Part shown: piece after piece, positions 1 through 64,000 of the stretch
Layout of the letters: each line of letters starts with the position of its first letter
Position numbering within the stretch: the stretch's first letter is position 1
IMG/VR virus record: IMGVR_UViG_3300027782_000027
Span: 62,001-126,000 of that record
Strand: one strand, 5' to 3'
Length of the DNA stretch: 64,000 nt
Translations under genes and position numbers: made by a program
The notes under the pieces: model-generated
Database searches by the model: none
The model's input: only the letters and a program-made list of their open reading frames with translations
What the model was told of the DNA's origin: nothing

Positions 1-480
1 TCGTCAACATCTATACCAACATCTACACCAACTCCAACACCTTCTATAACTCCAACACCTTCTATAACCCCTACTAATACTGTTACGCCAACAAATACAA
101 TTACTCCTACTAACACTCAAACACCAACTAATACTGTTACACCAACAAATACTCAAACACCAACTAATACTGTTACACCAACAAATACAATTACACCAAC
201 AAATACAATTACTCCAACTCAAACACCGACTAATACTGTTACACCAACAAATACTCAAACACCAACACCTACTCAAACTCCTACTAATACACCGACACCT
301 TCAATTACCCCAACTAAAACTGTAACTCCAACGGTAACTCAAACACCTACTAATACTATAACTCCAACACCTTCAATTACTCCAACTAAAACTGTAACTC
401 CAACGGTTACTCAAACACCAACTAATACCACAACTAAAACACCTACACCAACTACTACACCTACACCAACAAGATTACCA
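1..480 (+). repeat. Coding Thr-Pro (TPTxT) low-complexity repeat, including a ~72-nt duplication (about 289-357 and 361-429)
   Basis: Recurrent acaccaac/actccaac units; [20 protein letters not shown] occurs twice. Confidence 0.9.
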
Positions 481-1122
481 GCATTAGTTTATGATTTAGA
501 CGCCGCTTATTATTCCGCAATGCCAACTAATGGTTCTGTAGTTTCTGGAACAGGAGCCTATAGTGTTACAGTAACTAATGCAGGAAGTAGTATATCTTGG
601 AACAGTGCAAATGGTGGGGTATTTATTAAATCAAATAATGTTGGTACAGATGCGATATATGGTGGTCCAAACTATGTAACCAGTCAAAGTTACACAGTAT
701 TTATGGCCTATAAACTATCAGCAACATCTCTTGGAAGATTGTTAAACACTCAAAATGAAAGTATTAAGGATTGGTTGATGGGGGCATACAATGGTAATCC
801 AAATACTTTTTATCCAAACTTTAGTGTAAACTTACCATCATCAGGAGCTGATACAGTTTGGCATTTAGATTGGGCAACTTGGGATACGGGGACTAATACA
901 GGTACACTGTATACCTCAACAAATACCGCCCCAACTAATTTCTCATATTCTGCAACTAATGGTGGTGGAGGTGGATTTAACCAAATAAGATTGTTTAGTC
1001 GTTCATCAGGTAGTGAAGTACAAACAGCAAACATAGGATTTGTTAAAGTTTGGGATGGGGTATTATCATTATCCCAAATACAGGCTCAACACGCTTTATA
1101 CAAAACTAGATTTGGATATTAA
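1..1122 (+). CDS. 5'-truncated virion protein: long Thr/Pro repeat stalk plus C-terminal LamG/ConA-like domain
   Basis: Frame 1 is open from base 1 ([18 protein letters not shown]...) into the tracked 520..1122 ORF. The C-terminus has LamG-like features (YDLDAAYY, IGFVKVWDGVLSLSQI). Confidence 0.8.
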   Translation, partial: SSTSIPTSTPTPTPSITPTPSITPTNTVTPTNTITPTNTQTPTNTVTPTNTQTPTNTVTPTNTITPTNTITPTQTPTNTVTPTNTQTPTPTQTPTNTPTPSITPTKTVTPTVTQTPTNTITPTPSITPTKTVTPTVTQTPTNTTTKTPTPTTTPTPTRLPALVYDLDAAYYSAMPTNGSVVSGTGAYSVTVTNAGSSISWNSANGGVFIKSNNVGTDAIYGGPNYVTSQSYTVFMAYKLSATSLGRLLNTQNESIKDWLMGAYNGNPNTFYPNFSVNLPSSGADTVWHLDWATWDTGTNTGTLYTSTNTAPTNFSYSATNGGGGGFNQIRLFSRSSGSEVQTANIGFVKVWDGVLSLSQIQAQHALYKTRFGY

Positions 1123-1176
1123 AAACCATTCTATGTGTCCATCATGTTTTGATTAAACTTTAATTTAATTTAAAAG

Positions 1177-1183
1177 TATTTAT
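1177..1183 (+). promoter_or_regulatory. TATTTAT putative late promoter (portal)
   Basis: Motif ends 8 nt before ATG 1192. Confidence 0.65.
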
Positions 1184-1191
1184 ATTTTAGT

Positions 1192-3027
1192 ATGAGTGAA
1201 AATAAACTAACGGTATGGCAACGGTTATCCCAAACATTTGGACCCAATTCTCTTTTGGGGCAGGATTATCCTACGTACAAATATGATAAAAGTGAATTAT
1301 TAAAAACAACCTCTAAGTCTGAATATGATAGAGAAAAACTTCAGGCACAACAAACATATTATTTAGCTAACCAATGGGGTAGAATTGAAAATAATCTATA
1401 TACACAGGCGGTTTATTATGAACCAACTCGTTTATCATCTTTCTACGACTATGAGTCAATGGAATTTACCCCTGAAATTGGTGCCGCTCTTGACATATAC
1501 GCTGAAGAATCTACAACCATTGACCAAAATGGTTTTATGTTACAAATTTATTCTGAATCATCGAGAATTAAATCAATTCTTGGAGATTTGTTTAATAATG
1601 CTTTAGATATTAACACTAACTTACCTATGTGGATAAGAAACACATGTAAGTATGGTGATAATTTTGTATATCTTAAATTAGACCCTGAAAAAGGTATTAT
1701 AGGATGTATGCAATTACCAATCATTGAGATTGAACGATTGGAAGCGGGTATGGGAGCACACTCAACAGACTCAACAACTAATCCTGAAAAGAAACATTTG
1801 AAGTTCAAATGGAAACAAAAGGATTTAGAGTTTAATACTTGGGAAATTGCTCACTTTAGATTACTTGGTGATGATAGAAGACTTCCTTATGGAACTTCTA
1901 TGTTAGAAAAGGCTCGTCGTATTTGGAAACAATTATTGTTATCTGAAGATGCTATGTTAATCTACAGAACATCAAGAGCACCTGAAAGACGTGTATTTAA
2001 AGTATTTGTTGGAAACATGGATGATGCGGATGTTGAACCATATATCCAAAGATTTGCTAATAAGTTTAAGAGAAGTCAAACGGTAGACCATAAGACAGGT
2101 AATGTGGATATGAGATTTAATCAGATGGCTGTTGACCAAGATTATTTCGTTCCAGTTAGAGATACCGCACAAGCAAGTCCTATTGAGACATTGGCGGGAG
2201 CTCAAAACTTATCTGAAATTGCCGACATCGAGTATATCCAAAAGAAATTGTTAACGGCTCTTCGTGTTCCTAAAGCGTTTTTAGGATTTGAAGAAACTGT
2301 TGGTGATGGTAAGAACTTATCATTACAAGATATTCGTTTTGCAAGAACTATTAATAGAATTCAGAAAAATATGATTTCTGAATTAAATAAAATTGCAATC
2401 ATACACCTATTCATTTTAGGTTTTGAAGATGAGATATCAAACTTTAATTTAAGTTTAACAAATCCATCAACTCAAGCTGATTTGATGAAGATTGATGTAT
2501 GGAAAGAAAAAATTCTTCTATATAAAGATATGGTTGCTGACCCTGGTAGTGGTATTGCCGCAGTATCTATGTCATGGGCTAAGAAACATATTCTTGGATT
2601 TTCTGATGAAGAAATTAAACTTGATTTACAACAACAACGTATTGAAAGAGCTGTTGGTGAAGAACTTAAGAAAACTGCTGAGGTAATTACTCATACAGGA
2701 TTATTCGATAATCTTGATAAGTTGTATGGTAAAAAGGAAGGTGAACCTGCTGCTGCACCATCAGAAGGAGGGGCACCACCAGATGGTGGAATGAGTGATT
2801 TTGGAGGTGGTGAAAGTGCTCCACCTGAAGCTCCGGCCTCACCAGCTCCAGCACCACCTGAAGCCGCTCCAACAGTACCTGAAGGGTCGTATACCCGTAA
2901 TTCTGAACTTAATATAATATTAGAAAATACAGGAATGTTAAATGAAGATGAATTAATTGATTTAAATCGTGTTCAAGAATCTTTAGGGGAAATGGGTAAT
3001 CAATTAGATAAACTACTTAAAGGTTGA
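1192..3027 (+). CDS. Portal protein (T4 gp20-like)
   Basis: YESMEFTPEIGAALDIYAEES, EDAMLIYRTSRAPERRVFK and DIEYIQKKLLTALRVPK motifs; sits at the start of the head module. Confidence 0.93.
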   Translation: MSENKLTVWQRLSQTFGPNSLLGQDYPTYKYDKSELLKTTSKSEYDREKLQAQQTYYLANQWGRIENNLYTQAVYYEPTRLSSFYDYESMEFTPEIGAALDIYAEESTTIDQNGFMLQIYSESSRIKSILGDLFNNALDINTNLPMWIRNTCKYGDNFVYLKLDPEKGIIGCMQLPIIEIERLEAGMGAHSTDSTTNPEKKHLKFKWKQKDLEFNTWEIAHFRLLGDDRRLPYGTSMLEKARRIWKQLLLSEDAMLIYRTSRAPERRVFKVFVGNMDDADVEPYIQRFANKFKRSQTVDHKTGNVDMRFNQMAVDQDYFVPVRDTAQASPIETLAGAQNLSEIADIEYIQKKLLTALRVPKAFLGFEETVGDGKNLSLQDIRFARTINRIQKNMISELNKIAIIHLFILGFEDEISNFNLSLTNPSTQADLMKIDVWKEKILLYKDMVADPGSGIAAVSMSWAKKHILGFSDEEIKLDLQQQRIERAVGEELKKTAEVITHTGLFDNLDKLYGKKEGEPAAAPSEGGAPPDGGMSDFGGGESAPPEAPASPAPAPPEAAPTVPEGSYTRNSELNIILENTGMLNEDELIDLNRVQESLGEMGNQLDKLLKG

Positions 3028-3034
3028 TATTTAT
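3028..3034 (+). promoter_or_regulatory. TATTTAT putative late promoter
   Basis: In the intergenic gap before ATG 3051. Confidence 0.65.
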
Positions 3035-3050
3035 ATAAAAAAATATAAAC

Positions 3051-3761
3051 ATGAGATTCGGATTAATAAAAACATTAGTAGAAAATAAATTAATTGATTC
3101 CTTTGTTAAAGGAACTCTTAAAACTGATATGAGACTTTTTGAAAGAAAATTACTTAAAAATAGTGATTTTTGTAAATTAATGTCGATATATGATAATTTA
3201 AAAGAAAATAAAGAATTAGATAAAGAAACCGCAACTTATTTGGTTGATGATTTATCTAGTGAATTTAGACAAATTAAATTATCTGAGAATACAGTAAGTT
3301 TTATTAAAAGTTGGACTAAAGATATTGTTCTTGAAAACAAATACAAAACAATTGATGAGTTATTTTATGGTGACTTATTAAAACCTGAAAAGAAATCAAT
3401 TGCTAAAAAATCAATTGTTGAGTCTTTAGGTAAAAAACCAATAATTAAAGAAAGTAAAACTCAAAACGTCCCAATTAGTTCAATGTTAAAAGTTGCTAAT
3501 AAGACTGCTGAAAAATATTTAGAAAATTTAACTGAATCTGAAAGAAATTCTGTTAAAGAAATTTTAACTGCTGGTGATGAAAATTTAAAGACAAAATTTA
3601 CTGAATTAAAAGAAACAGCAATTAAAAAAATTGATACTCTTATTTCAGAATCAGATGAAGAATTAACTAAAGTTTTACTAGAAACAAAAGAAAGACTTAC
3701 AAATACAAAACATTCTAAAAAAGAATATATTAAATTAATGAATTTAACTCAAAATTTATAA
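3051..3761 (+). CDS. Hypothetical head-module protein (K/E-rich, helical)
   Basis: 236-aa ORF between portal and protease, with a late motif upstream. Confidence 0.75.
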   Translation: MRFGLIKTLVENKLIDSFVKGTLKTDMRLFERKLLKNSDFCKLMSIYDNLKENKELDKETATYLVDDLSSEFRQIKLSENTVSFIKSWTKDIVLENKYKTIDELFYGDLLKPEKKSIAKKSIVESLGKKPIIKESKTQNVPISSMLKVANKTAEKYLENLTESERNSVKEILTAGDENLKTKFTELKETAIKKIDTLISESDEELTKVLLETKERLTNTKHSKKEYIKLMNLTQNL

Positions 3762-3941
3762 TTCAGTATTTTTTGAATTTTTATAAATAGCATTATTTAA
3801 AATCTGACGTTTCATGTCAGATTTTTTTTTATACTCTTTCCTGTCTTGTAATTCTTTTATCATTTTAGTTTTTAAAACTTTTGATTTGAATTTTTTAAGG
3901 GATTTTTCTATATCCCCTTTATCAACTGTGATAATTAACAT
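3756..3941 (-). CDS. rpsU: Phage-encoded ribosomal protein bS21 (61 aa)
   Basis: MLIITVDKGDIEKSLKKFKSKVLKTKMIKELQDRKEYKKKSDMKRQILNNAIY matches the Bacteroidota bS21 pattern (MLII.V..G..I..ALK.FK.K...R..F.KPS..R...KA.Y). True start is ATG 3941, not 4040. Confidence 0.9.
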   Translation of the reverse strand: MLIITVDKGDIEKSLKKFKSKVLKTKMIKELQDRKEYKKKSDMKRQILNNAIYKNSKNTEL

Positions 3942-3945
3942 TTTT

Positions 3946-3974
3946 TTGACAACTATGCTTTTGTGTGTTATTAT
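3946..3974 (+). promoter_or_regulatory. Sigma70-type promoter TTGACA-N17-TATTAT
   Basis: -35 at 3946-3951 and -10 at 3969-3974, upstream of ATG 4012. Confidence 0.7.
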
Positions 3975-3980
3975 TAATGT

Positions 3981-3987
3981 ATAAATA
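3981..3987 (-). promoter_or_regulatory. TATTTAT putative late promoter for bS21
   Basis: ATAAATA on the plus strand, ~40 nt upstream of the rpsU start. Confidence 0.6.
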
Positions 3988-4011
3988 AACGAAGATATGA
4001 AAAGGTTGTAA

Positions 4012-4476
4012 ATGAAAAAAGGAAAAAGTTGCTCTATCAAAGGGTATAAAAAAATAAAATGTTCTTATGGGACTGTGGATTCTAAAAATTTTAAATCAAT
4101 ATACTTAAACATTCAATCTTGGGTTGAACCCAAATCTATTGAGGACTCTTGGATAAGACTTGTGTCTTACTTTAATAAACAAATAAAAAATACTATTGGG
4201 GATTATATTGATGTGGAATTTTTTTATGACAATTTTATAGTTGATTTAGACTTACGAACTTCAGGAATTGCATTAAAGAAAAGGTCTTTTATGAATCTTG
4301 AAATTACTTTTTTTATTAAAAAACCTATGGATTTTAAATCTCTTGAAATAAAAAATTCACTTAAAAAAATTGTTAGTTGTTTAGAATCTGATATTTTTAA
4401 CAAATCTAATCATTTTAGTTTTCATTTAAGTAAAAACGATAAAATCAAAAAAGAAAGTAAAATAGAATTTGTATAG
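4012..4476 (+). CDS. Hypothetical protein
   Basis: 154-aa ORF with its own sigma70-type promoter. Confidence 0.7.
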   Translation: MKKGKSCSIKGYKKIKCSYGTVDSKNFKSIYLNIQSWVEPKSIEDSWIRLVSYFNKQIKNTIGDYIDVEFFYDNFIVDLDLRTSGIALKKRSFMNLEITFFIKKPMDFKSLEIKNSLKKIVSCLESDIFNKSNHFSFHLSKNDKIKKESKIEFV

Positions 4477-4483
4477 TATTTAT
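4477..4483 (+). promoter_or_regulatory. TATTTAT putative late promoter (protease)
   Basis: In the gap before ATG 4499. Confidence 0.65.
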
Positions 4484-4498
4484 CTATAAAAAGGTAAA

Positions 4499-5218
4499 AT
4501 GCAAAATTACAAAATATTAGGTCCAAAAGAGACAGGAAAAGGTATTTTAATTGAGATGGACGCAGGTTATGTTTCTCCAACAGAAAAACATAATCAAACA
4601 TTCTTACAAGAAAGTAAGGATTTTAAAGATTATTCTAAACCATTTGAATTTTATGCCGTTCTACAAAAATATAATACACCGAATAGAAACGGTAGAATAT
4701 ATCCTGAAAGAATTTTAAAAAGAGAGTCCGAAAATTATATAAAGAATTATATCGGTAAAAAAACCTCTTTATCTGAACTTAACCACCCTGAATCTTCATT
4801 AATAGATTTAGATAGAGTATCACATATGATTACAGAGATGTGGTGGGATGGTAATGTTCTATTAGGTAAATTGTTACTTCTAACTTCACCAGGGTTCCAT
4901 GAAAGAGGTATCGTATCAACAAAGGGTGACCAAGCGGCAAACCTATTAAGACTAGGTGTGACGTTAGGTATATCATCAAGAGGGGTAGGTTCCTTAAAAA
5001 AAGTAGGTGAACAAAATGAAGTTCAGGATGATTTTGAATTAATTTGTTTTGACTTGGTGTCATCACCATCAACACCAGGAGCTTATTTATTTACTGAACC
5101 TGATGGAAGATTTGCGTTTGAGGAAAACCTAAAAGAAGAAAATGATATGAAAGCTGCAAGAACAGTTAACAAATCGCTTGATTTAATGGGAAGACTTACC
5201 GATTATTTAGGAAAATAA
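4499..5218 (+). CDS. Prohead maturation protease (T4 gp21-like)
   Basis: NRNGRIYP, ELNHPES, LGISSRGVGS and FDLVSSPSTPGA motifs. Confidence 0.93.
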   Translation: MQNYKILGPKETGKGILIEMDAGYVSPTEKHNQTFLQESKDFKDYSKPFEFYAVLQKYNTPNRNGRIYPERILKRESENYIKNYIGKKTSLSELNHPESSLIDLDRVSHMITEMWWDGNVLLGKLLLLTSPGFHERGIVSTKGDQAANLLRLGVTLGISSRGVGSLKKVGEQNEVQDDFELICFDLVSSPSTPGAYLFTEPDGRFAFEENLKEENDMKAARTVNKSLDLMGRLTDYLGK

Positions 5219-5224
5219 ATAATT

Positions 5225-5440
5225 ATGGAAATGGACGAAAAATACTTTGTGGCTAAAATACAATACGATTTGCCAGATGAGAACACAGGAAAAATTAAAA
5301 AAGTAAGAGAAGAAAAACTTGTAAGAGGTTATTCTGTTACCGATGTTGAAGCTAAAGTTACTGAAGCTTACAAATCATTTAGTTATGATTGGAGAATCAC
5401 TTCAGTAAGTGAAAGTAAAATTGACGAAGTGTTTGAATAA
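5225..5440 (+). CDS. Small conserved protein, DUF4494-like
   Basis: YFVAKIQY...GKIKKVREEKLVRGYSVTDVEAKVTE resembles the recalled Bacteroidota DUF4494 pattern. Confidence 0.5.
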   Translation: MEMDEKYFVAKIQYDLPDENTGKIKKVREEKLVRGYSVTDVEAKVTEAYKSFSYDWRITSVSESKIDEVFE

Positions 5441-5462
5441 TCACAAAGTTTAAAAAAAATTT

Positions 5463-5489
5463 AAAAGGGGACATTTTGTCCCTTTTTTT
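5463..5489 (+). terminator. Rho-independent terminator
   Basis: Stem GGGACA/TGTCCC followed by a T-tract. Confidence 0.8.
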
Positions 5490-5531
5490 ATGCCAATTAT
5501 ATTAAAAAACTATTTTTTTAGAATATCGATA

Positions 5532-5538
5532 TATTTAT
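5532..5538 (+). promoter_or_regulatory. TATTTAT putative late promoter (scaffold and capsid)
   Basis: Lies after the terminator and before ATG 5557. Confidence 0.7.
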
Positions 5539-5556
5539 CAATAAAATAACGCACAA

Positions 5557-6951
5557 ATGGCAGAAAAAAACTTAGTTGAAGAGGCATTAATCCAAATACA
5601 AAATTTGGAAGAAGCTATCAATGAAAACGCAAAAGAAATACTTCATTCTACAATGAAAGAAGAAATTAGCGAATTAGTAAAAGAGTCTATGAAAAATGAG
5701 GCTGAAGAAGAAGATGAATTTGAAATCGAAGACGAGATTGAATCAGATGATGAATCAGAAGAAGAAGATGAGTCTGAAGAAGACGAATCGGAAGAAGAAG
5801 ACGAAGATTCTGAGGAAGGATTCGATATGATGGATTTATCTGACGAAGGTGACGAAGATGAAAATGAATTTGATGTTCAAGATTTATCTGACGAACCGAT
5901 GTCGACAGTTCTTAAAGCATTCAAACAAATGAAACCAACTGATTCTTTTGAAATCAAGAAAGAAGGTGATTTTATTCATTTAAAAGATGAAGAAGATGAA
6001 TACCTTATTCAAAACGGTTCAGAAGACGATGAGTTTGGTGAATTTGGTGAATCTCAAGAAGAAGAAACTGAAGAAATGGTTTATGAAATCGAAATGGATT
6101 CACTTGAAGAAGAAGAAACTGAAGAAATGGTTTACGAAATCGAAATGGATTCTAACGACTTTTCATTTGATGATGATGAAGAAGAAGAAGAATCTAAAGA
6201 AGAAGATTTCTATATGGAAGAAGAAATGAATCCTGTTATGGAAACATTTAAAGCAAAATTAGGTAACGGAGCCGCTAAAGTAGGTAATGCTAAAACAGCA
6301 TCTACTTTTAAGAAAACAAAAGGTGGTTTTAACGAAAAGAAAAAAGCCGTTAATCCAACTGCTCACACAGGAAAACCTAAATTTGAATTTAAAGAAGGTG
6401 ATGTGTTTGAAATGCCAAGTCAACGTGCTGAGAAATTCACTAAGGAAGAAGCTAAAGAAGCTGCACGTACTTATGGATTCGGTTCTAAAAAAGGACGTGG
6501 TTTGAGAAAAGCAATTACACCTAACAGAAATCTTACTTTTGAAAACCATGAAATCATGGAAGAAGTTGAAATGTTGAGAGCTAAAAATGAAGAGTATAGA
6601 AAAGCTTTAAATATGTTTAGAGATAAACTTAATGAAGTTGCGATATTCAATTCTAATCTTGCTTACGCTACAAGATTGTTCACAGAACATTCTACATCAA
6701 AACAAGAAAAAATTAACATTTTAAGAAGATTTGATTCAGCGGAATCCCTTAAAGAGTCTAAAGCCCTTTATAAAAATATCAAAGACGAATTATATATTGA
6801 CAACAATAAGAAATTCGTTAATGAGTCAATCGAAAGAGTTATTGAAAAAACTCCACAGTCAGGTTCAGCAGTTAATCTGATTGAATCTAAGACTTACGAG
6901 AATCCACAATTCTTGAGAATGAAAGACATTATGTCAAAAATAATAAAATAA
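5557..6951 (+). CDS. Prohead scaffold/core protein (gp22-like)
   Basis: Very acidic centre and coiled-coil C-terminus (LNEVAIFNSNLAYATRLF), directly before the capsid gene. Confidence 0.8.
   Translation: MAEKNLVEEALIQIQNLEEAINENAKEILHSTMKEEISELVKESMKNEAEEEDEFEIEDEIESDDESEEEDESEEDESEEEDEDSEEGFDMMDLSDEGDEDENEFDVQDLSDEPMSTVLKAFKQMKPTDSFEIKKEGDFIHLKDEEDEYLIQNGSEDDEFGEFGESQEEETEEMVYEIEMDSLEEEETEEMVYEIEMDSNDFSFDDDEEEEESKEEDFYMEEEMNPVMETFKAKLGNGAAKVGNAKTASTFKKTKGGFNEKKKAVNPTAHTGKPKFEFKEGDVFEMPSQRAEKFTKEEAKEAARTYGFGSKKGRGLRKAITPNRNLTFENHEIMEEVEMLRAKNEEYRKALNMFRDKLNEVAIFNSNLAYATRLFTEHSTSKQEKINILRRFDSAESLKESKALYKNIKDELYIDNNKKFVNESIERVIEKTPQSGSAVNLIESKTYENPQFLRMKDIMSKIIK
6058..6152 (+). repeat. 44-bp direct repeat with 51-bp period (EEETEEMVYEIEMDS x2)
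   Basis: Copies at 6058-6101 and 6109-6152 differ by one synonymous base. Confidence 0.9.
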
Positions 6952-6977
6952 ACTTAAAAATAAAAAACCTATAAAAA

Positions 6978-8867
6978 ATGGGAGCATTATTAGAAAGTGG
7001 ATTAGTTGGTAACATTGGTCTTAAGCACTTGAAAGTTATCAAAGAAGACACAGTAAACAAATGGGACAAATTAGGGTTCCTTGAAGGTCTTAAAGGCCAC
7101 CTAAAAGAAAATGTAGCACAATTGTATGAAAACCAAGCGTCACATTTGATTAACGAAGCATCTTCTACGGCAGATTCAGGTTCATTCGAGACTGTGGTAT
7201 TCCCTATCATCAGACGTGTGTTCTCTAAATTATTGTCTAACGAAATCGTTTCTGTACAAGCTATGAACTTACCAATCGGTAAATTGTTCTACTTCGTACC
7301 ACAAATCCAAGGTTATTCTGGTGGTTCAGCTATTAACGGATTAAACGTTACTTCTGGTGACCACTACCCGCCTGTAGGTTCTCCTGGAAACTATCCTGGA
7401 AGTCCTGACGCAGGTTATGGTTCAGGAACAGGAAGTGCTAACAACCCAACTTACGCGAAAAACCTTTATGATTTATTCTACGAAGGAACTGAGCCAGGTC
7501 TTAACCCAGCAGGTTTATTTGATTATTCTAAAGGACGTTTTGTAACACTAACAGGTTCATGTCCAACAGTTGCTTGGTCTGACGGAGCGTTAATTCCTTC
7601 AGGTTATACTGTACAAGGTGGTTCTAACACTGAATTTAGAAAAATTATTGTAGCACTTTCAGGTTTAACTTCTGCAGGTAATGGTAAGTTAATTGGACCT
7701 GACGGACAAGAGCAGGATACTGAATCTTTCTTATCTGGATTGGTTCTTTATACTAATAACGCAACTGTTGCGTCTAACTTAGGTACTAATACATATACAC
7801 CACTTTTATACCGTGTTGTAACTCAAAAGTATGGTCAATCAATATACGGTCCGAACTATACTAGTACTCAGGCAACTTTTGGTAGTACTTTCGCAAGTAC
7901 AACTCAAGGTAACGGTGGTTACTATGATAACGTATGTAATACACAAGGTTATATCTATTTAGAGATTGACACTCAAGTTCCGGCATGTATTGCTTGTGGA
8001 CAGTCAACTCCTGATGGATATTCTGGAGCAACATTAACTGCTACACAATGGAGTGGTTCTTCTGCTAATACTAACATCCAAGCAGCTTGGAGACGTTACG
8101 AAGAGTTAGAATTTGAAGATAAAATTGGTGAAGTTTCTTTTGACCTTGAGTCAGTAACTGTATCTGTTACAGAAAGAAAATTAAGAGCACAATGGTCTCC
8201 AGAAATGGCACAAGACGTTGCAGCGTTCCACAACATCGATGCTGAAGCTGAATTAACAGCTTTATTATCTGAACAAGTGGCGGCTGAAATTGACCGTGAA
8301 ATCTTACGTGACTTACGTAAAGGTGCAGCGTGGACATTACGTTGGGATTACAACGGATGGAAGCGTCTGAACAACCAATCAACTCCTTACACTCAAAAGG
8401 ACTGGAACCAAACGTTGATTACTGCAATCAACCAAATTTCAGCTCAAATCCACAAGTCTACTTTAAGAGGTGGAGCTAACTGGATTGTTGTATCTTCTGA
8501 AATCAGTGCAATCTTTGATGACTTGGAATACTTCCACGTATCAAATGCGGCCCCTGAGCAGGACCAATTCAACATGGGTATCGAGAGAGTTGGTACATTA
8601 AGTGGTCGTTACCAAGTATACCGTGACCCATACTTCCCAGCTAACACTGTGTTGATTGGTCATAAAGGTACTTCTTTATTGGATACTGGTTACATCTACG
8701 CTCCATACGTACCGTTACAATTAACTCCAACAATGTATAACCCATTCAACTTTACTCCTATCAAGGGTATCATGACAAGATACGCGAAGAAGATGGTGAA
8801 CAATCGCTTCTATGGTCGTATCATCGTTGATGGTGTTCGTACATTCGATTTGAATGAATTAAGATAA
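6978..8867 (+). CDS. Major capsid protein (T4 gp23-like) with enlarged insertion domain
   Basis: VSVQAMNLPIGKLFY, TERKLRAQWSPEMAQD, IDAEAELTALLSEQVAAEIDREIL and GYIYAPYVPL motifs. Confidence 0.95.
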   Translation: MGALLESGLVGNIGLKHLKVIKEDTVNKWDKLGFLEGLKGHLKENVAQLYENQASHLINEASSTADSGSFETVVFPIIRRVFSKLLSNEIVSVQAMNLPIGKLFYFVPQIQGYSGGSAINGLNVTSGDHYPPVGSPGNYPGSPDAGYGSGTGSANNPTYAKNLYDLFYEGTEPGLNPAGLFDYSKGRFVTLTGSCPTVAWSDGALIPSGYTVQGGSNTEFRKIIVALSGLTSAGNGKLIGPDGQEQDTESFLSGLVLYTNNATVASNLGTNTYTPLLYRVVTQKYGQSIYGPNYTSTQATFGSTFASTTQGNGGYYDNVCNTQGYIYLEIDTQVPACIACGQSTPDGYSGATLTATQWSGSSANTNIQAAWRRYEELEFEDKIGEVSFDLESVTVSVTERKLRAQWSPEMAQDVAAFHNIDAEAELTALLSEQVAAEIDREILRDLRKGAAWTLRWDYNGWKRLNNQSTPYTQKDWNQTLITAINQISAQIHKSTLRGGANWIVVSSEISAIFDDLEYFHVSNAAPEQDQFNMGIERVGTLSGRYQVYRDPYFPANTVLIGHKGTSLLDTGYIYAPYVPLQLTPTMYNPFNFTPIKGIMTRYAKKMVNNRFYGRIIVDGVRTFDLNELR

Positions 8868-8886
8868 TCTTATCTTAATAGATAAT

Positions 8887-8917
8887 AAAAAAGGGACAAG
8901 AAATTGTCCCTTTTTTT
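8887..8917. terminator. Bidirectional Rho-independent terminator
   Basis: A-tract, GGGACAA-GAAA-TTGTCCC, T7, between convergent genes. Confidence 0.85.
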
Positions 8918-9170
8918 ATTTAGATAAAAGTCTAAGTGATTTAGATAATACTTCAGATTCTTCTAATGAATATACTCCCTTTAAGAATGAGTATTTAACG
9001 GATTCAATTAAACATAATTTTGCCTGTTCGTCAGTTAGATTAGAGATAAAATCATTTAAACCATCTGATGATTTATATTCAATAGAATTAAATAAGATAC
9101 CACCATCATTTAAATTGTTTAATTCATTTAAAATTTCTGATTTTAATTTGTCTTCTTCTGAATGTTCCAT
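8916..9170 (-). CDS. Hypothetical protein
   Basis: 84-aa ORF filling the gap; no recognisable motif. Confidence 0.6.
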   Translation of the reverse strand: MEHSEEDKLKSEILNELNNLNDGGILFNSIEYKSSDGLNDFISNLTDEQAKLCLIESVKYSFLKGVYSLEESEVLSKSLRLLSK

Positions 9171-9179
9171 AGTATTAGA

Positions 9180-9186
9180 TATTTAT
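9180..9186 (+). promoter_or_regulatory. TATTTAT putative late promoter
   Basis: Upstream of ATG 9212. Confidence 0.6.
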
Positions 9187-9211
9187 GTAAATATAAACAA
9201 TTTTTTTGGTT

Positions 9212-9949
9212 ATGAAAAGTAATATGATTTTAGAAATTCTTAAAAAACTAACTGAATATGAGAAATATTTAAATGAAGCATCAACTACATCTACTGTTGG
9301 TGGTACATATAAGCCTCCGATTAGACCAGGAATTAGAAAATGGTTTGATGAAAATTTAAAGCCATTTATTGAACCTGTATCTGACTATGTTGATGCTGAA
9401 ATAAATTACGATTCTTTAGATGGTCATGTTAAAAAATCTAAAAAAGAAATTTCTAAAAAAGAAAAAAATGCTAAACATATTAGAGATAAGGATTATAGAC
9501 AAGATGCTCCTGATGAAGGTGATGATGAATATGCTTACGCACCATTTAAAATGTATAAACCAGATTATCAAGTGGATAGTGTAAATGAATCAAAAAAAGA
9601 TACTAATGAAGATTTAGGTGTTTGGTTTGGTACAAAGAAAAAACCAAAGGGTAGTAAACAACCTAAAGGTCCATGGGTAAATATTTGTAGTAAAAAAGAT
9701 GGTAAACATCCACCATGTGGAAGACCTGAGGGTGATACAAAGGGTTATCCTAAATGTAGAGCGGTAGGGGTCGCAGCTAAAATGACCGATTCTCAAAAAC
9801 AATCTGCTTGTCAACAAAAAAGAAAGGCCGAAAAAAAAGATACTCAAACAGGTAAAGGTCAAAAACCTGTTATGACATCATACAAACCTAAAAAGAAAAA
9901 GACCAACGAATCGGTCTTAATATCTTTAATTAGAAAATCTTTAGGTTAA
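9212..9949 (+). CDS. Basic late protein with Cys-rich C-terminal domain (W-V-x-I-C...PCGR...YPKC)
   Basis: ORF track; ATG 9212 preferred over TTG 9206. The motif is recalled from uncharacterised phage and large-virus proteins. Confidence 0.7.
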   Translation: MKSNMILEILKKLTEYEKYLNEASTTSTVGGTYKPPIRPGIRKWFDENLKPFIEPVSDYVDAEINYDSLDGHVKKSKKEISKKEKNAKHIRDKDYRQDAPDEGDDEYAYAPFKMYKPDYQVDSVNESKKDTNEDLGVWFGTKKKPKGSKQPKGPWVNICSKKDGKHPPCGRPEGDTKGYPKCRAVGVAAKMTDSQKQSACQQKRKAEKKDTQTGKGQKPVMTSYKPKKKKTNESVLISLIRKSLG

Positions 9950-10191
9950 TAAATACTTTTACTAACTCTAATACCTGGTCTAAGAGGTTCGTAAGCTCTT
10001 TCAGGTCTTGAGTATTGTCCTGTATTATATTCAGAATTTAATTCTCTCAATGCGTTTTTATATTCACCTGTTTCATCAGATAATATTCTATCAATAACAT
10101 CTTGAACTAAGCCTCTATCAAGTCTTCCGTATTCTGGTTCTTCTGACATTTCTTTTAATACTTTTTTAATTTGCGTATCTAATTTTGACAT
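9946..10191 (-). CDS. Hypothetical late protein (N-terminal IKKVLKE)
   Basis: 81-aa ORF with a late motif upstream at 10220-10226. Confidence 0.7.
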   Translation of the reverse strand: MSKLDTQIKKVLKEMSEEPEYGRLDRGLVQDVIDRILSDETGEYKNALRELNSEYNTGQYSRPERAYEPLRPGIRVSKSIY

Positions 10192-10201
10192 GATTCTAAT
10201 A

Positions 10202-10606
10202 TTAACAATTTATTTTATTATAAATATTGTCAAGAGAATGATTAATTTGACTTTCTAATTCTTTTTCAATTTCCATTGCTCTATATTCCATTTCTCTACG
10301 GAACGCACTAACCAATTTATCCCATTGAGTTTTATTTAATTTAATAAAATAACTGTATGTATGATTAGTTACAGTAACTTGTCCACCATCCATTGTAACA
10401 AAAATACCTAATTTATCATTACGGATATATTTCTTATCTGATATGGGTGCGATTATGAGTTCAGAATCTTCCGAATGAATGAGTTTACGACATATGGTGG
10501 AACATTTCCTCACGTTAGACATATAGATGTCAAATTCGGTATCCTTTCGGTCTAATCTACGTAAGTATAGACGATATTTAATCCACAGTTTTTTTATTAT
10601 AGTCAT
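10202..10606 (-). CDS. Hypothetical early protein
   Basis: 134-aa ORF preceded by a Bacteroidota-type promoter. Confidence 0.7.
   Translation of the reverse strand: MTIIKKLWIKYRLYLRRLDRKDTEFDIYMSNVRKCSTICRKLIHSEDSELIIAPISDKKYIRNDKLGIFVTMDGGQVTVTNHTYSYFIKLNKTQWDKLVSAFRREMEYRAMEIEKELESQINHSLDNIYNKINC
10220..10226 (-). promoter_or_regulatory. TATTTAT putative late promoter
   Basis: Lies in the 3' end of the 10202 ORF, upstream of the 10191 start. Confidence 0.5.
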
Positions 10607-10625
10607 GTCATTTATGATTTGACTA

Positions 10626-10656
10626 CAAATATACTACGATTTTTTAATAATCCAAA
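10626..10656 (-). promoter_or_regulatory. Bacteroidota housekeeping-type promoter TTTG-N19-TATATTTG
   Basis: -33 TTTG at 10656-10653, 19-nt spacer, -7 TAnnTTTG at 10633-10626, upstream of ATG 10606. Confidence 0.7.
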
Positions 10657-10664
10657 ATAATTGA

Positions 10665-11192
10665 TTAACAATATGCTCCTGAACAATGTTTTTTTCCATC
10701 AAGACCTTTGATTTTACCTTTACATACTTGAACAGCGTGACCATTTGAATAAGCGGAAGGGTAAACGTCATATTTTGATTTTGCAGATGCGACACCACGA
10801 GCACATAATTTAGTACCAGCCTTTTTACGACCTTCAGTCATTTGATATAATGCCAATGCTGTGCCAGGGTCTCCATTTACATCATCTACCATAGCTAAAT
10901 CGTCGATAATATTGTCATCTTCCATTACCTCTTCAGAACTAAAATCATCACCTTCAATTTCGTTCATTATAAAATCAAAAACTTGGTCCATATTATTTTT
11001 AGATTCTGCAATGTGGTCTTGAGCCCAATCATGACCATTGTCTAAAATAGATTCTATCATTTTTTTATCCTTACCAAGGAGTATTTCACATTGGCGTTTC
11101 ATTTGTTCTAAATTACTGAAGAACATATATCTTTGAGTTTCCTCTTTAAGTACTTTTTTAATTATGTTATTTAAATTTTTCATATTACGCAA
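10665..11192 (-). CDS. Late protein with C-terminal LCARG...YPSAY..G..VQVCKG domain (DUF5872-like)
   Basis: YDVYPSAYSNGHAVQVCKG motif; N-terminal IIKKVLKEE. Confidence 0.6.
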   Translation of the reverse strand: MRNMKNLNNIIKKVLKEETQRYMFFSNLEQMKRQCEILLGKDKKMIESILDNGHDWAQDHIAESKNNMDQVFDFIMNEIEGDDFSSEEVMEDDNIIDDLAMVDDVNGDPGTALALYQMTEGRKKAGTKLCARGVASAKSKYDVYPSAYSNGHAVQVCKGKIKGLDGKKHCSGAYC

Positions 11193-11703
11193 TCATATCA
11201 TCTTCTTTTAGGTCATTACAGACTACATCTAAAAACACTTCAATATCGTGTTCAATACCTTCATAATCCTCAAATACATTATTTCCTTCAGTTGTATTTT
11301 CAAACATACAAGTTTGAAAATTACCTTCAGTATCACAGTAAATTTCACCATAGTAATCACTATCATCAACTGTTAGATATCCTGTATGTATTTTTTCATC
11401 TTCAGTATCTTCAGTTGACTCGTATCTAAATTTAAATGACGGCATACCTGGAAATTCAAAAGACCAAAAACCACCAGCTTTAGTCATAAAATCATCTTTA
11501 GATGATGGTTCATCTTCTATTGAAATACCTTTAGTGAATTTCCCAAGAATTTCTCTTTCTTTAGGAGTAATTGATTCCATACCTGACTGACTAATCTTAT
11601 CTAAGATTGCGTCAATTTTATCTTCACCTGGTGTTAACGCTTCAGATAATACAAATTTTAATAACTTAATATATTCGTTTTCTTTTAATACTACTTTTTT
11701 CAT
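11185..11703 (-). CDS. Hypothetical acidic late protein
   Basis: 172-aa ORF overlapping its neighbours. Contains IDAILDKISQSGMESIT (DUF6576-like helix pair, tentative). Confidence 0.7.
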   Translation of the reverse strand: MKKVVLKENEYIKLLKFVLSEALTPGEDKIDAILDKISQSGMESITPKEREILGKFTKGISIEDEPSSKDDFMTKAGGFWSFEFPGMPSFKFRYESTEDTEDEKIHTGYLTVDDSDYYGEIYCDTEGNFQTCMFENTTEGNNVFEDYEGIEHDIEVFLDVVCNDLKEDDMIA

Positions 11704-13196
11704 TTCTTATTAACTATTTGGAATGTTAGTGTTTTTTTATAAGTATCTACTTCTCCTGATGTTAGTACTTTAATATCAACATTATATTCATTTGGTATTT
11801 TATCTTTTGTATCAAATATAAAATAGTATTCATTAGACGCTCTATTAATTTGAGTCCAGTCTTGAACTTGTACTTCAGTCGTTCCCTCGTTAACATATAT
11901 TCTATAATATGCGGTAACAGGTGTTAGTACTTCATTTGAAGTGTATGCTTTTTTAATAACCACACCAACTTTTCTAACATCAGTATTGAGTATTTTTTCA
12001 TCTTGTTTGATACCGTAAAAATCAAATCCAAATAACTCAGGGTCCCTACTTTGAATACCTAATGTAAAATAACCTTGATAAGGTAATACAGTTAAATCAT
12101 TAACTACATCAGGTAATGAAATGCCGTTATAAACTAAATTAGACCAAGTATCCGTAAACATACATGGGGTTGTTACAGTTATCCCACTTGTTGTTATTTG
12201 ATAAACACCTTGTGTTATTTGACAACCTGTGTATGTTCCAACAACATTACCCTGATTATTCTCAAGAGTAACAACAGGTAGATTATCTAAACTTGTTGGG
12301 ACCCCTCCGATATAAGAATATAAATAAAGACGATTATTGTTATGAGAATAAAATGAATTTCTATTATCTAATATTAAATCATTATATGAAGTTTCTAAAA
12401 AAGGTTCGTAAAATGTTTGAGTGTGTCTTGTAAAGAATCCAACTGAATAATTTTCAGTTAACCCTGTTAAATTTTCTAACTGAGGTAAATAAGCAATTCC
12501 CCATCCTGTAAATCCTGATGTCGAACCTGTAAGATACTGATTAATTTCATTTGTCATGTCAAATTCAATATCCTCATTACCAAATTCAAAGTGTTGTGTA
12601 TCAACGATGATTAAATCAGAATAATCAACATTACCTCCTGTTGTGTTATTGTATATTCCATTAGTACTCCAACCACTTAATGTTGTTCTTTGATACCAAT
12701 TTGAAGGTCTTTGTGAATATGATTTATCTTGGGGTAATGTAATTGGTGTTAATAATCCATTAGATGTATTAAGTGTATTTTGAACATCGTAATAGTCGTA
12801 TCCAACTCCCTCATCCCAACTTTGAGCCACCCCTGTACTACCTGAAGTTAATGGTATTCTAAATAAAATTAAATCAAATGAAGTGGCTCTTAATCTACCC
12901 TGAGATGTATATTCATTTGATAAACCTTCTTTATCAAATGAAGATGTATTTGTCATTCTCAAGGTATGTGTTATTCCTGAAAATCCAGTACATCCTGTAG
13001 ATATTGTTTTGGTTTGAATTTTCCCTACAAGTTGTGAAAGGTCTAAATCAAATATGAATCTGCTAAATCCTGGTGAAGCAATTACATCTGATGATGAACC
13101 AAAATAAAGTTGTGTCCACGGAGACTTACCAGTGTTAGTAAAACTGTTGGATAATAACGTATTATTACGACTAAAATATGAACGATGAATTGACAT
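11700..13196 (-). CDS. Putative virion structural protein (beta-rich)
   Basis: 498-aa T/S/G/N/Y-rich ORF with a late motif upstream. Confidence 0.7.
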   Translation of the reverse strand: MSIHRSYFSRNNTLLSNSFTNTGKSPWTQLYFGSSSDVIASPGFSRFIFDLDLSQLVGKIQTKTISTGCTGFSGITHTLRMTNTSSFDKEGLSNEYTSQGRLRATSFDLILFRIPLTSGSTGVAQSWDEGVGYDYYDVQNTLNTSNGLLTPITLPQDKSYSQRPSNWYQRTTLSGWSTNGIYNNTTGGNVDYSDLIIVDTQHFEFGNEDIEFDMTNEINQYLTGSTSGFTGWGIAYLPQLENLTGLTENYSVGFFTRHTQTFYEPFLETSYNDLILDNRNSFYSHNNNRLYLYSYIGGVPTSLDNLPVVTLENNQGNVVGTYTGCQITQGVYQITTSGITVTTPCMFTDTWSNLVYNGISLPDVVNDLTVLPYQGYFTLGIQSRDPELFGFDFYGIKQDEKILNTDVRKVGVVIKKAYTSNEVLTPVTAYYRIYVNEGTTEVQVQDWTQINRASNEYYFIFDTKDKIPNEYNVDIKVLTSGEVDTYKKTLTFQIVNKK

Positions 13197-13208
13197 TATC
13201 TTTTTTAG

Positions 13209-13215
13209 ATAAATA
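13209..13215 (-). promoter_or_regulatory. TATTTAT putative late promoter
   Basis: In the gap upstream of the 13196 start. Confidence 0.65.
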
Positions 13216-14841
13216 TCAATTTATTCGAATATTTTGATTAATAACTTTTTGGTCAAATAAATTGAATTCTTCTAAAACTTGTTGACTGGTTATTGGTGCG
13301 GTTTCAGTAGTTGTTTCATAAGGTGGGTAACGGTTATACAAGTGCTGGTGATTTAATAAAAATCTAACCATTAGTGATAATAATTTCTTTAAAGACTCAC
13401 CCCTAACCATACCCTCAGTTGCCTCCATGTAGTTTGTTGAAAGTTTTGACTCACCAATGCCATAAACATCTTCATCATCAACAATTATACTTGGTTTGTC
13501 AGGTATCTGTGAAGTTCTTGAGATAAAAAATACTTTATCCGACCCTAATACAGCGTAAGACTGTTCAGTAATTTCTTTATTAAGACTGGTTATTTTTTGT
13601 AAAGAGGTTTTTAATAACTGTCCAAAATAATTCTTTTTGGATATTAAACCCGCACCAGGATTTTCTTTTCTAGATTGTGGAAATACTACTCTTGAGGATA
13701 ATGCATTTATAGTTTTTCTTTGATTTGCATCCCCTTTATTTAATAAATTTTGGTTAGTAACACTTGGTCGGTAAAAAAATGGAAATCTATTATCTAAAAT
13801 TTTTTGATAAACTCTTACTTTTTGTTCCTGCCCATCAACTATTGATGTATATTCAAAATCAATTTCACCCTTGTTTAACCCTTTAAGGATTGAATTCACA
13901 ATAAACGACACTGTTTCTATTGTATATACATTAACAAATTCATGTATAAAGTAAGGGAAAAAAGAAGTATAGTCATCTAAAACGGTATCACTTCTAAAAT
14001 TTGTAGTTGTTGTTTTGGAGTTTCTACCCGGTAAATTATATATGTTAATATTACCTGAATAAGGTCCATCTGTTCCCTCATTAAATCCGTAATCAATTTC
14101 ATACTCAACTAATTTGACAATTTGTTGGTCAACAACTTCCTCTTTAATAATATTTTTTGGAGGATTTTTGGTTGTTTTAAATTCAAAATCAGAAAGTTGT
14201 AAAAAAGAACGATTTTTATTAACTACAGGACTTTCATTATTTTTAAATTCTTTAGTCTTTCTAGCTCTTAAAATAACTTCAGTATCCTTAAGAATAATAT
14301 CTGACCTACCTTTTGAATAAAGTCCAACATCTTCAACTTCTGCCATAACACCTTTTGTTGAAGTGTTAAAATATCCATTACTATTTTTTAAAGGTTTACC
14401 CGCTTTAACATTAGGTAAATTACCTAATATACCTTTTGTTTGGTTACTATCTTCAGCTTTTAATGCGGTTATTGTTGAAATTGACGCTTTAATAAAAAAT
14501 TGTTTTTTTCGGCCAGAATTATCAATCGAATTAAAATAAATTAATAATACACCATCATTAATTGCTGGTACGATATTAATATTCATTGGTAATAACGGAA
14601 AGAAAACAAAAGGGTCATCCTTTGTGAAATACAAATCTTCTCGGATATCGTCTTGATTAGGATTTAATAAAGAACCTTTTAAATCAGTTCTATCTTTGTA
14701 TGACCCAATTATTTCTAAAAATTTCTCATGTTCCGGAACTACTCTAACCCTTTCTAATAAATTAGGGTCATCATTATCTTTTACCGTTCCAAAAAATAAT
14801 GTTCTATTAAGATTTGGATTAAACGTTACTTCTTGACTCAT
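13216..14841 (-). CDS. Baseplate central spike/hub protein (gp5/gpV-like)
   Basis: N-terminal OB-fold pattern FGTVKDNDDPNLLERVRV; C-terminal VRGESL...NHQH (HxH apex motif). Confidence 0.65.
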   Translation of the reverse strand: MSQEVTFNPNLNRTLFFGTVKDNDDPNLLERVRVVPEHEKFLEIIGSYKDRTDLKGSLLNPNQDDIREDLYFTKDDPFVFFPLLPMNINIVPAINDGVLLIYFNSIDNSGRKKQFFIKASISTITALKAEDSNQTKGILGNLPNVKAGKPLKNSNGYFNTSTKGVMAEVEDVGLYSKGRSDIILKDTEVILRARKTKEFKNNESPVVNKNRSFLQLSDFEFKTTKNPPKNIIKEEVVDQQIVKLVEYEIDYGFNEGTDGPYSGNINIYNLPGRNSKTTTTNFRSDTVLDDYTSFFPYFIHEFVNVYTIETVSFIVNSILKGLNKGEIDFEYTSIVDGQEQKVRVYQKILDNRFPFFYRPSVTNQNLLNKGDANQRKTINALSSRVVFPQSRKENPGAGLISKKNYFGQLLKTSLQKITSLNKEITEQSYAVLGSDKVFFISRTSQIPDKPSIIVDDEDVYGIGESKLSTNYMEATEGMVRGESLKKLLSLMVRFLLNHQHLYNRYPPYETTTETAPITSQQVLEEFNLFDQKVINQNIRIN

Positions 14842-15034
14842 ATTCTTTTAATATTTGATTGTATAAAGATTCTGCTTTATCTAATTTTTTCGTTAATTTA
14901 ATTACAATATCTTTTGTTTCATCAAAATCTTTTGATAAAAAATCCAAAACAATTATTAATTCTTTATTAGATTTATTCTTAAAATCAGATATAATTTCTT
15001 TTATTTTATTTTCCATTTTATATAGATTTTCCAA
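14819..15034 (-). CDS. Small coiled-coil hypothetical protein
   Basis: 71-aa ORF overlapping its neighbours; the start may be 15016. Confidence 0.6.
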   Translation of the reverse strand: MENLYKMENKIKEIISDFKNKSNKELIIVLDFLSKDFDETKDIVIKLTKKLDKAESLYNQILKEYESRSNV

Positions 15035-16967
15035 CTATTCTAACAATTCCTGTTGGTTGACCTGTAGGTGAAATAGTTTCAGTATATGCAACTCCCTCAA
15101 CTTTTCCATTTTTGGCCCTTTCATTAAATATCGCTTGGAAAGTAGCATAAGTTGCAACGGTTGCAATATCAGGTTCTCCATTTATACCTCTACCAACAGG
15201 TAATCCTAAACTCTGCATTTGTTCAATATACTCAATTAACTCTCTATCAGGGTTAGAGCCTGATAACGTTTGAGATAAAAAAAGAATTGGGGTTGGTATA
15301 AGTTCTTTTTTCTTTAATCGTTGTAACGACGCGATTCCACCAATAGAAAGTAAATTAAAAATGTAATCCAAGAGTGATTTACATTGTCTATAATCATTTA
15401 TGGCGTTTAATCCCCCTTGAACTATTAATTTTGTTTGTTTGATAATATTTTCAACTAAGACGTATAGATATTTATTTTTATTTTTTATAATATCTAAAAC
15501 AATATTTTCAGCCAATTTAATTAAATCCTTTCTTAACCTATTCATTAATTCTTCAATAAAAACCGCACCTACACGAGAAATTACGTTAATCATAAAAGAC
15601 TTATTATTTCGAGCAAATGCCATGGCACCTGGAAATTCGTCAGTAACAGAATTTTCAACTGTAGAACCAAACTGAGATGCCGATAATAATAATGATTGAG
15701 CGACAACAAATTGAGGAAACAATACTTTTGGTGATAAAATTGAAGCGACTACACCTGAAATAAAATTTTTAATAATGTCTTCATTGAAAGATGCGTTAAA
15801 AATTTGAGGTAATTGTAAATTCCATCTTCTATCATTTGATAAATTAAAGAAAACTTCCTGTATAATCGTGTCAACGTTTGAACCATCGTCATTTGTTTCA
15901 GTAATAATATCTGATATATATTCAGTATTAGTTACTGGTAATATTATATTGTTACAATCAATAAACTCAACAACCCCTCTTCGTATTAAATCAATTTCAT
16001 TATCTATTTGTGATAATTCTGAAGGTGTAAATTCAAATAAACTATTTGTAGTGTCATCATATTCAGGATACTTAGATGTTCCTCCGACATCAATTTCTTT
16101 ATCATAGTCAAAACACATACCTAATATTCTTTGTAAAATAACATAGAATTTTTTTTGGTCATTTAAAGAAACAGGACCAGTACCGGCATTAACTGTAAAA
16201 CTATTTAAAACTAAATCAACAATTTTAGTAATTGCGTTCTGAAAATCAAAGATTTTTAAACTTTTATAGTAATCAACTAAAAATGATGAAATTAAGTTAG
16301 GGGAATTTAATCTATCTAATAAAATAACTTTAAAGTAGTTACCTTGTTCAACACCATTAAATGTTTCATAACTTATGTTGAATAACGGTTGACCTGACGC
16401 TCCATTATACTGAAAAACTAAACCATTCCCTTGTATTACTTGATAGAAAAATCTATTTGTGCTTTTAGGCGGTGAATCGGTTTGACTTGTATACGGTTTC
16501 TTTTCATATATTGTTGCTCCAAGTTGACCATCAGGGTCAAGTTGTAGTTGTTTCCATATATCAATTTTAGATATTGGAATGTATATTTCTTGATTTGTTG
16601 GGTATGTTTCGTCTTGGGGACATCCCGAAGATTTTAAAATTTCTTCCTGAATAATTTGTTCAACTATTGAGGGTAATTTCTGTAAGGATTCTTTAAGAAT
16701 TTTTATTAATTCATCTTGTGTTGAACCATCATTAGATGTTTTAATCATCTCTATTAGTTCATCAAATGATGTTGTAAATTTTTCTTTAAGTTCTCGGGCC
16801 TTTTCAGCACTATCCAAATTAATTTGAATATTATCCGCTTTTTTTTGAAAATTATTAGTGAACTTATCAATTCGATTATCATACTCAGTTTTTACCTCAT
16901 TGAGTTTTTTAAAAGAATTAATTTTTCTTTTGGCATCATCATATGATTTACTAATGTCTATAGCCAT
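15018..16967 (-). CDS. Hypothetical, probably virion, protein
   Basis: 649-aa ORF in a late operon. Confidence 0.75.
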   Translation of the reverse strand: MAIDISKSYDDAKRKINSFKKLNEVKTEYDNRIDKFTNNFQKKADNIQINLDSAEKARELKEKFTTSFDELIEMIKTSNDGSTQDELIKILKESLQKLPSIVEQIIQEEILKSSGCPQDETYPTNQEIYIPISKIDIWKQLQLDPDGQLGATIYEKKPYTSQTDSPPKSTNRFFYQVIQGNGLVFQYNGASGQPLFNISYETFNGVEQGNYFKVILLDRLNSPNLISSFLVDYYKSLKIFDFQNAITKIVDLVLNSFTVNAGTGPVSLNDQKKFYVILQRILGMCFDYDKEIDVGGTSKYPEYDDTTNSLFEFTPSELSQIDNEIDLIRRGVVEFIDCNNIILPVTNTEYISDIITETNDDGSNVDTIIQEVFFNLSNDRRWNLQLPQIFNASFNEDIIKNFISGVVASILSPKVLFPQFVVAQSLLLSASQFGSTVENSVTDEFPGAMAFARNNKSFMINVISRVGAVFIEELMNRLRKDLIKLAENIVLDIIKNKNKYLYVLVENIIKQTKLIVQGGLNAINDYRQCKSLLDYIFNLLSIGGIASLQRLKKKELIPTPILFLSQTLSGSNPDRELIEYIEQMQSLGLPVGRGINGEPDIATVATYATFQAIFNERAKNGKVEGVAYTETISPTGQPTGIVRIVGKSI

Positions 16968-16970
16968 TTT

Positions 16971-17333
16971 TTATATTGAGAAATTCTCGTTACTTGAATT
17001 TATATCTTTATCTAAAAGACCTTGTAAAATATCGTCATCCATAGATGAAATATCAAAACTTGATTCGTGACTTTGTTGTTTTTCCCATATACCTGACTGT
17101 AACTTTGAAAGAGTTAATTTCTTTTCAACACAGTCGTTTACAATTTTTTGTTGTTTTTCGATTACAGGGCCTATTAAAGTCATATCTTCAGGTTCTTTCA
17201 TCATTCCAATCATTTTATTTTGAATTCTGATGGCGGTAGTCCTTTGCTCCACTAATTCATTATATATTTCTTGCATCAAAGCAAGAATAGAATCTTTAGT
17301 AAAATTAATTTGTTTCTTTTTAGGTTTTGTCAT
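16971..17333 (-). CDS. Hypothetical late protein
   Basis: 120-aa coiled-coil ORF with a late motif 4 nt upstream. Confidence 0.75.
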   Translation of the reverse strand: MTKPKKKQINFTKDSILALMQEIYNELVEQRTTAIRIQNKMIGMMKEPEDMTLIGPVIEKQQKIVNDCVEKKLTLSKLQSGIWEKQQSHESSFDISSMDDDILQGLLDKDINSSNENFSI

Positions 17334-17337
17334 ACTA

Positions 17338-17344
17338 ATAAATA
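17338..17344 (-). promoter_or_regulatory. TATTTAT putative late promoter
   Basis: 4 nt upstream of the 17333 start. Confidence 0.6.
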
Positions 17345-17360
17345 GATATTTAGTGGAAAT

Positions 17361-18098
17361 TTACTCTTCCTTAACATCTATTAACGAAGAGTAAATTTTC
17401 TTGAATTTTTTAATTGAAGCTCTAATCTCTTTAGTTGACATATTTGTCATTTCACGAATAGATAATAAAATTACATTTTTATTAAATTTATTATTATCTG
17501 TTGCCGGAAATATCGTTTCGTAATTGTCTAAAATATCGATAAGTGCAAAACCTAATTTTAATTCATTATCATTTAATTCATCTTCTTCTATTGTTGTTTT
17601 AATATAATCTTTTAATATCGGAATTACATTATATTCTTGAATAGGTTCAATTTCTAAATAATAAATCATTTCAGGTCTATTTTCTAAATCACTTGAAATA
17701 TCCTCATATGAAATTTTTCTATTTGTTTCTTTTTGGTCTTTTAATATTTGGCCCATAAGATAATTCTTACAAATAGTTCCAAAATATGAGTAAGCTTTCT
17801 TTTCTTTTGAAGGACTAAATTTTTCAATTTTTGTCATCAAAAAAGAATGTGTGTCGGTATGAATTTCAGTAAAATTCATATCTTTTCTATACAATTTATA
17901 TCTTCTTATTATCGAAGATATCATCTTATCTAAAGGGAATCTTAAAAATTCATTATAAATTTTATTTTTTTCCTCAGAAGTAGATGCGGTTAGAAATAAT
18001 CTAACAGCATTTTCCTCTCTTATATCAAAATAATTTTCTGTGGCCGGTTTTTTCTTCTTAGTTAAAGAATCTTGAACAGACGTTGCACTTAAAATCAT
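17361..18098 (-). CDS. Phage sigma factor (T4 gp55-like late sigma, tentative)
   Basis: Sigma region-2-like segment IEKFSPSKEKKAYSYFGTICKNYL (compare gp55 F...AYFT.I..NAF). Confidence 0.6.
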   Translation of the reverse strand: MILSATSVQDSLTKKKKPATENYFDIREENAVRLFLTASTSEEKNKIYNEFLRFPLDKMISSIIRRYKLYRKDMNFTEIHTDTHSFLMTKIEKFSPSKEKKAYSYFGTICKNYLMGQILKDQKETNRKISYEDISSDLENRPEMIYYLEIEPIQEYNVIPILKDYIKTTIEEDELNDNELKLGFALIDILDNYETIFPATDNNKFNKNVILLSIREMTNMSTKEIRASIKKFKKIYSSLIDVKEE

Positions 18099-18916
18099 TA
18101 AACATTTTCAGGTGTATATTTTATGTTTCTGTCTTGGCTAAAGAAATATTCTTTTTTTGCAGTATTAACCCAAAACTTAACTTCATTTTCTGTTAACACA
18201 TTTTCGCCATTTTTATAATCCCAAAAAATAGAACCTTCTCTTAAATTCATATGTTTATAACCAATTCTTGGTATTGTCATGAATTTAACTGAGTTATAAG
18301 TCATTCTTAATAAAAACTCGTAAGCAAATGTTAGTTTAAACCCTGGTTTAAATCCTCCAAAATCTTCAACAATTTGTTTTTTAAATACCATACCTGAAGT
18401 TTGGAAATTTTGATAACTTAATAATGTTTCATTTGTTAATATTCCCATTTCTTGTGAGAAATTAGCAGCAAATGTCGCTTCGTTTGTAAATCCAGCAAAT
18501 ACTGATTTATTATCAACATCAACAACGATTGGCATAAATACATCTACATCAGTATAAATTTCTGAATATTTTCTAACATTTTTAAACCAAATTTTAGAAA
18601 ACTCATCGTCAAATTCTAAAATACTATTCCATTCAGTTTTTGAGTTTTTAATACCTGTATTAACTTGTTCGCAAAAACTAAGCTCACCGTCAAATTTAAT
18701 CTTATTAACTTTTAAATCACCAAAATCAAAATTGTTTAAATAATTAATTAAACTTTCTTCTTCAGAGTGAACAATTATAAGTTCGGTGGGTAATATATCT
18801 TGTATAGTTAATGACTCGATACTTTTTTTAAAAAACTCGTCAAAATCTCTAACTACTGAGGTTTTTAATGGTAATATAACACTTAATTCAAATTCTTTTT
18901 TCATATTATTGTTCAA
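18098..18916 (-). CDS. GT2-family glycosyltransferase
   Basis: LSVILPL...NTGIKNSKTEWNSILEFDDEF (GT-A fold, DD motif). Confidence 0.8.
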   Translation of the reverse strand: MNNNMKKEFELSVILPLKTSVVRDFDEFFKKSIESLTIQDILPTELIIVHSEEESLINYLNNFDFGDLKVNKIKFDGELSFCEQVNTGIKNSKTEWNSILEFDDEFSKIWFKNVRKYSEIYTDVDVFMPIVVDVDNKSVFAGFTNEATFAANFSQEMGILTNETLLSYQNFQTSGMVFKKQIVEDFGGFKPGFKLTFAYEFLLRMTYNSVKFMTIPRIGYKHMNLREGSIFWDYKNGENVLTENEVKFWVNTAKKEYFFSQDRNIKYTPENV

Positions 18917-19964
18917 TTAATTGTAATTTATTTATTTCTTCTTGAAATCCTTGAGTTCGTTTACTGAAGTAATCTGAAAATAATTCAATAACGTTCTTTT
19001 CAAATTTTTGAAAATCTGAAAACTCAGATGAAGTATCTAATCCATTTTGATATAATTTTTCAGATATATTATCTTCTAACCAATTTTGGATAAATTCGGC
19101 AACGAAATCAACTAATTTAATTTCTTCTTGAATCCAAATACCATTTTCTTCATTTAACCATGAGGGAACCATCTTAGGTAATACACCTAAAACAGGAACA
19201 TTAGATTTCATAGATTCCAATGGGAAAGTCCCAAAAGAACTTGTTTTATCAATCCAAACTGATAACATACAGTCCTTTAAAGTATTAGCAAATTCTTCTT
19301 CTGAAATTCCTCTCATGTCTCTAAATGTTACCCATCTAAATTGTGGATATTTTTGATAGAAAGTTTTAATCAGATTAATTGCCTCACGTTGTTCTCTTGA
19401 AGAGACTGCGATGATTGGTTTTGCCGGAAATTTAGATGTTGTAAATACAGGTGAAACAACAGGTTCTAATATATCAATTGAGAAGTTTCTCATAATATCC
19501 GAGATATATTTTTTCTGATTTTCAGAAGTTGTTATACATTTTGTAAATCCAAATTGACTCCATACTTGTCCTGGTTGTAAAGTTTCGAAAATATGGTCGT
19601 AAGCTTGTGATAAAACAACTTTAGTACAAGGTAAATTAGTTAATTGTGACATAATATACCCAAAAATTTCAGGAATAATAATGAAATCTTCAGGTGAAAT
19701 CCCTAAATTTTGACCTTCAACAGACTGATGAGGTAAATTAGAATATTTATCACCTAACCATCCTGAAACACCAAAATAATCTGGTTTTTCATGTAACATA
19801 ATCGGATTGTATCCGTTTTCTTTTAACGTTAATCCCATCTGGTAGATATATCTTACCGACGCATTAGCATTTCCCTTTGTGTCCTGAACAAAAAAATAAA
19901 TCTTTGATTTTTTATTTTTAAGGTTTTCAATAGAACCTTCAATTTTTAAAACTCTTTCTTCCAT
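18906..19964 (-). CDS. GT-B fold (GT4-like) glycosyltransferase
   Basis: IIIPE; SSFGTFPLESMKSNVPV (compare EgFGlp.lEAma.G.PV). Confidence 0.75.
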   Translation of the reverse strand: MEERVLKIEGSIENLKNKKSKIYFFVQDTKGNANASVRYIYQMGLTLKENGYNPIMLHEKPDYFGVSGWLGDKYSNLPHQSVEGQNLGISPEDFIIIPEIFGYIMSQLTNLPCTKVVLSQAYDHIFETLQPGQVWSQFGFTKCITTSENQKKYISDIMRNFSIDILEPVVSPVFTTSKFPAKPIIAVSSREQREAINLIKTFYQKYPQFRWVTFRDMRGISEEEFANTLKDCMLSVWIDKTSSFGTFPLESMKSNVPVLGVLPKMVPSWLNEENGIWIQEEIKLVDFVAEFIQNWLEDNISEKLYQNGLDTSSEFSDFQKFEKNVIELFSDYFSKRTQGFQEEINKLQLIEQ

Positions 19965-19967
19965 ATT

Positions 19968-20228
19968 TTAATATTTGTTTATTATTTTATTATTTAATAA
20001 AGTGTTGAATGCCAATTTAAATGGTATTGATAAATTTGATTTATGACCAAGTTTTTCATCAGTTTCTTCACTTTCTGATAGAACAACATCTACCATAATT
20101 TTTATTAGTTCATATTTTACAACACTAATATGTTGTTCACTATCTCCGCTAATACTCGCGTCATATGTAACACTGTCACTAATTAAATCTAAATCAATGT
20201 AATAGTGTTCATTAAGAATTGTCAGCAT
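19968..20228 (-). CDS. Hypothetical protein
   Basis: 86-aa ORF in the operon. Confidence 0.65.
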   Translation of the reverse strand: MLTILNEHYYIDLDLISDSVTYDASISGDSEQHISVVKYELIKIMVDVVLSESEETDEKLGHKSNLSIPFKLAFNTLLNNKIINKY

Positions 20229-20817
20229 CTAATTTATTTTTTAAAATTAACTTTAGTTCTTCGATAGAATTAATTGATTCATTACAATTAATTTTTTCGT
20301 TATAAATTGTATTGAATTTAATACAATTATTATAATTAATAAGAATATTAGGGTTAGAAGTAACTATTAAATCAAAATCTCCTAAAACTTTGGACTTATT
20401 TGAATCATTATAGAATAAAATTGATTCTATTAAACATCCGAACTTTGATAGGAAAAATAAAGTTGCGGGTTTTGTTTTACCTATTTCATCTGAAATTATT
20501 ACGATATCATTTTTATCTCTAAAATCTAAATAAAAGTCATTTAAATAGTTAAAACTTAACAATTCAGTTGAGGGTGAATGACCAAAAATCTCCATGGGAA
20601 ATTCTTCGTATAAAAAACTAAAAAACTCTTCTTTTGATTGAAATGAAAAATGATTCATTAAATCTAAAGAATTAATTGGTTCATTAATTACATATTCAAA
20701 CGGGTTTTCAGATTCAGAATTTTCTAAATTATTATCTATTAAAAATTTTTCGTAAGTGGTTTTAAACTTACCTATAGTATCTCTTAAAACTCCATTAATA
20801 TCAATTCCTATCTTCAT
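20212..20817 (-). CDS. HAD-family 5'(3')-nucleotidase-like protein
   Basis: MKIGIDINGVLRD, a DxDGVL-like motif with Asn at the second Asp. Confidence 0.6.
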   Translation of the reverse strand: MKIGIDINGVLRDTIGKFKTTYEKFLIDNNLENSESENPFEYVINEPINSLDLMNHFSFQSKEEFFSFLYEEFPMEIFGHSPSTELLSFNYLNDFYLDFRDKNDIVIISDEIGKTKPATLFFLSKFGCLIESILFYNDSNKSKVLGDFDLIVTSNPNILINYNNCIKFNTIYNEKINCNESINSIEELKLILKNKLDADNS

Positions 20818-21541
20818 ATCTTTTTAACATTTCAGTAATTAATGGATTTCTAACAACATCACCATCACCAAACTCATGAACACCAATTTCGGAAATATTT
20901 TTAAATTTTTCAATAGCATCCCATAACCCTGAATGTTTTTTATCTTTATATCTATCAGTTTGTTCTAAGTCACCTGATATGAAAAATTTACTATCAGTAC
21001 CAATACGAGTTAATAATAATTTCATTTGTTTAGGAGTTGCGTTTTGAGCTTCTTCAAATATTAAAATAGAATTATCAATATTCATTCCTCTCATATACGC
21101 TAAAGCAAATACTTCAATAACCTCCATTTGTTTTAATTTCTCTCTTGCTTCTTTACCTATGATTTTATTCAATAAGTAATATGATGGGAAAATATACGGG
21201 TCTAATTTTTCTTCAACATTACCGGGTAATGAACCAAGTTTTTCTTCAGCCTCAACTGCTGGTCTAACTATAATAATCTTTTCGTAAGGTGATGTGTGGT
21301 CAGCTAATAAATCAACAGCCGCTTTCATTGCAATAAAACTTTTACCAACACCTGCCGGACCTGAACAAATTGTAATTTGATTTTTAACTAATTTATCGTA
21401 ATACTCTCTTTGACTTTGAGTTAAGAATTTATCTTTACTCTTTTTAATCATAACACTAATTTGGTCTTTTTTAGACATTCTTGGTTTAGCTTCAGTGGAA
21501 ATATACTGAGTGTCTTTGATAATTGTTTTTTTTCTTGTCAT
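20801..21541 (-). CDS. phoH: PhoH-family ATPase
   Basis: GPAGVGKS, RPAVEAEEKLGSLPG, AYMRG, EEAQN and GDLEQTD motifs. Confidence 0.93.
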   Translation of the reverse strand: MTRKKTIIKDTQYISTEAKPRMSKKDQISVMIKKSKDKFLTQSQREYYDKLVKNQITICSGPAGVGKSFIAMKAAVDLLADHTSPYEKIIIVRPAVEAEEKLGSLPGNVEEKLDPYIFPSYYLLNKIIGKEAREKLKQMEVIEVFALAYMRGMNIDNSILIFEEAQNATPKQMKLLLTRIGTDSKFFISGDLEQTDRYKDKKHSGLWDAIEKFKNISEIGVHEFGDGDVVRNPLITEMLKRYEDRN

Positions 21542-21544
21542 TAT

Positions 21545-22369
21545 TTAATTTGTGTGTAACTTTTTTGAGAATAATTGCATTTCAATTATCTGAAATTCCA
21601 ATTCAGGTATATCATATTTTATATCAAAAATTGTTGATAATGTTCTATCAACAATATATTCTGAATCAACTGGATTAATTTCAATATTTAAATTGTATGA
21701 ATTTGACAACATTTTAACTAAATCATATTTTGAGACTTGAGTTGGTGAGATGAAATGTTTAGTTCCCTTCCAAAAATCTTTGTTATTTATAATTTTTTCT
21801 ACTAATTTAGCCCATTCTAAACAAGTTATACCGTTCCAAAAATGATTCAGAAACCCATTAACTTTATTATTTTTTTGACTTTTAACCCATTCAACTAAAG
21901 ACCTATGTTGATTAATTTCTTCCCCAATTATTGAAGTTCGAATTATTGTGCAATTTTTTGGTTCCCCAATAGCCTTAGACATACCATATACATCATCAAC
22001 ATCATATTTATCTTTTTCATTATATTTCCCTTTTTTACCTGAATATACACAATCTGTTGTTGGGTGAATCATGTCCCATTTATTTTTTTCGCAAATATTT
22101 GATAACATTCTTGGAAATACTGAGTTAACTAAAATAGCATTTAAATCCCCTAATTGGTCAACTCTTGGTTTAATAGTACCAATACAATTTATGATAACGT
22201 CTCCCTGATTTACACCACAATTAATTAAAATTTCTTCTAATGTTTTTTCTGTTTGTTGAGAGGCGTCAAGAACATCTCTATTAATTTCGTTAACATTAAA
22301 TTTTTCGGATAAATAAGTGTAAACATATTTACCTAACATACCTTTTGAACCTAAAATATAAATTTTCAT
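21545..22369 (-). CDS. rmlD: dTDP-4-dehydrorhamnose reductase-like SDR
   Basis: ILGSKGMLG, INCIG, TTDCVYSG, YGMSK and IIRTSIIG motifs. Confidence 0.85.
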   Translation of the reverse strand: MKIYILGSKGMLGKYVYTYLSEKFNVNEINRDVLDASQQTEKTLEEILINCGVNQGDVIINCIGTIKPRVDQLGDLNAILVNSVFPRMLSNICEKNKWDMIHPTTDCVYSGKKGKYNEKDKYDVDDVYGMSKAIGEPKNCTIIRTSIIGEEINQHRSLVEWVKSQKNNKVNGFLNHFWNGITCLEWAKLVEKIINNKDFWKGTKHFISPTQVSKYDLVKMLSNSYNLNIEINPVDSEYIVDRTLSTIFDIKYDIPELEFQIIEMQLFSKKLHTN

Positions 22370-22371
22370 AA

Positions 22372-22406
22372 TTTTTTTTATTTTTTTTATTTTTTTTATT
22401 TTTTTA
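22372..22406. repeat. (T8A)3-T7A microsatellite (A-rich leader on the minus strand)
   Basis: Read directly between the rmlC and rmlD genes. Confidence 0.8.
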
Positions 22407-22823
22407 TCTAAAATCTTCTTCCCATATATTCCAATTATCGTGCGGTAATCTTATATCGTCACCTAAACTTTCTTCTAATGAAGTAGTTGAAAAGAAAATA
22501 ACTGAAGTGTTATCTTCTAAATTTTTAAAACCATTATAATGGTTTGGTGGAATAAATAATACTTTTGGTTGTTTTGAACTTAAAATATATTTTGTAATTT
22601 CTTCAGTTTCCATGTCAACAATCCCAATAAGGGCGGTTCCACTCGAAACATAAACATATTTCCCTTCTTTTTTGTGACCATGCCACGCTCTTATAAAACC
22701 TTGCCTATGATTTTCAACTTGATAAAATCTTTTTATATTTTCAAAATTGAAGTCATTAACAAATCTAACCGAACCCCTGTCATCAACAGAGATACCACCA
22801 TTCATTAATTTTTTTGTGTCCAT
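22404..22823 (-). CDS. rmlC: dTDP-4-dehydrorhamnose 3,5-epimerase-like cupin
   Basis: DDRGSV, IRAWHGH and LFIPPNHYNGF motifs. Confidence 0.8.
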   Translation of the reverse strand: MDTKKLMNGGISVDDRGSVRFVNDFNFENIKRFYQVENHRQGFIRAWHGHKKEGKYVYVSSGTALIGIVDMETEEITKYILSSKQPKVLFIPPNHYNGFKNLEDNTSVIFFSTTSLEESLGDDIRLPHDNWNIWEEDFR

Positions 22824-23779
22824 AATAATTCTTTTTGATTTTTTTTATTTGTTAAAAACGCTCCATTGTGGTAAACTTTATCTTCAGGATTTTCAATTCT
22901 ATTTTCTTCAAATAAAGTTACCATTCTTAATACCTCATCTTCAACGGTTGTAATTGGTTTATATTTAAAAACTTTTAAAGATTTTGAATTATCAACACGA
23001 TAATTTCTAGCATCTTGAAAAGATATTTCAGTGTATGTTACTTTAGTATTAGGTACTATTTTAGCAACACGTTCACCTAGTTCTTTAATTATAACATTTT
23101 CTTTTGATAAAACAAAAATTCCGGGATACTTTTCTTTACATGCCTCTGTAATGTATCCTGCAATATCTTTAACCGCAATTATTGGTCTCCATTGTTCACC
23201 TCCATTAATAGTTATAGTACCTTCTTTTACCGCTTTCATAGTTAAAACATTAACAACTAAATCCATTCTAATTCTAGAATATGTGTCACCAAGACCAAAG
23301 ACAGTTCCTAATCTGAAAATTGTCCCATTTTTATCTAAAATGTGTTTTTCGGCTTTAAGTTTTGTTGAAGCGTATGATGATAATGGATTTGTTTCACTTA
23401 ATTCATCTAATATACCATCTTGAGCTCCGTAAACTGAACACGTAGACATAAAAATTAAATGTTTATCAGATGGAACAATATTACAAAAATTTTTGATAGA
23501 ATTATAATTAATTTCTTCAGTTAAAAATGGGTCAACACTACAAGCCGGGTCACCAACTAGAGCCGCCATTAAAACTATAATATCAAAATCTTTAGATACT
23601 TCATAAAGTTTATTAGTATCTCTAATGTCTCCATAAATAAAAGAAACATCTTTTAAATATCTATTTTCATATAATAAATTATCGTAAATAGTTATATCAA
23701 ACCCTTCTCTAATAAGATAATCTGATGTTAATCCTCCGATGTAACCGGCACCACCGACTAATAAAACTTTTTCTTTCAT
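22805..23779 (-). CDS. NAD-dependent nucleotide-sugar epimerase/dehydratase
   Basis: VGGAGYIG, STCSVYG, YASTK and RLGTVFG motifs. Confidence 0.9.
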   Translation of the reverse strand: MKEKVLLVGGAGYIGGLTSDYLIREGFDITIYDNLLYENRYLKDVSFIYGDIRDTNKLYEVSKDFDIIVLMAALVGDPACSVDPFLTEEINYNSIKNFCNIVPSDKHLIFMSTCSVYGAQDGILDELSETNPLSSYASTKLKAEKHILDKNGTIFRLGTVFGLGDTYSRIRMDLVVNVLTMKAVKEGTITINGGEQWRPIIAVKDIAGYITEACKEKYPGIFVLSKENVIIKELGERVAKIVPNTKVTYTEISFQDARNYRVDNSKSLKVFKYKPITTVEDEVLRMVTLFEENRIENPEDKVYHNGAFLTNKKNQKELLWTQKN

Positions 23780-23807
23780 TATTTTATAAATTTATATTTT
23801 TTTACTT

Positions 23808-24632
23808 TTAAAAAACAGGTATTGTTTCAGCTTTACATCCTCCAAACCACCATATACATTCTGAAAATGTACTGAGACGATTGCAAACCAACATATCACA
23901 TTTTGAGGCTATTAACATACTGGCTGCGGAATATTGCATTTGAGTAACATTATTTGGTTTAGTATAAGTTATTACATTATAGTCTTTTAAGTATTCTAAA
24001 TATTCAGGTAAAACACTGTCGTTATCTGAAGTAAGAAAAATAGTTTTTACTTTTGGTAAAAATTCATTAATTGCATTTTTATAAGTTTCAAAATTATAAT
24101 CTCTAATAACACCGTCTCGAATACTTGTACAGTTTGGAGGGTCAAATTGATGAGTCCAAGTTCTTATTTGTATGGTAAGTAATGGGTATTCAAAATCTTT
24201 TGATACTCTCTCAACTTCAGATAATACTTCAGGTCTCCATTTAATTTTACCAATTCCTTTTTGTATTCTATTAAATACTGTATTACATATTAAATTTCTA
24301 TTAAAAAACCAATCAATTGAATGTGTCGAAAATAAATATGATAAATTTTTGTTGACGATATTTGGATGGTCTCCTAATGATTTCGCATCATTTATTAAAT
24401 CCGGTTGTTCATTTTCTTCTGATTTTAAAATAAGAAATCTTGCAGAAATAAACGATTGACCAAATTCATGAGAACCATGACAAATTAAACTATCGTCTAA
24501 AATTTCTTGATAATCAGCATCAAAATGAGCATCAAATCTAGGTAAAAGATTAGTTTCACCTATACTTAAAGCTGTAACAAAAGATTTTAAAACATTACAT
24601 AAACCAGATTTTATTTCTACTGTAAATTTCAT
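23808..24632 (-). CDS. Fucosyltransferase-like GT-B protein (NodZ/GT11/GT23-like)
   Basis: SGLCNVL, IQIRTW, IFLTSDN and STFSECIWW match the GLGN/HIR/FLASD/STFS pattern; start taken at MKFTV. Confidence 0.6.
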   Translation of the reverse strand: MKFTVEIKSGLCNVLKSFVTALSIGETNLLPRFDAHFDADYQEILDDSLICHGSHEFGQSFISARFLILKSEENEQPDLINDAKSLGDHPNIVNKNLSYLFSTHSIDWFFNRNLICNTVFNRIQKGIGKIKWRPEVLSEVERVSKDFEYPLLTIQIRTWTHQFDPPNCTSIRDGVIRDYNFETYKNAINEFLPKVKTIFLTSDNDSVLPEYLEYLKDYNVITYTKPNNVTQMQYSAASMLIASKCDMLVCNRLSTFSECIWWFGGCKAETIPVF

Positions 24633-24639
24633 ATATATT

Positions 24640-25563
24640 TTATTTAACAAATTCATTAATTAAATTAATCCATTTTTCACGACAACGCTCTAATGTGTAT
24701 TCTTTTGAATAATATTCACGTGGTGTAAATAATTGACGATTATTTGTAACATATCTTATTGTTTCAGGAAAATCTTCGTCATTAGCAACTAATCCCCATG
24801 TTTCATCATCTTTTCTATCTAAATAACACCCCATAGGTCTTGCGACCATTGGTATATTACACGCACCTATTTCTATCCCAGCAAAATGACCTTCTTCATT
24901 TCCCGATGTACAAATACCACATACTGATGAATTAATTAAAAGTCTAACTGTAGTTGTGTCAACTCTATTAAATATTTTTACCCTATCTTTACTATGAGAA
25001 GGAATAATATCAATTGTTGTATTATCTTTCATTACTAAACAAAAATTAAAATCAGGCATTTGCTCAATTAGATTTAAAACTCTATGAAATCCTTTTTTTT
25101 CATTAGAAGAATCACCTATAAAAATAATTGAATTAGGTAAAACATCAGGATGTTTTTCAGGGATGGGTTTAAAAAAATCAAAATCAGAAGATTGTTCAAT
25201 TATCCTTACGTTTTTTGGATTAATTCTTTCTTTGTATATATTATACGTTTCTTTTGATGCAAATACCACACATGTACATGAATTTATGACTTCAGTCTGC
25301 ATTGGATTGTTCATAGTATCTTGTATTAAACAAAATGTTGGAACATCAATATTAAGTTTACGAAAATAACTACCGTTTCTAATTATATAATCTGGGCGAT
25401 TCTCAATTGATTCTATTCTATCTGCTAATATAGAATAATCTGTATATCCATCGCATTTATCTTGAAGATTGGGAAACCAATCTAATAAGTCATGCCAAAA
25501 TGTTCTTGTATTAGGAATACAAGTCAATCTATCATTAACTAACCACCCAATTTTGTTTTTCAT
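24640..25563 (-). CDS. GT4-like glycosyltransferase
   Basis: KKGFHRVL; CTSGNEEGHFAGIEIGACNIPMV (EX7E motif). Confidence 0.75.
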   Translation of the reverse strand: MKNKIGWLVNDRLTCIPNTRTFWHDLLDWFPNLQDKCDGYTDYSILADRIESIENRPDYIIRNGSYFRKLNIDVPTFCLIQDTMNNPMQTEVINSCTCVVFASKETYNIYKERINPKNVRIIEQSSDFDFFKPIPEKHPDVLPNSIIFIGDSSNEKKGFHRVLNLIEQMPDFNFCLVMKDNTTIDIIPSHSKDRVKIFNRVDTTTVRLLINSSVCGICTSGNEEGHFAGIEIGACNIPMVARPMGCYLDRKDDETWGLVANDEDFPETIRYVTNNRQLFTPREYYSKEYTLERCREKWINLINEFVK

Positions 25564-25585
25564 AATATATTTTATTTTTTATTTT

Positions 25586-26557
25586 TTATTTTTTATAAAT
25601 GTCTAACCAATAATTTATCATTTCGTCCATCATCGTTTCAAAAGTATATTCAGGTTTCCATCCTAAAGACCTAATTTTACTTGAGTCTCCTTTAAGATAT
25701 GGTAATTCTTCAGGTCTTAAAAACTTATCATTTTGAACAACGTAGTTTTTATAATTTAAATTTAATTTACTAAAAACATATTCACACATATCTCTAACTG
25801 ACCTAGATTCTCCAGTGGCAACAACTAAATCGACTGGATTATCTTGTTGTAATATTAAATGCATTGCTTTTACATAGTCTTTTGAATGTCCCCAGTCTCT
25901 GTAAGAATCCATGTTACCAAGTTCTAATTTATCAGATAAACCTAAACTTATCATCACCGCGGCTTTAACTACTTTATTGGTAACAAAATTAGAACCTCTA
26001 CGAGGAGATTCATGATTGAATAAAATACCATTGTTGGCATGTAAATTATACGCATTTCTATAATTTCGAACAATGTTATACCCAAATACTTTACTACACC
26101 CATATGGTGAAACTGGATTCATATGAGTTGTTTCTCTTTGATATCCATCAGGGTCTACCGAACTTCCAAACATTTCCGAACTACTCGCTTGATAAAATTT
26201 TGATTTAGGACAAATTCTACGATAAGCGTCTAAAATATTTAAAACACCTAAAGAATTAACTTGTGATGTAAATTGTGGGATATCATAACTAATACGTACA
26301 TGACTTTGAGCTGCTAAATTGTATATCTCATCAGGTTGTATTTCATTTAATAATCTTTCAATATTAGATTGGTCTAATAAGTCACCATAATATATATTTA
26401 TTTTGTCTCGAATTTCGTCAAGTCTACTTTGTTGATGTTCAGGTGTGGAATTTCTTCGTATAATACCATGAACTTCATATCCTAATGATAAAAGATATTC
26501 TGCTAGATATGACCCATCTTGGCCACTCACACCGGTTATAAATGCACGTTTAATCAT
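25586..26557 (-). CDS. gmd: GDP-mannose 4,6-dehydratase
   Basis: ITGVSGQDGSYLAE, YNLAAQSHV, QASSSEMFG, SPYGCSK and LFNHESPRRG motifs. Confidence 0.95.
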   Translation of the reverse strand: MIKRAFITGVSGQDGSYLAEYLLSLGYEVHGIIRRNSTPEHQQSRLDEIRDKINIYYGDLLDQSNIERLLNEIQPDEIYNLAAQSHVRISYDIPQFTSQVNSLGVLNILDAYRRICPKSKFYQASSSEMFGSSVDPDGYQRETTHMNPVSPYGCSKVFGYNIVRNYRNAYNLHANNGILFNHESPRRGSNFVTNKVVKAAVMISLGLSDKLELGNMDSYRDWGHSKDYVKAMHLILQQDNPVDLVVATGESRSVRDMCEYVFSKLNLNYKNYVVQNDKFLRPEELPYLKGDSSKIRSLGWKPEYTFETMMDEMINYWLDIYKK

Positions 26558-26566
26558 ATTTTATTT

Positions 26567-27190
26567 TTAACTTTTAAAAAAATTCATTTTAGTCAAATCT
26601 GGCCAATCCTCATATTTCCATTTTTTAGGATTTGTATTAATAGCGTTAGATAATTTATCTAATCCTAATTTGGCAGTCTCAGGAGTCATATAGTAATGGT
26701 AACCCATAGTATCAATATTTTGTTCTCTCCATGGAATATTGGGTAGTCTGCCGTCATAACTCATTTTTTTTAACTGAATAGCATCTTGTTCGTTGTCCAA
26801 AAGAATCATACCACCTCTACCTAAACTTAAATGTTTTTGAAATTGAAAACTTAAACACATATATGTGTTTGGAATATAACTGTCTTTTTTCCACAATACT
26901 GCAGCGTCAATTATTCTTTTTTCTTCGTAATTTAAAGTGTAATAATCTTCCCATTTTTCATCTCTCCAATTTAATCCAATTCCCAATTTTTTAGACAACA
27001 TGGGTATGGATAAATAAGTTCGTAATGGGACATTAATTTTAGTAGTATTTGTTAGTCTTAAACATAACTCGATACCATGGGTACAACTATCTACAGCAAC
27101 TGCATAAGGGGCATTGTAAAATTGTGATATTTTTTTTTCAAATTCCGTCACAGTATCCATATTCACTTGTTCCATAAGATTAGTAATCAT
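26567..27190 (-). CDS. DegT/DnrJ-family PLP sugar aminotransferase (short, 207 aa)
   Basis: AVDSCTHGIELCL, IIDAA and SFQFQKHLSLGRGGM (PLP lysine). Confidence 0.8.
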   Translation of the reverse strand: MITNLMEQVNMDTVTEFEKKISQFYNAPYAVAVDSCTHGIELCLRLTNTTKINVPLRTYLSIPMLSKKLGIGLNWRDEKWEDYYTLNYEEKRIIDAAVLWKKDSYIPNTYMCLSFQFQKHLSLGRGGMILLDNEQDAIQLKKMSYDGRLPNIPWREQNIDTMGYHYYMTPETAKLGLDKLSNAINTNPKKWKYEDWPDLTKMNFFKS

Positions 27191-27707
27191 ATCCTAATTT
27201 TTTTGCATTGTAAAGTATTCTTGTACTATCTATTTTTTTAACTAAAATTGCTGGATTTCCTTTATATACCCCCCATTCTTCAGTATCACCCATTAATAAA
27301 CTACCTGCAGATAATAGAACACCCCGTCTTAATCTTGAGCCGGGTAATACAATAGAATTTGTTCCGATATTAGAAAATTCTTCCATAAAAACAGGTTTAA
27401 TTATTTGAGTACCTTTTAATTCTTCAGGTATCATTGCTCCAAATAATCCACTATCATCAAATCTATCTGAACCACATACAATTCTAGCTCCGGCCATTAT
27501 GTTATTAAACCCTTTAGCCGTAAAATCTGAGTTTTTACCACCTATAATTGTCACATAAGGACTAATATGTGTATAATCACTAATATATAATTTTGTGGTA
27601 CAATAAAATCCTTTATCTATTGCAACATGATTACCTATAACACAATTATTTTTTTCTTTTATTATTATATCTAAATCTAAAACAACATCATTACCTATTT
27701 TCATCAA
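27180..27707 (-). CDS. Hexapeptide-repeat (LbH) sugar acetyltransferase
   Basis: IGTNSIVLPG...GVLLSAGSLL and GNPA motifs. Confidence 0.85.
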   Translation of the reverse strand: MMKIGNDVVLDLDIIIKEKNNCVIGNHVAIDKGFYCTTKLYISDYTHISPYVTIIGGKNSDFTAKGFNNIMAGARIVCGSDRFDDSGLFGAMIPEELKGTQIIKPVFMEEFSNIGTNSIVLPGSRLRRGVLLSAGSLLMGDTEEWGVYKGNPAILVKKIDSTRILYNAKKLGYDY

Positions 27708-28114
27708 ATAAAAGTTTTATCAATTGTTTGACCAAAATACGGCCCTGTTTTATATTCATATACAATAGTATCGTCTTCTAAAATCAAATAATTATGACCA
27801 CCATTAAATGTAAAACTAATATCACCTGCGGATAATATAGGTTCTGCAATCACATTATCATCAATGTCATAGAAAATACATTTTACCTTTCCTTTTATAA
27901 CACACCAACTTTCTTGAGGTATATAATTTTCGTCATGTCTTGGGATTATGTTATGTTTGTGAGGTTTAAATGTGTGTCCTTTAGATAATTTTAAACTGGC
28001 ACACTGAAGATAGTTTTTATCAGTACTTAAATCGGTTCTTTTGGAAATAACATCAGATAATCTCACAACTTGATGAAGGAGTTCTCCATTAATTTTAGAA
28101 TATATTTTTTCCAT
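27704..28114 (-). CDS. Cupin sugar isomerase (WbuC-like)
   Basis: PHKH...QE...GGH...YEYKTGPY motifs. Confidence 0.75.
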   Translation of the reverse strand: MEKIYSKINGELLHQVVRLSDVISKRTDLSTDKNYLQCASLKLSKGHTFKPHKHNIIPRHDENYIPQESWCVIKGKVKCIFYDIDDNVIAEPILSAGDISFTFNGGHNYLILEDDTIVYEYKTGPYFGQTIDKTFI

Positions 28115-28137
28115 ATTATTTTTTTAATTTTAACATT

Positions 28138-28866
28138 TTAATCATCTTTTTCACCTTCTTGTATGTGGTATACTAATGAATCAAAAACAGTTACGTGTTT
28201 CATACCATAGTTTGATTCAAGTTTTCTAAAGTACCAGTCATCTCCACTTTGTACGACCCAACCGTTTAATGTTCCAATTCCGTCAGGGTAAATATTACCT
28301 TCAGGGTACTTACCACTCTCTAAAAATCTTGTTTTTTCAAGTATACATGGCATATATAATCCACCTGAATAAATTTTATCTTCTCTTATTGTTGTATTTA
28401 CCTTTTCCCAAAGTTCGAAATCAATATTATTTGGGTGTTTTCCACAATTAATACTTAATCCATATGTTCCACTTCCCATTTTTCCGCTTTCAACTAATCT
28501 AGATGTCGGAATATTAATTCCATCATGATGTTTTAATAAATTTTCTAACCAACCATCACTAAAAACCATATCAGAATTGACGAAACATATATTGTCATAT
28601 TCACTGGTTTCACCCGCAAAATTCCAACATCGATATACTCGATTTAAATAATAATCATTAGGTTTTGTGTCATTATAAATTGTATATGGAATATCTAAAG
28701 TTTTTAATTTATCTAAAATTTCTTGTGTTGCGTCATTCGCTACAATTCTCAAACTAACATCCCACCCATTAACCTTACATTTGTTACTTTTTAATTCATT
28801 ATAAATTAATTCTAAATAGTCAATTGATTTAAAAATTAATGAAATTATTTCAACGTTTTTTTTCAT
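28138..28866 (-). CDS. GT-A fold glycosyltransferase
   Basis: WNFAG...CFVNSDMVFSDGWLENL; LVYH. Confidence 0.75.
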   Translation of the reverse strand: MKKNVEIISLIFKSIDYLELIYNELKSNKCKVNGWDVSLRIVANDATQEILDKLKTLDIPYTIYNDTKPNDYYLNRVYRCWNFAGETSEYDNICFVNSDMVFSDGWLENLLKHHDGINIPTSRLVESGKMGSGTYGLSINCGKHPNNIDFELWEKVNTTIREDKIYSGGLYMPCILEKTRFLESGKYPEGNIYPDGIGTLNGWVVQSGDDWYFRKLESNYGMKHVTVFDSLVYHIQEGEKDD

Positions 28867-28870
28867 GTAT

Positions 28871-29659
28871 TTATTTTTTGTATAAAAAATCAGGATATAA
28901 TTCTAAAAATTTATCCATAGATTTTGGTTTATCTTTTGTTATATCAACAATTTCTTTTTTAGCATAATCATCGGTACGATTCCATAAGTCAGTTTGATTT
29001 TTCATTTTACTTTCTATTTCAGAAGGATTACCAACATTATCAATTATCAAAGATGATTCTGCAATATTTTCAACTTTATATCTAATTCTCTCAGGCCCTC
29101 CCATAAAACTATAATGCCATCCTCCGTGAAATTTACTATTATAACCATGTCTTGCGGTATTTCTTAATTGTTGTGGTGACTGAAAAGTTCCGTAATTTGC
29201 CATTATTGGTCCATCCCATAAACAATTTTGTTTACAATTTACATAATAATAATACAAATTTTGTTTAAAAGTTACCCACTCATTATTATCAATATTATTA
29301 ACAATTAAATCAGTATTTGGAATTTCATCTAAATCTGAAACAATTATTTTATCACCTATTGACGCATGGTCAACTAAACCTCTCATTATACAATTTCTTT
29401 GGTAATTTTCAGGCACCCATATATTATCTGAAGAATATACCGGTAAATCCTCAACTTTAACATGTATTATTTTATCAAGATATTCTTTAAAAAGTTCTTT
29501 ATTTTTTTCAAAAATAAATTCTTTAGGATTTCCGGTATGTGTTTTATTAGATTCAACTATTACAAAATAATCTACAACAGGATTTAACTCCATTAATCGT
29601 AGGTGTAATAATTCTATTTCATTAAAAAATTTAAAACAATCAAATATTTTTTTAGACAT
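28871..29659 (-). CDS. GT17 (MGAT3-like) GlcNAc transferase
   Basis: FFNEIELLHLRL...VDYFVIVES..THTG.PK, ENYQRN, SDLDEIP and GWHYS motifs. Confidence 0.8.
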   Translation of the reverse strand: MSKKIFDCFKFFNEIELLHLRLMELNPVVDYFVIVESNKTHTGNPKEFIFEKNKELFKEYLDKIIHVKVEDLPVYSSDNIWVPENYQRNCIMRGLVDHASIGDKIIVSDLDEIPNTDLIVNNIDNNEWVTFKQNLYYYYVNCKQNCLWDGPIMANYGTFQSPQQLRNTARHGYNSKFHGGWHYSFMGGPERIRYKVENIAESSLIIDNVGNPSEIESKMKNQTDLWNRTDDYAKKEIVDITKDKPKSMDKFLELYPDFLYKK

Positions 29660-30455
29660 TATTTATAGAGTATTTATTTTCAATTTTAGTAACATAATTA
29701 AATAAGTAATTATTTTTATTCCACATTTCCCAAAATTTATTATCCATATTTACTCGATTTGTTACTGTCGCATTTTTATCATTTCCGTAATGCCATAAAT
29801 GAAGTGCTACAAAATCATCAATGAACCTAACATTTAATTTAATACGAATTCTATGTATAAATTCATCATCATCAAACGCCACTCCAGATGCAAATCTTTC
29901 GTCAAATCCTCCTAATTCTTTTAAATCTTTTTTAGTTATTGCGGTACAAAAATGATAAGATTTTGGTCGATATAATGAATGATTATACCATCCTTCATCA
30001 CCATCATTAACTACTGATATTTTTCTATACGTTGAGGGGTTAATAAATGATTTAAAATCATTCAGTTGTAACACTGCTGATGTTTGAATTTCACTTAAAG
30101 AATAACAAGCAAATGATAAATAATCATTATCAATCAAATTCTTGTTTACAAAATTTAAAATATCATCTGAATGTAAACATTCAGGATTTTGTATAATAAT
30201 TTTATCACCTAACGCTTGATTAAATCCGATGTTAAAGGGAACACATGGATTTACATACCATTTATCTTTTTTTTCTAATCTAATAATTTTTAAAAAAGGA
30301 AATTCGTTTACCAAATCTTCTAATCTTTCATCTTCGTGACTACAGTCATCAACTGCAATAACTTCAAAATCAGTAAAACTACTTTTTTTAAAACTTTCTA
30401 ATGTTTTAATAAATATTTTTTTTCGATTGTGATATGCGGTAACGATAGAAATCAT
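29652..30455 (-). CDS. GT2-family glycosyltransferase (GT7-like C-terminus)
   Basis: ISIVTAYHNR, VDDCS, LGGFDERF..G.AFDDDEF and HLWH motifs. Confidence 0.85.
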   Translation of the reverse strand: MISIVTAYHNRKKIFIKTLESFKKSSFTDFEVIAVDDCSHEDERLEDLVNEFPFLKIIRLEKKDKWYVNPCVPFNIGFNQALGDKIIIQNPECLHSDDILNFVNKNLIDNDYLSFACYSLSEIQTSAVLQLNDFKSFINPSTYRKISVVNDGDEGWYNHSLYRPKSYHFCTAITKKDLKELGGFDERFASGVAFDDDEFIHRIRIKLNVRFIDDFVALHLWHYGNDKNATVTNRVNMDNKFWEMWNKNNYLFNYVTKIENKYSINNV

Positions 30456-31510
30456 AATTTTTCTTTTAATATTTCAATAATTTTGTCTGATGTTTTACCA
30501 TCTCCTAACCAATCTGTGTTTGAGTTATAATTTGATAGATAATTAAATGAATCAATCCACGAAACATCTAATTCATTTACATTAATCATATATGAACATC
30601 CATACTCAACCGATTCAGGCCTTTCAGTAAAATCTCTCGGTACAATAACTGGAGTGTTAAATAAACAAGGTTCTTCTTGAGCTGTGCCTGAATCTGAAAT
30701 TATAAATTTAGAATGATACATTTCATTTATATAATTTTTAAAAGATAATAAATTAATTACTTTAATATTTTCTAAATCTAAATTAAATTCGGAAATTTTA
30801 TCAATAGTTCTTTTAAATGATAACATTTCAATAGGTATCCCAAATCTTTGGGAACAAATATTAGCGTAGTTTAATATGTTTTTTAAACGTTCCTTACTAT
30901 TAAAATTTTCAGGTCTATGAATATCTAAAATTATTTTATTATTTTTTTTAGATTTATTTAATTCTATTTTATTTGCAACCTCTTTAATTGTATTTCCTAC
31001 AACATAAATTGATTTTGGATTAATTGATTCTCTAATCAATTTTTCTTTGTAATTATCATGATAAACAAATAAAAGGTCACTACAATGGTCACAAACAATT
31101 CTATTAATTTCTTCAAGCATTCTTTTATCGCCCGACCTCATACCCGCCTCAATGTGAGCAATTTTATACCCCTCTTTTTTAAGAGGTACGGATGCTAATG
31201 CTGAATTTGAATCACCTAAAAAAATTATTAAATCAGGATTTATATTTTCGTTACGAATTAAGTCAATTATTTTGACAGATAAGTCTGCCTGTTGATGAAA
31301 ATGTTCTTTTCCATTTGAACCAATCTCTAAATTAAAATCAGGTTTACGTATTGATAACTCATCAAAAAATACATCTGACAACATTTTATCATAATGTTGT
31401 CCAGTATGTACTAATATATGATTAAAATTATTATCTAATTTTTTAAAAATTTCAGACATTCTGATGAAGTCAGGTCTAATACCAGTAATAGTTATAATTG
31501 TTTTTTTCAT
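30452..31510 (-). CDS. wecB: UDP-GlcNAc 2-epimerase (non-hydrolysing)
   Basis: GIRPDFI, HTGQHYD, HIEAGMRS, PEEINR-like and SDSGTAQEE motifs. Confidence 0.93.
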   Translation of the reverse strand: MKKTIITITGIRPDFIRMSEIFKKLDNNFNHILVHTGQHYDKMLSDVFFDELSIRKPDFNLEIGSNGKEHFHQQADLSVKIIDLIRNENINPDLIIFLGDSNSALASVPLKKEGYKIAHIEAGMRSGDKRMLEEINRIVCDHCSDLLFVYHDNYKEKLIRESINPKSIYVVGNTIKEVANKIELNKSKKNNKIILDIHRPENFNSKERLKNILNYANICSQRFGIPIEMLSFKRTIDKISEFNLDLENIKVINLLSFKNYINEMYHSKFIISDSGTAQEEPCLFNTPVIVPRDFTERPESVEYGCSYMINVNELDVSWIDSFNYLSNYNSNTDWLGDGKTSDKIIEILKEKL

Positions 31511-33144
31511 TTGTTTAAAATATCAAGATATGTTTGTCTTATTGTTTTGGAGACATTTGACGATTTAAATTTATTAATATCGTCAGGAATATTAAATAAT
31601 TCTTTATTAATAATGTTTCCTGTATTATCTACATTATATATCCATCCTGGTTTACCACACATCCACCCCTCAATAGTTGTCCTACCTAAAAGTATTCCGG
31701 CAGTTTCAAAACATTTATGAATATATTTGTCCACATCTAATGTGGGCCCGTGAAATTTAACATGAGAATTTTTAGTTATTTCTGAAAGAAAATTTGATTT
31801 GTTTTCACCAACTAACCATAATTCTTTATTGTTTTCTTTAGTGTGGTCAACTAAATCTCTTATAGTTTTTTCTCGTAAATAATCGATTGAACCAACAAAT
31901 AAAACGTAATTTTCAGAATTTAAATTTTTATTAAAAAATTTAGTTTCATCTATCGGATTATAGATAACATCAACCATGTTATCAGGTATATTAAAATTAG
32001 AAATAATGTGTTCTTTAATCTCAGGTCTAATTGCAATGTATTTTTTAATTGATTGATGAACAACTGGATTTTCTAATTCAATAACCTCAGAATGTATTGT
32101 GGATATTTTATTAACATTTGGATATAACATATTCATTATATCAACAATAGGTTTATGTTGACAATGAATGATATCGAAATGTGTCTCTGAAATTTTATAA
32201 TAATTGTTTGGCATTGATGGTTTAGGACCTTCTGGTGTCATTACAATCCATTTACCATCACCTAATTTATATCCCGGTGTTTCTTTTATATTTTTAACTT
32301 TAATCCCTAATTTAGTTGCCATTAACACTAATGGACCATTAGTTTCGGACGCAACAATTGTAACGTCACAGTTTTGTTTTACCAAATTTTTTGCAAGTTC
32401 AAAAACATACATTTCAGAACCTGTAAATTTCTGAAAAAATAAACATGATATTAACACGTTTAACCTACTATCTTCGGTAAACTTTATTTTTTTAGGTAAA
32501 AATTCTGAATATTTCTCAACAAATAAATTTCTATTTTCCTCCCACTTTTCATTCGTCATTCCAATAGATTTATGTGTTAATCTGATATTAGTTAGAACAC
32601 CAATTTTAACATTCTCTAAGAAATTTTTAAAACAAAAATTAACATCATACATGTGAAACCCACTAACCGTCTCATCAAAATTAAATTTAATCTTTTGTTT
32701 GTTAATTGCTATAAAAACACCGTCAACAACAACTACTTCTTTAATATTATTTCCTAATGAATCAGAATATTTTGATTCCCATTTTTTACCCTCAGATTCA
32801 TGATTTACTATACCATACATCTTTGACCTATCTTCCCACCACATTCCACTTATTGGCATTTCTGTTGTACCTGCCATACCAAATATTCCGTAATCAGGAT
32901 TTTTATCAAATTGTTTAACTAATTTTGATGCCCAATTATTTGTGTCAAAATAGATGTCGTCATGACATAATACAATTATATCAAATTTGGATTCAGATAT
33001 AATTTCGTTATAAACCTCAGAAAGATTTTTTTCACCATTATTGACTTTTTCAATAATTTGAACTTTGGGGTGACCCGAAGATTTTTTTAAATACTCTTGA
33101 AATTCTGAGTTAGAATTTCGTGTGCTATATCCTATTGTTATCAT
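31507..33144 (-). CDS. Two-domain glycosyltransferase (GT-A plus GT-B fusion)
   Basis: N-terminal VLCHDD...VDGVF...FHMYD; C-terminal GSEMYV...GRTTIEGWMCG. Confidence 0.8.
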   Translation of the reverse strand: MITIGYSTRNSNSEFQEYLKKSSGHPKVQIIEKVNNGEKNLSEVYNEIISESKFDIIVLCHDDIYFDTNNWASKLVKQFDKNPDYGIFGMAGTTEMPISGMWWEDRSKMYGIVNHESEGKKWESKYSDSLGNNIKEVVVVDGVFIAINKQKIKFNFDETVSGFHMYDVNFCFKNFLENVKIGVLTNIRLTHKSIGMTNEKWEENRNLFVEKYSEFLPKKIKFTEDSRLNVLISCLFFQKFTGSEMYVFELAKNLVKQNCDVTIVASETNGPLVLMATKLGIKVKNIKETPGYKLGDGKWIVMTPEGPKPSMPNNYYKISETHFDIIHCQHKPIVDIMNMLYPNVNKISTIHSEVIELENPVVHQSIKKYIAIRPEIKEHIISNFNIPDNMVDVIYNPIDETKFFNKNLNSENYVLFVGSIDYLREKTIRDLVDHTKENNKELWLVGENKSNFLSEITKNSHVKFHGPTLDVDKYIHKCFETAGILLGRTTIEGWMCGKPGWIYNVDNTGNIINKELFNIPDDINKFKSSNVSKTIRQTYLDILNK

Positions 33145-33710
33145 ATTCCAGTACTACCAAATCCGTTTTCACCACGGTCTTTATCATTTATTTGATTAAC
33201 CTCAACTAAATTAACCCATCGTCCTGTAACACATCTTGCGACAACTGCTTGGGCTACTTTCATTCCCTTTTCAATTTTAAACTCTGACTGATTTGTATTA
33301 AAAATAATAACTTTAATCTCTCCTGTATATCCTTCATCTACGGTACCAGGTGAATTTAAAACCATTAAACCTTGATTAATGGCTAAACCACTTTTTGACC
33401 TAACTTGAACTTCAAAATCTTGAGGTAAATCAAAATATATACCTGTTGGAATTAAGGCTCTACCAAACGGAGGTATAATAATTTCTTCATTTGAATATAA
33501 ATCAAATCCACTATCAGATGGGTAATTGTATTTTAATTTTTTATTATTATTTGATTTATATTTTATAGTGATTTTACCATCAAATATTTTTTCAAAATCA
33601 CCTTCAATTTCACCTATATCTAAATTTAAATTTTTTTCACCTTCATTATCTATTTCTTTTAACATTTTTGAAAGTTCATCTAATTTTATATTAAATTGTT
33701 CTTGATTCAT
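33141..33710 (-). CDS. dut: Trimeric dUTPase
   Basis: SGFDL, RSKSG, GTVDEGYTGE, AQAV and RGENGFGSTG motifs. Confidence 0.95.
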   Translation of the reverse strand: MNQEQFNIKLDELSKMLKEIDNEGEKNLNLDIGEIEGDFEKIFDGKITIKYKSNNNKKLKYNYPSDSGFDLYSNEEIIIPPFGRALIPTGIYFDLPQDFEVQVRSKSGLAINQGLMVLNSPGTVDEGYTGEIKVIIFNTNQSEFKIEKGMKVAQAVVARCVTGRWVNLVEVNQINDKDRGENGFGSTGI

Positions 33711-34405
33711 AAATTTGTTAATTTAATTAAAACTTTTATTAATACCTCAACATCTTTTTCACAATAATCTTGTATCTCTTGGTATTTGTTTTCATTCCAA
33801 AATGCGTTATGGACTTTATTACCTGTTACCTCCATATTTTTAGGACTTTCAATACCAAGAGATACACACATTAATTCTAATGAACTGATAGCTCCAAATT
33901 GTCCGTATTGCCAAATTTCTTTTGTGTCAATCGCTTTAATTTCCCACGGTTTAGTATCGTAAGACGGTAAGATAGATGATGGTAAAATACCATTTATTAA
34001 CATTCTTTTTGCCAATACAGGAATATCAAAATTCTTAAGGTTATGTCCGCAAAGAATAAAACCTAATTTGTCAACACGATTTAATAGTGTGTTAGCGTCT
34101 TTAAGTAATACTTTTTCGTCTGAGTTAAAGAAACTTTGTTTTTTAATATCACCCTTTGGGTCAACAAATCCTACTGAAACACAAACAATTTTAGAAAATT
34201 CAGGAACTAATGCCGCACGGTTAACAAAAATTTCGTCCAAACTTAATTCACTATCTTCAGGAAACCTTTTTTTAAACCAATCTAAATAATTAATAAATTG
34301 AAAATGAAGTTCAGGATAATCCTTTTTGAAATTTTCATAATTACTTGAAACTCCTACAGTTTCAATGTCAATAAATAAGATTTTGTGTAATGGATGCTTT
34401 ATCAT
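33707..34405 (-). CDS. Stand-alone PolB-type 3'-5' exonuclease (DEDDy)
   Basis: FIDIET, GHNLKNFDIP and YCEKDV motifs. Confidence 0.85.
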   Translation of the reverse strand: MIKHPLHKILFIDIETVGVSSNYENFKKDYPELHFQFINYLDWFKKRFPEDSELSLDEIFVNRAALVPEFSKIVCVSVGFVDPKGDIKKQSFFNSDEKVLLKDANTLLNRVDKLGFILCGHNLKNFDIPVLAKRMLINGILPSSILPSYDTKPWEIKAIDTKEIWQYGQFGAISSLELMCVSLGIESPKNMEVTGNKVHNAFWNENKYQEIQDYCEKDVEVLIKVLIKLTNL

Positions 34406-35616
34406 ACGATTGATTTATAAAATTCTGCTCTTGTTTTTGTTACGACATCTAAACTATAGTGTTTAGAAACATGTTCATATAGTCTTTCACCCATATCAAT
34501 TCTCATATTTGGATTTTGGACTAATTTCTTAACATATTTTGCCCAATCACTGTGATTTCTTGCGTCATCGACTAGTAATGCGTTCCCATCAGTAAACTCA
34601 CCATTCTTCATTGCGTGTTTTAAGTCAATTGTATAAGGTCCGTAATTAGTTGCAATTAACGCTTTCTTATAAAAACCTGCTTCAATAACTTTAAGTTGTG
34701 ATTTTACTTTGTTAAACATATGTTGTTTAATTGGTGCCAAAGATATATCAAATTTAGAGTAACTACGGGCGTAAGATGTTACGGGTTTTGTCCAAACTCT
34801 TCTATAAGGTTGGTTTTCCTCATTTTCATATGGTGTTTGAACAAATAATTCTAAATGGTTTTTATATTCAGGTGTAACGATTGAATAATTATTTGTAAAT
34901 ATTTTTTCGTAATCATACCATACGGTTTCGTGTGGTTTAATTGGTCTTCTTGTTTGTTCACCTGTCTGTTGGTTAATTTCTGTCATCATACCGCGAGTAT
35001 CAAAACCACAAACAACAAACTGTAAATTTTTCTGAATATCAGAAAGTTTAGATACCATACCATCAAGTAACATCAAATCATGTAGGTGTGAAGAACCTCC
35101 TAACCACCCAACTCTTACCAAGTCAGATTCTTCAGTCGGTTCATTAAATTGAGCCTCTTTATGGTCAATTGCGTTAGGAAAAATTACAACATTTTTATTA
35201 TGTTTTTTTATTTCATCAGCAAATAACTCAGTTGTTGTAGTTACATATTTTGCTACTTTTAAATTCGCAACAATTTTTTCGTGTATTTTTTCTTGAACGA
35301 TTAGTTGATGAAGTGGGTGTTCTTTACCAGGTAACCAATAGTCATCTAAATCACATACTGTAATAATACCTAAAGCGTTAAGAATTGGAACTATTTGTAC
35401 TGACTTATCCATATCTTGACCAAGAGAACGATGGTAATGTATAATTTGGTAGTTTTTAAAATAATTTAAATTAGTTAAATCAGGATTGAATTCAATATCA
35501 ATGTGAAAATCGTCTCCATATAGAGTTTGTAAATGTGTATGTGGAGTTATTGACCTAAATCTACCGACACCAGTAGTATCAGACGGGACTACTAAAACTT
35601 TTATCTTTTCTTTCAT
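34402..35616 (-). CDS. GT-B fold glycosyltransferase
   Basis: DLDDYW, VGWLGGSSHLHDL, DISLAP and KSQLKVIEAG motifs. Confidence 0.85.
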   Translation of the reverse strand: MKEKIKVLVVPSDTTGVGRFRSITPHTHLQTLYGDDFHIDIEFNPDLTNLNYFKNYQIIHYHRSLGQDMDKSVQIVPILNALGIITVCDLDDYWLPGKEHPLHQLIVQEKIHEKIVANLKVAKYVTTTTELFADEIKKHNKNVVIFPNAIDHKEAQFNEPTEESDLVRVGWLGGSSHLHDLMLLDGMVSKLSDIQKNLQFVVCGFDTRGMMTEINQQTGEQTRRPIKPHETVWYDYEKIFTNNYSIVTPEYKNHLELFVQTPYENEENQPYRRVWTKPVTSYARSYSKFDISLAPIKQHMFNKVKSQLKVIEAGFYKKALIATNYGPYTIDLKHAMKNGEFTDGNALLVDDARNHSDWAKYVKKLVQNPNMRIDMGERLYEHVSKHYSLDVVTKTRAEFYKSIV

Positions 35617-35623
35617 AAGTTAA

Positions 35624-35652
35624 ATGATAATCAAAAATAAAAGATATTTCAA
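35624..35652 (-). promoter_or_regulatory. Sigma70-type promoter TTGAAA-N17-TATCAT heading the glycosylation operon
   Basis: -35 at 35652-35647 and -10 at 35629-35624, just upstream of ATG 35616. Confidence 0.6.
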
Positions 35653-35660
35653 CAATAATA

Positions 35661-35684
35661 AAAAAAAAGTCCCATAAGGGACTT
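35661..35684 (-). terminator. Rho-independent terminator
   Basis: AAGTCCC-loop-GGGACTT followed by a T-tract on the minus strand, after the 35705 stop. Confidence 0.75.
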
Positions 35685-35704
35685 CTATAATTTTTTAGGT
35701 TTTT

Positions 35705-36286
35705 TTATTGGAGTTTTTTAACTTTAGATATTTTACCTTCAAATATATGTTTACCAACTTTGATTGTCATAATTTCATTAGATTTTTGAGTTGATTCAAC
35801 CATTAATCCATTTTCAGTTAATACCTCCTCAACAGTTTCTCTAACAATTTTTCTTATGTCATTAGCACTTAATCCAATACCACTATTTGAAGGTTGATGT
35901 TGAGGTTGTGGTTTGTTTTCTACAACAGTTTCTTTACGGGTGCCCATTAATCTTGACGCCTTTTCAATAATATCATCTGATATTGTTGCTTGATATTGTT
36001 GAGCTTGTTGAATTGGGTGTTCCATCATTAACCTTTTAATTGCGTCAGGTAATTTAGAATTTTTTATTCTATCTTCAGTTATTACTGCCGTAGATGCTTT
36101 TGGTGTTTGAGGAGATGAAGACAAATACTCTTCAGGTATGTTATAAGTTGACGGGATTGGAGTCTCATCATATTCTCTAACTAATTGTTGTTGATTTGAT
36201 TTTTTAGGTGTTACACCTCTATCCATATCATTATGTCTATCCATTATCTGTTTAGACACCATTAATTTCTGCATTAAATCATTCAT
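35705..36286 (-). CDS. Hypothetical late protein
   Basis: 193-aa ORF; contains IRKIVRETVEEVLTE. Confidence 0.75.
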   Translation of the reverse strand: MNDLMQKLMVSKQIMDRHNDMDRGVTPKKSNQQQLVREYDETPIPSTYNIPEEYLSSSPQTPKASTAVITEDRIKNSKLPDAIKRLMMEHPIQQAQQYQATISDDIIEKASRLMGTRKETVVENKPQPQHQPSNSGIGLSANDIRKIVRETVEEVLTENGLMVESTQKSNEIMTIKVGKHIFEGKISKVKKLQ

Positions 36287-36671
36287 TTTCTAATTCAAAT
36301 TTTGTACAAACTTTTAATCCTACCATTCCTTTATCATCAGGATTATAATTTGGTCTGATTACGTCAAATTTATCTCTAGGGTCTACTGAAAAGTTACCTA
36401 TTCTATCAATCCTAAATAATCTCCACCCCGGTAATGGTTGGTCACCAATTTGTGCGGTGTGAGACGCTCCTTCTCTTTCCCATGCTCTTATTACTTTATT
36501 TCCTCTTTTTGAGGTTCCGTAACAAAAAGGTTCAATTACACGAAGTCCTTTACCCCCATTATCTTTACCATTGTAGTAAATTGTAACCAAATTTCTATTT
36601 TTAATAGCATTGGTTATTTCATCGCTACTAGCTTCAAAAATAAGTTGTTTTATTACGTTGTAAAGCTTCAT
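36279..36671 (-). CDS. Stand-alone WYL-domain protein
   Basis: VTIYY...R.IEP...Y...IRAW...WRLFRIDRI motif. Confidence 0.8.
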   Translation of the reverse strand: MKLYNVIKQLIFEASSDEITNAIKNRNLVTIYYNGKDNGGKGLRVIEPFCYGTSKRGNKVIRAWEREGASHTAQIGDQPLPGWRLFRIDRIGNFSVDPRDKFDVIRPNYNPDDKGMVGLKVCTKFELENE

Positions 36672-36961
36672 TCTGCAGATGGAAACTGATATGGTTTACT
36701 TGAGTTAAATTTATTAATTTTAATATCGTCTTTTCTTTCGATTTGGTCTTGTCTTGAACCTCCATTTGCGACATCTAAGAAAATACCTGTTCCTTTTCCT
36801 TTATCATCCCCATCAGCAATTGCGTCAGGATTTGTAACCCCATATTCATTTTTTTCGGGTTTGTAGTCATTTCTAACTATTAAATCTTTTCTAATTTTAT
36901 CAGCAATTGTTGATAAATTATTTGATGGTTGTTCTAAATTTATTGGGTCTTTTGATGCCAT
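36668..36961 (-). CDS. Hypothetical late protein
   Basis: 97-aa ORF overlapping its neighbour. Confidence 0.7.
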   Translation of the reverse strand: MASKDPINLEQPSNNLSTIADKIRKDLIVRNDYKPEKNEYGVTNPDAIADGDDKGKGTGIFLDVANGGSRQDQIERKDDIKINKFNSSKPYQFPSAE

Positions 36962-36965
36962 AATT

Positions 36966-37376
36966 TTATAATTTTTTCATTATTTCGTTTATTCTTTTTA
37001 AACTATCAACCACTTCTTGGTCATAGTTTTCGTATAATTTTGAATGTGGTTTATTCGTTATATTTCTTGGGTCACTCTTTTGGTGAGCAGATAAAAATTG
37101 GTTTTGCATACCTGAATCGCTAGCATCTCTTTTTTGTCTATGAACACTTCCTCTATCTGAACCTAAATTTTGTGTGATAAAAGATTTTAAAGTACTCAAA
37201 TTTTTATCACCAAATTTACCATTATCAATATCGTGAAGTATTTTTTTCATATTTTGATATGTTAAATAACCATTTGTAAAAATATTATGAATAGTTCTTT
37301 CATCTTTAAAATTTTCTAAAGACGTTAATACGTTGTGTGGGACTTGGTATTGGTTCCCGTACATTTCACTATTCAT
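36966..37376 (-). CDS. Hypothetical late protein
   Basis: 136-aa ORF in the operon. Confidence 0.7.
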   Translation of the reverse strand: MNSEMYGNQYQVPHNVLTSLENFKDERTIHNIFTNGYLTYQNMKKILHDIDNGKFGDKNLSTLKSFITQNLGSDRGSVHRQKRDASDSGMQNQFLSAHQKSDPRNITNKPHSKLYENYDQEVVDSLKRINEIMKKL

Positions 37377-38242
37377 TTCTTCAGTATTTTTACCAAGTCA
37401 TTTATTTCAATACCTTCTTTATCTGCTAATTTTTTAATATTTTCTAAATTTTTTGTCAAAATTTTACTTAAACCTGTTTTTTTTGAGATATCTTTATCTG
37501 AAGATTTTTTTTTCATAACAATATCTTCCACCATCTTTCTCATCATTTCTTTTTTTTCTTCTTCTAAATTTTCTTTTTCGGAAATTGTCATTCTATCAAT
37601 AAAACCTTTTTGTTTTCTAATTTTTTTAGGAACCATCTCTAATTTTCTTCTATGTTTTTTAACATCAGGTTCTTTACCTTGTTGTCTTGTTCTATCTGCT
37701 GCTTCATCTTTATCTAATCCTAATTCTTTAACAAATGTTTTAAAAGTTTCAGGACCGTTTTTGTCTTTTGTTTCTTCATATCCGAATGCATCTGAAAAAT
37801 CTGTTTCATTAATTACCTCGTCAGTCTCTTCTTCACCCTCACCCCAATACACACGATATCCACGAGTAATAGGGTTGTTTGTTTGTCTTGTAGCAACGAC
37901 CTCTTGGTCCATTGTACCCTTTGGTGAAAGGTATGGGTTATGTATTTGAATTTTTGAACTTAAAAAAGAACCGTCATAGTCAACTAATTCTCCAAGCTCG
38001 TCTTTCTTTTTTGTTAGAGTTTTTTTAACGTCAGAATTATTTTTTAATTTTTTTTCTTTTTGAATCTTTGAAATTGTTTTTTCAACCTCTCTTCTATTTT
38101 TTTTATCAAATTTTACAATCTCATCTTTCTTTCTAGCTTCACTTAAAGTGTTGCTGACACTAAAATAAACGGAAATAGTATCTTTACCCTCTTTGATATA
38201 GAAGTAATAAGGTGACAAAAAATATTCTTTATTAAATTCCAT
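37373..38242 (-). CDS. Hypothetical K/E-rich late protein
   Basis: 289-aa ORF with a late motif upstream. Confidence 0.75.
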   Translation of the reverse strand: MEFNKEYFLSPYYFYIKEGKDTISVYFSVSNTLSEARKKDEIVKFDKKNRREVEKTISKIQKEKKLKNNSDVKKTLTKKKDELGELVDYDGSFLSSKIQIHNPYLSPKGTMDQEVVATRQTNNPITRGYRVYWGEGEEETDEVINETDFSDAFGYEETKDKNGPETFKTFVKELGLDKDEAADRTRQQGKEPDVKKHRRKLEMVPKKIRKQKGFIDRMTISEKENLEEEKKEMMRKMVEDIVMKKKSSDKDISKKTGLSKILTKNLENIKKLADKEGIEINDLVKILKK

Positions 38243-38256
38243 TTGGTATTTTACAT

Positions 38257-38263
38257 ATAAATA
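38257..38263 (-). promoter_or_regulatory. TATTTAT putative late promoter (divergent pair)
   Basis: Upstream of the 38242 start. Confidence 0.65.
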
Positions 38264-38275
38264 CTTTGATTTAAC

Positions 38276-38282
38276 TATTTAT
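38276..38282 (+). promoter_or_regulatory. TATTTAT putative late promoter (divergent pair)
   Basis: 7 nt before ATG 38290. Confidence 0.65.
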
Positions 38283-38289
38283 CAATAGA

Positions 38290-41214
38290 ATGGCTCAACA
38301 GAATATAAATCAGTTCAATTTTAAAAAGTGGTATGTTAAACCTGTCCCAAAAATTTTTGACATTTGTTTAGCATCAGATGAAAAAGATTATAACGAAGAA
38401 GTTGTATTTTCAACTAATCTTATTGGTTATAATGATGGTAATAGATTACCTATTTATTTTGATTTAAACAATCCTTTATCATCACAAGAACTAACAATTA
38501 ATTATGGTGATTTTTTATCAGGTAATACTTTAGTTTCATTAAATTACTACAATCCACTAAATGAAGATTTAAATTGTTTAACGGCTTCTACATTATGTGA
38601 TATTGGGTTAACAGGTATAGATAACGGTTTAGTTCCGCAGATGACTGGTGAAACAATCAATTATACGATGGGGCTATTTACCGGGTCGAGTAAGTGGGAT
38701 AGATATCATTTTGATAGAAGAACAAAACTATTTCAAGTAACGGGTTATACAAATCCTCCAAACGAAAGATTTTCAGGGAATACAAAACAAACTTTGTATA
38801 ATATGGTTTCAGAATCAGGTTATACTATAACATATTACAATCAATTATATGGTGGTTTTTACCAAGGGTTCTTTAGTTTGTTTGGGTATGATTACGAAAC
38901 ATTCCCAAATAGAACAAACGAAGGGTGGACTGTTGAGATGTTGATTAGACCAAGATATGTTGATGAATTTTATCCAACCAACACTCAAACAACTTTAAAT
39001 TTAACATATCCTGAAAATGAAAATACTTTTTTTTATTTTGGGGCAAGAGCTGAAAATAAATTTTATCATCATGCCTCAGGTTCACCATCTTCAGATAGTG
39101 GATATACAAGAGTTACAAGTGTTTTAAGCGGATGTTTAGAAACTTGTGCATGTTCAAACACAGGTGTTACTAATTCAAGGTGTGTTGAAGTATATGAACC
39201 TTTAGTTTATAAAGCTCAGCATAATACCGATTGTAACTGTGGGTGTAACGCAACCACACAAGTTCCAAATAGTGATAAAGACCCGTTATATGACTCAATG
39301 TCAAACTCGTTTTCTTTAAGATTGTCTGGTGACCCAAAAAACCCAAAAGTTTGTGTTAAAGTATTAACATTTACAGGAGGTTGTGTTACAACGGGGACAT
39401 GTCCAACAACGGGAATTACATATCAAACAGGTTATACTATTACAGAATATTGTTCATCAAATCAAATTTTTGATTATTGTGAAGATTTAAATTCTGATTA
39501 TACAACAAAAGAACATTGGATTTTAGTTGATTGTGTGTGGGAAAGAAGTACTTACTTTGATACTTGTGATTTATATTACAGGGGTGGATTAGGATTGATT
39601 AGTGATACAGAGTATGTTGATAGTTTATCAAATAATAGTATATTACTTATTCAACCACCTATTACTCATGAGGGTTCGGCACCTGCTGAAGAGGTTGAAA
39701 TTGTTAACCTAAATGAAAGATGGTTAATTGAGAGAGAAGATAGATTAGGTGTTTTAAAAATTTATATTAACGGAAGATTATTTTATGTCATTAATGGATT
39801 TGAAGAAGTAATTCCAAGAGCTCTAAACACAGAAAAAGAAAAACAATTAGGTGTTCCGTTTAATATATCTTGGGGTGGCGGCACACAAGGGTTAAGGGAA
39901 AGTTTAACCTTTACAGGATGTCCAACAACCTTAACAGGATTGACTTACATGCAAGACCCTGAGGTTATGCCAAATCAAACATTATCAGGAACATCATATT
40001 CGGCATTAACAACTAACATATTATTAGAACCAACATTTGGTGGTACATTTGACGGGGCAATTTCTCAGTTTAGAATGTATACTGAACCATTAAGTTATCC
40101 TGAAATTATACATAATTTTGATATTTTAAAAAGTCCTTTTTTACTTTTTGATTATGGATGCCCCGACTGTACAGACAGTTTAATCAATGATATTTGTTTA
40201 TTAGTATCAGGCAATAATCTTACAGTTACTTCAACCACTTTTGCAAATAGAACATTTAATTTGTATTACGAAGTTTCTCCTGAAATACCAAGATACTTAA
40301 TAACATCTGCTCAAACTTTTCCATTTACTGTGGATAATACAACAATACCAAATTGTTGTTATAATAATTTTTATCTATATCTTATAGAAGATGACCAAAC
40401 ATTTATTTTAACTTGCTTTGACCCAAGTAGACCAACACCAACCCCTACACCAACAGTCACACCAACCCCATCAATGACTCCGACAATTACACCAACACCA
40501 TCAATTACACCAACAATTTACGCATCCCCAACACCAACAACAACACCTACACCAACTAATACTGAAACTCCAACACCTACACCAACAAACACACCTACCG
40601 TAACTCAAACACCAACTAATACTGCTACGGTTACACAGACTCCGACTAATACTGTAACACCTAGTCAAACAGCGACAAACACACCAACTGTAACGCAAAC
40701 ACCAACGGTAACATCAACAGTGACTAATACACCAACGGTTACCAAAACACCAACGGTAACTCCGACAACTAGTTTAACTCCATCACCATCACCGGCGGAA
40801 CCTTTAAATATGTATGTGATTGGTAATGAAAAAAATGGTGACTGTTCAGTATCAAGTATGGTAGTTCAATATAGAAATATTAATGGTAATTATGTAAGTC
40901 AAACTTTAGGTTCACTCACAGATATTGGTTATATGACGGTTATATCTTATGCTAGTTATCCACCAAGATGGATATCAGGGCCAGCGTCACCTGATGGATT
41001 TGATTTAATTGACTTAGGAACTTATACATCAACAAGTTGTTATAATTTCCAATTAACAACTTATTGTCAAACATTACCACCTGACTTAACTTTAAATTAT
41101 GTGGATTGTAATGGTGTGAGTCAAACTATAGATTACGCAGGTGAAAGTGAGTATTCTTTCTCGGCAAGAACATTTACGGCTGAAAACAAAATACAAATTC
41201 AGAAACTACCTTAA
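38290..41214 (+). CDS. Virion protein with LamG-like region, Cys-rich segments and Thr/Pro stalk
   Basis: [20 protein letters not shown] (LamG-like), multiple CxC motifs, and a TPT repeat of about 120 aa. Confidence 0.8.
40430..40797 (+). repeat. Coding Thr-Pro low-complexity repeat
   Basis: [19 protein letters not shown]...[11 protein letters not shown]. Confidence 0.9.
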
Positions 41215-41221
41215 ATTTAAT

Positions 41222-41250
41222 TTGACTTATAATATTTAATTGGTTAATCT
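41222..41250 (+). promoter_or_regulatory. Sigma70-type promoter TTGACT-N17-TAATCT (DNA polymerase)
   Basis: -35 at 41222-41227 and -10 at 41245-41250. Confidence 0.65.
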
Positions 41251-41257
41251 TACCACA

Positions 41258-41285
41258 TAAGGTAAATTCCGACCTTAATTCGGAA
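41258..41285 (+). promoter_or_regulatory. Putative H-type RNA pseudoknot in the polymerase 5' leader
   Basis: UAAGGU (41258-63) pairs with ACCUUA (41272-77); UUCCG (41267-71) pairs with CGGAA (41281-85). Confidence 0.5.
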
Positions 41286-41308
41286 GCAAATACACCATTT
41301 TAAATTTT

Positions 41309-44089
41309 ATGATATCAAACGAAGAAATTGAAAATTTCCTTCAGGGAAATGATGACGAAAAATATATCGTCAGTGTTGAATACGATTACGTCAAAGATTG
41401 TGTTTGGAAAATTCTTGAACACCCAATTCACGGAAAACAAATTAAAAAAGATACCTTCATCCCATTTGCTTGGGTAGGTGACTTACGTGGATTAAACTTT
41501 TATAAATCCTCAAAAGCATTACAGAAAGAAGCAATGACAAAACATAAAATTGTCATTGAGAAATTAAGAACAGATGGTAATGAACGATTAGAAAAAGGTT
41601 TAACTTTTATGGTTAAGTCTTTAAACGGATATCGTTCACTCATTCAGTTTTTTAGAGATGGTGGTGTTGACCCATGGGGTGAAACAACTAAAGGATTGGT
41701 ATTAATATTACCACCTGTTGAACAATTTTTGGTAACCAAAGAGAAACGATTATTCAAAGGATTTGATGACTACAATAGTATCACAAGATTTGTATTTGAC
41801 TTAGAGACGACTGCATTAGAACCAAAGGATGGTCGTATATTCATGATAGGGATGAAAACCAATAAAGGTTTTAGTCAGGTAATTGAGTGTTCAGATGAAG
41901 ACCAAGAAAGAGAAGGTATCATTAAATTTTTTAATACCATAGATGAACTTAAACCAAGTATTATCGCGTCATACAACGGATTTAACTTTGACTGGTTATG
42001 GATTTTTGAAAGAGCCAAAGCCTTAAAATTAGATATTAAAAAAATTGCCAAGACATTAAATCCAATCAACCCAATCAAACAATCTGAAAGTATGTTGAAA
42101 TTGGCAAACGAGGTTGAAAGATTTAATCAGACATCCATGTGGGGTTATAACGTTATTGACACGTTACATGCCGTTAGAAGAGCTCAGGCAATCAATTCAT
42201 CCATCAAATCAGCCGGTTTGAAGTATATTACCCAATACATTAAGGCAGAATCACCTGACCGTGTTTATATTGACCACACAGACATTGGTTCATTTTACTC
42301 AAAGAAAGAAGATTTTTGGTTAAATATACAAAACGGAAAATATAAGAAAGTGGGTGTTGACCCAAAGATTGATGACGCTTGTTCCAAACACTCAAGTATC
42401 TACATTAAGACAACAGGTGATGACTTGGTTGAACGATACCTTGACGATGACTTAGAAGAAACTTTAACGGTTGACGAAGAATTTAACCAAGGTTCATTCC
42501 TACTCGCATCTTTAGTTCCCACAACATATGAAAGAGTTTCAACAATGGGAACGGCAACATTATGGGAAATCCAAATGAGAGCTTGGTCATATAAGAACAT
42601 GTTGGCAATTCCTAAAAAGAATGAAAAAACAGAATTTGTAGGAGGCTTATCACGATTACTTAAAGTAGGATTTTCAACTGATGTATTGAAACTTGACTTC
42701 TCGTCACTTTATCCTTCAATTCAACTTGAACACGATGTATTCCCAACTTGTGATATTACAGGGGCGATGAAGGGTATGTTAAATTACTTCCGTAATACTC
42801 GTATCAAATATAAAAACTTGGCAAAAGAATATCAGGATATTGATAAAAAGCAAGCAACATCATTTGACAGAAAACAATTACCAATTAAGATTTTTATTAA
42901 CTCCATGTTTGGAGCTCTATCGGCTCCACAAGTATTTCACTGGGGTGACATGTATATGGGTGAACAGATTACCTGTACAGGACGACAATACCTTCGTCAG
43001 ATGTTACGTTTCTTTATGAAGAGAGGATATGTTGCGTTAGTGTGTGATACGGATGGTATGAACTTCTCATTACCTGAAGGTGGTGTAGACGATAGAAGAT
43101 ATATCGGTAAGGGAAAGAATTGGTTAGTTAAAGAGGGTAAAGAATATAAAGGATATGATGCCGATGTTGCCGAGTTTAACGATATGTTTATGAAAGGAGC
43201 CATGGGGTTAGATTGTGATGGGACTTGGAAATCCTGTATGAATATCGCTCGTAAGAACTACGCAACAATGGAACATAATGGTAAGATTAAACTTACAGGT
43301 AACTCAATCAAGAGTAAAAAACTTCCACTTTATATTGAGGACTTCTTGGATAAAGGAATTAAAATGTTATTGGAAGGTAACGGACAAGATTTTGTTGAGT
43401 GGTACTATGAATATTTGGAAATAATCTTTAACCAACAAATCCCTTTAATGAAGATTGCACAAAGAGCAAAAGTAAAACTATCTATTGACGATTACAACAA
43501 ACGTTCAAACGAAAAAACAAAGGCAGGTCATATGATGTCAAGACAAGCCCATATGGAACTTGCAATTCGTGACGGTATTGCGGTAAGTTTGGGTGATGTA
43601 ATATTTTATGTTAATAACGGTCTTAAAGCATCACATGGAGATGTTCAAAAGGTAAATGAAAAAATGTCTAAGCAAGAAAAAGACCAGTATAGTTTATTTC
43701 ATGGTAAAGAACCTGTGTTAGGTTCACACGTCCAACTTAATTGTTATCGTATTGACCCCTCAGATTTAGAGAATAACCCTACTATGACAGGTGAATATAA
43801 CATTGCAAGAGCAGTTGCTACTTTCAACAAACGTATTGAACCATTATTGATTGTGTTTAACGAAGAAATTAGAAATAATTTAATTGTTACTGACCCTAAA
43901 GACAGAGGTTTATTTACCAAAGAACAATGTAGACTAACCAATGGTATTCCTTTTGAATCTGGTGACCAAGATAGTATTGAAGATTTGTTAACTATTACAG
44001 ACCAAGAAATGGTGTATTGGGGTAAACGAGGAATTGACCCTGAATACATTTACGAACTTGCAGAAGAAGGGTGGGAAGAGATGGTATAA
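41309..44089 (+). CDS. Family B DNA polymerase
   Basis: FDLET, YNGFNFD, LDFSSLYPS, KIFINSMFG, CDTDG and RKNY motifs. Confidence 0.95.
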   Translation: MISNEEIENFLQGNDDEKYIVSVEYDYVKDCVWKILEHPIHGKQIKKDTFIPFAWVGDLRGLNFYKSSKALQKEAMTKHKIVIEKLRTDGNERLEKGLTFMVKSLNGYRSLIQFFRDGGVDPWGETTKGLVLILPPVEQFLVTKEKRLFKGFDDYNSITRFVFDLETTALEPKDGRIFMIGMKTNKGFSQVIECSDEDQEREGIIKFFNTIDELKPSIIASYNGFNFDWLWIFERAKALKLDIKKIAKTLNPINPIKQSESMLKLANEVERFNQTSMWGYNVIDTLHAVRRAQAINSSIKSAGLKYITQYIKAESPDRVYIDHTDIGSFYSKKEDFWLNIQNGKYKKVGVDPKIDDACSKHSSIYIKTTGDDLVERYLDDDLEETLTVDEEFNQGSFLLASLVPTTYERVSTMGTATLWEIQMRAWSYKNMLAIPKKNEKTEFVGGLSRLLKVGFSTDVLKLDFSSLYPSIQLEHDVFPTCDITGAMKGMLNYFRNTRIKYKNLAKEYQDIDKKQATSFDRKQLPIKIFINSMFGALSAPQVFHWGDMYMGEQITCTGRQYLRQMLRFFMKRGYVALVCDTDGMNFSLPEGGVDDRRYIGKGKNWLVKEGKEYKGYDADVAEFNDMFMKGAMGLDCDGTWKSCMNIARKNYATMEHNGKIKLTGNSIKSKKLPLYIEDFLDKGIKMLLEGNGQDFVEWYYEYLEIIFNQQIPLMKIAQRAKVKLSIDDYNKRSNEKTKAGHMMSRQAHMELAIRDGIAVSLGDVIFYVNNGLKASHGDVQKVNEKMSKQEKDQYSLFHGKEPVLGSHVQLNCYRIDPSDLENNPTMTGEYNIARAVATFNKRIEPLLIVFNEEIRNNLIVTDPKDRGLFTKEQCRLTNGIPFESGDQDSIEDLLTITDQEMVYWGKRGIDPEYIYELAEEGWEEMV

Positions 44090-44091
44090 TG

Positions 44092-44130
44092 AAAAAAGGA
44101 ATATGTTAAAAATACATATTCCTTTTTTTT
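44092..44130. terminator. Bidirectional terminator
   Basis: AAAAAAGGAATATGT-loop-ACATATTCCTTTTTT between convergent genes. Confidence 0.85.
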
Positions 44131-44464
44131 ATGATTGTTTTAATCCGTCTGAGGAAACTACAAACCATGAACCAAATGCATAATATAGTTCAACACAAGC
44201 GCCTTTTTCAATATTAATTTCACTATACTCTTCATCAATCAAACCTTCAATGGGTTTGATTTTTGTATTTGTAAGTGCTTTAACAATTACGTGGTCAGTA
44301 TTGTTATGATTTAAAATGATTTTAATTTCATCTAATTCTTTTGTAATAACTACTGATTCTCCTTCTGTTGTATAACTTTCATCTGAAACCATACATACTT
44401 CAGATGTTGTTAAAACTTGGTTCCCGATAACACGTCTCATCGGAATTGATTTTTGTATACTCAT
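44129..44464 (-). CDS. Hypothetical small beta-rich virion protein
   Basis: 111-aa ORF downstream of the neck gene. Confidence 0.7.
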   Translation of the reverse strand: MSIQKSIPMRRVIGNQVLTTSEVCMVSDESYTTEGESVVITKELDEIKIILNHNNTDHVIVKALTNTKIKPIEGLIDEEYSEINIEKGACVELYYAFGSWFVVSSDGLKQS

Positions 44465-44468
44465 AAAA

Positions 44469-45599
44469 TTATATTACATACATATTTCTTGGGAACGCTC
44501 TGAACTTCATTTGTTTGTTAAGATTTTCAGCAATTAATGCCTCACGTTCCATTATTTTTTCAGGTCTTAATCTTGTCAATCTACCATCTGCTCCAATTAA
44601 CTCCTCAATCAATTTTGTTTTTTCATCTTTACCCTCAGTGGCTAAAGTAGCGTAATCCATAGTTAATTCAGAGTCAGGTGTCTTTAAGTTTCCTGAATAT
44701 TTTCCTCTAACTTTTGATAATGTTTCTTTACAACTTGCTACAAAATATCTTCTAACCCACTGTTGTGCGGGGTCATTTAAGTCAACCCAACCAATTGAAT
44801 TCATCGGAACATCTGAAGGAAGTTTAATAATATCAGGATTTGCAGCTAAACAAGCATCTCTATCCTGAGGTCCAACATCGTAATACCAATACCATACTTG
44901 GTGATGGTTTAATGATGAACTACCAAAGTCAAATTTACCACCAGGTGTCTGCATTAAATGAATTGCCTTTTTACCATTAGGTAATCCTGTTATTCTATAA
45001 GTTAAATCACCACCAATAATTCTTCTTTGGATATTAATTTCTTGCATTCTTAATAACATATCAAATGCGGATGTCATAAAGTATGAACCCGAACCACCCA
45101 TTTGAGCAAAACCACCAGGTCCACCAATGCCTGTACCACCTAAAGCCCCAAAACTCCATGGGTCAAATAATACATTATTTAACGTTGCCGGTGTAAACCA
45201 TAATAATTCATTGATTTCACGACCTGCGGGTATTTCATAAATCTGTTGGTTTGGAACTAATGTGATATAATCTTTTTTAAGTTCCCAATCACCAAGAGGT
45301 GATGATTGTAAACCAACTATTTTAGAGTATGCCTGAGCATATCTGTTTTCGTAATCTAAACTCTTAGTTACAAATGCTCTTGATAATGATTGTGTATCTA
45401 AATTTAAATTATATAATGAAGTCCATTGTGATTCAATTAACCAATCTTGAACATATTGGGAGTAATCCCCGATAGAAAATTCCAAGATTGAATCCATTTG
45501 TTCATCTTCTAATTCAATTGAACGAATTGGTGCTCCGAGTACGTGTCTAACTTTTGTATATAGTTGACTTCTGTATGGTTCTGCGATTATTGTATTCAT
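44469..45599 (-). CDS. Neck/head-tail adaptor (T4 gp13-like)
   Basis: KVRHVLGAPIRSIELEDEQMD (compare gp13 LR.LGAP...VE...Q..D). Confidence 0.8.
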   Translation of the reverse strand: MNTIIAEPYRSQLYTKVRHVLGAPIRSIELEDEQMDSILEFSIGDYSQYVQDWLIESQWTSLYNLNLDTQSLSRAFVTKSLDYENRYAQAYSKIVGLQSSPLGDWELKKDYITLVPNQQIYEIPAGREINELLWFTPATLNNVLFDPWSFGALGGTGIGGPGGFAQMGGSGSYFMTSAFDMLLRMQEINIQRRIIGGDLTYRITGLPNGKKAIHLMQTPGGKFDFGSSSLNHHQVWYWYYDVGPQDRDACLAANPDIIKLPSDVPMNSIGWVDLNDPAQQWVRRYFVASCKETLSKVRGKYSGNLKTPDSELTMDYATLATEGKDEKTKLIEELIGADGRLTRLRPEKIMEREALIAENLNKQMKFRAFPRNMYVI

Positions 45600-45615
45600 G
45601 AAGTGATATTTTTAT

Positions 45616-45622
45616 ATAAATA
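45616..45622 (-). promoter_or_regulatory. TATTTAT putative late promoter (neck)
   Basis: Upstream of the 45599 start. Confidence 0.65.
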
Positions 45623-47128
45623 TCAATTCACAGTATAAATTAAATCTTGTGTTGGGATTTTAAACATACTTGAACTAAAAGCGACAGTTTTGTTTTTAAA
45701 AATATAAACTTCTTTATTAATATTTGAGAAAATTAATAAGTCGGTATTAAACTTTTTGACAAAACCTTTAATTTTAATATTATAGAAACCGTCAATTACT
45801 TCCATACTTAAAATTGGTTTAACTTGAGCGTTTTGTATTTTGTTATCAAAATTCACTGTTAAATCAGTTCCCGCAAAATCTTCTTTTGAACCTAAACTAC
45901 CAACTACAACTGCAGTTCCTTCACCAAATTCTTGATTGATTTTTTTTGCGACATACTCCTCAAGTTGACCACCTTTGTCATGTGTTCTTTTTAAAAGTTT
46001 CATAATCTTATCAAGAGTTTTAGACCCTTTAAAAATTCTTTCACCAAAAAACTCCATATAAGAACAAAATTTATTTATTTCTTCTACTTGTTGTAAAGGT
46101 GTTACCCCAATAAAATTTAATGTGGGTTTATTTAGTTTCGTAAGGACTGCGTTTAAATCATCAACTAAAATCTTAAACCCAATATAATTTGTATTTAATT
46201 TATTAATTACTGAACGACCTGGTTGTTCTAAGTCGTAAATACCTGAAGATGAACCTTCGGAGTGTTGATTGTTTTCATGCCACTTATCAGACAAAACCGT
46301 TTTCAACGTATTATCAATACATCGTCTGTAAGTCCAAAGAACATTTTTGTTGTTACTAAAAATATCTGAGTAATCCGACACGTTTTCGTATAACAGTTTT
46401 TTTGGTGAAGTTGATTCGTTCAATTTTTTTTCAGTTTTTGATTTGTATAACTCATTAACAAATTCCCAGTTGATTACTTCCCAAAAATTTTCAATATATT
46501 CGTCTCTTTTGTTTTGGTATTTTAAATAATATGCGTGTTCCCATAAATCCAAACCTAACAACGGAAAACCACCTTGATTAATTATATTCATAAGTGGGTT
46601 GTCTTGATTTGAGGTGGACATTACTTTTAATCTACCTGTATCGGTTAGAACTAACCAACACCATCCTGAACCAAATCGTTTTTTTGATATTTCTTCAAAT
46701 TTAGTTTTGAAATTACGATACGTCCCAAATTGTTTAACAATTTTTTCAAACACTTCACCACTTGGTTTTTGCGGTGTGGGTGATAACATCTTCCAAAACA
46801 ATGCGTGGTTAAATGCTCCACCTGCGTTATTTCTTATTGTTGTATTATACTTTGATATCTGTTTAACAATATTCTCCAATTCAACATCACCATAATCTTT
46901 TTTACGAAGAGCTGAATTTAATTTTTTAACATACCCCTTGTAATGTTTTTGATAATGAAATTTCATTGTCTCAGGGTCAATAAATCTTCTTAACGATGCG
47001 TATCCATACGGTAGTTTATCAATACCAATGGTTTTCATTTCATTAATAAAAAATTTGGTTTCAGGTTGAGTTTCCTCACCTAACAAACGACTAACTAATG
47101 ACTCTGATACTATATTTAACGATTTCAT
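45623..47128 (-). CDS. Mn/Fe superoxide dismutase fused to a ~260-aa C-terminal domain
   Basis: LPYGY...FHYQKHY, NAGGAFNHALFW and GLDLWEHAYYLKYQN, with all four metal ligands present; long extra C-terminus. Confidence 0.9.
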   Translation of the reverse strand: MKSLNIVSESLVSRLLGEETQPETKFFINEMKTIGIDKLPYGYASLRRFIDPETMKFHYQKHYKGYVKKLNSALRKKDYGDVELENIVKQISKYNTTIRNNAGGAFNHALFWKMLSPTPQKPSGEVFEKIVKQFGTYRNFKTKFEEISKKRFGSGWCWLVLTDTGRLKVMSTSNQDNPLMNIINQGGFPLLGLDLWEHAYYLKYQNKRDEYIENFWEVINWEFVNELYKSKTEKKLNESTSPKKLLYENVSDYSDIFSNNKNVLWTYRRCIDNTLKTVLSDKWHENNQHSEGSSSGIYDLEQPGRSVINKLNTNYIGFKILVDDLNAVLTKLNKPTLNFIGVTPLQQVEEINKFCSYMEFFGERIFKGSKTLDKIMKLLKRTHDKGGQLEEYVAKKINQEFGEGTAVVVGSLGSKEDFAGTDLTVNFDNKIQNAQVKPILSMEVIDGFYNIKIKGFVKKFNTDLLIFSNINKEVYIFKNKTVAFSSSMFKIPTQDLIYTVN

Positions 47129-47133
47129 TAATT

Positions 47134-47140
47134 ATAAATA
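47134..47140 (-). promoter_or_regulatory. TATTTAT putative late promoter (SOD fusion)
   Basis: 5 nt upstream of the 47128 start. Confidence 0.6.
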
Positions 47141-47141
47141 C

Positions 47142-48902
47142 TTACTTACTATTGATTTCGTTAAGTATTTGTTCAACAATATCTACAGAACTTTCGTCAA
47201 TATCACCCATAACCGTACCAATTATCTGTTTCTTCCTTGTAAGAATATCATAAATAACTCCTTCAATAGAGTTATCAAATAATGGATAGTATATTGAAAC
47301 TGAATTTTTTTGTCCATATCTATACGCTCGGTCTTCGGCTTGAGCATGTTCAGCGGGTACAAACGATAAGTCATTCATAATAACGGCCTCACCAGCGGTA
47401 AGTGTCAATCCAACCCCCGCAGCTTTCATGTTACCACAAAAAACTTGTATTTTATCACTCTCTTGGAACTTGTCAACCGCATCCTGTCTTGCGGGTTTTG
47501 ATGTTGACCCATCTAAATAAACAGACTTCTTACCAAAATGTTCGTGTATCTTTTTTAAAGGTTCAGTGAAGTTACTGAAGATAATAACTTTTTTACCCTG
47601 TTCAATAATGTTCTCAGCAAGTTCAATTGTTATAGATATTTTTTCTTCAGCAATTACCTGTCTTACTTTCATAAGTTTTGAAAACTGAACTGAGAGAGAC
47701 CTTGACTCATCTTGTCTATTATTATACCAATCATAATACTCACCCATCAACCCTTCATACAATCTTGATTTTAAACGAAGATAAACAGGTGTGATAATTT
47801 TTTCAGGTAAATCTAAAACTTCAGTCTTTAATCTTCTTAATATTTGACGTGAAGTTCTTTCTCTTAATTCTTCTAAATTAGATGCTCCTGTCACATTCCA
47901 AATCTTTTTACCACCAACTCTAAACTGATACCCACCACAATATCTAATTGCATATGCTTGCCAGTTTTGACTCACAGGACTATCAATAAGTTTTAAGATA
48001 TTATAATAATTCATGGGACGAGAAGTCATTGGTGTCCCCGTTAATAACCAAAGTTTTTTAATGTTTTTGGTTACATCCATTATAATCTTTGTTCTTTGAG
48101 CCTGAGCATTTGAAACATAATGGGCTTCATCAATAATAACCAAATCAAATTTTGAATTAAGAATTGTTGAACCATTTTTATCTTTTGGGTCGTGAAAGTT
48201 TTTCAGGATATCGTAATTTACAATTACGTAATCCGACAATTCAAACTTTTTACCTTCACAGATATAAACTGATTTGTCGGTATAGTTTTTAATTTCTCTT
48301 TCCCAATTTATTTTAAGAGATGCCGGACATATGATTAAAATTCTATTTGTACCGCTTTCTAATGAAGCAATCACCGCAGAAGTGGTCTTACCAAGTCCCA
48401 TGTCATCCGCCAAAATGAACTTATCGTTCTTTAATAATTTTTCTATCGCTTCTTTTTGATGAGCAAGTGGTGGTCGGTTTTCATATTTTGTATAATCAAC
48501 ATCAACCAAGTTTTCGGTGTATTGTTTAATAACCGCAGCTCTCGGTATCCAAAAATCATGGATAGTCTCTCCACTAAAAATTTTACCCCAAATGTGATAT
48601 GACTTATCTTTTTCAACTAAAATTTTTTCAACGTATATTTTATCAGGTTCCTTAATAAAAGGATTGTCAGCAACAAGTTTTTGTGAAAAGTATGAATCAA
48701 TCTCAACCCATTTTTTAGCAACTTTTGGAACTACTGAATTGTAGTCAATAACATAATCACATTGAGCTCTTGTTGGAAGATACTTTTTATTTGAATCAAT
48801 CTGTTTTTTTAATTTGAGGATATAGTTATTTGACCCCTGATAATTTTCAAGAATAGATATTGCTTGTTGTTCAATACTTAAATGTCCTGTAGAAGTTGTC
48901 AA
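47142..48902 (-). CDS. SNF2-family (SMARCAL1/HARP-like) helicase
   Basis: LADDMGLGKT, IIDEAH, LTGTP, GVGLTL and QAEDRAYRYGQ motifs; TTG start. Confidence 0.93.
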   Translation of the reverse strand: MTTSTGHLSIEQQAISILENYQGSNNYILKLKKQIDSNKKYLPTRAQCDYVIDYNSVVPKVAKKWVEIDSYFSQKLVADNPFIKEPDKIYVEKILVEKDKSYHIWGKIFSGETIHDFWIPRAAVIKQYTENLVDVDYTKYENRPPLAHQKEAIEKLLKNDKFILADDMGLGKTTSAVIASLESGTNRILIICPASLKINWEREIKNYTDKSVYICEGKKFELSDYVIVNYDILKNFHDPKDKNGSTILNSKFDLVIIDEAHYVSNAQAQRTKIIMDVTKNIKKLWLLTGTPMTSRPMNYYNILKLIDSPVSQNWQAYAIRYCGGYQFRVGGKKIWNVTGASNLEELRERTSRQILRRLKTEVLDLPEKIITPVYLRLKSRLYEGLMGEYYDWYNNRQDESRSLSVQFSKLMKVRQVIAEEKISITIELAENIIEQGKKVIIFSNFTEPLKKIHEHFGKKSVYLDGSTSKPARQDAVDKFQESDKIQVFCGNMKAAGVGLTLTAGEAVIMNDLSFVPAEHAQAEDRAYRYGQKNSVSIYYPLFDNSIEGVIYDILTRKKQIIGTVMGDIDESSVDIVEQILNEINSK

Positions 48903-48929
48903 ATTATTTTAATTAACTATACAACTATA

Positions 48930-48958
48930 ATAATAATCAAAAAAGAAATATTTATCAA
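48930..48958 (-). promoter_or_regulatory. Sigma70-type promoter TTGATA-N17-TATTAT (helicase)
   Basis: -35 at 48958-48953 and -10 at 48935-48930. Confidence 0.6.
48949..48955 (+). promoter_or_regulatory. TATTTAT putative late promoter
   Basis: 4 nt before ATG 48960. Confidence 0.6.
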
Positions 48959-48959
48959 T

Positions 48960-49475
48960 ATGTCAAATAGAATAGTTCCAATAACAAGGTTAGGTAAATT
49001 TTTCGGTGCGGAAGATTATAATTTAGATATTAGTATGGGAAGAGAATGGTTAGAAGGCGATATGAACTTCACTCTTGTACTATATCGTATTGACAAACAG
49101 AAGACAAATGTTGATGATGTGTATGGTGAAGCCTCCGTTGATGGTGTTAAATTTTTACCACCTATTGAGTTTAAAGCTTATCTACAAATTGTTGCCCCTG
49201 AAAATAAATTTCTTGGGACAAGTAAGATTAATCAAATGGAGCCGGGTAATGCTAGAATTTCGGTTTATCAAAAACATTTAGATGAATTGGAAATTGACAT
49301 TGAATATGGTGATTATATTGGGTATTACGAAACTGAAACTCAAGTAAGATATTATGTAGTTAATAATGATGGTCGTGTTGTTTCAGATAACAAACACACG
49401 TACGCAGGATATAAACCATTTTATAGAACAATAAACGCATCTCCTGTAATGGAAAACGAATTTAGAGGATTATAA
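48960..49475 (+). CDS. Head closure/neck protein (T4 gp14-like)
   Basis: VLYRID...DDVYGE...F.PPIE; start re-assigned to ATG 48960. Confidence 0.7.
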   Translation: MSNRIVPITRLGKFFGAEDYNLDISMGREWLEGDMNFTLVLYRIDKQKTNVDDVYGEASVDGVKFLPPIEFKAYLQIVAPENKFLGTSKINQMEPGNARISVYQKHLDELEIDIEYGDYIGYYETETQVRYYVVNNDGRVVSDNKHTYAGYKPFYRTINASPVMENEFRGL

Positions 49476-49476
49476 A

Positions 49477-49635
49477 ATGAAAATTATTATTTCTAAAAAA
49501 CAATTGAAAATGATTGTTAAATCAATAGAAGATGGTCGGGTAATTTGTGATTGTGGTTGGTCTTGGGACTTATCTGACGGAGGAAATGACCCATATATTT
49601 GTCATAAATGTGGTAATGATAATGAAGAAAAATAA
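49477..49635 (+). CDS. 52-aa zinc-finger protein (CDC...CHKC), not in the ORF track
   Basis: Translated by hand: MKIIISKKQLKMIVKSIEDGRVICDCGWSWDLSDGGNDPYICHKCGNDNEEK; TAATG-coupled to the next gene. Confidence 0.75.
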   Translation: MKIIISKKQLKMIVKSIEDGRVICDCGWSWDLSDGGNDPYICHKCGNDNEEK

Positions 49636-50687
49636 TGGCTTTACCAAAAATTAAAAAAACTTTACCTCTTACATACCCTCCTATTGGTTATGAAAGAAGA
49701 GAACAACTTCTTGAAGATATTAACAAGGATGGAACTTACTTGCCTAAGTCTATTTTACATGAAGATTTGGATAGGGGGTTTTTGGACTTTGTTAAAGATG
49801 ATTTAAAAACTGTTGTTGGGGGAAAGATTGTTAAGGTTGTAGATATATTAATGACAACTCAGAATTGGTCTCAATTTACACAGACTTGGGATTTTAATAA
49901 CATTGATAAAAATGTTCAACCACCAATTATTACAACAGTAAGAACTCCTGAAGTAAAATACGGGACATTACCATCATTAAGATATAACATACCAAATAGA
50001 AAACAATATTATTATGCTGCGGTTCCTACATGGGACGGACAAAGAAAAGGTATGGACATTTACACCATTCCACAACCTGTTCCTGTTGATATAAAATATT
50101 CAGTTAAAATTATCTGTAATAGAATGAGAGAATTAAATAAATTCAATCAGATTGTTATTGAAAAATTTGCATCTCGTCAGGCTTATACACAAATTAAAGG
50201 ACATTACATTCCAATAACACTTGACGAAATATCAGATGAGTCGGTTATGGATGTTGAAAAAAGAAGATATTATATACAATCGTATGCTTTCACTTTACAA
50301 GGGTTTTTAAGTGATGAAGAAGAATATGAAGTTAAACCTGCAATCAGTAGAAGTTTAATGTTAGTTGAAATAGACCGTAGAAAGAAAAAAGTTAAAAGAA
50401 AACAATACCCACCAAATCCTGACCAATATGTTTTTAATGCGAACTTTCCTATAGGTATGACTTCTTATACTCAAACATTTAATTATTCGGCCAATATTAA
50501 TATTAATGGTGATGTTAATATTAACACATATGAATTTTTAATTAATGGTTTGTATTATGGAAATGATATTACAACATTACCTGCCGGTATGATACAAATT
50601 AATACAAATGATATTTTAACTATTAATATTGTTAAAACAAATAACGCTCAATCATCGTCATTTAATTTAGTATCAACAATAGTTTAA
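49635..50687 (+). CDS. Tail terminator/completion protein (gp15-like)
   Basis: PQPVPVDIKYSV pattern; located between neck and sheath. Confidence 0.7.
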   Translation: MALPKIKKTLPLTYPPIGYERREQLLEDINKDGTYLPKSILHEDLDRGFLDFVKDDLKTVVGGKIVKVVDILMTTQNWSQFTQTWDFNNIDKNVQPPIITTVRTPEVKYGTLPSLRYNIPNRKQYYYAAVPTWDGQRKGMDIYTIPQPVPVDIKYSVKIICNRMRELNKFNQIVIEKFASRQAYTQIKGHYIPITLDEISDESVMDVEKRRYYIQSYAFTLQGFLSDEEEYEVKPAISRSLMLVEIDRRKKKVKRKQYPPNPDQYVFNANFPIGMTSYTQTFNYSANININGDVNINTYEFLINGLYYGNDITTLPAGMIQINTNDILTINIVKTNNAQSSSFNLVSTIV

Positions 50688-50833
50688 CGTTCCCCGTAGA
50701 TATCTTTTTTTTCCTCACAATTATCCCTAATTAGTTTTTCTAAAAACTTGTGAATCTTCAAACCATGTTTCATACAATAGTCCTTTAGGGTTTTATGACT
50801 GTCAGGGGATATTTTTATATTCTTAATTTCCAA
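50684..50833 (-). CDS. 49-aa ribbon-helix-helix DNA-binding protein, not in the ORF track
   Basis: TTG start; (M)EIKNIKISPDSHKTLKDYCMKHGLKIHKFLEKLIRDNC has the RHH beta-helix-G-helix pattern. Confidence 0.7.
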   Translation of the reverse strand: MEIKNIKISPDSHKTLKDYCMKHGLKIHKFLEKLIRDNCEEKKDIYGER

Positions 50834-50851
50834 GGTAGAAAAAAGGTAGAA
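50832..50851. repeat. AAGGTAGAA direct repeat (11-bp period), candidate RHH operator
   Basis: Copies at 50832-50840 and 50843-50851. Confidence 0.5.
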
Positions 50852-50868
50852 TTTATTCCTACTGATTT

Positions 50869-50875
50869 ATAAATA
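50869..50875 (-). promoter_or_regulatory. TATTTAT putative late promoter (RHH gene)
   Basis: Upstream of TTG 50833. Confidence 0.55.
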
Positions 50876-50911
50876 GTTAGTGACCCCATTAGTTTTTGAT
50901 TAAAATGACAA

Positions 50912-50918
50912 TATTTAT
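50912..50918 (+). promoter_or_regulatory. TATTTAT putative late promoter (sheath)
   Basis: Upstream of ATG 50954. Confidence 0.65.
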
Positions 50919-50953
50919 CAATAAATAAATTTTTAAAAACATTTAAAATAAAC

Positions 50954-53900
50954 ATGGCAACATCAAACAAAGTTTTCGTCTCGCCGGGTGTATATACATC
51001 AGAAAGAGACCTATCATTTGTTTCACAAAGTGTCGGAGTTACTACTTTAGGTATAGTTGGGGAAACCTTAAAAGGTCCTGCGTTTGAACCTATATTTATC
51101 TCAAGCTACGGAGAATTTGAAACTTACTTCGGTGGTACACTTCCGGAAAAATTTGTGAACACACAAATCCCAAAATATGAAGCGGCATACATTGCTAAAT
51201 CATATTTACAACAATCAAATCAACTTTTTGTAACAAGAGTTTTAGGTTTATCAGGTTATGACGCAGGTTCTTCTTGGTCTATTACTACTGTCGCGAATGT
51301 TGATTGTAATACAGTAGGACTAACTGGAGGAACTTCGTATAGTTTTAATTTTACAGGTTCAACTGCTTCAACAACTTCAATACAGTTTACTTCAGCAGTA
51401 CCTTCAGTAATTTCAGGTAATACTTACTACTCAAATAATTACACAGCATTAGATGGAACTAATTCATCAATATTGTCAGATTTAAGAAATCAGATATCAA
51501 GTATTTTATCAAGTAATTCATTATCAGCATCATCGGCGTATTATTTCGGACCTGTTTCAGGGACTCAAGTTAATGCGAATGTTGTTGCTGGTTTAACTGC
51601 TGCGACAAACGTATTTGATGTAGATAGTATCAGCGCATCAACAATAGATTATTGTTCAAGTGTAAACGACACTTGGTTCTACGCTAACTTTGTACCACCT
51701 GCAACAGGTGAGGCATATTACGGAAATTCTTTTTATAGTAGAATCGGTTCTTTATCAGGAACTGCATTTGGAACCTCTGGAAGTTTTACAGGAACTGTTT
51801 CAGGGTTTTATTATGGATTTTCAGGTTTAACTTATTCAGGATATAATGATTTAGTAATTGCGACACTTCGTTCAAGAGGTGTTACTAATTATTCATCAAC
51901 TCAACATGGTCCTGATTATCAAGTAACTGGAACATCTAACGTTCAAATGGTTTGTACTGGAAGTTACTCAGCGGTAACACAAAATCCATTTGCAACATTT
52001 GTAATTTCAGGTTTAAGTTACGACTCTACGTCGTTTAGTTTTGAAACTTCGTTTACACCGTCAAATGCTAACTTTATAACTAAAGTATTTGGAGTTGAAA
52101 ACTTCGCTAAAGACCAAACTGAAGTTCCTTTATTTACTGAAGAAAGATATTCTACGTTATTATCTTATGGATATAATAAAGGATTTATTAGAGGTTTAAA
52201 TTGTTCTTTAACTGCTTTACCTGAAGCTAGAAATAATAGTGTGGATTCAATTGCATATTATTTAGAGAGATATCAAACACCTCAATCACCATGGGTTGTT
52301 TCAGAATTACGTGGTAATTTAGTTTATAGATTATTCAGAGCAATTACAATTTCTGACGGAAATGACGCTAACGCTGAAATTAAAATTTCAATCGCAAACA
52401 TTTCATTTAACAACGGAACATTTGATTTGATTGTTAGAGATTTCTTTGACACGGATTCTAACCCTGTTGTTTTGGAGAAATTTACTAATTGTAGTATTAA
52501 TCCTGGTGAAAATAACTACATCGCTAAAAAAGTTGGTAGTTCAGATGGTGAGTTTGCAATTAAGTCGAAATTTATAATGGTTGAAGTTAACACGGAAGCT
52601 CCGGTTGACGCACTTCCTTGTGGATTTGAAGGTTTTGAAACTCGTAAATACACAGGTGCTAAATCACCATTCCAAATTTATAAGACAAAGTATGATTACC
52701 CAGGTGAAGTTATTTATAACCCACCATTCGGAACTACTTCAGGTGCTGATAACTCTGTACAAAGTTCAGGTGATAATATAAGAAGAACTTACTTAGGTAT
52801 TTCTTCAGCAGTGGCGTTCTCGTCGGATTCACCGGGTTATGACCCAGATTTCTTCCAATACAAAGGAATGCCAAATCCAACAACAACTACTTGTACTGAA
52901 GCAAATCATGTAACTTGGGGATTACAAACTAAAGGTTTCCACATGGATAGTGGAGCAACTTCAGTAACTATTGCAAATGTTTACTCAAATAGTGGACAAA
53001 CAGCGTTTTATGTTGGGGCGGGAGCGTTTAGTTCTGAACCTACTTCACAAACTAGTCCATATTACTTCTTATACTCTCGTAAGTTTACTTTCTTGGTACA
53101 AGGTGGTTTTGACGGATGGGATATCTATCGTGAATACAGAACAAATGCTGACCGTTACAGATTAGGTAATACTGGTTACAAGCAAGGAGCGTTAGCGGGT
53201 TGTGTACCTTACACAGATGCAACAGGATGGGGAGCGTTTAAACAAATCACAGTTGGTGATAACACTGTTGATTACGCAAACACTGACTATTACGCATACC
53301 TATTAGGTGTTCAACAATTTGCAAATCCTGAGGTAACAAATATCAACGTGTTAGTAACACCTGGTATTGATTATGTTAACAATGGTGATTTAGTTGAACA
53401 AGTAATTGATGTTGTTGAGAACGACAGAGCGGATTCAATCTATATCTGTACGAGTCCTGACTTCAACTTGTTACAACCATCAACTTCAATGGATAATTTA
53501 ATTTACCCACAAGAGGCGGTTGATAACTTGGAAAATACTAATATCGATTCTAACTACACCGCAACTTACTACCCATGGGTTCTTACTCGTGATACAGTAA
53601 ATAACACTCAAATTTATATTCCAGCAACTGCTGAAGCGACAAGAAATTTCGCCTTAACAGACAACATCGCGTTCCCTTGGTTCGCAACCGCTGGTTATAC
53701 AAGAGGTGTGGTAAACGCAGTTAGAGCTCGTAAGAGATTAACTCAAGAAGATAGAGACACTCTTTACAAAGGAAGAATTAACCCAATTGCTACATTCAAC
53801 GACGTTGGAACAGTTATTTGGGGTAATAAAACTCTTCAAATCAGAGAGTCAGCTCTTGACAGAATTAACGTAAGAAGATTGTTATTACAAGCTCGTAAGT

Positions 53901-54169
53901 TGATTTCAGCAGTAGCCGTAAGATTATTGTTCGAACAAAACGACAACTTGGTAAGACAACAGTTCTTAGATTCTGTTAATCCAATCTTAGATGCAATTCG
54001 TAGAGACAGAGGTTTATATGACTTCAGAGTTACTGTTCAAAATACACCTGAAGACTTAGATGCTAACCAAATGGTAGGTAAGATTTACATCAAACCAACT
54101 AAAGCTCTTGAATTCATTGACATTGAGTTCTTAATCACTCCAACAGGAGCGTCGTTTGAAAACATCTAA
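50954..54169 (+). CDS. Tail sheath protein (gp18-like, 1071 aa)
   Basis: FVSPGVYTSERDLS, WFATAGYTRG, INPI, WGNKTL, RINVRRLL and IKPTKALEFI motifs. Confidence 0.95.
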   Translation: MATSNKVFVSPGVYTSERDLSFVSQSVGVTTLGIVGETLKGPAFEPIFISSYGEFETYFGGTLPEKFVNTQIPKYEAAYIAKSYLQQSNQLFVTRVLGLSGYDAGSSWSITTVANVDCNTVGLTGGTSYSFNFTGSTASTTSIQFTSAVPSVISGNTYYSNNYTALDGTNSSILSDLRNQISSILSSNSLSASSAYYFGPVSGTQVNANVVAGLTAATNVFDVDSISASTIDYCSSVNDTWFYANFVPPATGEAYYGNSFYSRIGSLSGTAFGTSGSFTGTVSGFYYGFSGLTYSGYNDLVIATLRSRGVTNYSSTQHGPDYQVTGTSNVQMVCTGSYSAVTQNPFATFVISGLSYDSTSFSFETSFTPSNANFITKVFGVENFAKDQTEVPLFTEERYSTLLSYGYNKGFIRGLNCSLTALPEARNNSVDSIAYYLERYQTPQSPWVVSELRGNLVYRLFRAITISDGNDANAEIKISIANISFNNGTFDLIVRDFFDTDSNPVVLEKFTNCSINPGENNYIAKKVGSSDGEFAIKSKFIMVEVNTEAPVDALPCGFEGFETRKYTGAKSPFQIYKTKYDYPGEVIYNPPFGTTSGADNSVQSSGDNIRRTYLGISSAVAFSSDSPGYDPDFFQYKGMPNPTTTTCTEANHVTWGLQTKGFHMDSGATSVTIANVYSNSGQTAFYVGAGAFSSEPTSQTSPYYFLYSRKFTFLVQGGFDGWDIYREYRTNADRYRLGNTGYKQGALAGCVPYTDATGWGAFKQITVGDNTVDYANTDYYAYLLGVQQFANPEVTNINVLVTPGIDYVNNGDLVEQVIDVVENDRADSIYICTSPDFNLLQPSTSMDNLIYPQEAVDNLENTNIDSNYTATYYPWVLTRDTVNNTQIYIPATAEATRNFALTDNIAFPWFATAGYTRGVVNAVRARKRLTQEDRDTLYKGRINPIATFNDVGTVIWGNKTLQIRESALDRINVRRLLLQARKLISAVAVRLLFEQNDNLVRQQFLDSVNPILDAIRRDRGLYDFRVTVQNTPEDLDANQMVGKIYIKPTKALEFIDIEFLITPTGASFENI

Positions 54170-54187
54170 TCAACGATAAAATAATTG

Positions 54188-54214
54188 AAAACCCTCACGA
54201 AAGTGGGGGTTTTT
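54188..54214 (+). terminator. Rho-independent terminator
   Basis: ACCCTCAC-GAAA-GTGGGGGT followed by a T-tract. Confidence 0.8.
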
Positions 54215-54225
54215 ATTTTACATAA

Positions 54226-54232
54226 TATTTAT
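54226..54232 (+). promoter_or_regulatory. TATTTAT putative late promoter
   Basis: 4 nt before ATG 54237. Confidence 0.6.
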
Positions 54233-54236
54233 AGAT

Positions 54237-55052
54237 ATGAAAATATTTTTAGTAGAAGAATTTGATGAAGAAATCACACCCGATTTAAAATATTACGCTT
54301 TTGACTGGGACGATAATATTCTTACAATGCCGACACAAATAATACTTCGTACAGAGGATAATGAAGAAGTTGGTATGTCAACTGAAGACTTTGCGGAATA
54401 TCGTGTTAAGGTTGGAGTTGAACCTTTTGAATATAAGAAAAAAACTGTTGTAGGGTTTGCTGACGACCCGTTTAGGAACTTTGGGACTAAAGGCGATAAA
54501 AGATTCATCATTGACTCTATGATGGCAAAACCAGGTCCTGCATGGGATGATTTTGAAGAAGCAATTAATGGGGGTTCTATTTTTTCAATAGTTACTGCAA
54601 GGGGACACTCACCATTGGCTTTACGTAGGGCAATTGAAAATATGATTGAAACTAATTTTAAGGGAATATCTAAAAAAGAATTGGTTAAAAATTTAAGAAA
54701 ATTTAGAAAGTTTGCGGGTGAAGAGGATATGAAGGATAAAGAACTTATAAATGCTTATATGGATATGAATAAGTATTATCCTGTAACATTCGGAGCCGGG
54801 TCAGCACAAAGTCCTGAGGTTGGTAAAGTCGCAGCTTTAAAAGAATTTCAACAATATGTAAAATATTTAGCTGGTAGATTAAATAAACCAATAATGTTTA
54901 AAGATGATATTAGTAATAGATTCATACCTAAAATAGGATTTTCAGATGATGATTTAAGAAATCTGGAAAAAGTTAAAGATGAATTATCTAAAGACCCAGA
55001 AAATATTATTCAAACAATATCAACACATGGAGGAGAAAAGAAATTATACTAA
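54237..55052 (+). CDS. HAD-like phosphatase-fold protein
   Basis: YYAFDWDDNIL (DxD), IVTARGH and IGFSDDD (HAD motifs I, II and IV). Confidence 0.65.
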   Translation: MKIFLVEEFDEEITPDLKYYAFDWDDNILTMPTQIILRTEDNEEVGMSTEDFAEYRVKVGVEPFEYKKKTVVGFADDPFRNFGTKGDKRFIIDSMMAKPGPAWDDFEEAINGGSIFSIVTARGHSPLALRRAIENMIETNFKGISKKELVKNLRKFRKFAGEEDMKDKELINAYMDMNKYYPVTFGAGSAQSPEVGKVAALKEFQQYVKYLAGRLNKPIMFKDDISNRFIPKIGFSDDDLRNLEKVKDELSKDPENIIQTISTHGGEKKLY

Positions 55053-55059
55053 TATTTAT
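55053..55059 (+). promoter_or_regulatory. TATTTAT putative late promoter (tube, distal)
   Basis: Intergenic copy. Confidence 0.5.
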
Positions 55060-55127
55060 AAACTGGACTTATAGCAAGTTTGACTAAAAAAAAGTTTAAA
55101 GTAAATAGAAAAATATTTAGTTGACAC

Positions 55128-55134
55128 TATTTAT
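55128..55134 (+). promoter_or_regulatory. TATTTAT putative late promoter (tube, proximal)
   Basis: Upstream of ATG 55169. Confidence 0.65.
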
Positions 55135-55168
55135 AATAAAATAAAAGAAAATTTAAAAACAAAATGAT

Positions 55169-55657
55169 ATGGCTGATTTACTGATGAAAATGCCTTTTCC
55201 GTATGAACCCAAAAAGAAAAATAGATTTATTCTAAGATTTCCTTCTGAATTGGGTATAAACGAATGGTTTGTAGAAACAACAAATAGACCTAAAATAACA
55301 ATTGGAAGTATTGATATTCCTTTTCTAAACACTAAAAGATATGTTGCAGGAAAATACGAATGGGGAACTATCGGTGTTACACTACGTGACCCAATTGGAC
55401 CTTCAGCGGCTCAAGCAATGATGGAATGGGTTCGTTTACACGCTGAATCAGTAACGGGTCGTATGGGTTACGCGGCAGGATATAAGAAAGACGTTGAACT
55501 TGAAATGTTAGACCCGACAGGCGTTGTTATTGAAAAGTGGTCTTTAATCCAATGTTTCTTGACTGACGTTGATTTTGGTTCTCTTGGTTATGCAGACGAC
55601 GCATTAGCTAATATTACATTAACACTTCGTCCTGACTATTGTGTATTACTTTACTAA
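55169..55657 (+). CDS. Tail tube protein (gp19-like)
   Basis: EPKKKNRF...RP......GKYEWGTI.VTLRDPI...YKKD..LEMLDPTG..IEKW; follows the sheath gene. Confidence 0.88.
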   Translation: MADLLMKMPFPYEPKKKNRFILRFPSELGINEWFVETTNRPKITIGSIDIPFLNTKRYVAGKYEWGTIGVTLRDPIGPSAAQAMMEWVRLHAESVTGRMGYAAGYKKDVELEMLDPTGVVIEKWSLIQCFLTDVDFGSLGYADDALANITLTLRPDYCVLLY

Positions 55658-55681
55658 TACTATTACAAATATTATAATAAG

Positions 55682-55704
55682 ACCCACAGAAATGTGGGTT
55701 TTTT
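55682..55704 (+). terminator. Rho-independent terminator
   Basis: ACCCACA-GAAA-TGTGGGT followed by a T-tract. Confidence 0.85.
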
Positions 55705-55751
55705 ATTTACAATAAATTAAACTATTATATGTTATAAACAAAAACGAATTT

Positions 55752-56504
55752 ATGGAAGAACAGAATATTAACCAAACTAATTTTAATTTACCACATGATG
55801 TATTAACTTTACCAAGTGGAGGTAAATTTTATAAAAACAAAAAAAAATCGGTTAAAGTTGGTTTTTTAACTGCTGCTGACGAAAATATTTTGGCAAGCGC
55901 TTCTAATATGTCTGGAGACCAAGTTATCCAACAATTAATTCGGGCTAAAGTTTATGAACCTGATTTGAAGGTTGACGATATGTTAGAAGGTGATATTGAA
56001 GCGATTTTAGTTTTTTTAAGAAATACTGCGTTTGGTCCTGAATATAACGTTAATTTAACTGACCCTGAAACAGGTAATAAATTTGAATCAACTTTTTCTT
56101 TGGATGAGTTAAATTTTTCTAAACCCGAAGTTGACCCTGATGAAAATGGACACTACACTGCAACACTTCCAAAAAGTGGAAAAACCGTAAAATTAAAATT
56201 ATTAACTTTTGGTGATAAAAAAGAATTATCGGATAGAGAAAATTCATATCCCAAAAACATGGTAACACCTAAAGTTACTTGGAGATTATTAAAACAAATT
56301 ATTAGTATTGATAATAATGAAGACAAAACAGAAATTGCTAAATTTGTTGAAAAAATGCCAATAATGGATTCTAAATTCATTACCAATTTTATAAACAAAA
56401 ATCAACCGTCATTAGACTTAATCAAAGAAATTATAGCCCCATCTGGAAAAAGTGTACTCACGCGAGTTACCTTTGGGGCGGAGTTTTTTCGTCCTTTCTT
56501 CTGA
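55752..56504 (+). CDS. Tail assembly chaperone / baseplate hub assembly protein (gp26-like)
   Basis: LTLPSGGKFY, LTAADENIL and DIEAILVFLRNTAFGPEY motifs; between tube and tape measure. Confidence 0.75.
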   Translation: MEEQNINQTNFNLPHDVLTLPSGGKFYKNKKKSVKVGFLTAADENILASASNMSGDQVIQQLIRAKVYEPDLKVDDMLEGDIEAILVFLRNTAFGPEYNVNLTDPETGNKFESTFSLDELNFSKPEVDPDENGHYTATLPKSGKTVKLKLLTFGDKKELSDRENSYPKNMVTPKVTWRLLKQIISIDNNEDKTEIAKFVEKMPIMDSKFITNFINKNQPSLDLIKEIIAPSGKSVLTRVTFGAEFFRPFF

Positions 56505-56646
56505 TTATACCAAACATCTTTTAGACCAATATCTTTTATTGAGTAGGTTTTTACATATTCCGTATTCGGATTTTATGTTAATCCCTACGTCTCATCGTAC
56601 TTATTTGGTTAATACTGTCATAGAAATGAATACTCCTAAAAGTTAA
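56485..56646 (+). CDS. Downstream chaperone ORF ('T'/gp51-like), probably reached by +1 frameshift
   Basis: +1 frame is open across the upstream stop with no ATG before the conserved part (only GTG at 56452). LLDQYLLL.....YSDFM.IPTSHRTYLV resembles gp51-like small ORFs. Confidence 0.65.
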   Translation, partial: FFVLSSDYTKHLLDQYLLLSRFLHIPYSDFMLIPTSHRTYLVNTVIEMNTPKS

Positions 56647-56654
56647 ACCTAAAG

Positions 56655-56661
56655 TATTTAT
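56655..56661 (+). promoter_or_regulatory. TATTTAT putative late promoter (tape measure)
   Basis: Upstream of ATG 56675. Confidence 0.65.
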
Positions 56662-56674
56662 TTAAAAAATACGT

Positions 56675-58672
56675 ATGTTACTAGAAGATGCTTCAAAAAA
56701 AATTGCCTTAGACGCTGAGGAAACTAAACTTATAGGTTCTAATTTACTTGATTTAGCAGCAAATATTAGTAACGTACTAAAACCAGCTCAAGATTTAATC
56801 GTTAGTTTTGCTGAGGTAGGTAAAAGAATTGGGGAAGCTGACAAAGGTGCATTTCAGTTGGTCGGAAAAATGGGGTTAAATGAAAAGGCCGCTGAAAGAA
56901 TTAAAAGAACTTTTGGTGAAGCGTATAATGAATTAGGTTTAATTGGTGCTGATTTTGGAACTTTCGTTAAAACACAAGAAGAATTTAACACCGCGACAGG
57001 ACGTAATGTAATTCTAACAAAAGAAAATTTAAAAGACTTAATTTCTACTAATAAAGTTACAGGAGTTGCCTCGGCAACTTTATTAACAAGTTTTCAAAAC
57101 GCTGGTTTTTCAATGTCACAAATTAGTACAAATATGGAGAAAGTGGTTACACTTGCTTCAAGTATGGGGGTTAATAGTCAGGTTGTGTCTAAATCTGTAA
57201 CTGAAAATTTAGAAAAATTAAATAAATTTGGTTTTGGTAATGGGGTGGAAGGTTTGGCAAAAATGGCGGCAAAGGCAGCATCTATGAGAATAGACATGAA
57301 ATCAGCCTTTGCAGTTGCGGATGACATCTTCTCGAGAGGACCGGAGGCTGCTATAGAAATTTCTGCGACTCTACAACGGATGGGTGCAACATCAGGGGCG
57401 TTACTTGACCCATTAAAACTTATGGATTTGGCTCAAAACAATATTCCTGAGTTACAGAACCAACTTGTTGATTTATCTAAACAATATACAGTATTTAACG
57501 AAGATACTAAACAATTTGAAATCATGCCAGGTGCCAGAAAGCAATTGAATGAAGTTGCAAAATCTTTAGGTATGAGTTATGATGAATTTGCTAGAATGTC
57601 TTTGGAAAGTTCAAAAATGGAAAAAAAACTTTCTGAAATTGATTTTAGCCGATTTAACATGAATATGACTGAAGAACAAAAATCTTTGATTACAAACATG
57701 GCAGAAATGAATACTCAGGGTGAGTATGTTGTTAAAGTAAAAGATGAAAAAGGTGTTGAAATTGAAAAAGCTATAAGTGAATTAAACCAAGGTGATTTAG
57801 AAGAACTACAAAAACAAACTTTAACTGAAGGTGAAAAAATGTATGATATCGCTTCACAAAGTTTGAGTCAACTTGAAAGAATTGGGAATTTACAAGAAAC
57901 TTTTGCTAATTCTTATAGTACTATGTTGGCAACAAGTGAATATGGAAATACCTACTTACAAACATTAGTTGCGGGTAATGAAAAATTATATGGTGTAAAT
58001 GACGCTTCAAAAAATGAAACTTTAAAACTTTTTAATTTAAATAATGAGGCCATGAAGCAAAGTAATGCTGATATTGCAAATTTAACTAAATTAGCTCTTG
58101 AAAAAGCTCAAGAGGGAAAATTTGCTGAATCTGCGGTTCTTTTTAAAGAACTTGGTGAACAAAGTTTTGGTCAAATGAAAAAAGGTTTGGACGCGAGCTA
58201 CCAAGACAAAACTGTTGTAAGTATCCTAACTGACGCTGGAATTAATGTAATAGCTAAAACAGGCGCGGAATTAGTTAACACTTTTGTAAATTTTTTAAAA
58301 ACTGGAGATTTAACTAGCTTTATACCTAAAAAAGACATTGCAATCACCGCTGACGGAATGCACTACTCTTTAGATAAAGGTGATATGTTGATGGCACTTA
58401 ACCAAGAAAAATTAGCTTCCGCAATCGGAGCATCATCACCTTCACCAATCTTACCAACTGCGGTTGAAAATAATTACGCTTCTAATGAAGTAAAAAAAGA
58501 ATCAACTCCAAAAGAACTTAATGTGAATATAAACTTTACACATGAGTCTAAAGGTGCTGATATAAATGTTGCTCAAGAATTTTCAAAATCTTTAAGAGAT
58601 AATACATCATTACAACAACAACTTGTTCAACAGATAAGTGAAAATATTAAAAACTACGGTTTGACTGCCTGA
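56675..58672 (+). CDS. Tape measure protein
   Basis: Helical, A/K/E/L-rich 665-aa protein directly after the chaperone pair. Confidence 0.75.
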   Translation: MLLEDASKKIALDAEETKLIGSNLLDLAANISNVLKPAQDLIVSFAEVGKRIGEADKGAFQLVGKMGLNEKAAERIKRTFGEAYNELGLIGADFGTFVKTQEEFNTATGRNVILTKENLKDLISTNKVTGVASATLLTSFQNAGFSMSQISTNMEKVVTLASSMGVNSQVVSKSVTENLEKLNKFGFGNGVEGLAKMAAKAASMRIDMKSAFAVADDIFSRGPEAAIEISATLQRMGATSGALLDPLKLMDLAQNNIPELQNQLVDLSKQYTVFNEDTKQFEIMPGARKQLNEVAKSLGMSYDEFARMSLESSKMEKKLSEIDFSRFNMNMTEEQKSLITNMAEMNTQGEYVVKVKDEKGVEIEKAISELNQGDLEELQKQTLTEGEKMYDIASQSLSQLERIGNLQETFANSYSTMLATSEYGNTYLQTLVAGNEKLYGVNDASKNETLKLFNLNNEAMKQSNADIANLTKLALEKAQEGKFAESAVLFKELGEQSFGQMKKGLDASYQDKTVVSILTDAGINVIAKTGAELVNTFVNFLKTGDLTSFIPKKDIAITADGMHYSLDKGDMLMALNQEKLASAIGASSPSPILPTAVENNYASNEVKKESTPKELNVNINFTHESKGADINVAQEFSKSLRDNTSLQQQLVQQISENIKNYGLTA

Positions 58673-58689
58673 TAAAATCTGTTTCATTC

Positions 58690-58696
58690 TATTTAT
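58690..58696 (+). promoter_or_regulatory. TATTTAT putative late promoter
   Basis: Upstream of TTG 58708 / ATG 58711. Confidence 0.65.
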
Positions 58697-58710
58697 TATA
58701 AAAAGATTTG

Positions 58711-61700
58711 ATGCAAGAAAATATTCTTTCTTTTAACGGTTCGGAAAATTTTAGAAAAACACTTGTTTCTCGAAACTTAAAGCCTTATAAAATTGAGGGT
58801 TCATTTTCCAGTGCCGAATATCAACAAAATTATACTGCAAATTTAACGGATAGTTCACCTGTTGACACCCCTGATATAAGTTATGATATATATGAAGAGC
58901 CGAAATTAAATACAATTATAAATGTTTACGGACCGGCTGGAAATTTCATTGACGGTGCTGAAGTAGTAAATTCTCTTGATATACCACAACCACCAAGACC
59001 TGTTTCTACAGGTGAGGAAATTGGTCAAAACGAATATAACCCAAACTTTACTAAACTCGATATAATAAATGAAACATTTATTGATAATGTTGCGGTTGTA
59101 AATCGATATACTCCTGAAGGTAATTATGATGATTTATTTGTTGTTGATGAAAAAATATTGGCAAAAACATTACAACAAAGTGGAGTTTATGGTGACGGTA
59201 TTTCATCTCCAATAAATTTTGTTCAGGGTGATTATACTGTAACTGAAATATTAAATAACGACCCTGAATTAATAAGTGATTCTTATATTCAAAAAATTGG
59301 CGCGGAAAGATTAACATATGCGTTCCAACAAAGAATTGCTCGTGAAATCGAAAGAAATACTGTTGGGTCAATTAATTTAGGGATTTTAACAAGTCCGTTT
59401 GAGGCAACATTAGTTGCTACAGGTCAAGAACCTTTTATACAGAGAAACTATACAATTACAGTTCCTAATGGTGTCATAGATTACGCAGCATACTTTTTAC
59501 AAAGAGTTGCTGGTTTTTTATTACCCTATTCACCAATCGAAGGAAGTTATTTTTCAGATGTTGAAAGACAAAGAATTAAACCACAACAAACATTAGGTAA
59601 TTTAGGTGGTAATATTTTAAATAGACAAAATCCTTCTATAATTTTTTTACAAAATACAGGTTCAGGACAAAAAAGTGTTTTATTTAATACTATTGCTTAT
59701 AACAGATATAAACCTGATTATACATTTTATCTAACTCAACTTGGTAGTTCTCTTTCTGACTTTTTTGAAAATCCTAATTCTATCGGTAATTTATACATTG
59801 GTAGACAAGAGTCGGACATAATTAATGTTACATCACCTCCAGGTGCTAGTCCGGTTAATGCTTATGGAATACCAACAAGGACACCTGTTTACGGACCTGA
59901 TAAAGTCTCAATGCTTTATGAAGGTGACCAAAACTTCCAATTTGGTTTGGCTGGAAAAGATTATAGTCAAAGACCTGTTTTTGACGGAGGGTTTGTTTGG
60001 ATATCTGAATTAACAAAAGTTGAAGCAGGAAGAACTGTTGGACAAGATGGTAGAATTTATGACAATAATTTAACATTTTCACCACTAAGTTCATCTTATC
60101 AACAAGTCTTGTCAACAGGATATGAGTTTAGACCTGGTTCAATATTAGATGTTACACAAAGAATAATTGACTCTACACCTGCTCAGGGTAAGGATAGATT
60201 AGCTCATGTGGGTAATGCGATGAACCAAGTGTCGAAAGTTTTTTGGGACGGATATAAGGAATTAACAAAGGGTTCCAAAGTTAAAAAATATGTTGATGAG
60301 AATGGTTCTATTGTTGGAACTGAGTATGGTAGAATTTTCTCAAAGGATAGACCTTACTACACTTACGGAGATTTACAAGGAACTTACGCTAACAAAAGTG
60401 GGGCGGATACAAACGGTAATATAAGAAGGTATTCATATTCGGTATTAGATAGTGCGTATAACCTTAATATTGTTCCTTATAAAAATGGAGGAACATCAAC
60501 TCAAGGAGGAAGTGTTAAAAAATACATGTTTTCGTTAGAGAACTTAGCTTGGAAATCAACACCTGAATTTAATAATTTACCTGATATTGAAAAGGGCCCA
60601 AACGGTGGTAGAATCATGTGGTTTCCACCATATGAATTAACTTTTGGAGATAGTTCTACAGCAAATTTTAATGCAACTAATTTTATCGGAAGACCTGAAC
60701 CAATCTATACTTACAATAATACAACAAGAACTGGTGATATAAGTTTTAAAATAGTTGTTGACCATCCATCAGTATTAAATTTAATTGTTAATAGAGAATT
60801 AGAAAATCAAAATAGTGATTTAATAAATGGTGTGGTTAATTCATTTTTTGCTGGATGTAGAAAATATGACATATATGAATTAGCGAAAAACTTTGGAAGT
60901 TTAAGTTTAAACACTATCGAAGACATCTATCAACAAGTATTAGAAAGTGACCAAACATCTCAAGAAGATAAACTTGAGGCTTTAGAATCATTACCACAAG
61001 ATGAAGGTAATCCTACTGATTCACAAAGAGTTAGCTTAAGTCAAAATTACAATGATTTTGGATTTTATTTTGAAGCATATCAAACTATTGATTCATCAAC
61101 TGATTACGAAATTTTGTATGCTGATTATCTAAGTAAAGAAGGGTTTTATGCCGAACAACAACCCCAAGAACCTATAAGTAGTTTTTTTGACAAAGTTATA
61201 AAAGAAAATTATAATACAATACTATCATTAAGAGATGAGATTGTTGAAATTTTAATTGCTGGTGGTGAAGTAAGTTTAGAACTTGTTGGCACTTTGGATG
61301 TTGAAACAAATTCTAGTGAGTCTTCAACATATAATAATGATAGATTATCATCAATTAATATATTTTTTGAAGAATATGTTTTTCAAAGTACGTTAGCTAG
61401 CAAATACATTAACAACGGAAAGTTGAAAATTACATTAAGTAGTGAAATACAATCTTCCGCAATTATAAAATCAAGTGAACCTTTTGACTCGTTTGATTGT
61501 AACACAATTATTAATAACACTAACACTCCGTTCTCAATTCAAGCGATGGCTTGTAGAGGTATAAGAGTAAAAAATGTAATAGTTACACCACAACCACCTG
61601 ATAGTGAAAATAGTGGTGCGGTTAACACAAACAGTAATGATGGTGACAGTAATTTAAGAAGAAGTACTGGACAATTTTTGTCAGATGTTTTTGGTAATAA

Positions 61701-63543
61701 GAAAAAGAAAAAAGAAAGTGTTGAGGCTAAAGCTAAAAATTTAAGTAAAACAATTCTATCAGAATTATTAAATGAGAAGAATTATTTTGAAATAATTAAA
61801 CAAGAAGACCCATTTTTATATGATAGTTTTAAAACAAAAATTAAATTCTTTAACCCAGCATTCCACTCTATTACACCTGAAGGATTTAATTCAAGATTAA
61901 CTTTTTTAAATCAATGTGTTAGACCTGGTAATACAATACCAACAAAAAATACTTCAGGTGATTTTGAAACTAAAGATTCTTTAAATACAAATTTTGGTTC
62001 ACCACCTATTTTAGTGTTAAGAATTGGTGATTTTTATAATTGTAAAATCGTACCTGAAACTTTAGGTTTTACATACGAAGCATTAGATTTTAATCCTGAA
62101 GGTATTGGTGTTCAACCAATGATTGTTACTGCAAAATTAGGTTTTAAAATGATTGGTGGACATGGTTTAAAAGAACCGATTGAAAGATTACAAAACGCTC
62201 TTTCATTTAATTATTATGCTAATACTGAAATGTATGATGAAAGGTCAATTCCTACTGATACAACTAAATTAACAGCAGTTTTAAATGGTGATACCGGTTT
62301 AAGTTCAAATCTAAGAACTTTACAAAACTTAGCTAATCAAACTAATAACCAAAACTTGGCTAGTAATCAGGCGACAAATCAAAACCCAACCGATGGGGGT
62401 AATTTTATTGGAAATGTGTCTGAGTCAACAAACACAAATGGTGTGTTAACAGGAACTATACAATATAAGAATTTAGTTGACTCAACTGTTGATAACAGTC
62501 AAAATTACATGAATTTAGTTGAAAGTTTTATTACAAGTGTAACTAAAGAATATAATTATGGTGTTTTAACTCAGATATATAATGAAAGACTATTTAACAA
62601 TGGAACTTTCAATTCCTTACAAGGACCTGTCTCAGACGTAAAAATTTTGGGTAAATTTAATAATTACTCAAATTATATTACAAGTGTAATGTCAGCATTA
62701 ATTACTGAGATTGATAATGGTACAGATATATTAACTGTTTATTTGTTATCTAAGAATGTTCCGCAAAATGAAATTAGAATAGTTCAATCAAATTTTAAAG
62801 CAGCTTGTCAAAATAGAAAGAATACAATATTACAAGGTATTGGTAGTAAAATACAATCAATAACTAATCAACAGTCTGAGATATATCAAATTTTTAGAAG
62901 AATGGATTTAGTTTGTGATTCTACAGATGGTAAGTTAAATTCAAATGGTTCTATATTTGCATTAACTAATACTGGTGAACCTTACGGAACATCGGATACC
63001 TTAACGGATATTAGAACTGATTATACACAAATAGCTAATGATTTCAAAAGTTATTACTCTTTATTGTTATCTAATAATATAATTATTGAACCAGCGGTTT
63101 CAACATTGTATTTCACACCTTTCACTAGTTATAGTTCAACAGGTGGATTAAATTTATTCTTCACATTATTCTCAAACGATTTTACAGATAATCAATCTAT
63201 TGAAAATTTAAAGAATTTTTTAACACAAAACTATACACCTGTAAATGAAAACACAAAAACAAAAGTTTTAACATATTTGAGTTCTATTTCACAATCAATT
63301 ATTGATGAGAAAAACGCTCAAACAACATATGTAAATAATTTCTTTACAGGTCAAAGTTATTTGATTTATAAAAATTATAATCCACAAGTTGATGGTGTTA
63401 GTGTGAAAGGAAGGGATAGAGATTTTACATTTACTTCAGCAGGTTCAACATCAAATCAACAAACTAATGTTTCCAACATTTATAAAAATGTTAATATTGA
63501 TAATAATCAATCAACATACAACGGAAAAAAATATTTTAACTAA
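58711..63543 (+). CDS. Large multidomain baseplate/tube-initiator protein
   Basis: Two tube-initiator-like segments (MWFPPYELTFGDS...IGRPEPIYTY..T.R and PILVLRIGDFY...I.P); follows the tape measure gene. Confidence 0.7.
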   Translation: MQENILSFNGSENFRKTLVSRNLKPYKIEGSFSSAEYQQNYTANLTDSSPVDTPDISYDIYEEPKLNTIINVYGPAGNFIDGAEVVNSLDIPQPPRPVSTGEEIGQNEYNPNFTKLDIINETFIDNVAVVNRYTPEGNYDDLFVVDEKILAKTLQQSGVYGDGISSPINFVQGDYTVTEILNNDPELISDSYIQKIGAERLTYAFQQRIAREIERNTVGSINLGILTSPFEATLVATGQEPFIQRNYTITVPNGVIDYAAYFLQRVAGFLLPYSPIEGSYFSDVERQRIKPQQTLGNLGGNILNRQNPSIIFLQNTGSGQKSVLFNTIAYNRYKPDYTFYLTQLGSSLSDFFENPNSIGNLYIGRQESDIINVTSPPGASPVNAYGIPTRTPVYGPDKVSMLYEGDQNFQFGLAGKDYSQRPVFDGGFVWISELTKVEAGRTVGQDGRIYDNNLTFSPLSSSYQQVLSTGYEFRPGSILDVTQRIIDSTPAQGKDRLAHVGNAMNQVSKVFWDGYKELTKGSKVKKYVDENGSIVGTEYGRIFSKDRPYYTYGDLQGTYANKSGADTNGNIRRYSYSVLDSAYNLNIVPYKNGGTSTQGGSVKKYMFSLENLAWKSTPEFNNLPDIEKGPNGGRIMWFPPYELTFGDSSTANFNATNFIGRPEPIYTYNNTTRTGDISFKIVVDHPSVLNLIVNRELENQNSDLINGVVNSFFAGCRKYDIYELAKNFGSLSLNTIEDIYQQVLESDQTSQEDKLEALESLPQDEGNPTDSQRVSLSQNYNDFGFYFEAYQTIDSSTDYEILYADYLSKEGFYAEQQPQEPISSFFDKVIKENYNTILSLRDEIVEILIAGGEVSLELVGTLDVETNSSESSTYNNDRLSSINIFFEEYVFQSTLASKYINNGKLKITLSSEIQSSAIIKSSEPFDSFDCNTIINNTNTPFSIQAMACRGIRVKNVIVTPQPPDSENSGAVNTNSNDGDSNLRRSTGQFLSDVFGNKKKKKESVEAKAKNLSKTILSELLNEKNYFEIIKQEDPFLYDSFKTKIKFFNPAFHSITPEGFNSRLTFLNQCVRPGNTIPTKNTSGDFETKDSLNTNFGSPPILVLRIGDFYNCKIVPETLGFTYEALDFNPEGIGVQPMIVTAKLGFKMIGGHGLKEPIERLQNALSFNYYANTEMYDERSIPTDTTKLTAVLNGDTGLSSNLRTLQNLANQTNNQNLASNQATNQNPTDGGNFIGNVSESTNTNGVLTGTIQYKNLVDSTVDNSQNYMNLVESFITSVTKEYNYGVLTQIYNERLFNNGTFNSLQGPVSDVKILGKFNNYSNYITSVMSALITEIDNGTDILTVYLLSKNVPQNEIRIVQSNFKAACQNRKNTILQGIGSKIQSITNQQSEIYQIFRRMDLVCDSTDGKLNSNGSIFALTNTGEPYGTSDTLTDIRTDYTQIANDFKSYYSLLLSNNIIIEPAVSTLYFTPFTSYSSTGGLNLFFTLFSNDFTDNQSIENLKNFLTQNYTPVNENTKTKVLTYLSSISQSIIDEKNAQTTYVNNFFTGQSYLIYKNYNPQVDGVSVKGRDRDFTFTSAGSTSNQQTNVSNIYKNVNIDNNQSTYNGKKYFN

Positions 63544-63869
63544 TGGCTAACGAATATTTAAATAGATACCAATTCTTTACGGCAAACGACCAACAAAATA
63601 CTATTCCGTATATTAATATTCCTTTGAAAAATTCCGATAAAAAATACATTTATAAACTTGGAGTTTCTCGTTTAGATAAAATATCCCAACTGTATTATGA
63701 CACGCCTTATTTTGGTTGGCTTATTTTACAATCAAACTCACAGTATGGTGGTTCAGAATTAAACATTCCTGACAATGCCGTTCTTAACATACCCTTCCCT
63801 TTAACATCTTCTTTATTAGATTATAAATCAGCTTTAGAGCGTTATTTCTATTATTATGGCGAACAATAA
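63543..63869 (+). CDS. Baseplate wedge protein (gp53/LysM-like)
   Basis: RLDKISQLYYDTPYFGWLILQSN motif. Confidence 0.75.
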   Translation: MANEYLNRYQFFTANDQQNTIPYINIPLKNSDKKYIYKLGVSRLDKISQLYYDTPYFGWLILQSNSQYGGSELNIPDNAVLNIPFPLTSSLLDYKSALERYFYYYGEQ

Positions 63870-64000
63870 TATTTTTATTGAAAAAGATGTAAATAATATC
63901 TTCATAGTTAATCCTAATAAAGTTACCAACCAATTTGGTAACGCTGAAGATAGGAATGTTCCTATGGAAGATTTGGTTTATTATGTCAATTTAGACTGTG
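63856..64000 (+). CDS. 3'-truncated baseplate-region protein
   Basis: ATG 63856 reads MANNNIFIEKDVNNIFIVNPNKV... and stays open to the window end. Confidence 0.65.
   Translation, partial: MANNNIFIEKDVNNIFIVNPNKVTNQFGNAEDRNVPMEDLVYYVNLDC

What the first reader, a model, noticed from the sequence alone, without database searches (positions are those of the whole stretch)
41258..41285. H-type pseudoknot at the predicted 5' end of the DNA polymerase mRNA
Seen: S1 UAAGGU/ACCUUA (6 bp), L1 AAA, S2 UUCCG/CGGAA (5 bp) and L3 AUU. It begins where the TTGACT/TAATCT promoter would initiate (about 41257) and ends 23 nt before the ATG. An alternative UUCCGA/UCGGAA hairpin is also possible, and L3 is short. 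Established: T4 gene 43 (hairpin) and gene 32 (pseudoknot) are translationally autoregulated. Inference: a new operator or switch for polymerase autoregulation.
Basis: partly seen in the sequence, partly recalled or inferred. Interest (0 to 1): 0.65.

Follow-up and report, generated by a model that had tools for sequence, protein, structure and literature searches.

The report
Conserved RNA hairpin leading phage polymerase mRNA
The proposed pseudoknot is not the conserved fold, but its second stem belongs to a real, apparently undescribed 40-base structured RNA found in front of the DNA polymerase gene in every sampled relative of this uncultivated giant phage, probably a switch that limits how much polymerase is made.

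Summary
On one sequence the pattern is no more than chance: 6+5 bp H-type patterns arise about 3.5 times per strand per 64 kb in shuffles, and the leader folds no better than shuffles.

Comparison with 139 distinct polymerase leaders from related viral contigs (PolB about 58-99% identical) gives a different structure.
- Stem S2, extended to 41267-72/41280-85, covaries strongly.
- The 5' GGU (41261-63) pairs with a downstream ACC (41294-96), not with the loop ACC. This pair forms in 139/139 leaders, in six complementary versions.
- An asymmetric internal loop with invariant A, G and AAU lies between the two helices.

The motif spans 41259-41297. It starts at the predicted transcription start of a conserved promoter and ends 11 nt before the ATG. 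It occurs once in the 240.8 kb genome and always before polB. It did not turn up in the cellular genomes sampled or in Rfam 15, and it does not match the T4 gene 43 leader.

Best reading: a new cis-regulatory leader RNA, most likely a protein-bound translational operator giving polymerase feedback (inferred, about 0.45). A riboswitch or a stabilising 5' structure is not excluded.

The parts
41222..41227 (+). -35-like hexamer TTGACT of the polB promoter
   Evidence: Read directly. TTGAC[A/T]-N17-TAnnnT is found in 82 of 94 related leaders, ending mostly 7-8 nt before the motif. The generic sigma-70 scan did not list it because the -10 is weak.
41245..41250 (+). -10-like hexamer TAATCT. The predicted start is about 41256-41259, at the first bases of the motif.
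   Evidence: The start site is inferred from spacing and not measured.
41259..41297 (+). Core of the conserved polB-leader RNA motif (AAG...CA)
   Evidence: Covariance model R1 scores 56.2 bits here (E 3.7e-10). The next best hit in the 240.8 kb genome scores 13 bits. All 139 distinct polB leaders carry the motif.
41261..41263 (+). P1 5' strand GGU.
   Evidence: Pairs with 41294-96 and is paired in 139/139 leaders. Types: GGU/ACC 74, GAG/CUC 30, GGG/CCC 22, GAC/GUC 11, GGC/GUC 1, GGU/GCC 1. RNAalifold predicts it de novo.
41264..41266 (+). J1/2, AAA. The last two A are invariant.
   Evidence: Alignments A1-A3.
41267..41272 (+). P2 5' strand UUCCGA.
   Evidence: Pairs with 41280-85. Compensatory changes occur at four of six pairs, and internal wobble pairs are G.U only when read on the + strand.
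41273..41279 (+). P2 loop CCUUAAU.
   Evidence: The loop varies in sequence and length among relatives. ACCU recurs only in part of the GGU class.
41280..41285 (+). P2 3' strand UCGGAA.
41286..41293 (+). J2/1, GCAAAUAC. The first G and the AAU are invariant; the rest varies, and the segment is 8 or 9 nt in relatives.
41294..41296 (+). P1 3' strand ACC, followed by the invariant A41297
41298..41308 (+). A/U-rich unstructured spacer with no Shine-Dalgarno sequence
   Evidence: Spacer length is 7-20 nt in relatives. No conserved pairing reaches the start codon. Genes of this phage generally lack a Shine-Dalgarno sequence.
41309..44089 (+). Family B DNA polymerase gene (926 aa)
   Evidence: Pfam DNA_pol_B and DNA_pol_B_exo1, and PHROG 262. 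The closest solved structures are archaeal PolB.
44091..44129 (+). Strong terminator-like hairpin (16 pairs, then a T run) just after the polB stop, so polB appears to be its own transcription unit

Best explanation
Window 41259-41297 encodes a conserved, gene-specific structured RNA at the extreme 5' end of the polB mRNA.

Structure (shown): a 3-bp closing helix P1 (41261-63 with 41294-96) encloses an asymmetric internal loop, NAA on the 5' side and G..AAU.. on the 3' side. Inside that sits a 5-7 bp hairpin P2 (41267-72 with 41280-85). Many relatives add an outer 4-bp helix P0, which the window's lineage lacks.

Mechanism (inferred): the folded motif is a binding site for a protein, most simply the polymerase itself when it is not engaged on DNA. 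Occupying the motif, which ends 7-20 nt before the start codon, hinders 30S loading on the adjacent A/U-rich, Shine-Dalgarno-less initiation region. The result would be negative feedback on polymerase synthesis. This is functionally analogous to the T4/RB69 gene 43 operator but unrelated to it in sequence and fold.

For: Structure
- P1 is paired in 139/139 distinct leaders, in six complementary versions.
- P2 has compensatory changes at four of six pairs. Overall 94.7% of cells are paired against 82% in shuffles and 20-54% when partners are slid.
- RNAalifold recovers P1 and P2 de novo.
- The window's minimum-free-energy fold is exactly P1+P2.
- P1 is in the minimum-free-energy fold of 92/139 leaders and P2 in 131/139.

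Specificity
- There is one copy in the 240.8 kb genome.
- There is one copy in each of the 76 related loci that include the leader, always just upstream of polB.
- 67 of 80 pattern hits in viral contigs precede a polB homologue, and 11 of the other 13 lack the hairpin.
- Pattern hits in cellular genomes score only 18-31 bits, against 38-61 bits for the polB-linked copies.

Placement
- A conserved promoter ends 7-8 nt before the motif.
- The motif ends 7-20 nt before the ATG.
- No conserved alternative helix reaches the initiation region.
- polB is monocistronic.

Invariant unpaired bases across PolB divergence down to about 58% identity argue for specific recognition.

Precedent: T4 and RB69 DNA polymerases repress their own translation through an upstream hairpin operator (PMC3014915).
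Against: - No binding or expression data exist.
- The motif does not overlap the start codon. A 3-bp P1 is weak by itself (pair probability about 0.45).
- The PolB is not a T4-type enzyme and the RNA has no similarity to the T4 operator, so the precedent transfers by analogy only.
- The same anatomy, a small irregular hairpin with invariant internal-loop bases, fits a small-molecule aptamer or a site for another phage or host protein.
Confidence: 0.45

Rival explanations
1. The reader's H-type pseudoknot (S1 41258-63/41272-77, S2 41267-71/41281-85) is the functional fold. A weaker version: it is one of two mutually exclusive conformers, 5' GGU pairing either with the loop ACC or with the downstream ACC, and so forms a switch in the window's lineage.
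For: - Perfect 6+5 bp complementarity in the window.
- A crude Dirks-Pierce-style estimate (-6.7 kcal/mol) equals the nested minimum-free-energy fold (-6.6).
- A loop complement of at least 4 Watson-Crick pairs to the 5' end occurs in 34/96 leaders, against 8.7 +/- 2.6 for shuffled loops.
- It persists through several different P2 stems.
Against: - There is no covariation. In the 30 leaders with GGG, GAG, GAC or GGC at the 5' strand, no loop tracks the change.
- It is absent from whole clades with tetraloops.
- A41272 covaries with U41280 and GGU with the 3' ACC, and both conflict with S1.
- From general knowledge of pseudoknot geometry, a 3-nt L3 is short for crossing a 6-bp S1.
- The enrichment is not corrected for shared ancestry.
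Confidence: 0.15
2. The motif is a riboswitch aptamer. A small molecule linked to replication or nucleotide supply binds the conserved internal loop and stabilises P1 (and P0 in relatives), which modulates ribosome access.
For: - The element is compact, with invariant unpaired bases flanked by short covarying helices.
- It sits directly upstream of the initiation region.
- From my own knowledge, several validated riboswitches are irregular hairpins of similar size.
Against: - It is found before only one gene family and only in phage contigs. No convincing copy turned up in cellular genomes.
- No conserved expression-platform helix exists.
- It matches no Rfam family even at E up to 10.
Confidence: 0.15
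3. The motif needs no specific trans-acting partner. It is a 5'-terminal structure that protects the polB mRNA from 5'-end-dependent decay, or that sets a fixed translation efficiency.
For: The motif begins within a few nucleotides of the predicted 5' end. P1 (or P0) would leave only a 2-4 nt 5' overhang.
Against: A stabilising stem would not need invariant unpaired A, G and AAU bases, or a conserved asymmetric loop, maintained down to about 58% PolB identity.
Confidence: 0.15
4. The element acts at the DNA level (a palindromic operator), is the terminator of the upstream gene, or is a chance pattern.
For: P2 is an inverted repeat next to a promoter. The scan flags it as terminator-like on the minus strand.
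Against: - P1 links bases 30 nt apart by compensatory change.
- Stem sequences vary freely while pairing is kept.
- Internal wobble pairs are G.U only on the + strand.
- No T run follows on the + strand.
- The element lies downstream of its own conserved promoter.
Confidence: 0.03

Closest known systems
Translational operator of T4/RB69 gene 43 (DNA polymerase autoregulation)
   Same: - Both are 5'-UTR RNA elements specific to a family B DNA polymerase gene.
- Both have a hairpin upstream of the initiation region, with a short A/U-rich stretch between hairpin and AUG.
- The T4 hairpin ends 21 nt before the AUG; the window's motif ends 11 nt before it.
- The proposed logic is the same: free polymerase represses its own translation (PMC3014915).
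- The T4 loop hexamer AAUAAC recurs in the junction of the GGG/CCC-class relatives. This is a lead only.
   Different: - T4 has a simple 5-bp stem and 8-nt loop recognised through loop bases. Here the loop is variable, and the conserved bases lie in an internal loop closed by a second helix.
- Model R1 finds nothing in the T4 leader.
- The polymerases are distant: the closest solved structures are archaeal PolB, with no T4/RB69 hit.
- Binding is untested here.
T4 gene 32 leader pseudoknot
   Same: Both are structured elements near the 5' end of a replication-gene mRNA, followed by A/U-rich sequence.
   Different: - In T4 it is a true H-type pseudoknot that nucleates cooperative binding of the single-strand-binding protein (PMC3014915).
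- Here the pseudoknot pairing does not covary and is absent from most lineages.
- The gene here is not an SSB.
Autoregulatory leaders of bacterial ribosomal-protein operons
   Same: Each is a gene-specific structured leader with covarying helices and conserved unpaired bases, present once per genome ahead of the gene whose product is thought to bind it.
   Different: The protein class is different and the host here is a phage. There is no rRNA-mimicry argument, and none of those families matches in Rfam.
Small irregular-hairpin riboswitches (from my own knowledge, e.g. the xanthine/NMT1 and THF-II classes)
   Same: They are of similar size and architecture: two short helices around a highly conserved internal loop, just upstream of the ribosome binding site.
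   Different: Those classes occur in many bacterial genes and taxa and are in Rfam. This motif is confined to one phage gene, and no ligand is suggested by its gene context.

Membership tests
H-type pseudoknot as proposed (S1/L1/S2/L3) | Both stems are present in the sequence | tested here: met
   6 bp and 5 bp of perfect complementarity at 41258-85.
H-type pseudoknot as proposed (S1/L1/S2/L3) | Both stems are conserved and supported by covariation in homologues | tested here: not met
   S2 covaries. In 24/47 aligned leaders the loop has no letters opposite the S1 core pairs. S1 shows no compensatory change and is not maintained when the 5' strand changes, with 0-2 of 30 such leaders retaining a complement.
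H-type pseudoknot as proposed (S1/L1/S2/L3) | The pattern is more than chance in a single sequence | tested here: not met
   3.5 such patterns per strand per 64 kb in shuffles, and 8 sites in the window. Folding z-score is -0.18.
T4/RB69 gene 43 translational operator | Hairpin of about 16-18 nt with a conserved loop (UAAC core) recognised by the polymerase | tested here: not met
   The P2 loop varies in length and sequence. R1 gives no hit on the T4 leader.
T4/RB69 gene 43 translational operator | The operator extends over the ribosome binding site | tested here: inconclusive
   The motif ends 7-20 nt before the ATG, 11 nt in the window. There is no Shine-Dalgarno sequence to overlap.
T4/RB69 gene 43 translational operator | The encoded protein is a T4-type gp43 | tested here: not met
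   It is family B, but the closest solved chains are archaeal PolB (E about 1e-19), and no T4/RB69 chain scores at E 1e-3 or better.
T4/RB69 gene 43 translational operator | Specific binding by, and repression through, the polymerase | not testable with these tools
   This needs EMSA or filter binding and reporter assays.
Riboswitch | Conserved aptamer with covarying helices and invariant unpaired bases | tested here: met
Riboswitch | Conserved expression platform or alternative pairing with the initiation region or a terminator | tested here: not met
   RNAalifold on positions -58 to +36 finds only P1 and P2. There is no terminator between the motif and the ATG.
Riboswitch | Ligand binding | not testable with these tools
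   This needs in-line probing or ITC.
Any described RNA family (Rfam 15) | Match to a curated covariance model | tested here: not met
   No family reaches its gathering score in the window. At E up to 10, nothing overlaps the motif on the + strand.
Intrinsic terminator of the upstream gene | G+C-rich hairpin followed by a U run on the transcribed strand | tested here: not met
   P2 is followed by GCAAAUAC on the + strand. It lies downstream of a conserved promoter.

The most novel reading that the evidence does not exclude
The motif is a phage-specific aptamer: a riboswitch-like sensor of a replication-related small molecule, such as a deoxynucleotide, that tunes polymerase synthesis. It would be the first riboswitch class known only from phage genomes and the first to control a DNA polymerase.
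Probability: 0.12. Interest if true: 0.9.

Novelty: new variant of a known kind. Interest (0 to 1): 0.62.

Why it matters
Autoregulation of a replicative DNA polymerase through its own mRNA leader is known experimentally only for T4-like phages. Here an unrelated RNA with strong covariation sits in front of an archaeal-like family B polymerase, in a large group of uncultivated phages that includes jumbo phages of 220-290 kb.

If the polymerase binds it, translational self-control of polymerases has arisen more than once, and a compact new RNA-protein recognition module becomes available for study. If a metabolite binds it, it is a new riboswitch class.

In either case the motif is a precise marker for this phage group, and a clean, testable 40-nt element. 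The result also shows that the visually attractive pseudoknot was the wrong pairing.

Tried and rejected
- Rfam scans of the window at gathering thresholds and of 41150-41400 at E up to 10 gave nothing relevant.
- A megablast of the region against cultured phages gave no match. The protein search found only distant PolB (22-30% identity) in Salinibacter and Nostoc phages.
All 80 inspected score 18-31 bits with R1, with no score in the range of the polB-linked copies, so I treat them as chance.
- Model R1 misses the GGG/CCC and GAG/CUC classes, which have a 9-nt junction. I found those by polB anchoring and a regular expression without pairing constraints. No second model was built, so the statement 'one copy per genome' rests on R1 only.
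- MAFFT misaligns the P2 3' strand of those classes. Their P2 counts are therefore underestimates.
No reads were laid, and the transcript 5' end is unverified.
- I looked for a conserved partner gene. The two convergent downstream genes (111 aa and 376 aa) are conserved neighbours but have no RNA-binding annotation, and the upstream neighbour varies.
- I considered kink-turn, sarcin-ricin, UAA/GAN and loop-junction pseudoknot readings of the internal loop by eye. None fits consistently.
- Literature searches found no description of this motif.
- The polB tree gives 17 changes of P1 type. Leader types are interleaved among near-identical polymerases, so many of these are probably module exchanges and not independent compensatory mutations.

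Full report
**Observation.** TAAGGT is at 41258-63, AAA at 41264-66, TTCCG at 41267-71, ACCTTA at 41272-77, ATT at 41278-80 and CGGAA at 41281-85. TTGACT lies at 41222-27 and TAATCT at 41245-50, separated by 17 nt. The polymerase ATG is at 41309.

Taken alone, the pattern is not remarkable. Perfect 6+5 bp H-type arrangements with short loops appear 3.5 times per strand per 64 kb in dinucleotide shuffles, and at 8 distinct sites on the + strand of this window. The leader folds no better than its shuffles, with z = -0.18.

**Context.**
- The window is part of a 240.8 kb IMG/VR virus record of about 30% G+C.
- The downstream ORF (41309-44089, 926 aa) is a family B DNA polymerase. Its closest solved relatives are archaeal PolB, and no T4/RB69 chain matches at E 1e-3 or better.
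- A 16-pair hairpin with a T run follows the stop codon at 44091-44129, and the next genes converge. polB therefore looks like a single-gene transcription unit with its own promoter.
- Genes of this phage have A-rich leaders without Shine-Dalgarno sequences.

**Relatives.** Three protein-anchored scans of viral contigs, starting from the window's PolB and from two progressively more distant homologues, returned 80 loci each. PolB identity to the window runs from 99% down to about 58%. Selecting by the protein does not bias the RNA comparison. From these loci I obtained 139 distinct leaders, and every one carries the same element.

**Structure.** The aligned leaders share the following parts:
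- an invariant AAG;
- two covarying bases;
- NAA;
- a hairpin with a variable loop;
- a junction that begins with G and contains an invariant AAU;
- two covarying bases;
- CA.

Four of its six pairs show compensatory changes. Internal wobble pairs are G.U only when read on the + strand.

The 5' GGU (41261-63) pairs with ACC 41294-96. This P1 helix is formed in 139/139 leaders in six versions: GGU/ACC 74, GAG/CUC 30, GGG/CCC 22, GAC/GUC 11, GGC/GUC 1 and GGU/GCC 1.

Support from other measures:
- On the 41-sequence alignment, 94.7% of cells pair, against 82% in column shuffles and 20-54% when partners are slid.
- RNAalifold predicts P1 and P2 without guidance and finds nothing that reaches the start codon.
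- The window's own minimum-free-energy fold is P1+P2 at -6.6 kcal/mol.
- In 58 of the 139 relatives an outer 4-bp helix P0 flanks the motif and covaries (UGAG/CUCG, UGUC/GACG, UGUU/AACG, UACU/AGUG, UACC/GGUG). The window's lineage lacks it, consistent with a start site right at the motif.

**The proposed S1.**
- In 24 of 47 aligned leaders the loop has no letters aligned opposite the GGU core pairs, and no compensatory change supports S1.
- In the 30 leaders whose 5' strand is GGG, GAG, GAC or GGC, the loop never carries the matching complement.
- Whole clades have tetraloops.
- S1 also competes for bases whose other partners covary: GGU with the 3' ACC, and A41272 with U41280.

S1 is not pure noise, however. 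A loop complement of at least four Watson-Crick pairs to the 5' end occurs in 34 of 96 leaders, against 8.7 +/- 2.6 for shuffled loops. It survives several changes of the P2 stem, but only within the GGU class. A crude pseudoknot energy estimate (-6.7 kcal/mol) equals the nested fold. A lineage-restricted alternative pairing therefore cannot be excluded, but it is not the conserved architecture.

**Specificity.**
- A covariance model of the motif finds one copy in the whole 240.8 kb genome: 56 bits, with the next best hit at 13 bits.
- It finds one copy in each of the 76 related loci that include the leader, always immediately upstream of polB.
- A sequence-pattern scan of all viral contigs gave 67 of 80 hits in front of polB homologues. 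Two more lie on truncated loci, and 11 lack the hairpin.
- The same pattern in 596 Gb of cellular genomes gave only hits of 18-31 bits, below the 38-61 bits of the polB-linked copies.
- Rfam 15 has no matching family.
- The T4 gene 43 leader, fetched for comparison, is not recognised by the model.

**Placement.** TTGAC[A/T]-N17-TAnnnT is present in 82 of 94 leaders and ends mostly 7-8 nt before the motif. The RNA should therefore begin with the motif. The motif ends 7-20 nt before the ATG, 11 nt in the window, and is followed by an A/U-rich spacer.

**Mechanism.** What is shown: a conserved, strand-specific, gene-specific RNA structure with invariant unpaired bases lies at the 5' end of a monocistronic polB mRNA.

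What is inferred: it is a recognition site whose occupancy controls initiation. I favour a protein, most simply PolB itself, for four reasons.
1. The element is tied to one gene and occurs once per genome, as autoregulatory leaders do.
2. No expression-platform helix exists, so a bulky bound factor is the simplest way to affect a nearby Shine-Dalgarno-less initiation region.
3. The motif is absent from the cellular genomes sampled, unlike known riboswitches.
4. T4 and RB69 polymerases set a precedent (PMC3014915).

I put this at about 0.45. I give about 0.15 each to a riboswitch, to a factor-independent stabilising or tuning structure, and to a pseudoknot-based switch. DNA-level or chance explanations are essentially excluded by the long-range compensatory changes.

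**Novelty.** The kind of regulation, a 5' leader operator on a replication gene, is known. The RNA family, its fold and its association with an archaeal-like PolB in uncultivated phages appear undescribed in Rfam 15 and in the literature I could search.

**Limits.**
- Covariation counts are not tree-corrected. Leader types are interleaved on the polB tree, with 17 changes of P1 type, which suggests exchange of the promoter-leader module. The number of independent compensatory events is therefore smaller than the counts imply.
- The model used for the 'single copy' statement does not detect the 9-nt-junction classes.
- No alternative genetic code was used.

Noticed in passing
window 44091-44129: A 16-pair hairpin flanked by an A run and a T run lies directly after the polB stop, between convergent genes. 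It looks like a bidirectional terminator closing the single-gene polB unit.
   Followed up: partly
window, all ORF starts (for example 21545-22369, 24640-25563): Almost no gene has a Shine-Dalgarno sequence. Leaders are A-rich, which suggests a host with Shine-Dalgarno-independent initiation, possibly Bacteroidota. A few distant relatives do carry AAAGGA before polB (L074, L075, L466).
   Followed up: partly
window 1176, 3027, 4476, 5531, 9179, 13209(-), 38257(-), 45616(-), 47134(-), 54225, 56654: RTATTTAT lies 8-27 nt upstream of at least 11 start codons in the sense orientation. The octamer is not enriched overall (28 found, 25 expected). It may be a phage-specific promoter element, distinct from the TTGAC-type promoter of polB.
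   Followed up: partly
window 45623-47128 (-): A 501-aa protein carries both Fe/Mn superoxide dismutase domains (Pfam E 2.8e-41 and 2.8e-23) in its first half, with an unannotated C-terminal half. It is a conserved neighbour in the window's clade: 77 of 80 loci.
   Followed up: no
L325-L404 (for example L333, L358, L374 against L325, L349, L369): Two clearly different leader versions are interleaved among polymerases that are 80-93% identical: GGU/ACC with an 8-nt junction, and GGG/CCC with a 9-nt junction, a different P2 and a different -10 region. This suggests recombinational exchange of the promoter-leader module.
   Followed up: partly
L406, L410, L413, L420, L459, L074 and others: An extra outer helix P0 of 4 bp flanks the motif in 58 of 139 relatives and covaries. 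In those lineages the -10 box lies 12-22 nt before the motif, so the extra 5' strand would be transcribed. The window's lineage lacks it.
   Followed up: yes
L485 4915-4935 (-) against L358, L361 and L374 leaders: The T4 gene 43 operator loop contains AAUAAC. The same hexamer spans the junction and P1 3' strand of the GGG/CCC-class leaders (the window has AAUACAC). This could be chance in A/U-rich sequence or a shared preference of family B polymerases.
   Followed up: no
window 41250-41254 and 41261-41265: TTACC, which overlaps the end of the -10 hexamer, is complementary to GGTAA, which includes the P1 5' strand. It could compete with P1 only in read-through transcripts from the upstream gene, which ends at 41214 with no terminator before the promoter.
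   Followed up: no
window 44129-44464 (-) and 44469-45599 (-): The two convergent genes after polB (111 aa, no family; 376 aa, weak PHROG match to a head-tail adaptor) are conserved neighbours in nearly all 160 related loci. The gene upstream of polB (38290-41214, 974 aa, unknown) is present in only 50.
   Followed up: partly

What the first reader, a model, noticed from the sequence alone, without database searches (positions are those of the whole stretch)
45623..47128. Superoxide dismutase fused to a PD-(D/E)xK-like domain, with protease-type sites flanking the modules
Seen: a complete Mn/Fe-SOD, then a KKLNE|S...LLYE|N linker, then a domain with E(EYV)...D-F-A-G-T-D...A-Q-V-K (about 45815-45970), a pattern typical of restriction-like nucleases. 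It has a late motif and sits beside the neck gene. Inference: a head-packaged polyprotein cut into an antioxidant enzyme and a nuclease-like effector. I do not recall this architecture.
Basis: partly seen in the sequence, partly recalled or inferred. Interest (0 to 1): 0.7.

Follow-up and report, generated by a model that had tools for sequence, protein, structure and literature searches.

The report
Phage SOD fused to Mrr-like nuclease
A freshwater jumbo phage related to T4 has a late gene that joins a complete manganese-type superoxide dismutase to a restriction-enzyme-like nuclease domain, with protease-type cut sites between the modules, so it may be a cargo chain cut up and carried in the phage head, though no protein data yet show this.

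Summary
ORF 45623-47128 (-) encodes 501 aa: a short N-terminal leader, a complete Fe/Mn SOD (all catalytic residues invariant in 26 fusion relatives), a flexible linker, and a 250-aa module. The last 120 residues of that module fold confidently as a PD-(D/E)xK nuclease with an invariant E390...D422...Q435-x-K437 site, the Mrr-like "PD-QxK" variant.

The fusion is not an artefact. It lies in the same slot (SNF2 helicase | X | gp13-like neck) in 46 of 78 related contigs. Other relatives carry leader+SOD only, leader+nuclease only, or SOD joined to other modules.

The gene has the TATTTAT motif found in front of head, neck and tail genes. The phage encodes a T4 gp21-type (S77) prohead protease. 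Three conserved [LI]-x-E sites lie in the two flexible segments that flank the SOD, and two of them copy the capsid protein's predicted maturation site (L-I-N-E|A).

Best reading (about 0.45): a late polyprotein cut into separate enzymes and probably packaged in the head. Packaging, cleavage and both enzyme activities are untested. The main rival is an uncleaved cytoplasmic late enzyme.

It is a new variant of known kinds.

The parts
47134..47140 (-). Late-gene promoter-like motif TATTTAT, 5 nt upstream of the ATG
   Evidence: 17 of 52 copies in the window lie within 60 nt upstream of same-strand starts (about 1.3 expected). These include portal, protease, scaffold, neck, sheath and tube genes, but not the helicase or PolB. 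The motif is conserved upstream of the orthologous gene in L002, L003 and G001.
47024..47128 (-). N-terminal leader, residues 1-35: predicted helix 2-15, a low-confidence stretch 19-31, and the conserved site F-I-N-E30|M
   Evidence: AF2 secondary structure and pLDDT. [LI]xE at E30 in 23/26 fusions. The same leader heads SOD-less homologues and SOD-only homologues.
46451..47023 (-). Fe/Mn superoxide dismutase domain, residues 36-226, Mn-type signature
   Evidence: Pfam PF00081 and PF02777. Best solved relative is 6gsc (deposited name 'Superoxide dismutase'), E 1.8e-60. H58, H108, D194, H198, Q175, Y66 and E197 are invariant in 26/26 fusions.
46376..46450 (-). Flexible linker, residues 227-251, with the conserved sites K-L-N-E238|S and L-L-Y-E248|N
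   Evidence: pLDDT below 50 for residues 234-251. Motif conservation. SOD-only relatives end 0-3 residues before the E238 position.
45986..46375 (-). Helical half of the X module, residues 252-381, with the invariant G-R-S-V-I-N-K-L-N-T-N-Y block; no known fold match
   Evidence: R305, S306, N309, L311 and T313 are invariant. pLDDT is above 90. Fold searches cover only the later nuclease core.
45626..45985 (-). PD-(D/E)xK nuclease-fold core, residues 382-501, with catalytic candidates E390, D417, D422, Q435, K437 (PD-QxK type)
   Evidence: Hjc Z 7.6, I-Ssp6803I Z 6.9, NhoI Z 6.8, HhaI, Eco15I, DpnI, PvuII. Foldseek probability 0.99-1.0 for the best I-Ssp6803I and SPARDA chains. Invariant residues. 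E390 lies on helix alpha1, D422 at the start of a strand, and Q-x-K on the next strand.
44469..45599 (-). Downstream neighbour: gp13-like neck (head completion) protein with its own TATTTAT motif at 45616-45622
   Evidence: phrog_211 head-tail adaptor. PF26809 Phage_T4_gp13 in the orthologues of L002 and L003. Motif.
47142..48902 (-). Upstream neighbour: SNF2-family helicase, which lacks the late motif
   Evidence: Pfam SNF2-rel_dom and Helicase_C. phrog_62..
4499..5218 (+). T4 gp21-type prohead serine protease, the candidate processing enzyme
   Evidence: PF03420 Peptidase_S77, E 1.9e-26. phrog_207 head maturation protease, E 1.1e-43.
6978..8867 (+). gp23-like major capsid protein with predicted maturation site L-I-N-E60|A, the reference for the protease motif
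   Evidence: PF07068 Gp23, E 2.8e-72. E60-A61 aligns with the FLTE-AEIGG position of T4 gp23. LINE followed by A or S is invariant in about 75 relatives.

Best explanation
The gene is a late-transcribed, modular "beads on a string" protein of an uncultured freshwater T4-like jumbo myovirus. Its parts in order are a short leader helix, an active-looking Mn-type SOD, a flexible linker, and a two-part module X (a helical half plus an Mrr-like PD-QxK nuclease core).

The modules are functionally independent. I propose that the phage's T4 gp21-type prohead protease cuts after Glu at the conserved [LI]-x-E sites (E30, E238, E248). This would release free SOD and free X, and it implies that the precursor is incorporated into the prohead and the products travel with the DNA.

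Shown here: the domain identities, the conservation of the fusion, the late-gene motif, the presence of the protease, the conservation and placement of the sites, and the separability of the modules.

Inferred: cleavage, encapsidation, injection and both enzyme activities.
For: 1. Late regulation. TATTTAT lies directly upstream of this gene and of portal, protease, scaffold, neck, sheath and tube genes, but not of the adjacent helicase or PolB. It is conserved upstream of the orthologues in relatives with about 36% protein identity.

2. Protease. The genome encodes an S77 (T4 gp21-type) prohead protease. Such proteases cut C-terminal to Glu, and T4 head proteins carry 10-20-residue N-terminal targeting propeptides (PMC5694885, PMC3012670).

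3. Reference site. The capsid protein's predicted maturation site L-I-N-E|A aligns with the FLTE-AEIGG position of T4 gp23 and is invariant in about 75 relatives.

4. Rarity and placement. [LI]-N-E-[ASM] occurs only 5 times in 19,727 residues of window ORFs: the capsid protein E60, the propeptide end of ORF 9206-9949 (conserved in its relatives), E30 and E238 of this protein, and one other. About 0.13 per 501 aa would be expected.

5. Flexible segments. All three conserved sites fall in the only two low-confidence segments of the AF2 model, residues 19-31 and 234-251.

6. Separable modules. In 78 complete slots, 46 hold SOD+X, 24 hold SOD without X and 8 hold X without SOD. SOD-only proteins stop 0-3 residues before the E238 position.

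7. Other partners. In some relatives the SOD is joined to an HExxH module and to a different restriction-enzyme-like domain. The same [LIM]-x-E|M-K motif still lies before the SOD and K-[LI]-x-E|S after it.

8. Precedent. The chlorovirus PBCV-1 Cu/Zn SOD is a late gene product packaged in virions (PMC7019647).
Against: - No proteomic, structural or expression data exist for any member, so cleavage and packaging are inferred from motifs only.
- An HMM of the leader finds no other ORF in the 240-kb record, so a T4-style shared capsid-targeting sequence is not demonstrated.
- In HExxH-bearing relatives the "leader" helix is internal rather than N-terminal.
- [LI]xE as such is common, about 7 per 501 aa.
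- A nuclease inside a DNA-filled capsid would need to be inert towards the phage genome.
- A dimeric metalloenzyme would have to unfold to leave through the tail.
- The gene also sits beside replication genes (helicase, PolB).
Confidence: 0.45

Rival explanations
1. An uncleaved cytoplasmic late enzyme. The nuclease module acts on DNA late in infection, for example as a Holliday-junction or branch resolvase that clears concatemers before packaging, or to degrade host DNA. The SOD protects the infected cell (phage-mediated ROS defence) or simply provides a dimeric scaffold for the nuclease.
For: - The best structural match is the archaeal resolvase Hjc (Z 7.6), with E/D/(E->Q)/K spacing of 32/13/2.
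- No Endonuclease VII, RuvC, RusA or Hjc family member is detectable elsewhere in the 240-kb record.
- The gene sits beside an SNF2 helicase and PolB.
- The complete relative G001, which lacks X in the slot, keeps a diverged X paralogue elsewhere, consistent with a required function.
- Freshwater phage SODs have been interpreted as host-protecting ROS defence genes (PMC6802176).
Against: - This reading does not explain why three Glu-sites matching the capsid maturation motif are conserved exactly at the module borders.
- It does not explain why SOD-only proteins end at the predicted cut.
- It does not explain why unrelated modules are swapped in and out of the same polypeptide.
- The record is only 82% complete, so the absence of other resolvases is weak evidence.
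- Hjc and PDDEXK_5 profiles do not hit the gene.
Confidence: 0.33
2. X is a structural or DNA-end-binding head-completion component that uses a nuclease fold for DNA binding rather than cutting. It would be assembled at the neck with gp13, and the SOD would be a passenger.
For: Conserved position directly upstream of the gp13-like neck gene, with the same late motif. The invariant helical half with the GRSVINKLNTNY block has no enzymatic assignment.
Against: The full catalytic set E390, D422, Q435 and K437 is invariant over deep divergence, which is more typical of an active site. In G001 the X paralogue is encoded far from the neck genes. X is replaced by another restriction-like domain in some relatives.
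Confidence: 0.1
3. X is a selfish homing endonuclease that landed between the helicase and the neck gene and became fused to a SOD by accident.
For: The top Foldseek match is the homing endonuclease I-Ssp6803I. Language-model and shape searches point to the intron-associated PDDEXK_5 family. One distant relative, P0152, is joined to a ribonucleotide reductase fragment.
Against: X keeps the same syntenic slot across relatives with 32-40% identity and carries a conserved 130-aa helical half and leader. The PDDEXK_5 profile does not hit it. The fusion is under purifying selection in both halves.
Confidence: 0.05

Closest known systems
T4 internal proteins and Alt (capsid-targeting sequence plus gp21 cleavage after Glu), and the processed ejection proteins of giant phages such as SPN3US and phiKZ
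   Same: The phage is T4-like, with an S77 protease and a gp23-like capsid protein. The protein has a short N-terminal leader followed by an [LI]-x-E site, is expressed late, and has several Glu-sites in its linkers, as in the long propeptides of giant-phage head proteins (PMC5694885, PMC3012670).
   Different: No virion data exist. The cargo is a chain of two or three full enzymes rather than one small protein. The leader is not detectably shared with other proteins of the genome. In some relatives another module precedes it.
Chlorovirus PBCV-1 A245R Cu/Zn superoxide dismutase (a late gene product packaged in the virion)
   Same: A virus-encoded SOD expressed late. It is proposed to lower superoxide early in the next infection (PMC7019647).
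   Different: It belongs to a different SOD family (Cu/Zn, not Fe/Mn), comes from a eukaryotic virus, and is a free-standing protein with no nuclease partner or protease sites.
PD-QxK (Mrr-like) subgroup of PD-(D/E)xK nucleases, e.g. BisI-family NhoI and Eco15I, Mrr, and the SPARDA DREN domain
   Same: The core fold matches, with Q-x-K on strand beta3 and Asp at the start of beta2. NhoI (Z 6.8), Eco15I (Z 5.8) and SPARDA chains are among the best structural matches. The PD-QxK class is described in PMC11347163.
   Different: No sequence-profile match to any Pfam nuclease family. It has an extra conserved helical half. It is encoded by a phage rather than being a host defence gene. Dependence on DNA modification is unknown.
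Archaeal Holliday junction resolvase Hjc
   Same: Best Z-score (7.6) over 104 residues. It has the same order and nearly the same spacing of Glu (helix 1), Asp, and (E/Q)-x-Lys.
   Different: Gln replaces the second acidic residue. The Hjc Pfam profile does not match. The test for dimer formation gave no answer. The module is twice the size of Hjc.
Free-standing phage Fe/Mn SODs annotated as ROS-defence auxiliary genes (e.g. Pseudomonas phage PA5oct sodB, freshwater metagenomic phages)
   Same: The same enzyme family is encoded by large phages (PMC6802176).
   Different: Here the SOD carries a leader and conserved Glu-sites, has a late motif, lies in the structural gene region and is usually fused to a nuclease-fold module.

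Membership tests
Fe/Mn superoxide dismutase (Pfam PF00081 + PF02777) | Both domains match above the curated cut-offs | tested here: met
   82.6 bits (cut-off 27) and 140.1 bits (cut-off 20.9). PDB relatives up to E 1.8e-60.
Fe/Mn superoxide dismutase (Pfam PF00081 + PF02777) | Four metal ligands (His, His, Asp, His) and the second-sphere Tyr, Gln and Glu | tested here: met
   H58, H108, D194, H198, Y66, Q175 (in an N-Q-D context, Mn-type by established knowledge) and E197 are invariant in 26/26 fusions.
Fe/Mn superoxide dismutase (Pfam PF00081 + PF02777) | Superoxide dismutation activity and metal specificity | not testable with these tools
   Needs an enzyme assay and metal analysis.
PD-(D/E)xK nuclease superfamily | [quoted passage not shown] | tested here: met
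   Model pLDDT 92.3. The 13 top VIA-align rows (Z 5.0-7.6) are all PD-(D/E)xK-type nucleases. Foldseek PDB, AFDB, BFVD and Atlas searches agree. No single Z reaches 8, so the case rests on consistency plus the motif.
PD-(D/E)xK nuclease superfamily | Catalytic residues: Glu on helix 1, Asp at the start of strand 2, (D/E)-x-K on strand 3 | tested here: met
   E390 lies in helix 370-401, D422 lies before strand 423-427, and Q435-x-K437 lies in strand 430-438. They are invariant or nearly invariant in 60 sequences. Gln takes the (D/E) position, a known active variant (PMC11347163).
PD-(D/E)xK nuclease superfamily | Sequence-profile membership in a curated nuclease family (Hjc, PDDEXK_5, Mrr_cat and others) | tested here: not met
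   No Pfam hit on residues 232-501. No family is shared by the 60 members. PF01870 and PF11645 do not hit the genome. A PDB profile search found nothing.
PD-QxK (Mrr-like) subgroup | Q-x-K on strand beta3, with structural similarity to members of the subgroup | tested here: met
   Q435 is present in at least 90% and K437 in 100% of relatives. NhoI Z 6.8, Eco15I N-terminal domain Z 5.8, and SPARDA Foldseek probability 0.99.
PD-QxK (Mrr-like) subgroup | Modification-dependent DNA cleavage | not testable with these tools
   Needs a biochemical assay on modified and unmodified DNA.
Hjc-type Holliday junction resolvase | Homodimer with an E-D-E-K active site; family profile match | tested here: inconclusive
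   Fold and spacing fit, but Gln replaces Glu. The Hjc profile does not match. The dimer prediction gave no verdict.
T4-type prohead-protease substrate / encapsidated internal protein | The phage encodes a gp21-type protease, and the substrate carries conserved cut motifs after Glu in accessible segments | tested here: met
   S77 protease. E30, E238 and E248 are conserved and lie in low-pLDDT segments. Two copy the capsid protein's L-I-N-E|A.
T4-type prohead-protease substrate / encapsidated internal protein | N-terminal capsid-targeting sequence shared among several head proteins | tested here: not met
   The leader HMM finds only the gene itself in the 240-kb record. The test has low power for peptides of 10-30 residues.
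T4-type prohead-protease substrate / encapsidated internal protein | Presence in virions in processed form | not testable with these tools
   Needs virion proteomics.
Free-standing homing endonuclease | Sporadic distribution; insertion into or beside a cognate target gene | tested here: not met
   Fixed syntenic slot across divergent relatives.

The most novel reading that the evidence does not exclude
The helicase | gp13 slot of this jumbo-phage clade is a natural cargo cassette. Enzymes are strung together behind a leader and separated by prohead-protease sites. The modules seen are an Mn-SOD, one of two different restriction-enzyme-like nucleases, and a small HExxH metallopeptidase-like module. 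The phage would then load a changeable set of free enzymes into its capsid and deliver them with the DNA as a first-strike kit: an antioxidant plus an Mrr-like nuclease aimed at host or competitor DNA. This would be a natural counterpart of the engineered T4 CTS-fusion packaging system, and the first packaged SOD known in a bacteriophage.
Probability: 0.3. Interest if true: 0.8.

Novelty: new variant of a known kind. Interest (0 to 1): 0.6.

Why it matters
Phage SODs are usually treated as metabolic helper genes that work in the host cytoplasm. This one has the regulation, genome position and sequence features of a head-processed protein, and it is joined to an uncharacterised, widely conserved Mrr-like nuclease family (more than 100 clusters at 50% identity, all unannotated).

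If the polyprotein reading is right, it shows how large T4-like phages evolve and exchange injected enzyme cargo through simple domain shuffling between protease sites. It would also give a predictable, testable rule ([LI]-N-E|[AS]) for finding such cargo in metagenomic phages.

If the reading is wrong, the family is still a new nuclease candidate, possibly the missing resolvase of a very abundant freshwater jumbo-phage clade. At least about 600 related contig stretches were found in IMG/VR.

Tried and rejected
- Read-through artefact: rejected. There are 26 fusion clusters down to 32% identity in the C-terminal module, and 46 of 78 related slots have both parts in one frame.
- SOD-less homologues as truncated fragments: rejected. 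None has SOD remnants at its N-terminus.
- Sequence-level assignment of the C-terminal module: nothing from Pfam, PHROGs, tblastn against 50,697 phage records, or a profile against PDB sequences.
- Single origin of the fusion: a tree of the X module interleaves fusions and SOD-less forms, with at least 3 changes forced. This means several losses or exchanges. The order of events was not resolved.
- Shared N-terminal targeting peptide: a leader HMM against all ORF N-termini of the genome found nothing beyond the gene itself. An apparent resemblance to the N-terminus of ORF 10665-11192 is not significant.
- Homodimer prediction for the X module: no verdict. This is not evidence either way.
- Other resolvase families in the genome (Endonuclease VII, RuvC, RusA, Hjc): none found. 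The record is 82% complete, and the PDDEXK_5 search had no positive control.
- Context of the 1109-aa protein P0147, which carries the X module at its C-terminus: uninformative.
- Literature: no paper in the library describes this fusion. SODs in freshwater phages are mentioned only as ROS-defence genes.
Full report
**The object.** ORF 45623..47128 (minus strand) encodes a 501-aa protein, P0001. The window is bases 62001-126000 of a 240,759-bp IMG/VR virus record estimated to be 82% complete. G+C is about 30%. The record has a T4-type morphogenetic module:
- portal (1192-3027);
- Peptidase_S77 prohead protease (4499-5218);
- a very acidic scaffold-like protein (5557-6951);
- gp23-like major capsid protein (6978-8867);
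- gp13-like neck protein (44469-45599);
- tail sheath (50954-54169) and tube (55169-55657).

No cultured phage is close. A 95%-identical protein is in UniProt/BFVD as 'superoxide dismutase [uncultured Caudovirales phage]'. The clade is very common in IMG/VR, with at least about 600 matching stretches for both the capsid and the neck protein.

**SOD half.** Pfam places Sod_Fe_N on residues 36-116 and Sod_Fe_C on 122-226, far above the cut-offs. The nearest solved structures are SODs, many deposited as manganese SODs (6gsc E 1.8e-60). The four metal ligands (H58, H108, D194, H198) and Y66, Q175 and E197 are invariant in all 26 fusion relatives examined. The Gln in the N-Q-D context is the Mn-type position by established knowledge of the family. 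Metal specificity itself is untested.

**C-terminal half.** Residues 232-501 match nothing in Pfam, PHROGs, phage GenBank records or PDB sequences. They define a family of 107 clusters at 50% identity in 1.84 billion representatives and 85 clusters in the 90% collection.

Alignments show an invariant block G-R-S-V-I-N-K-L-N-T-N-Y (residues 304-315). They also show an invariant set G386, E390, D422 and K437, with D417, G420 and Q435 at 90% or more.

An AlphaFold2 model built on 60 sequences is very confident (pLDDT 92.3, pTM 0.85). Residues ~382-501 consistently match PD-(D/E)xK nucleases:
- Hjc Z 7.6, I-Ssp6803I Z 6.9, NhoI Z 6.8, HhaI Z 6.2, Eco15I Z 5.8, and DpnI, PvuII and tRNA-splicing endonucleases;
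- Foldseek probability 0.99-1.0 for the best I-Ssp6803I and SPARDA chains;
- 'Restriction endonuclease', 'PD(D/E)XK endonuclease', DUF4365 and Mrr entries in AFDB clusters;
- PDDEXK_5 by shape and by language-model features.

No single score is overwhelming. The tool notes that Z below 8 can be a common arrangement. However, every top hit belongs to one superfamily, and the invariant residues sit where that superfamily has its active site. E390 is on the first helix, D422 is at the start of a strand, and Q435-x-K437 is on the next strand.

The Q-x-K form is the documented Mrr-like 'PD-QXK' subgroup, to which NhoI and Eco15I belong (PMC11347163, PMC11037411). I therefore accept the nuclease fold and a probably competent active site. 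The protein is not a sequence-level member of any curated nuclease family. The helical half (252-381) has no fold match.

**The fusion is real and conserved, but modular.** In two distant relatives the order sheath ... SNF2 helicase - X - gp13 - small ORF - PolB is the same. One relative has a 294-aa SOD-less X (L002, a 332-kb scaffold). The other has a 509-aa fusion (L003). SOD-less proteins share the first ~15 residues of the leader with the fusions and carry no SOD remnants. So the SOD sits between a common leader and X.

A survey of the slot upstream of gp13 in the 80 most similar IMG/VR contigs gave 78 complete slots: 46 with SOD+X in one frame, 24 with SOD but no X, and 8 with X but no SOD. 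Many of these contigs are near-duplicates, so the numbers are not independent.

In the complete 293,850-bp relative G001, the slot holds leader+SOD only (236 aa, ending right after the SOD). A diverged 296-aa X paralogue that keeps INKLNTNY, E, D and QxK lies 165 kb away.

Eight 'SOD without X' proteins carry an extra N-terminal ~130-aa HExxH module, weakly SprT- or M78-like. Three of these also carry a different ~330-aa C-terminal domain whose nearest leads are again restriction endonucleases such as SmaI, HinP1I, Bsp6I and PvuII (lead level only).

On a tree of the X module, fusions and SOD-less forms are interleaved, with at least 3 changes forced. The full-length model has high per-domain confidence but pTM of only 0.48, with disordered segments at 19-31 and 234-251. 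This fits independent modules on flexible tethers.

**Regulation.** The heptamer TATTTAT is no more frequent in the window than chance predicts (52 copies against 55.6 expected). Its placement is far from random, though. 17 copies lie within 60 nt upstream of a same-strand start, where about 1.3 are expected. These starts are almost all head, neck or tail genes, including this gene (5 nt from the ATG) and gp13. The helicase, PolB and the roughly 25 genes of the sugar-metabolism island lack it. The motif is conserved upstream of the orthologues and of gp13 in L002, L003 and G001, and upstream of the relocated X paralogue. That it is a late promoter is an inference by analogy with T4.

**Protease-type sites.** T4-type and giant-phage prohead proteases cut after Glu, and T4 head proteins have 10-20-residue targeting propeptides (PMC5694885, PMC3012670).

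The capsid protein here reads ...H-L-I-N-E60|A-S-S.... E60-A61 aligns with the FLTE-AEIGG position of T4 gp23, which is the gp21 cut site by established knowledge. LINE followed by A or S is invariant in about 75 relatives and is followed by a variable stretch.

In P0001, conserved [LI]-x-E motifs occur at E30 (23/26 fusions), E238 (21/26) and E248 (25/26 fusions and 16/18 SOD-less proteins). The only other one is the SOD active-site D-L-W-E-H.

Two of the three are literally [LI]-N-E followed by M or S. That four-residue pattern occurs only five times in 19,727 residues of window ORFs:
- capsid E60;
- E24 of ORF 9206-9949, the end of a leader that is conserved as ...N-E|A-[ST] in its relatives;
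- the two sites in P0001;
- one other.

All three P0001 sites fall in the two low-confidence segments. The natural C-termini of SOD-only proteins lie 0-3 residues before the E238 position. In relatives with other partners, the same motifs still bracket the SOD.

**Interpretation.** The simplest account of all these features together is a late polyprotein whose modules are released by the prohead protease. That implies incorporation into the prohead. A late, virion-packaged SOD is known from chlorovirus PBCV-1 (PMC7019647).

I give this reading about 0.45, for these reasons:
- nothing shows cleavage or packaging;
- a shared targeting peptide could not be found;
- the leader is internal in some relatives;
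- a packaged nuclease raises the problem of self-damage.

The main rival, at about 0.33, is an uncleaved late cytoplasmic enzyme. Its nuclease would serve DNA maturation, perhaps as the phage's junction resolvase. No Endonuclease VII, RuvC, RusA or Hjc homologue is detectable in the record, and G001 retains an X paralogue. A DNA-binding neck component (about 0.1) and a domesticated homing endonuclease (about 0.05) are less likely.

**Novelty.** Fe/Mn SODs in phages, PD-QxK nucleases and protease-processed head proteins are each known. The combination has not been described in the searched literature. It consists of a SOD embedded between a leader and a conserved, unannotated Mrr-like nuclease family, in a module-swapping slot bracketed by capsid-type cut sites. 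I rate it a new variant of known kinds, of moderate to high interest, with a clear experimental path.

Noticed in passing
window 9206-9949 (+): The 245-aa protein encoded after the capsid gene has a ~22-residue N-terminal leader ending in Y-L-N-E|A-S. The leader varies in relatives, but the N-E|A-[ST] junction and the following T-T-S...P-I-R-P-G block are conserved. It is probably another prohead-protease substrate, and it has the late motif.
   Followed up: partly
window, 17 sites, e.g. 1177, 3028, 4477, 5532, 45616, 47134, 50912, 54226: A promoter-like motif [AGC]TATTTAT[ACT] lies 1-35 nt upstream of head, neck and tail genes. It is absent before the replication and sugar-metabolism genes.
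   Followed up: yes
window ~17300-36700 (-): A long same-strand island of sugar-nucleotide and glycosyltransferase genes: GDP-mannose 4,6-dehydratase, NAD-epimerases, an RmlD-like protein, UDP-GlcNAc 2-epimerase, and GT2, GT4 and GT17 families. The target (host surface, virion or DNA) is unknown.
   Followed up: partly
L133:2382-3470, L151:1872-3269, L159:1379-3472, L167, L168 (relatives): In some relatives the SOD is preceded by a ~130-aa HExxH module (weakly SprT- or M78-like). The same module heads other phage enzymes in the ESM Atlas (NT5C, nucleotidyltransferases). In three relatives the SOD is followed by a different ~330-aa restriction-endonuclease-like domain.
   Followed up: partly
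L148:773-2386 and L148:2391-3464: One relative has a SOD+X fusion directly followed by a second, diverged X-like gene (358 aa). Its N-terminal helix also ends in I-L-I-N-E|D, and it keeps a Q-V-K motif.
   Followed up: no
P0152 (298 aa, metagenomic): A distant relative of the nuclease core is joined to a fragment of the ribonucleotide reductase large subunit (PF02867, E 2.4e-30). This suggests that some family members act as mobile endonucleases inserted in RNR genes.
   Followed up: no
P0147 (1109 aa; L004:8001-11330) and BFVD A0A8D9CCA0 (1113 aa): The whole X module (helical half plus nuclease core) forms the C-terminus of a 1.1-kaa protein of a marine phage. The first 850 residues have no Pfam match.
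   Followed up: partly
window 6978-8867 (+): The gp23-like capsid protein is 629 aa. It has a Gly/Ser/Thr-rich insertion of roughly 240 residues (about 100-340) that T4 gp23 lacks.
   Followed up: no
window 5557-6951 (+): The scaffold-like protein is extremely acidic and contains an internal duplication (E-E-T-E-E-M-V-Y-E-I-E-M-D-S twice).
   Followed up: no
L002:5950-5975: A G+C-rich hairpin lies between the helicase stop and the late motif of the X gene. This is consistent with separate transcription of the helicase and X.
   Followed up: no
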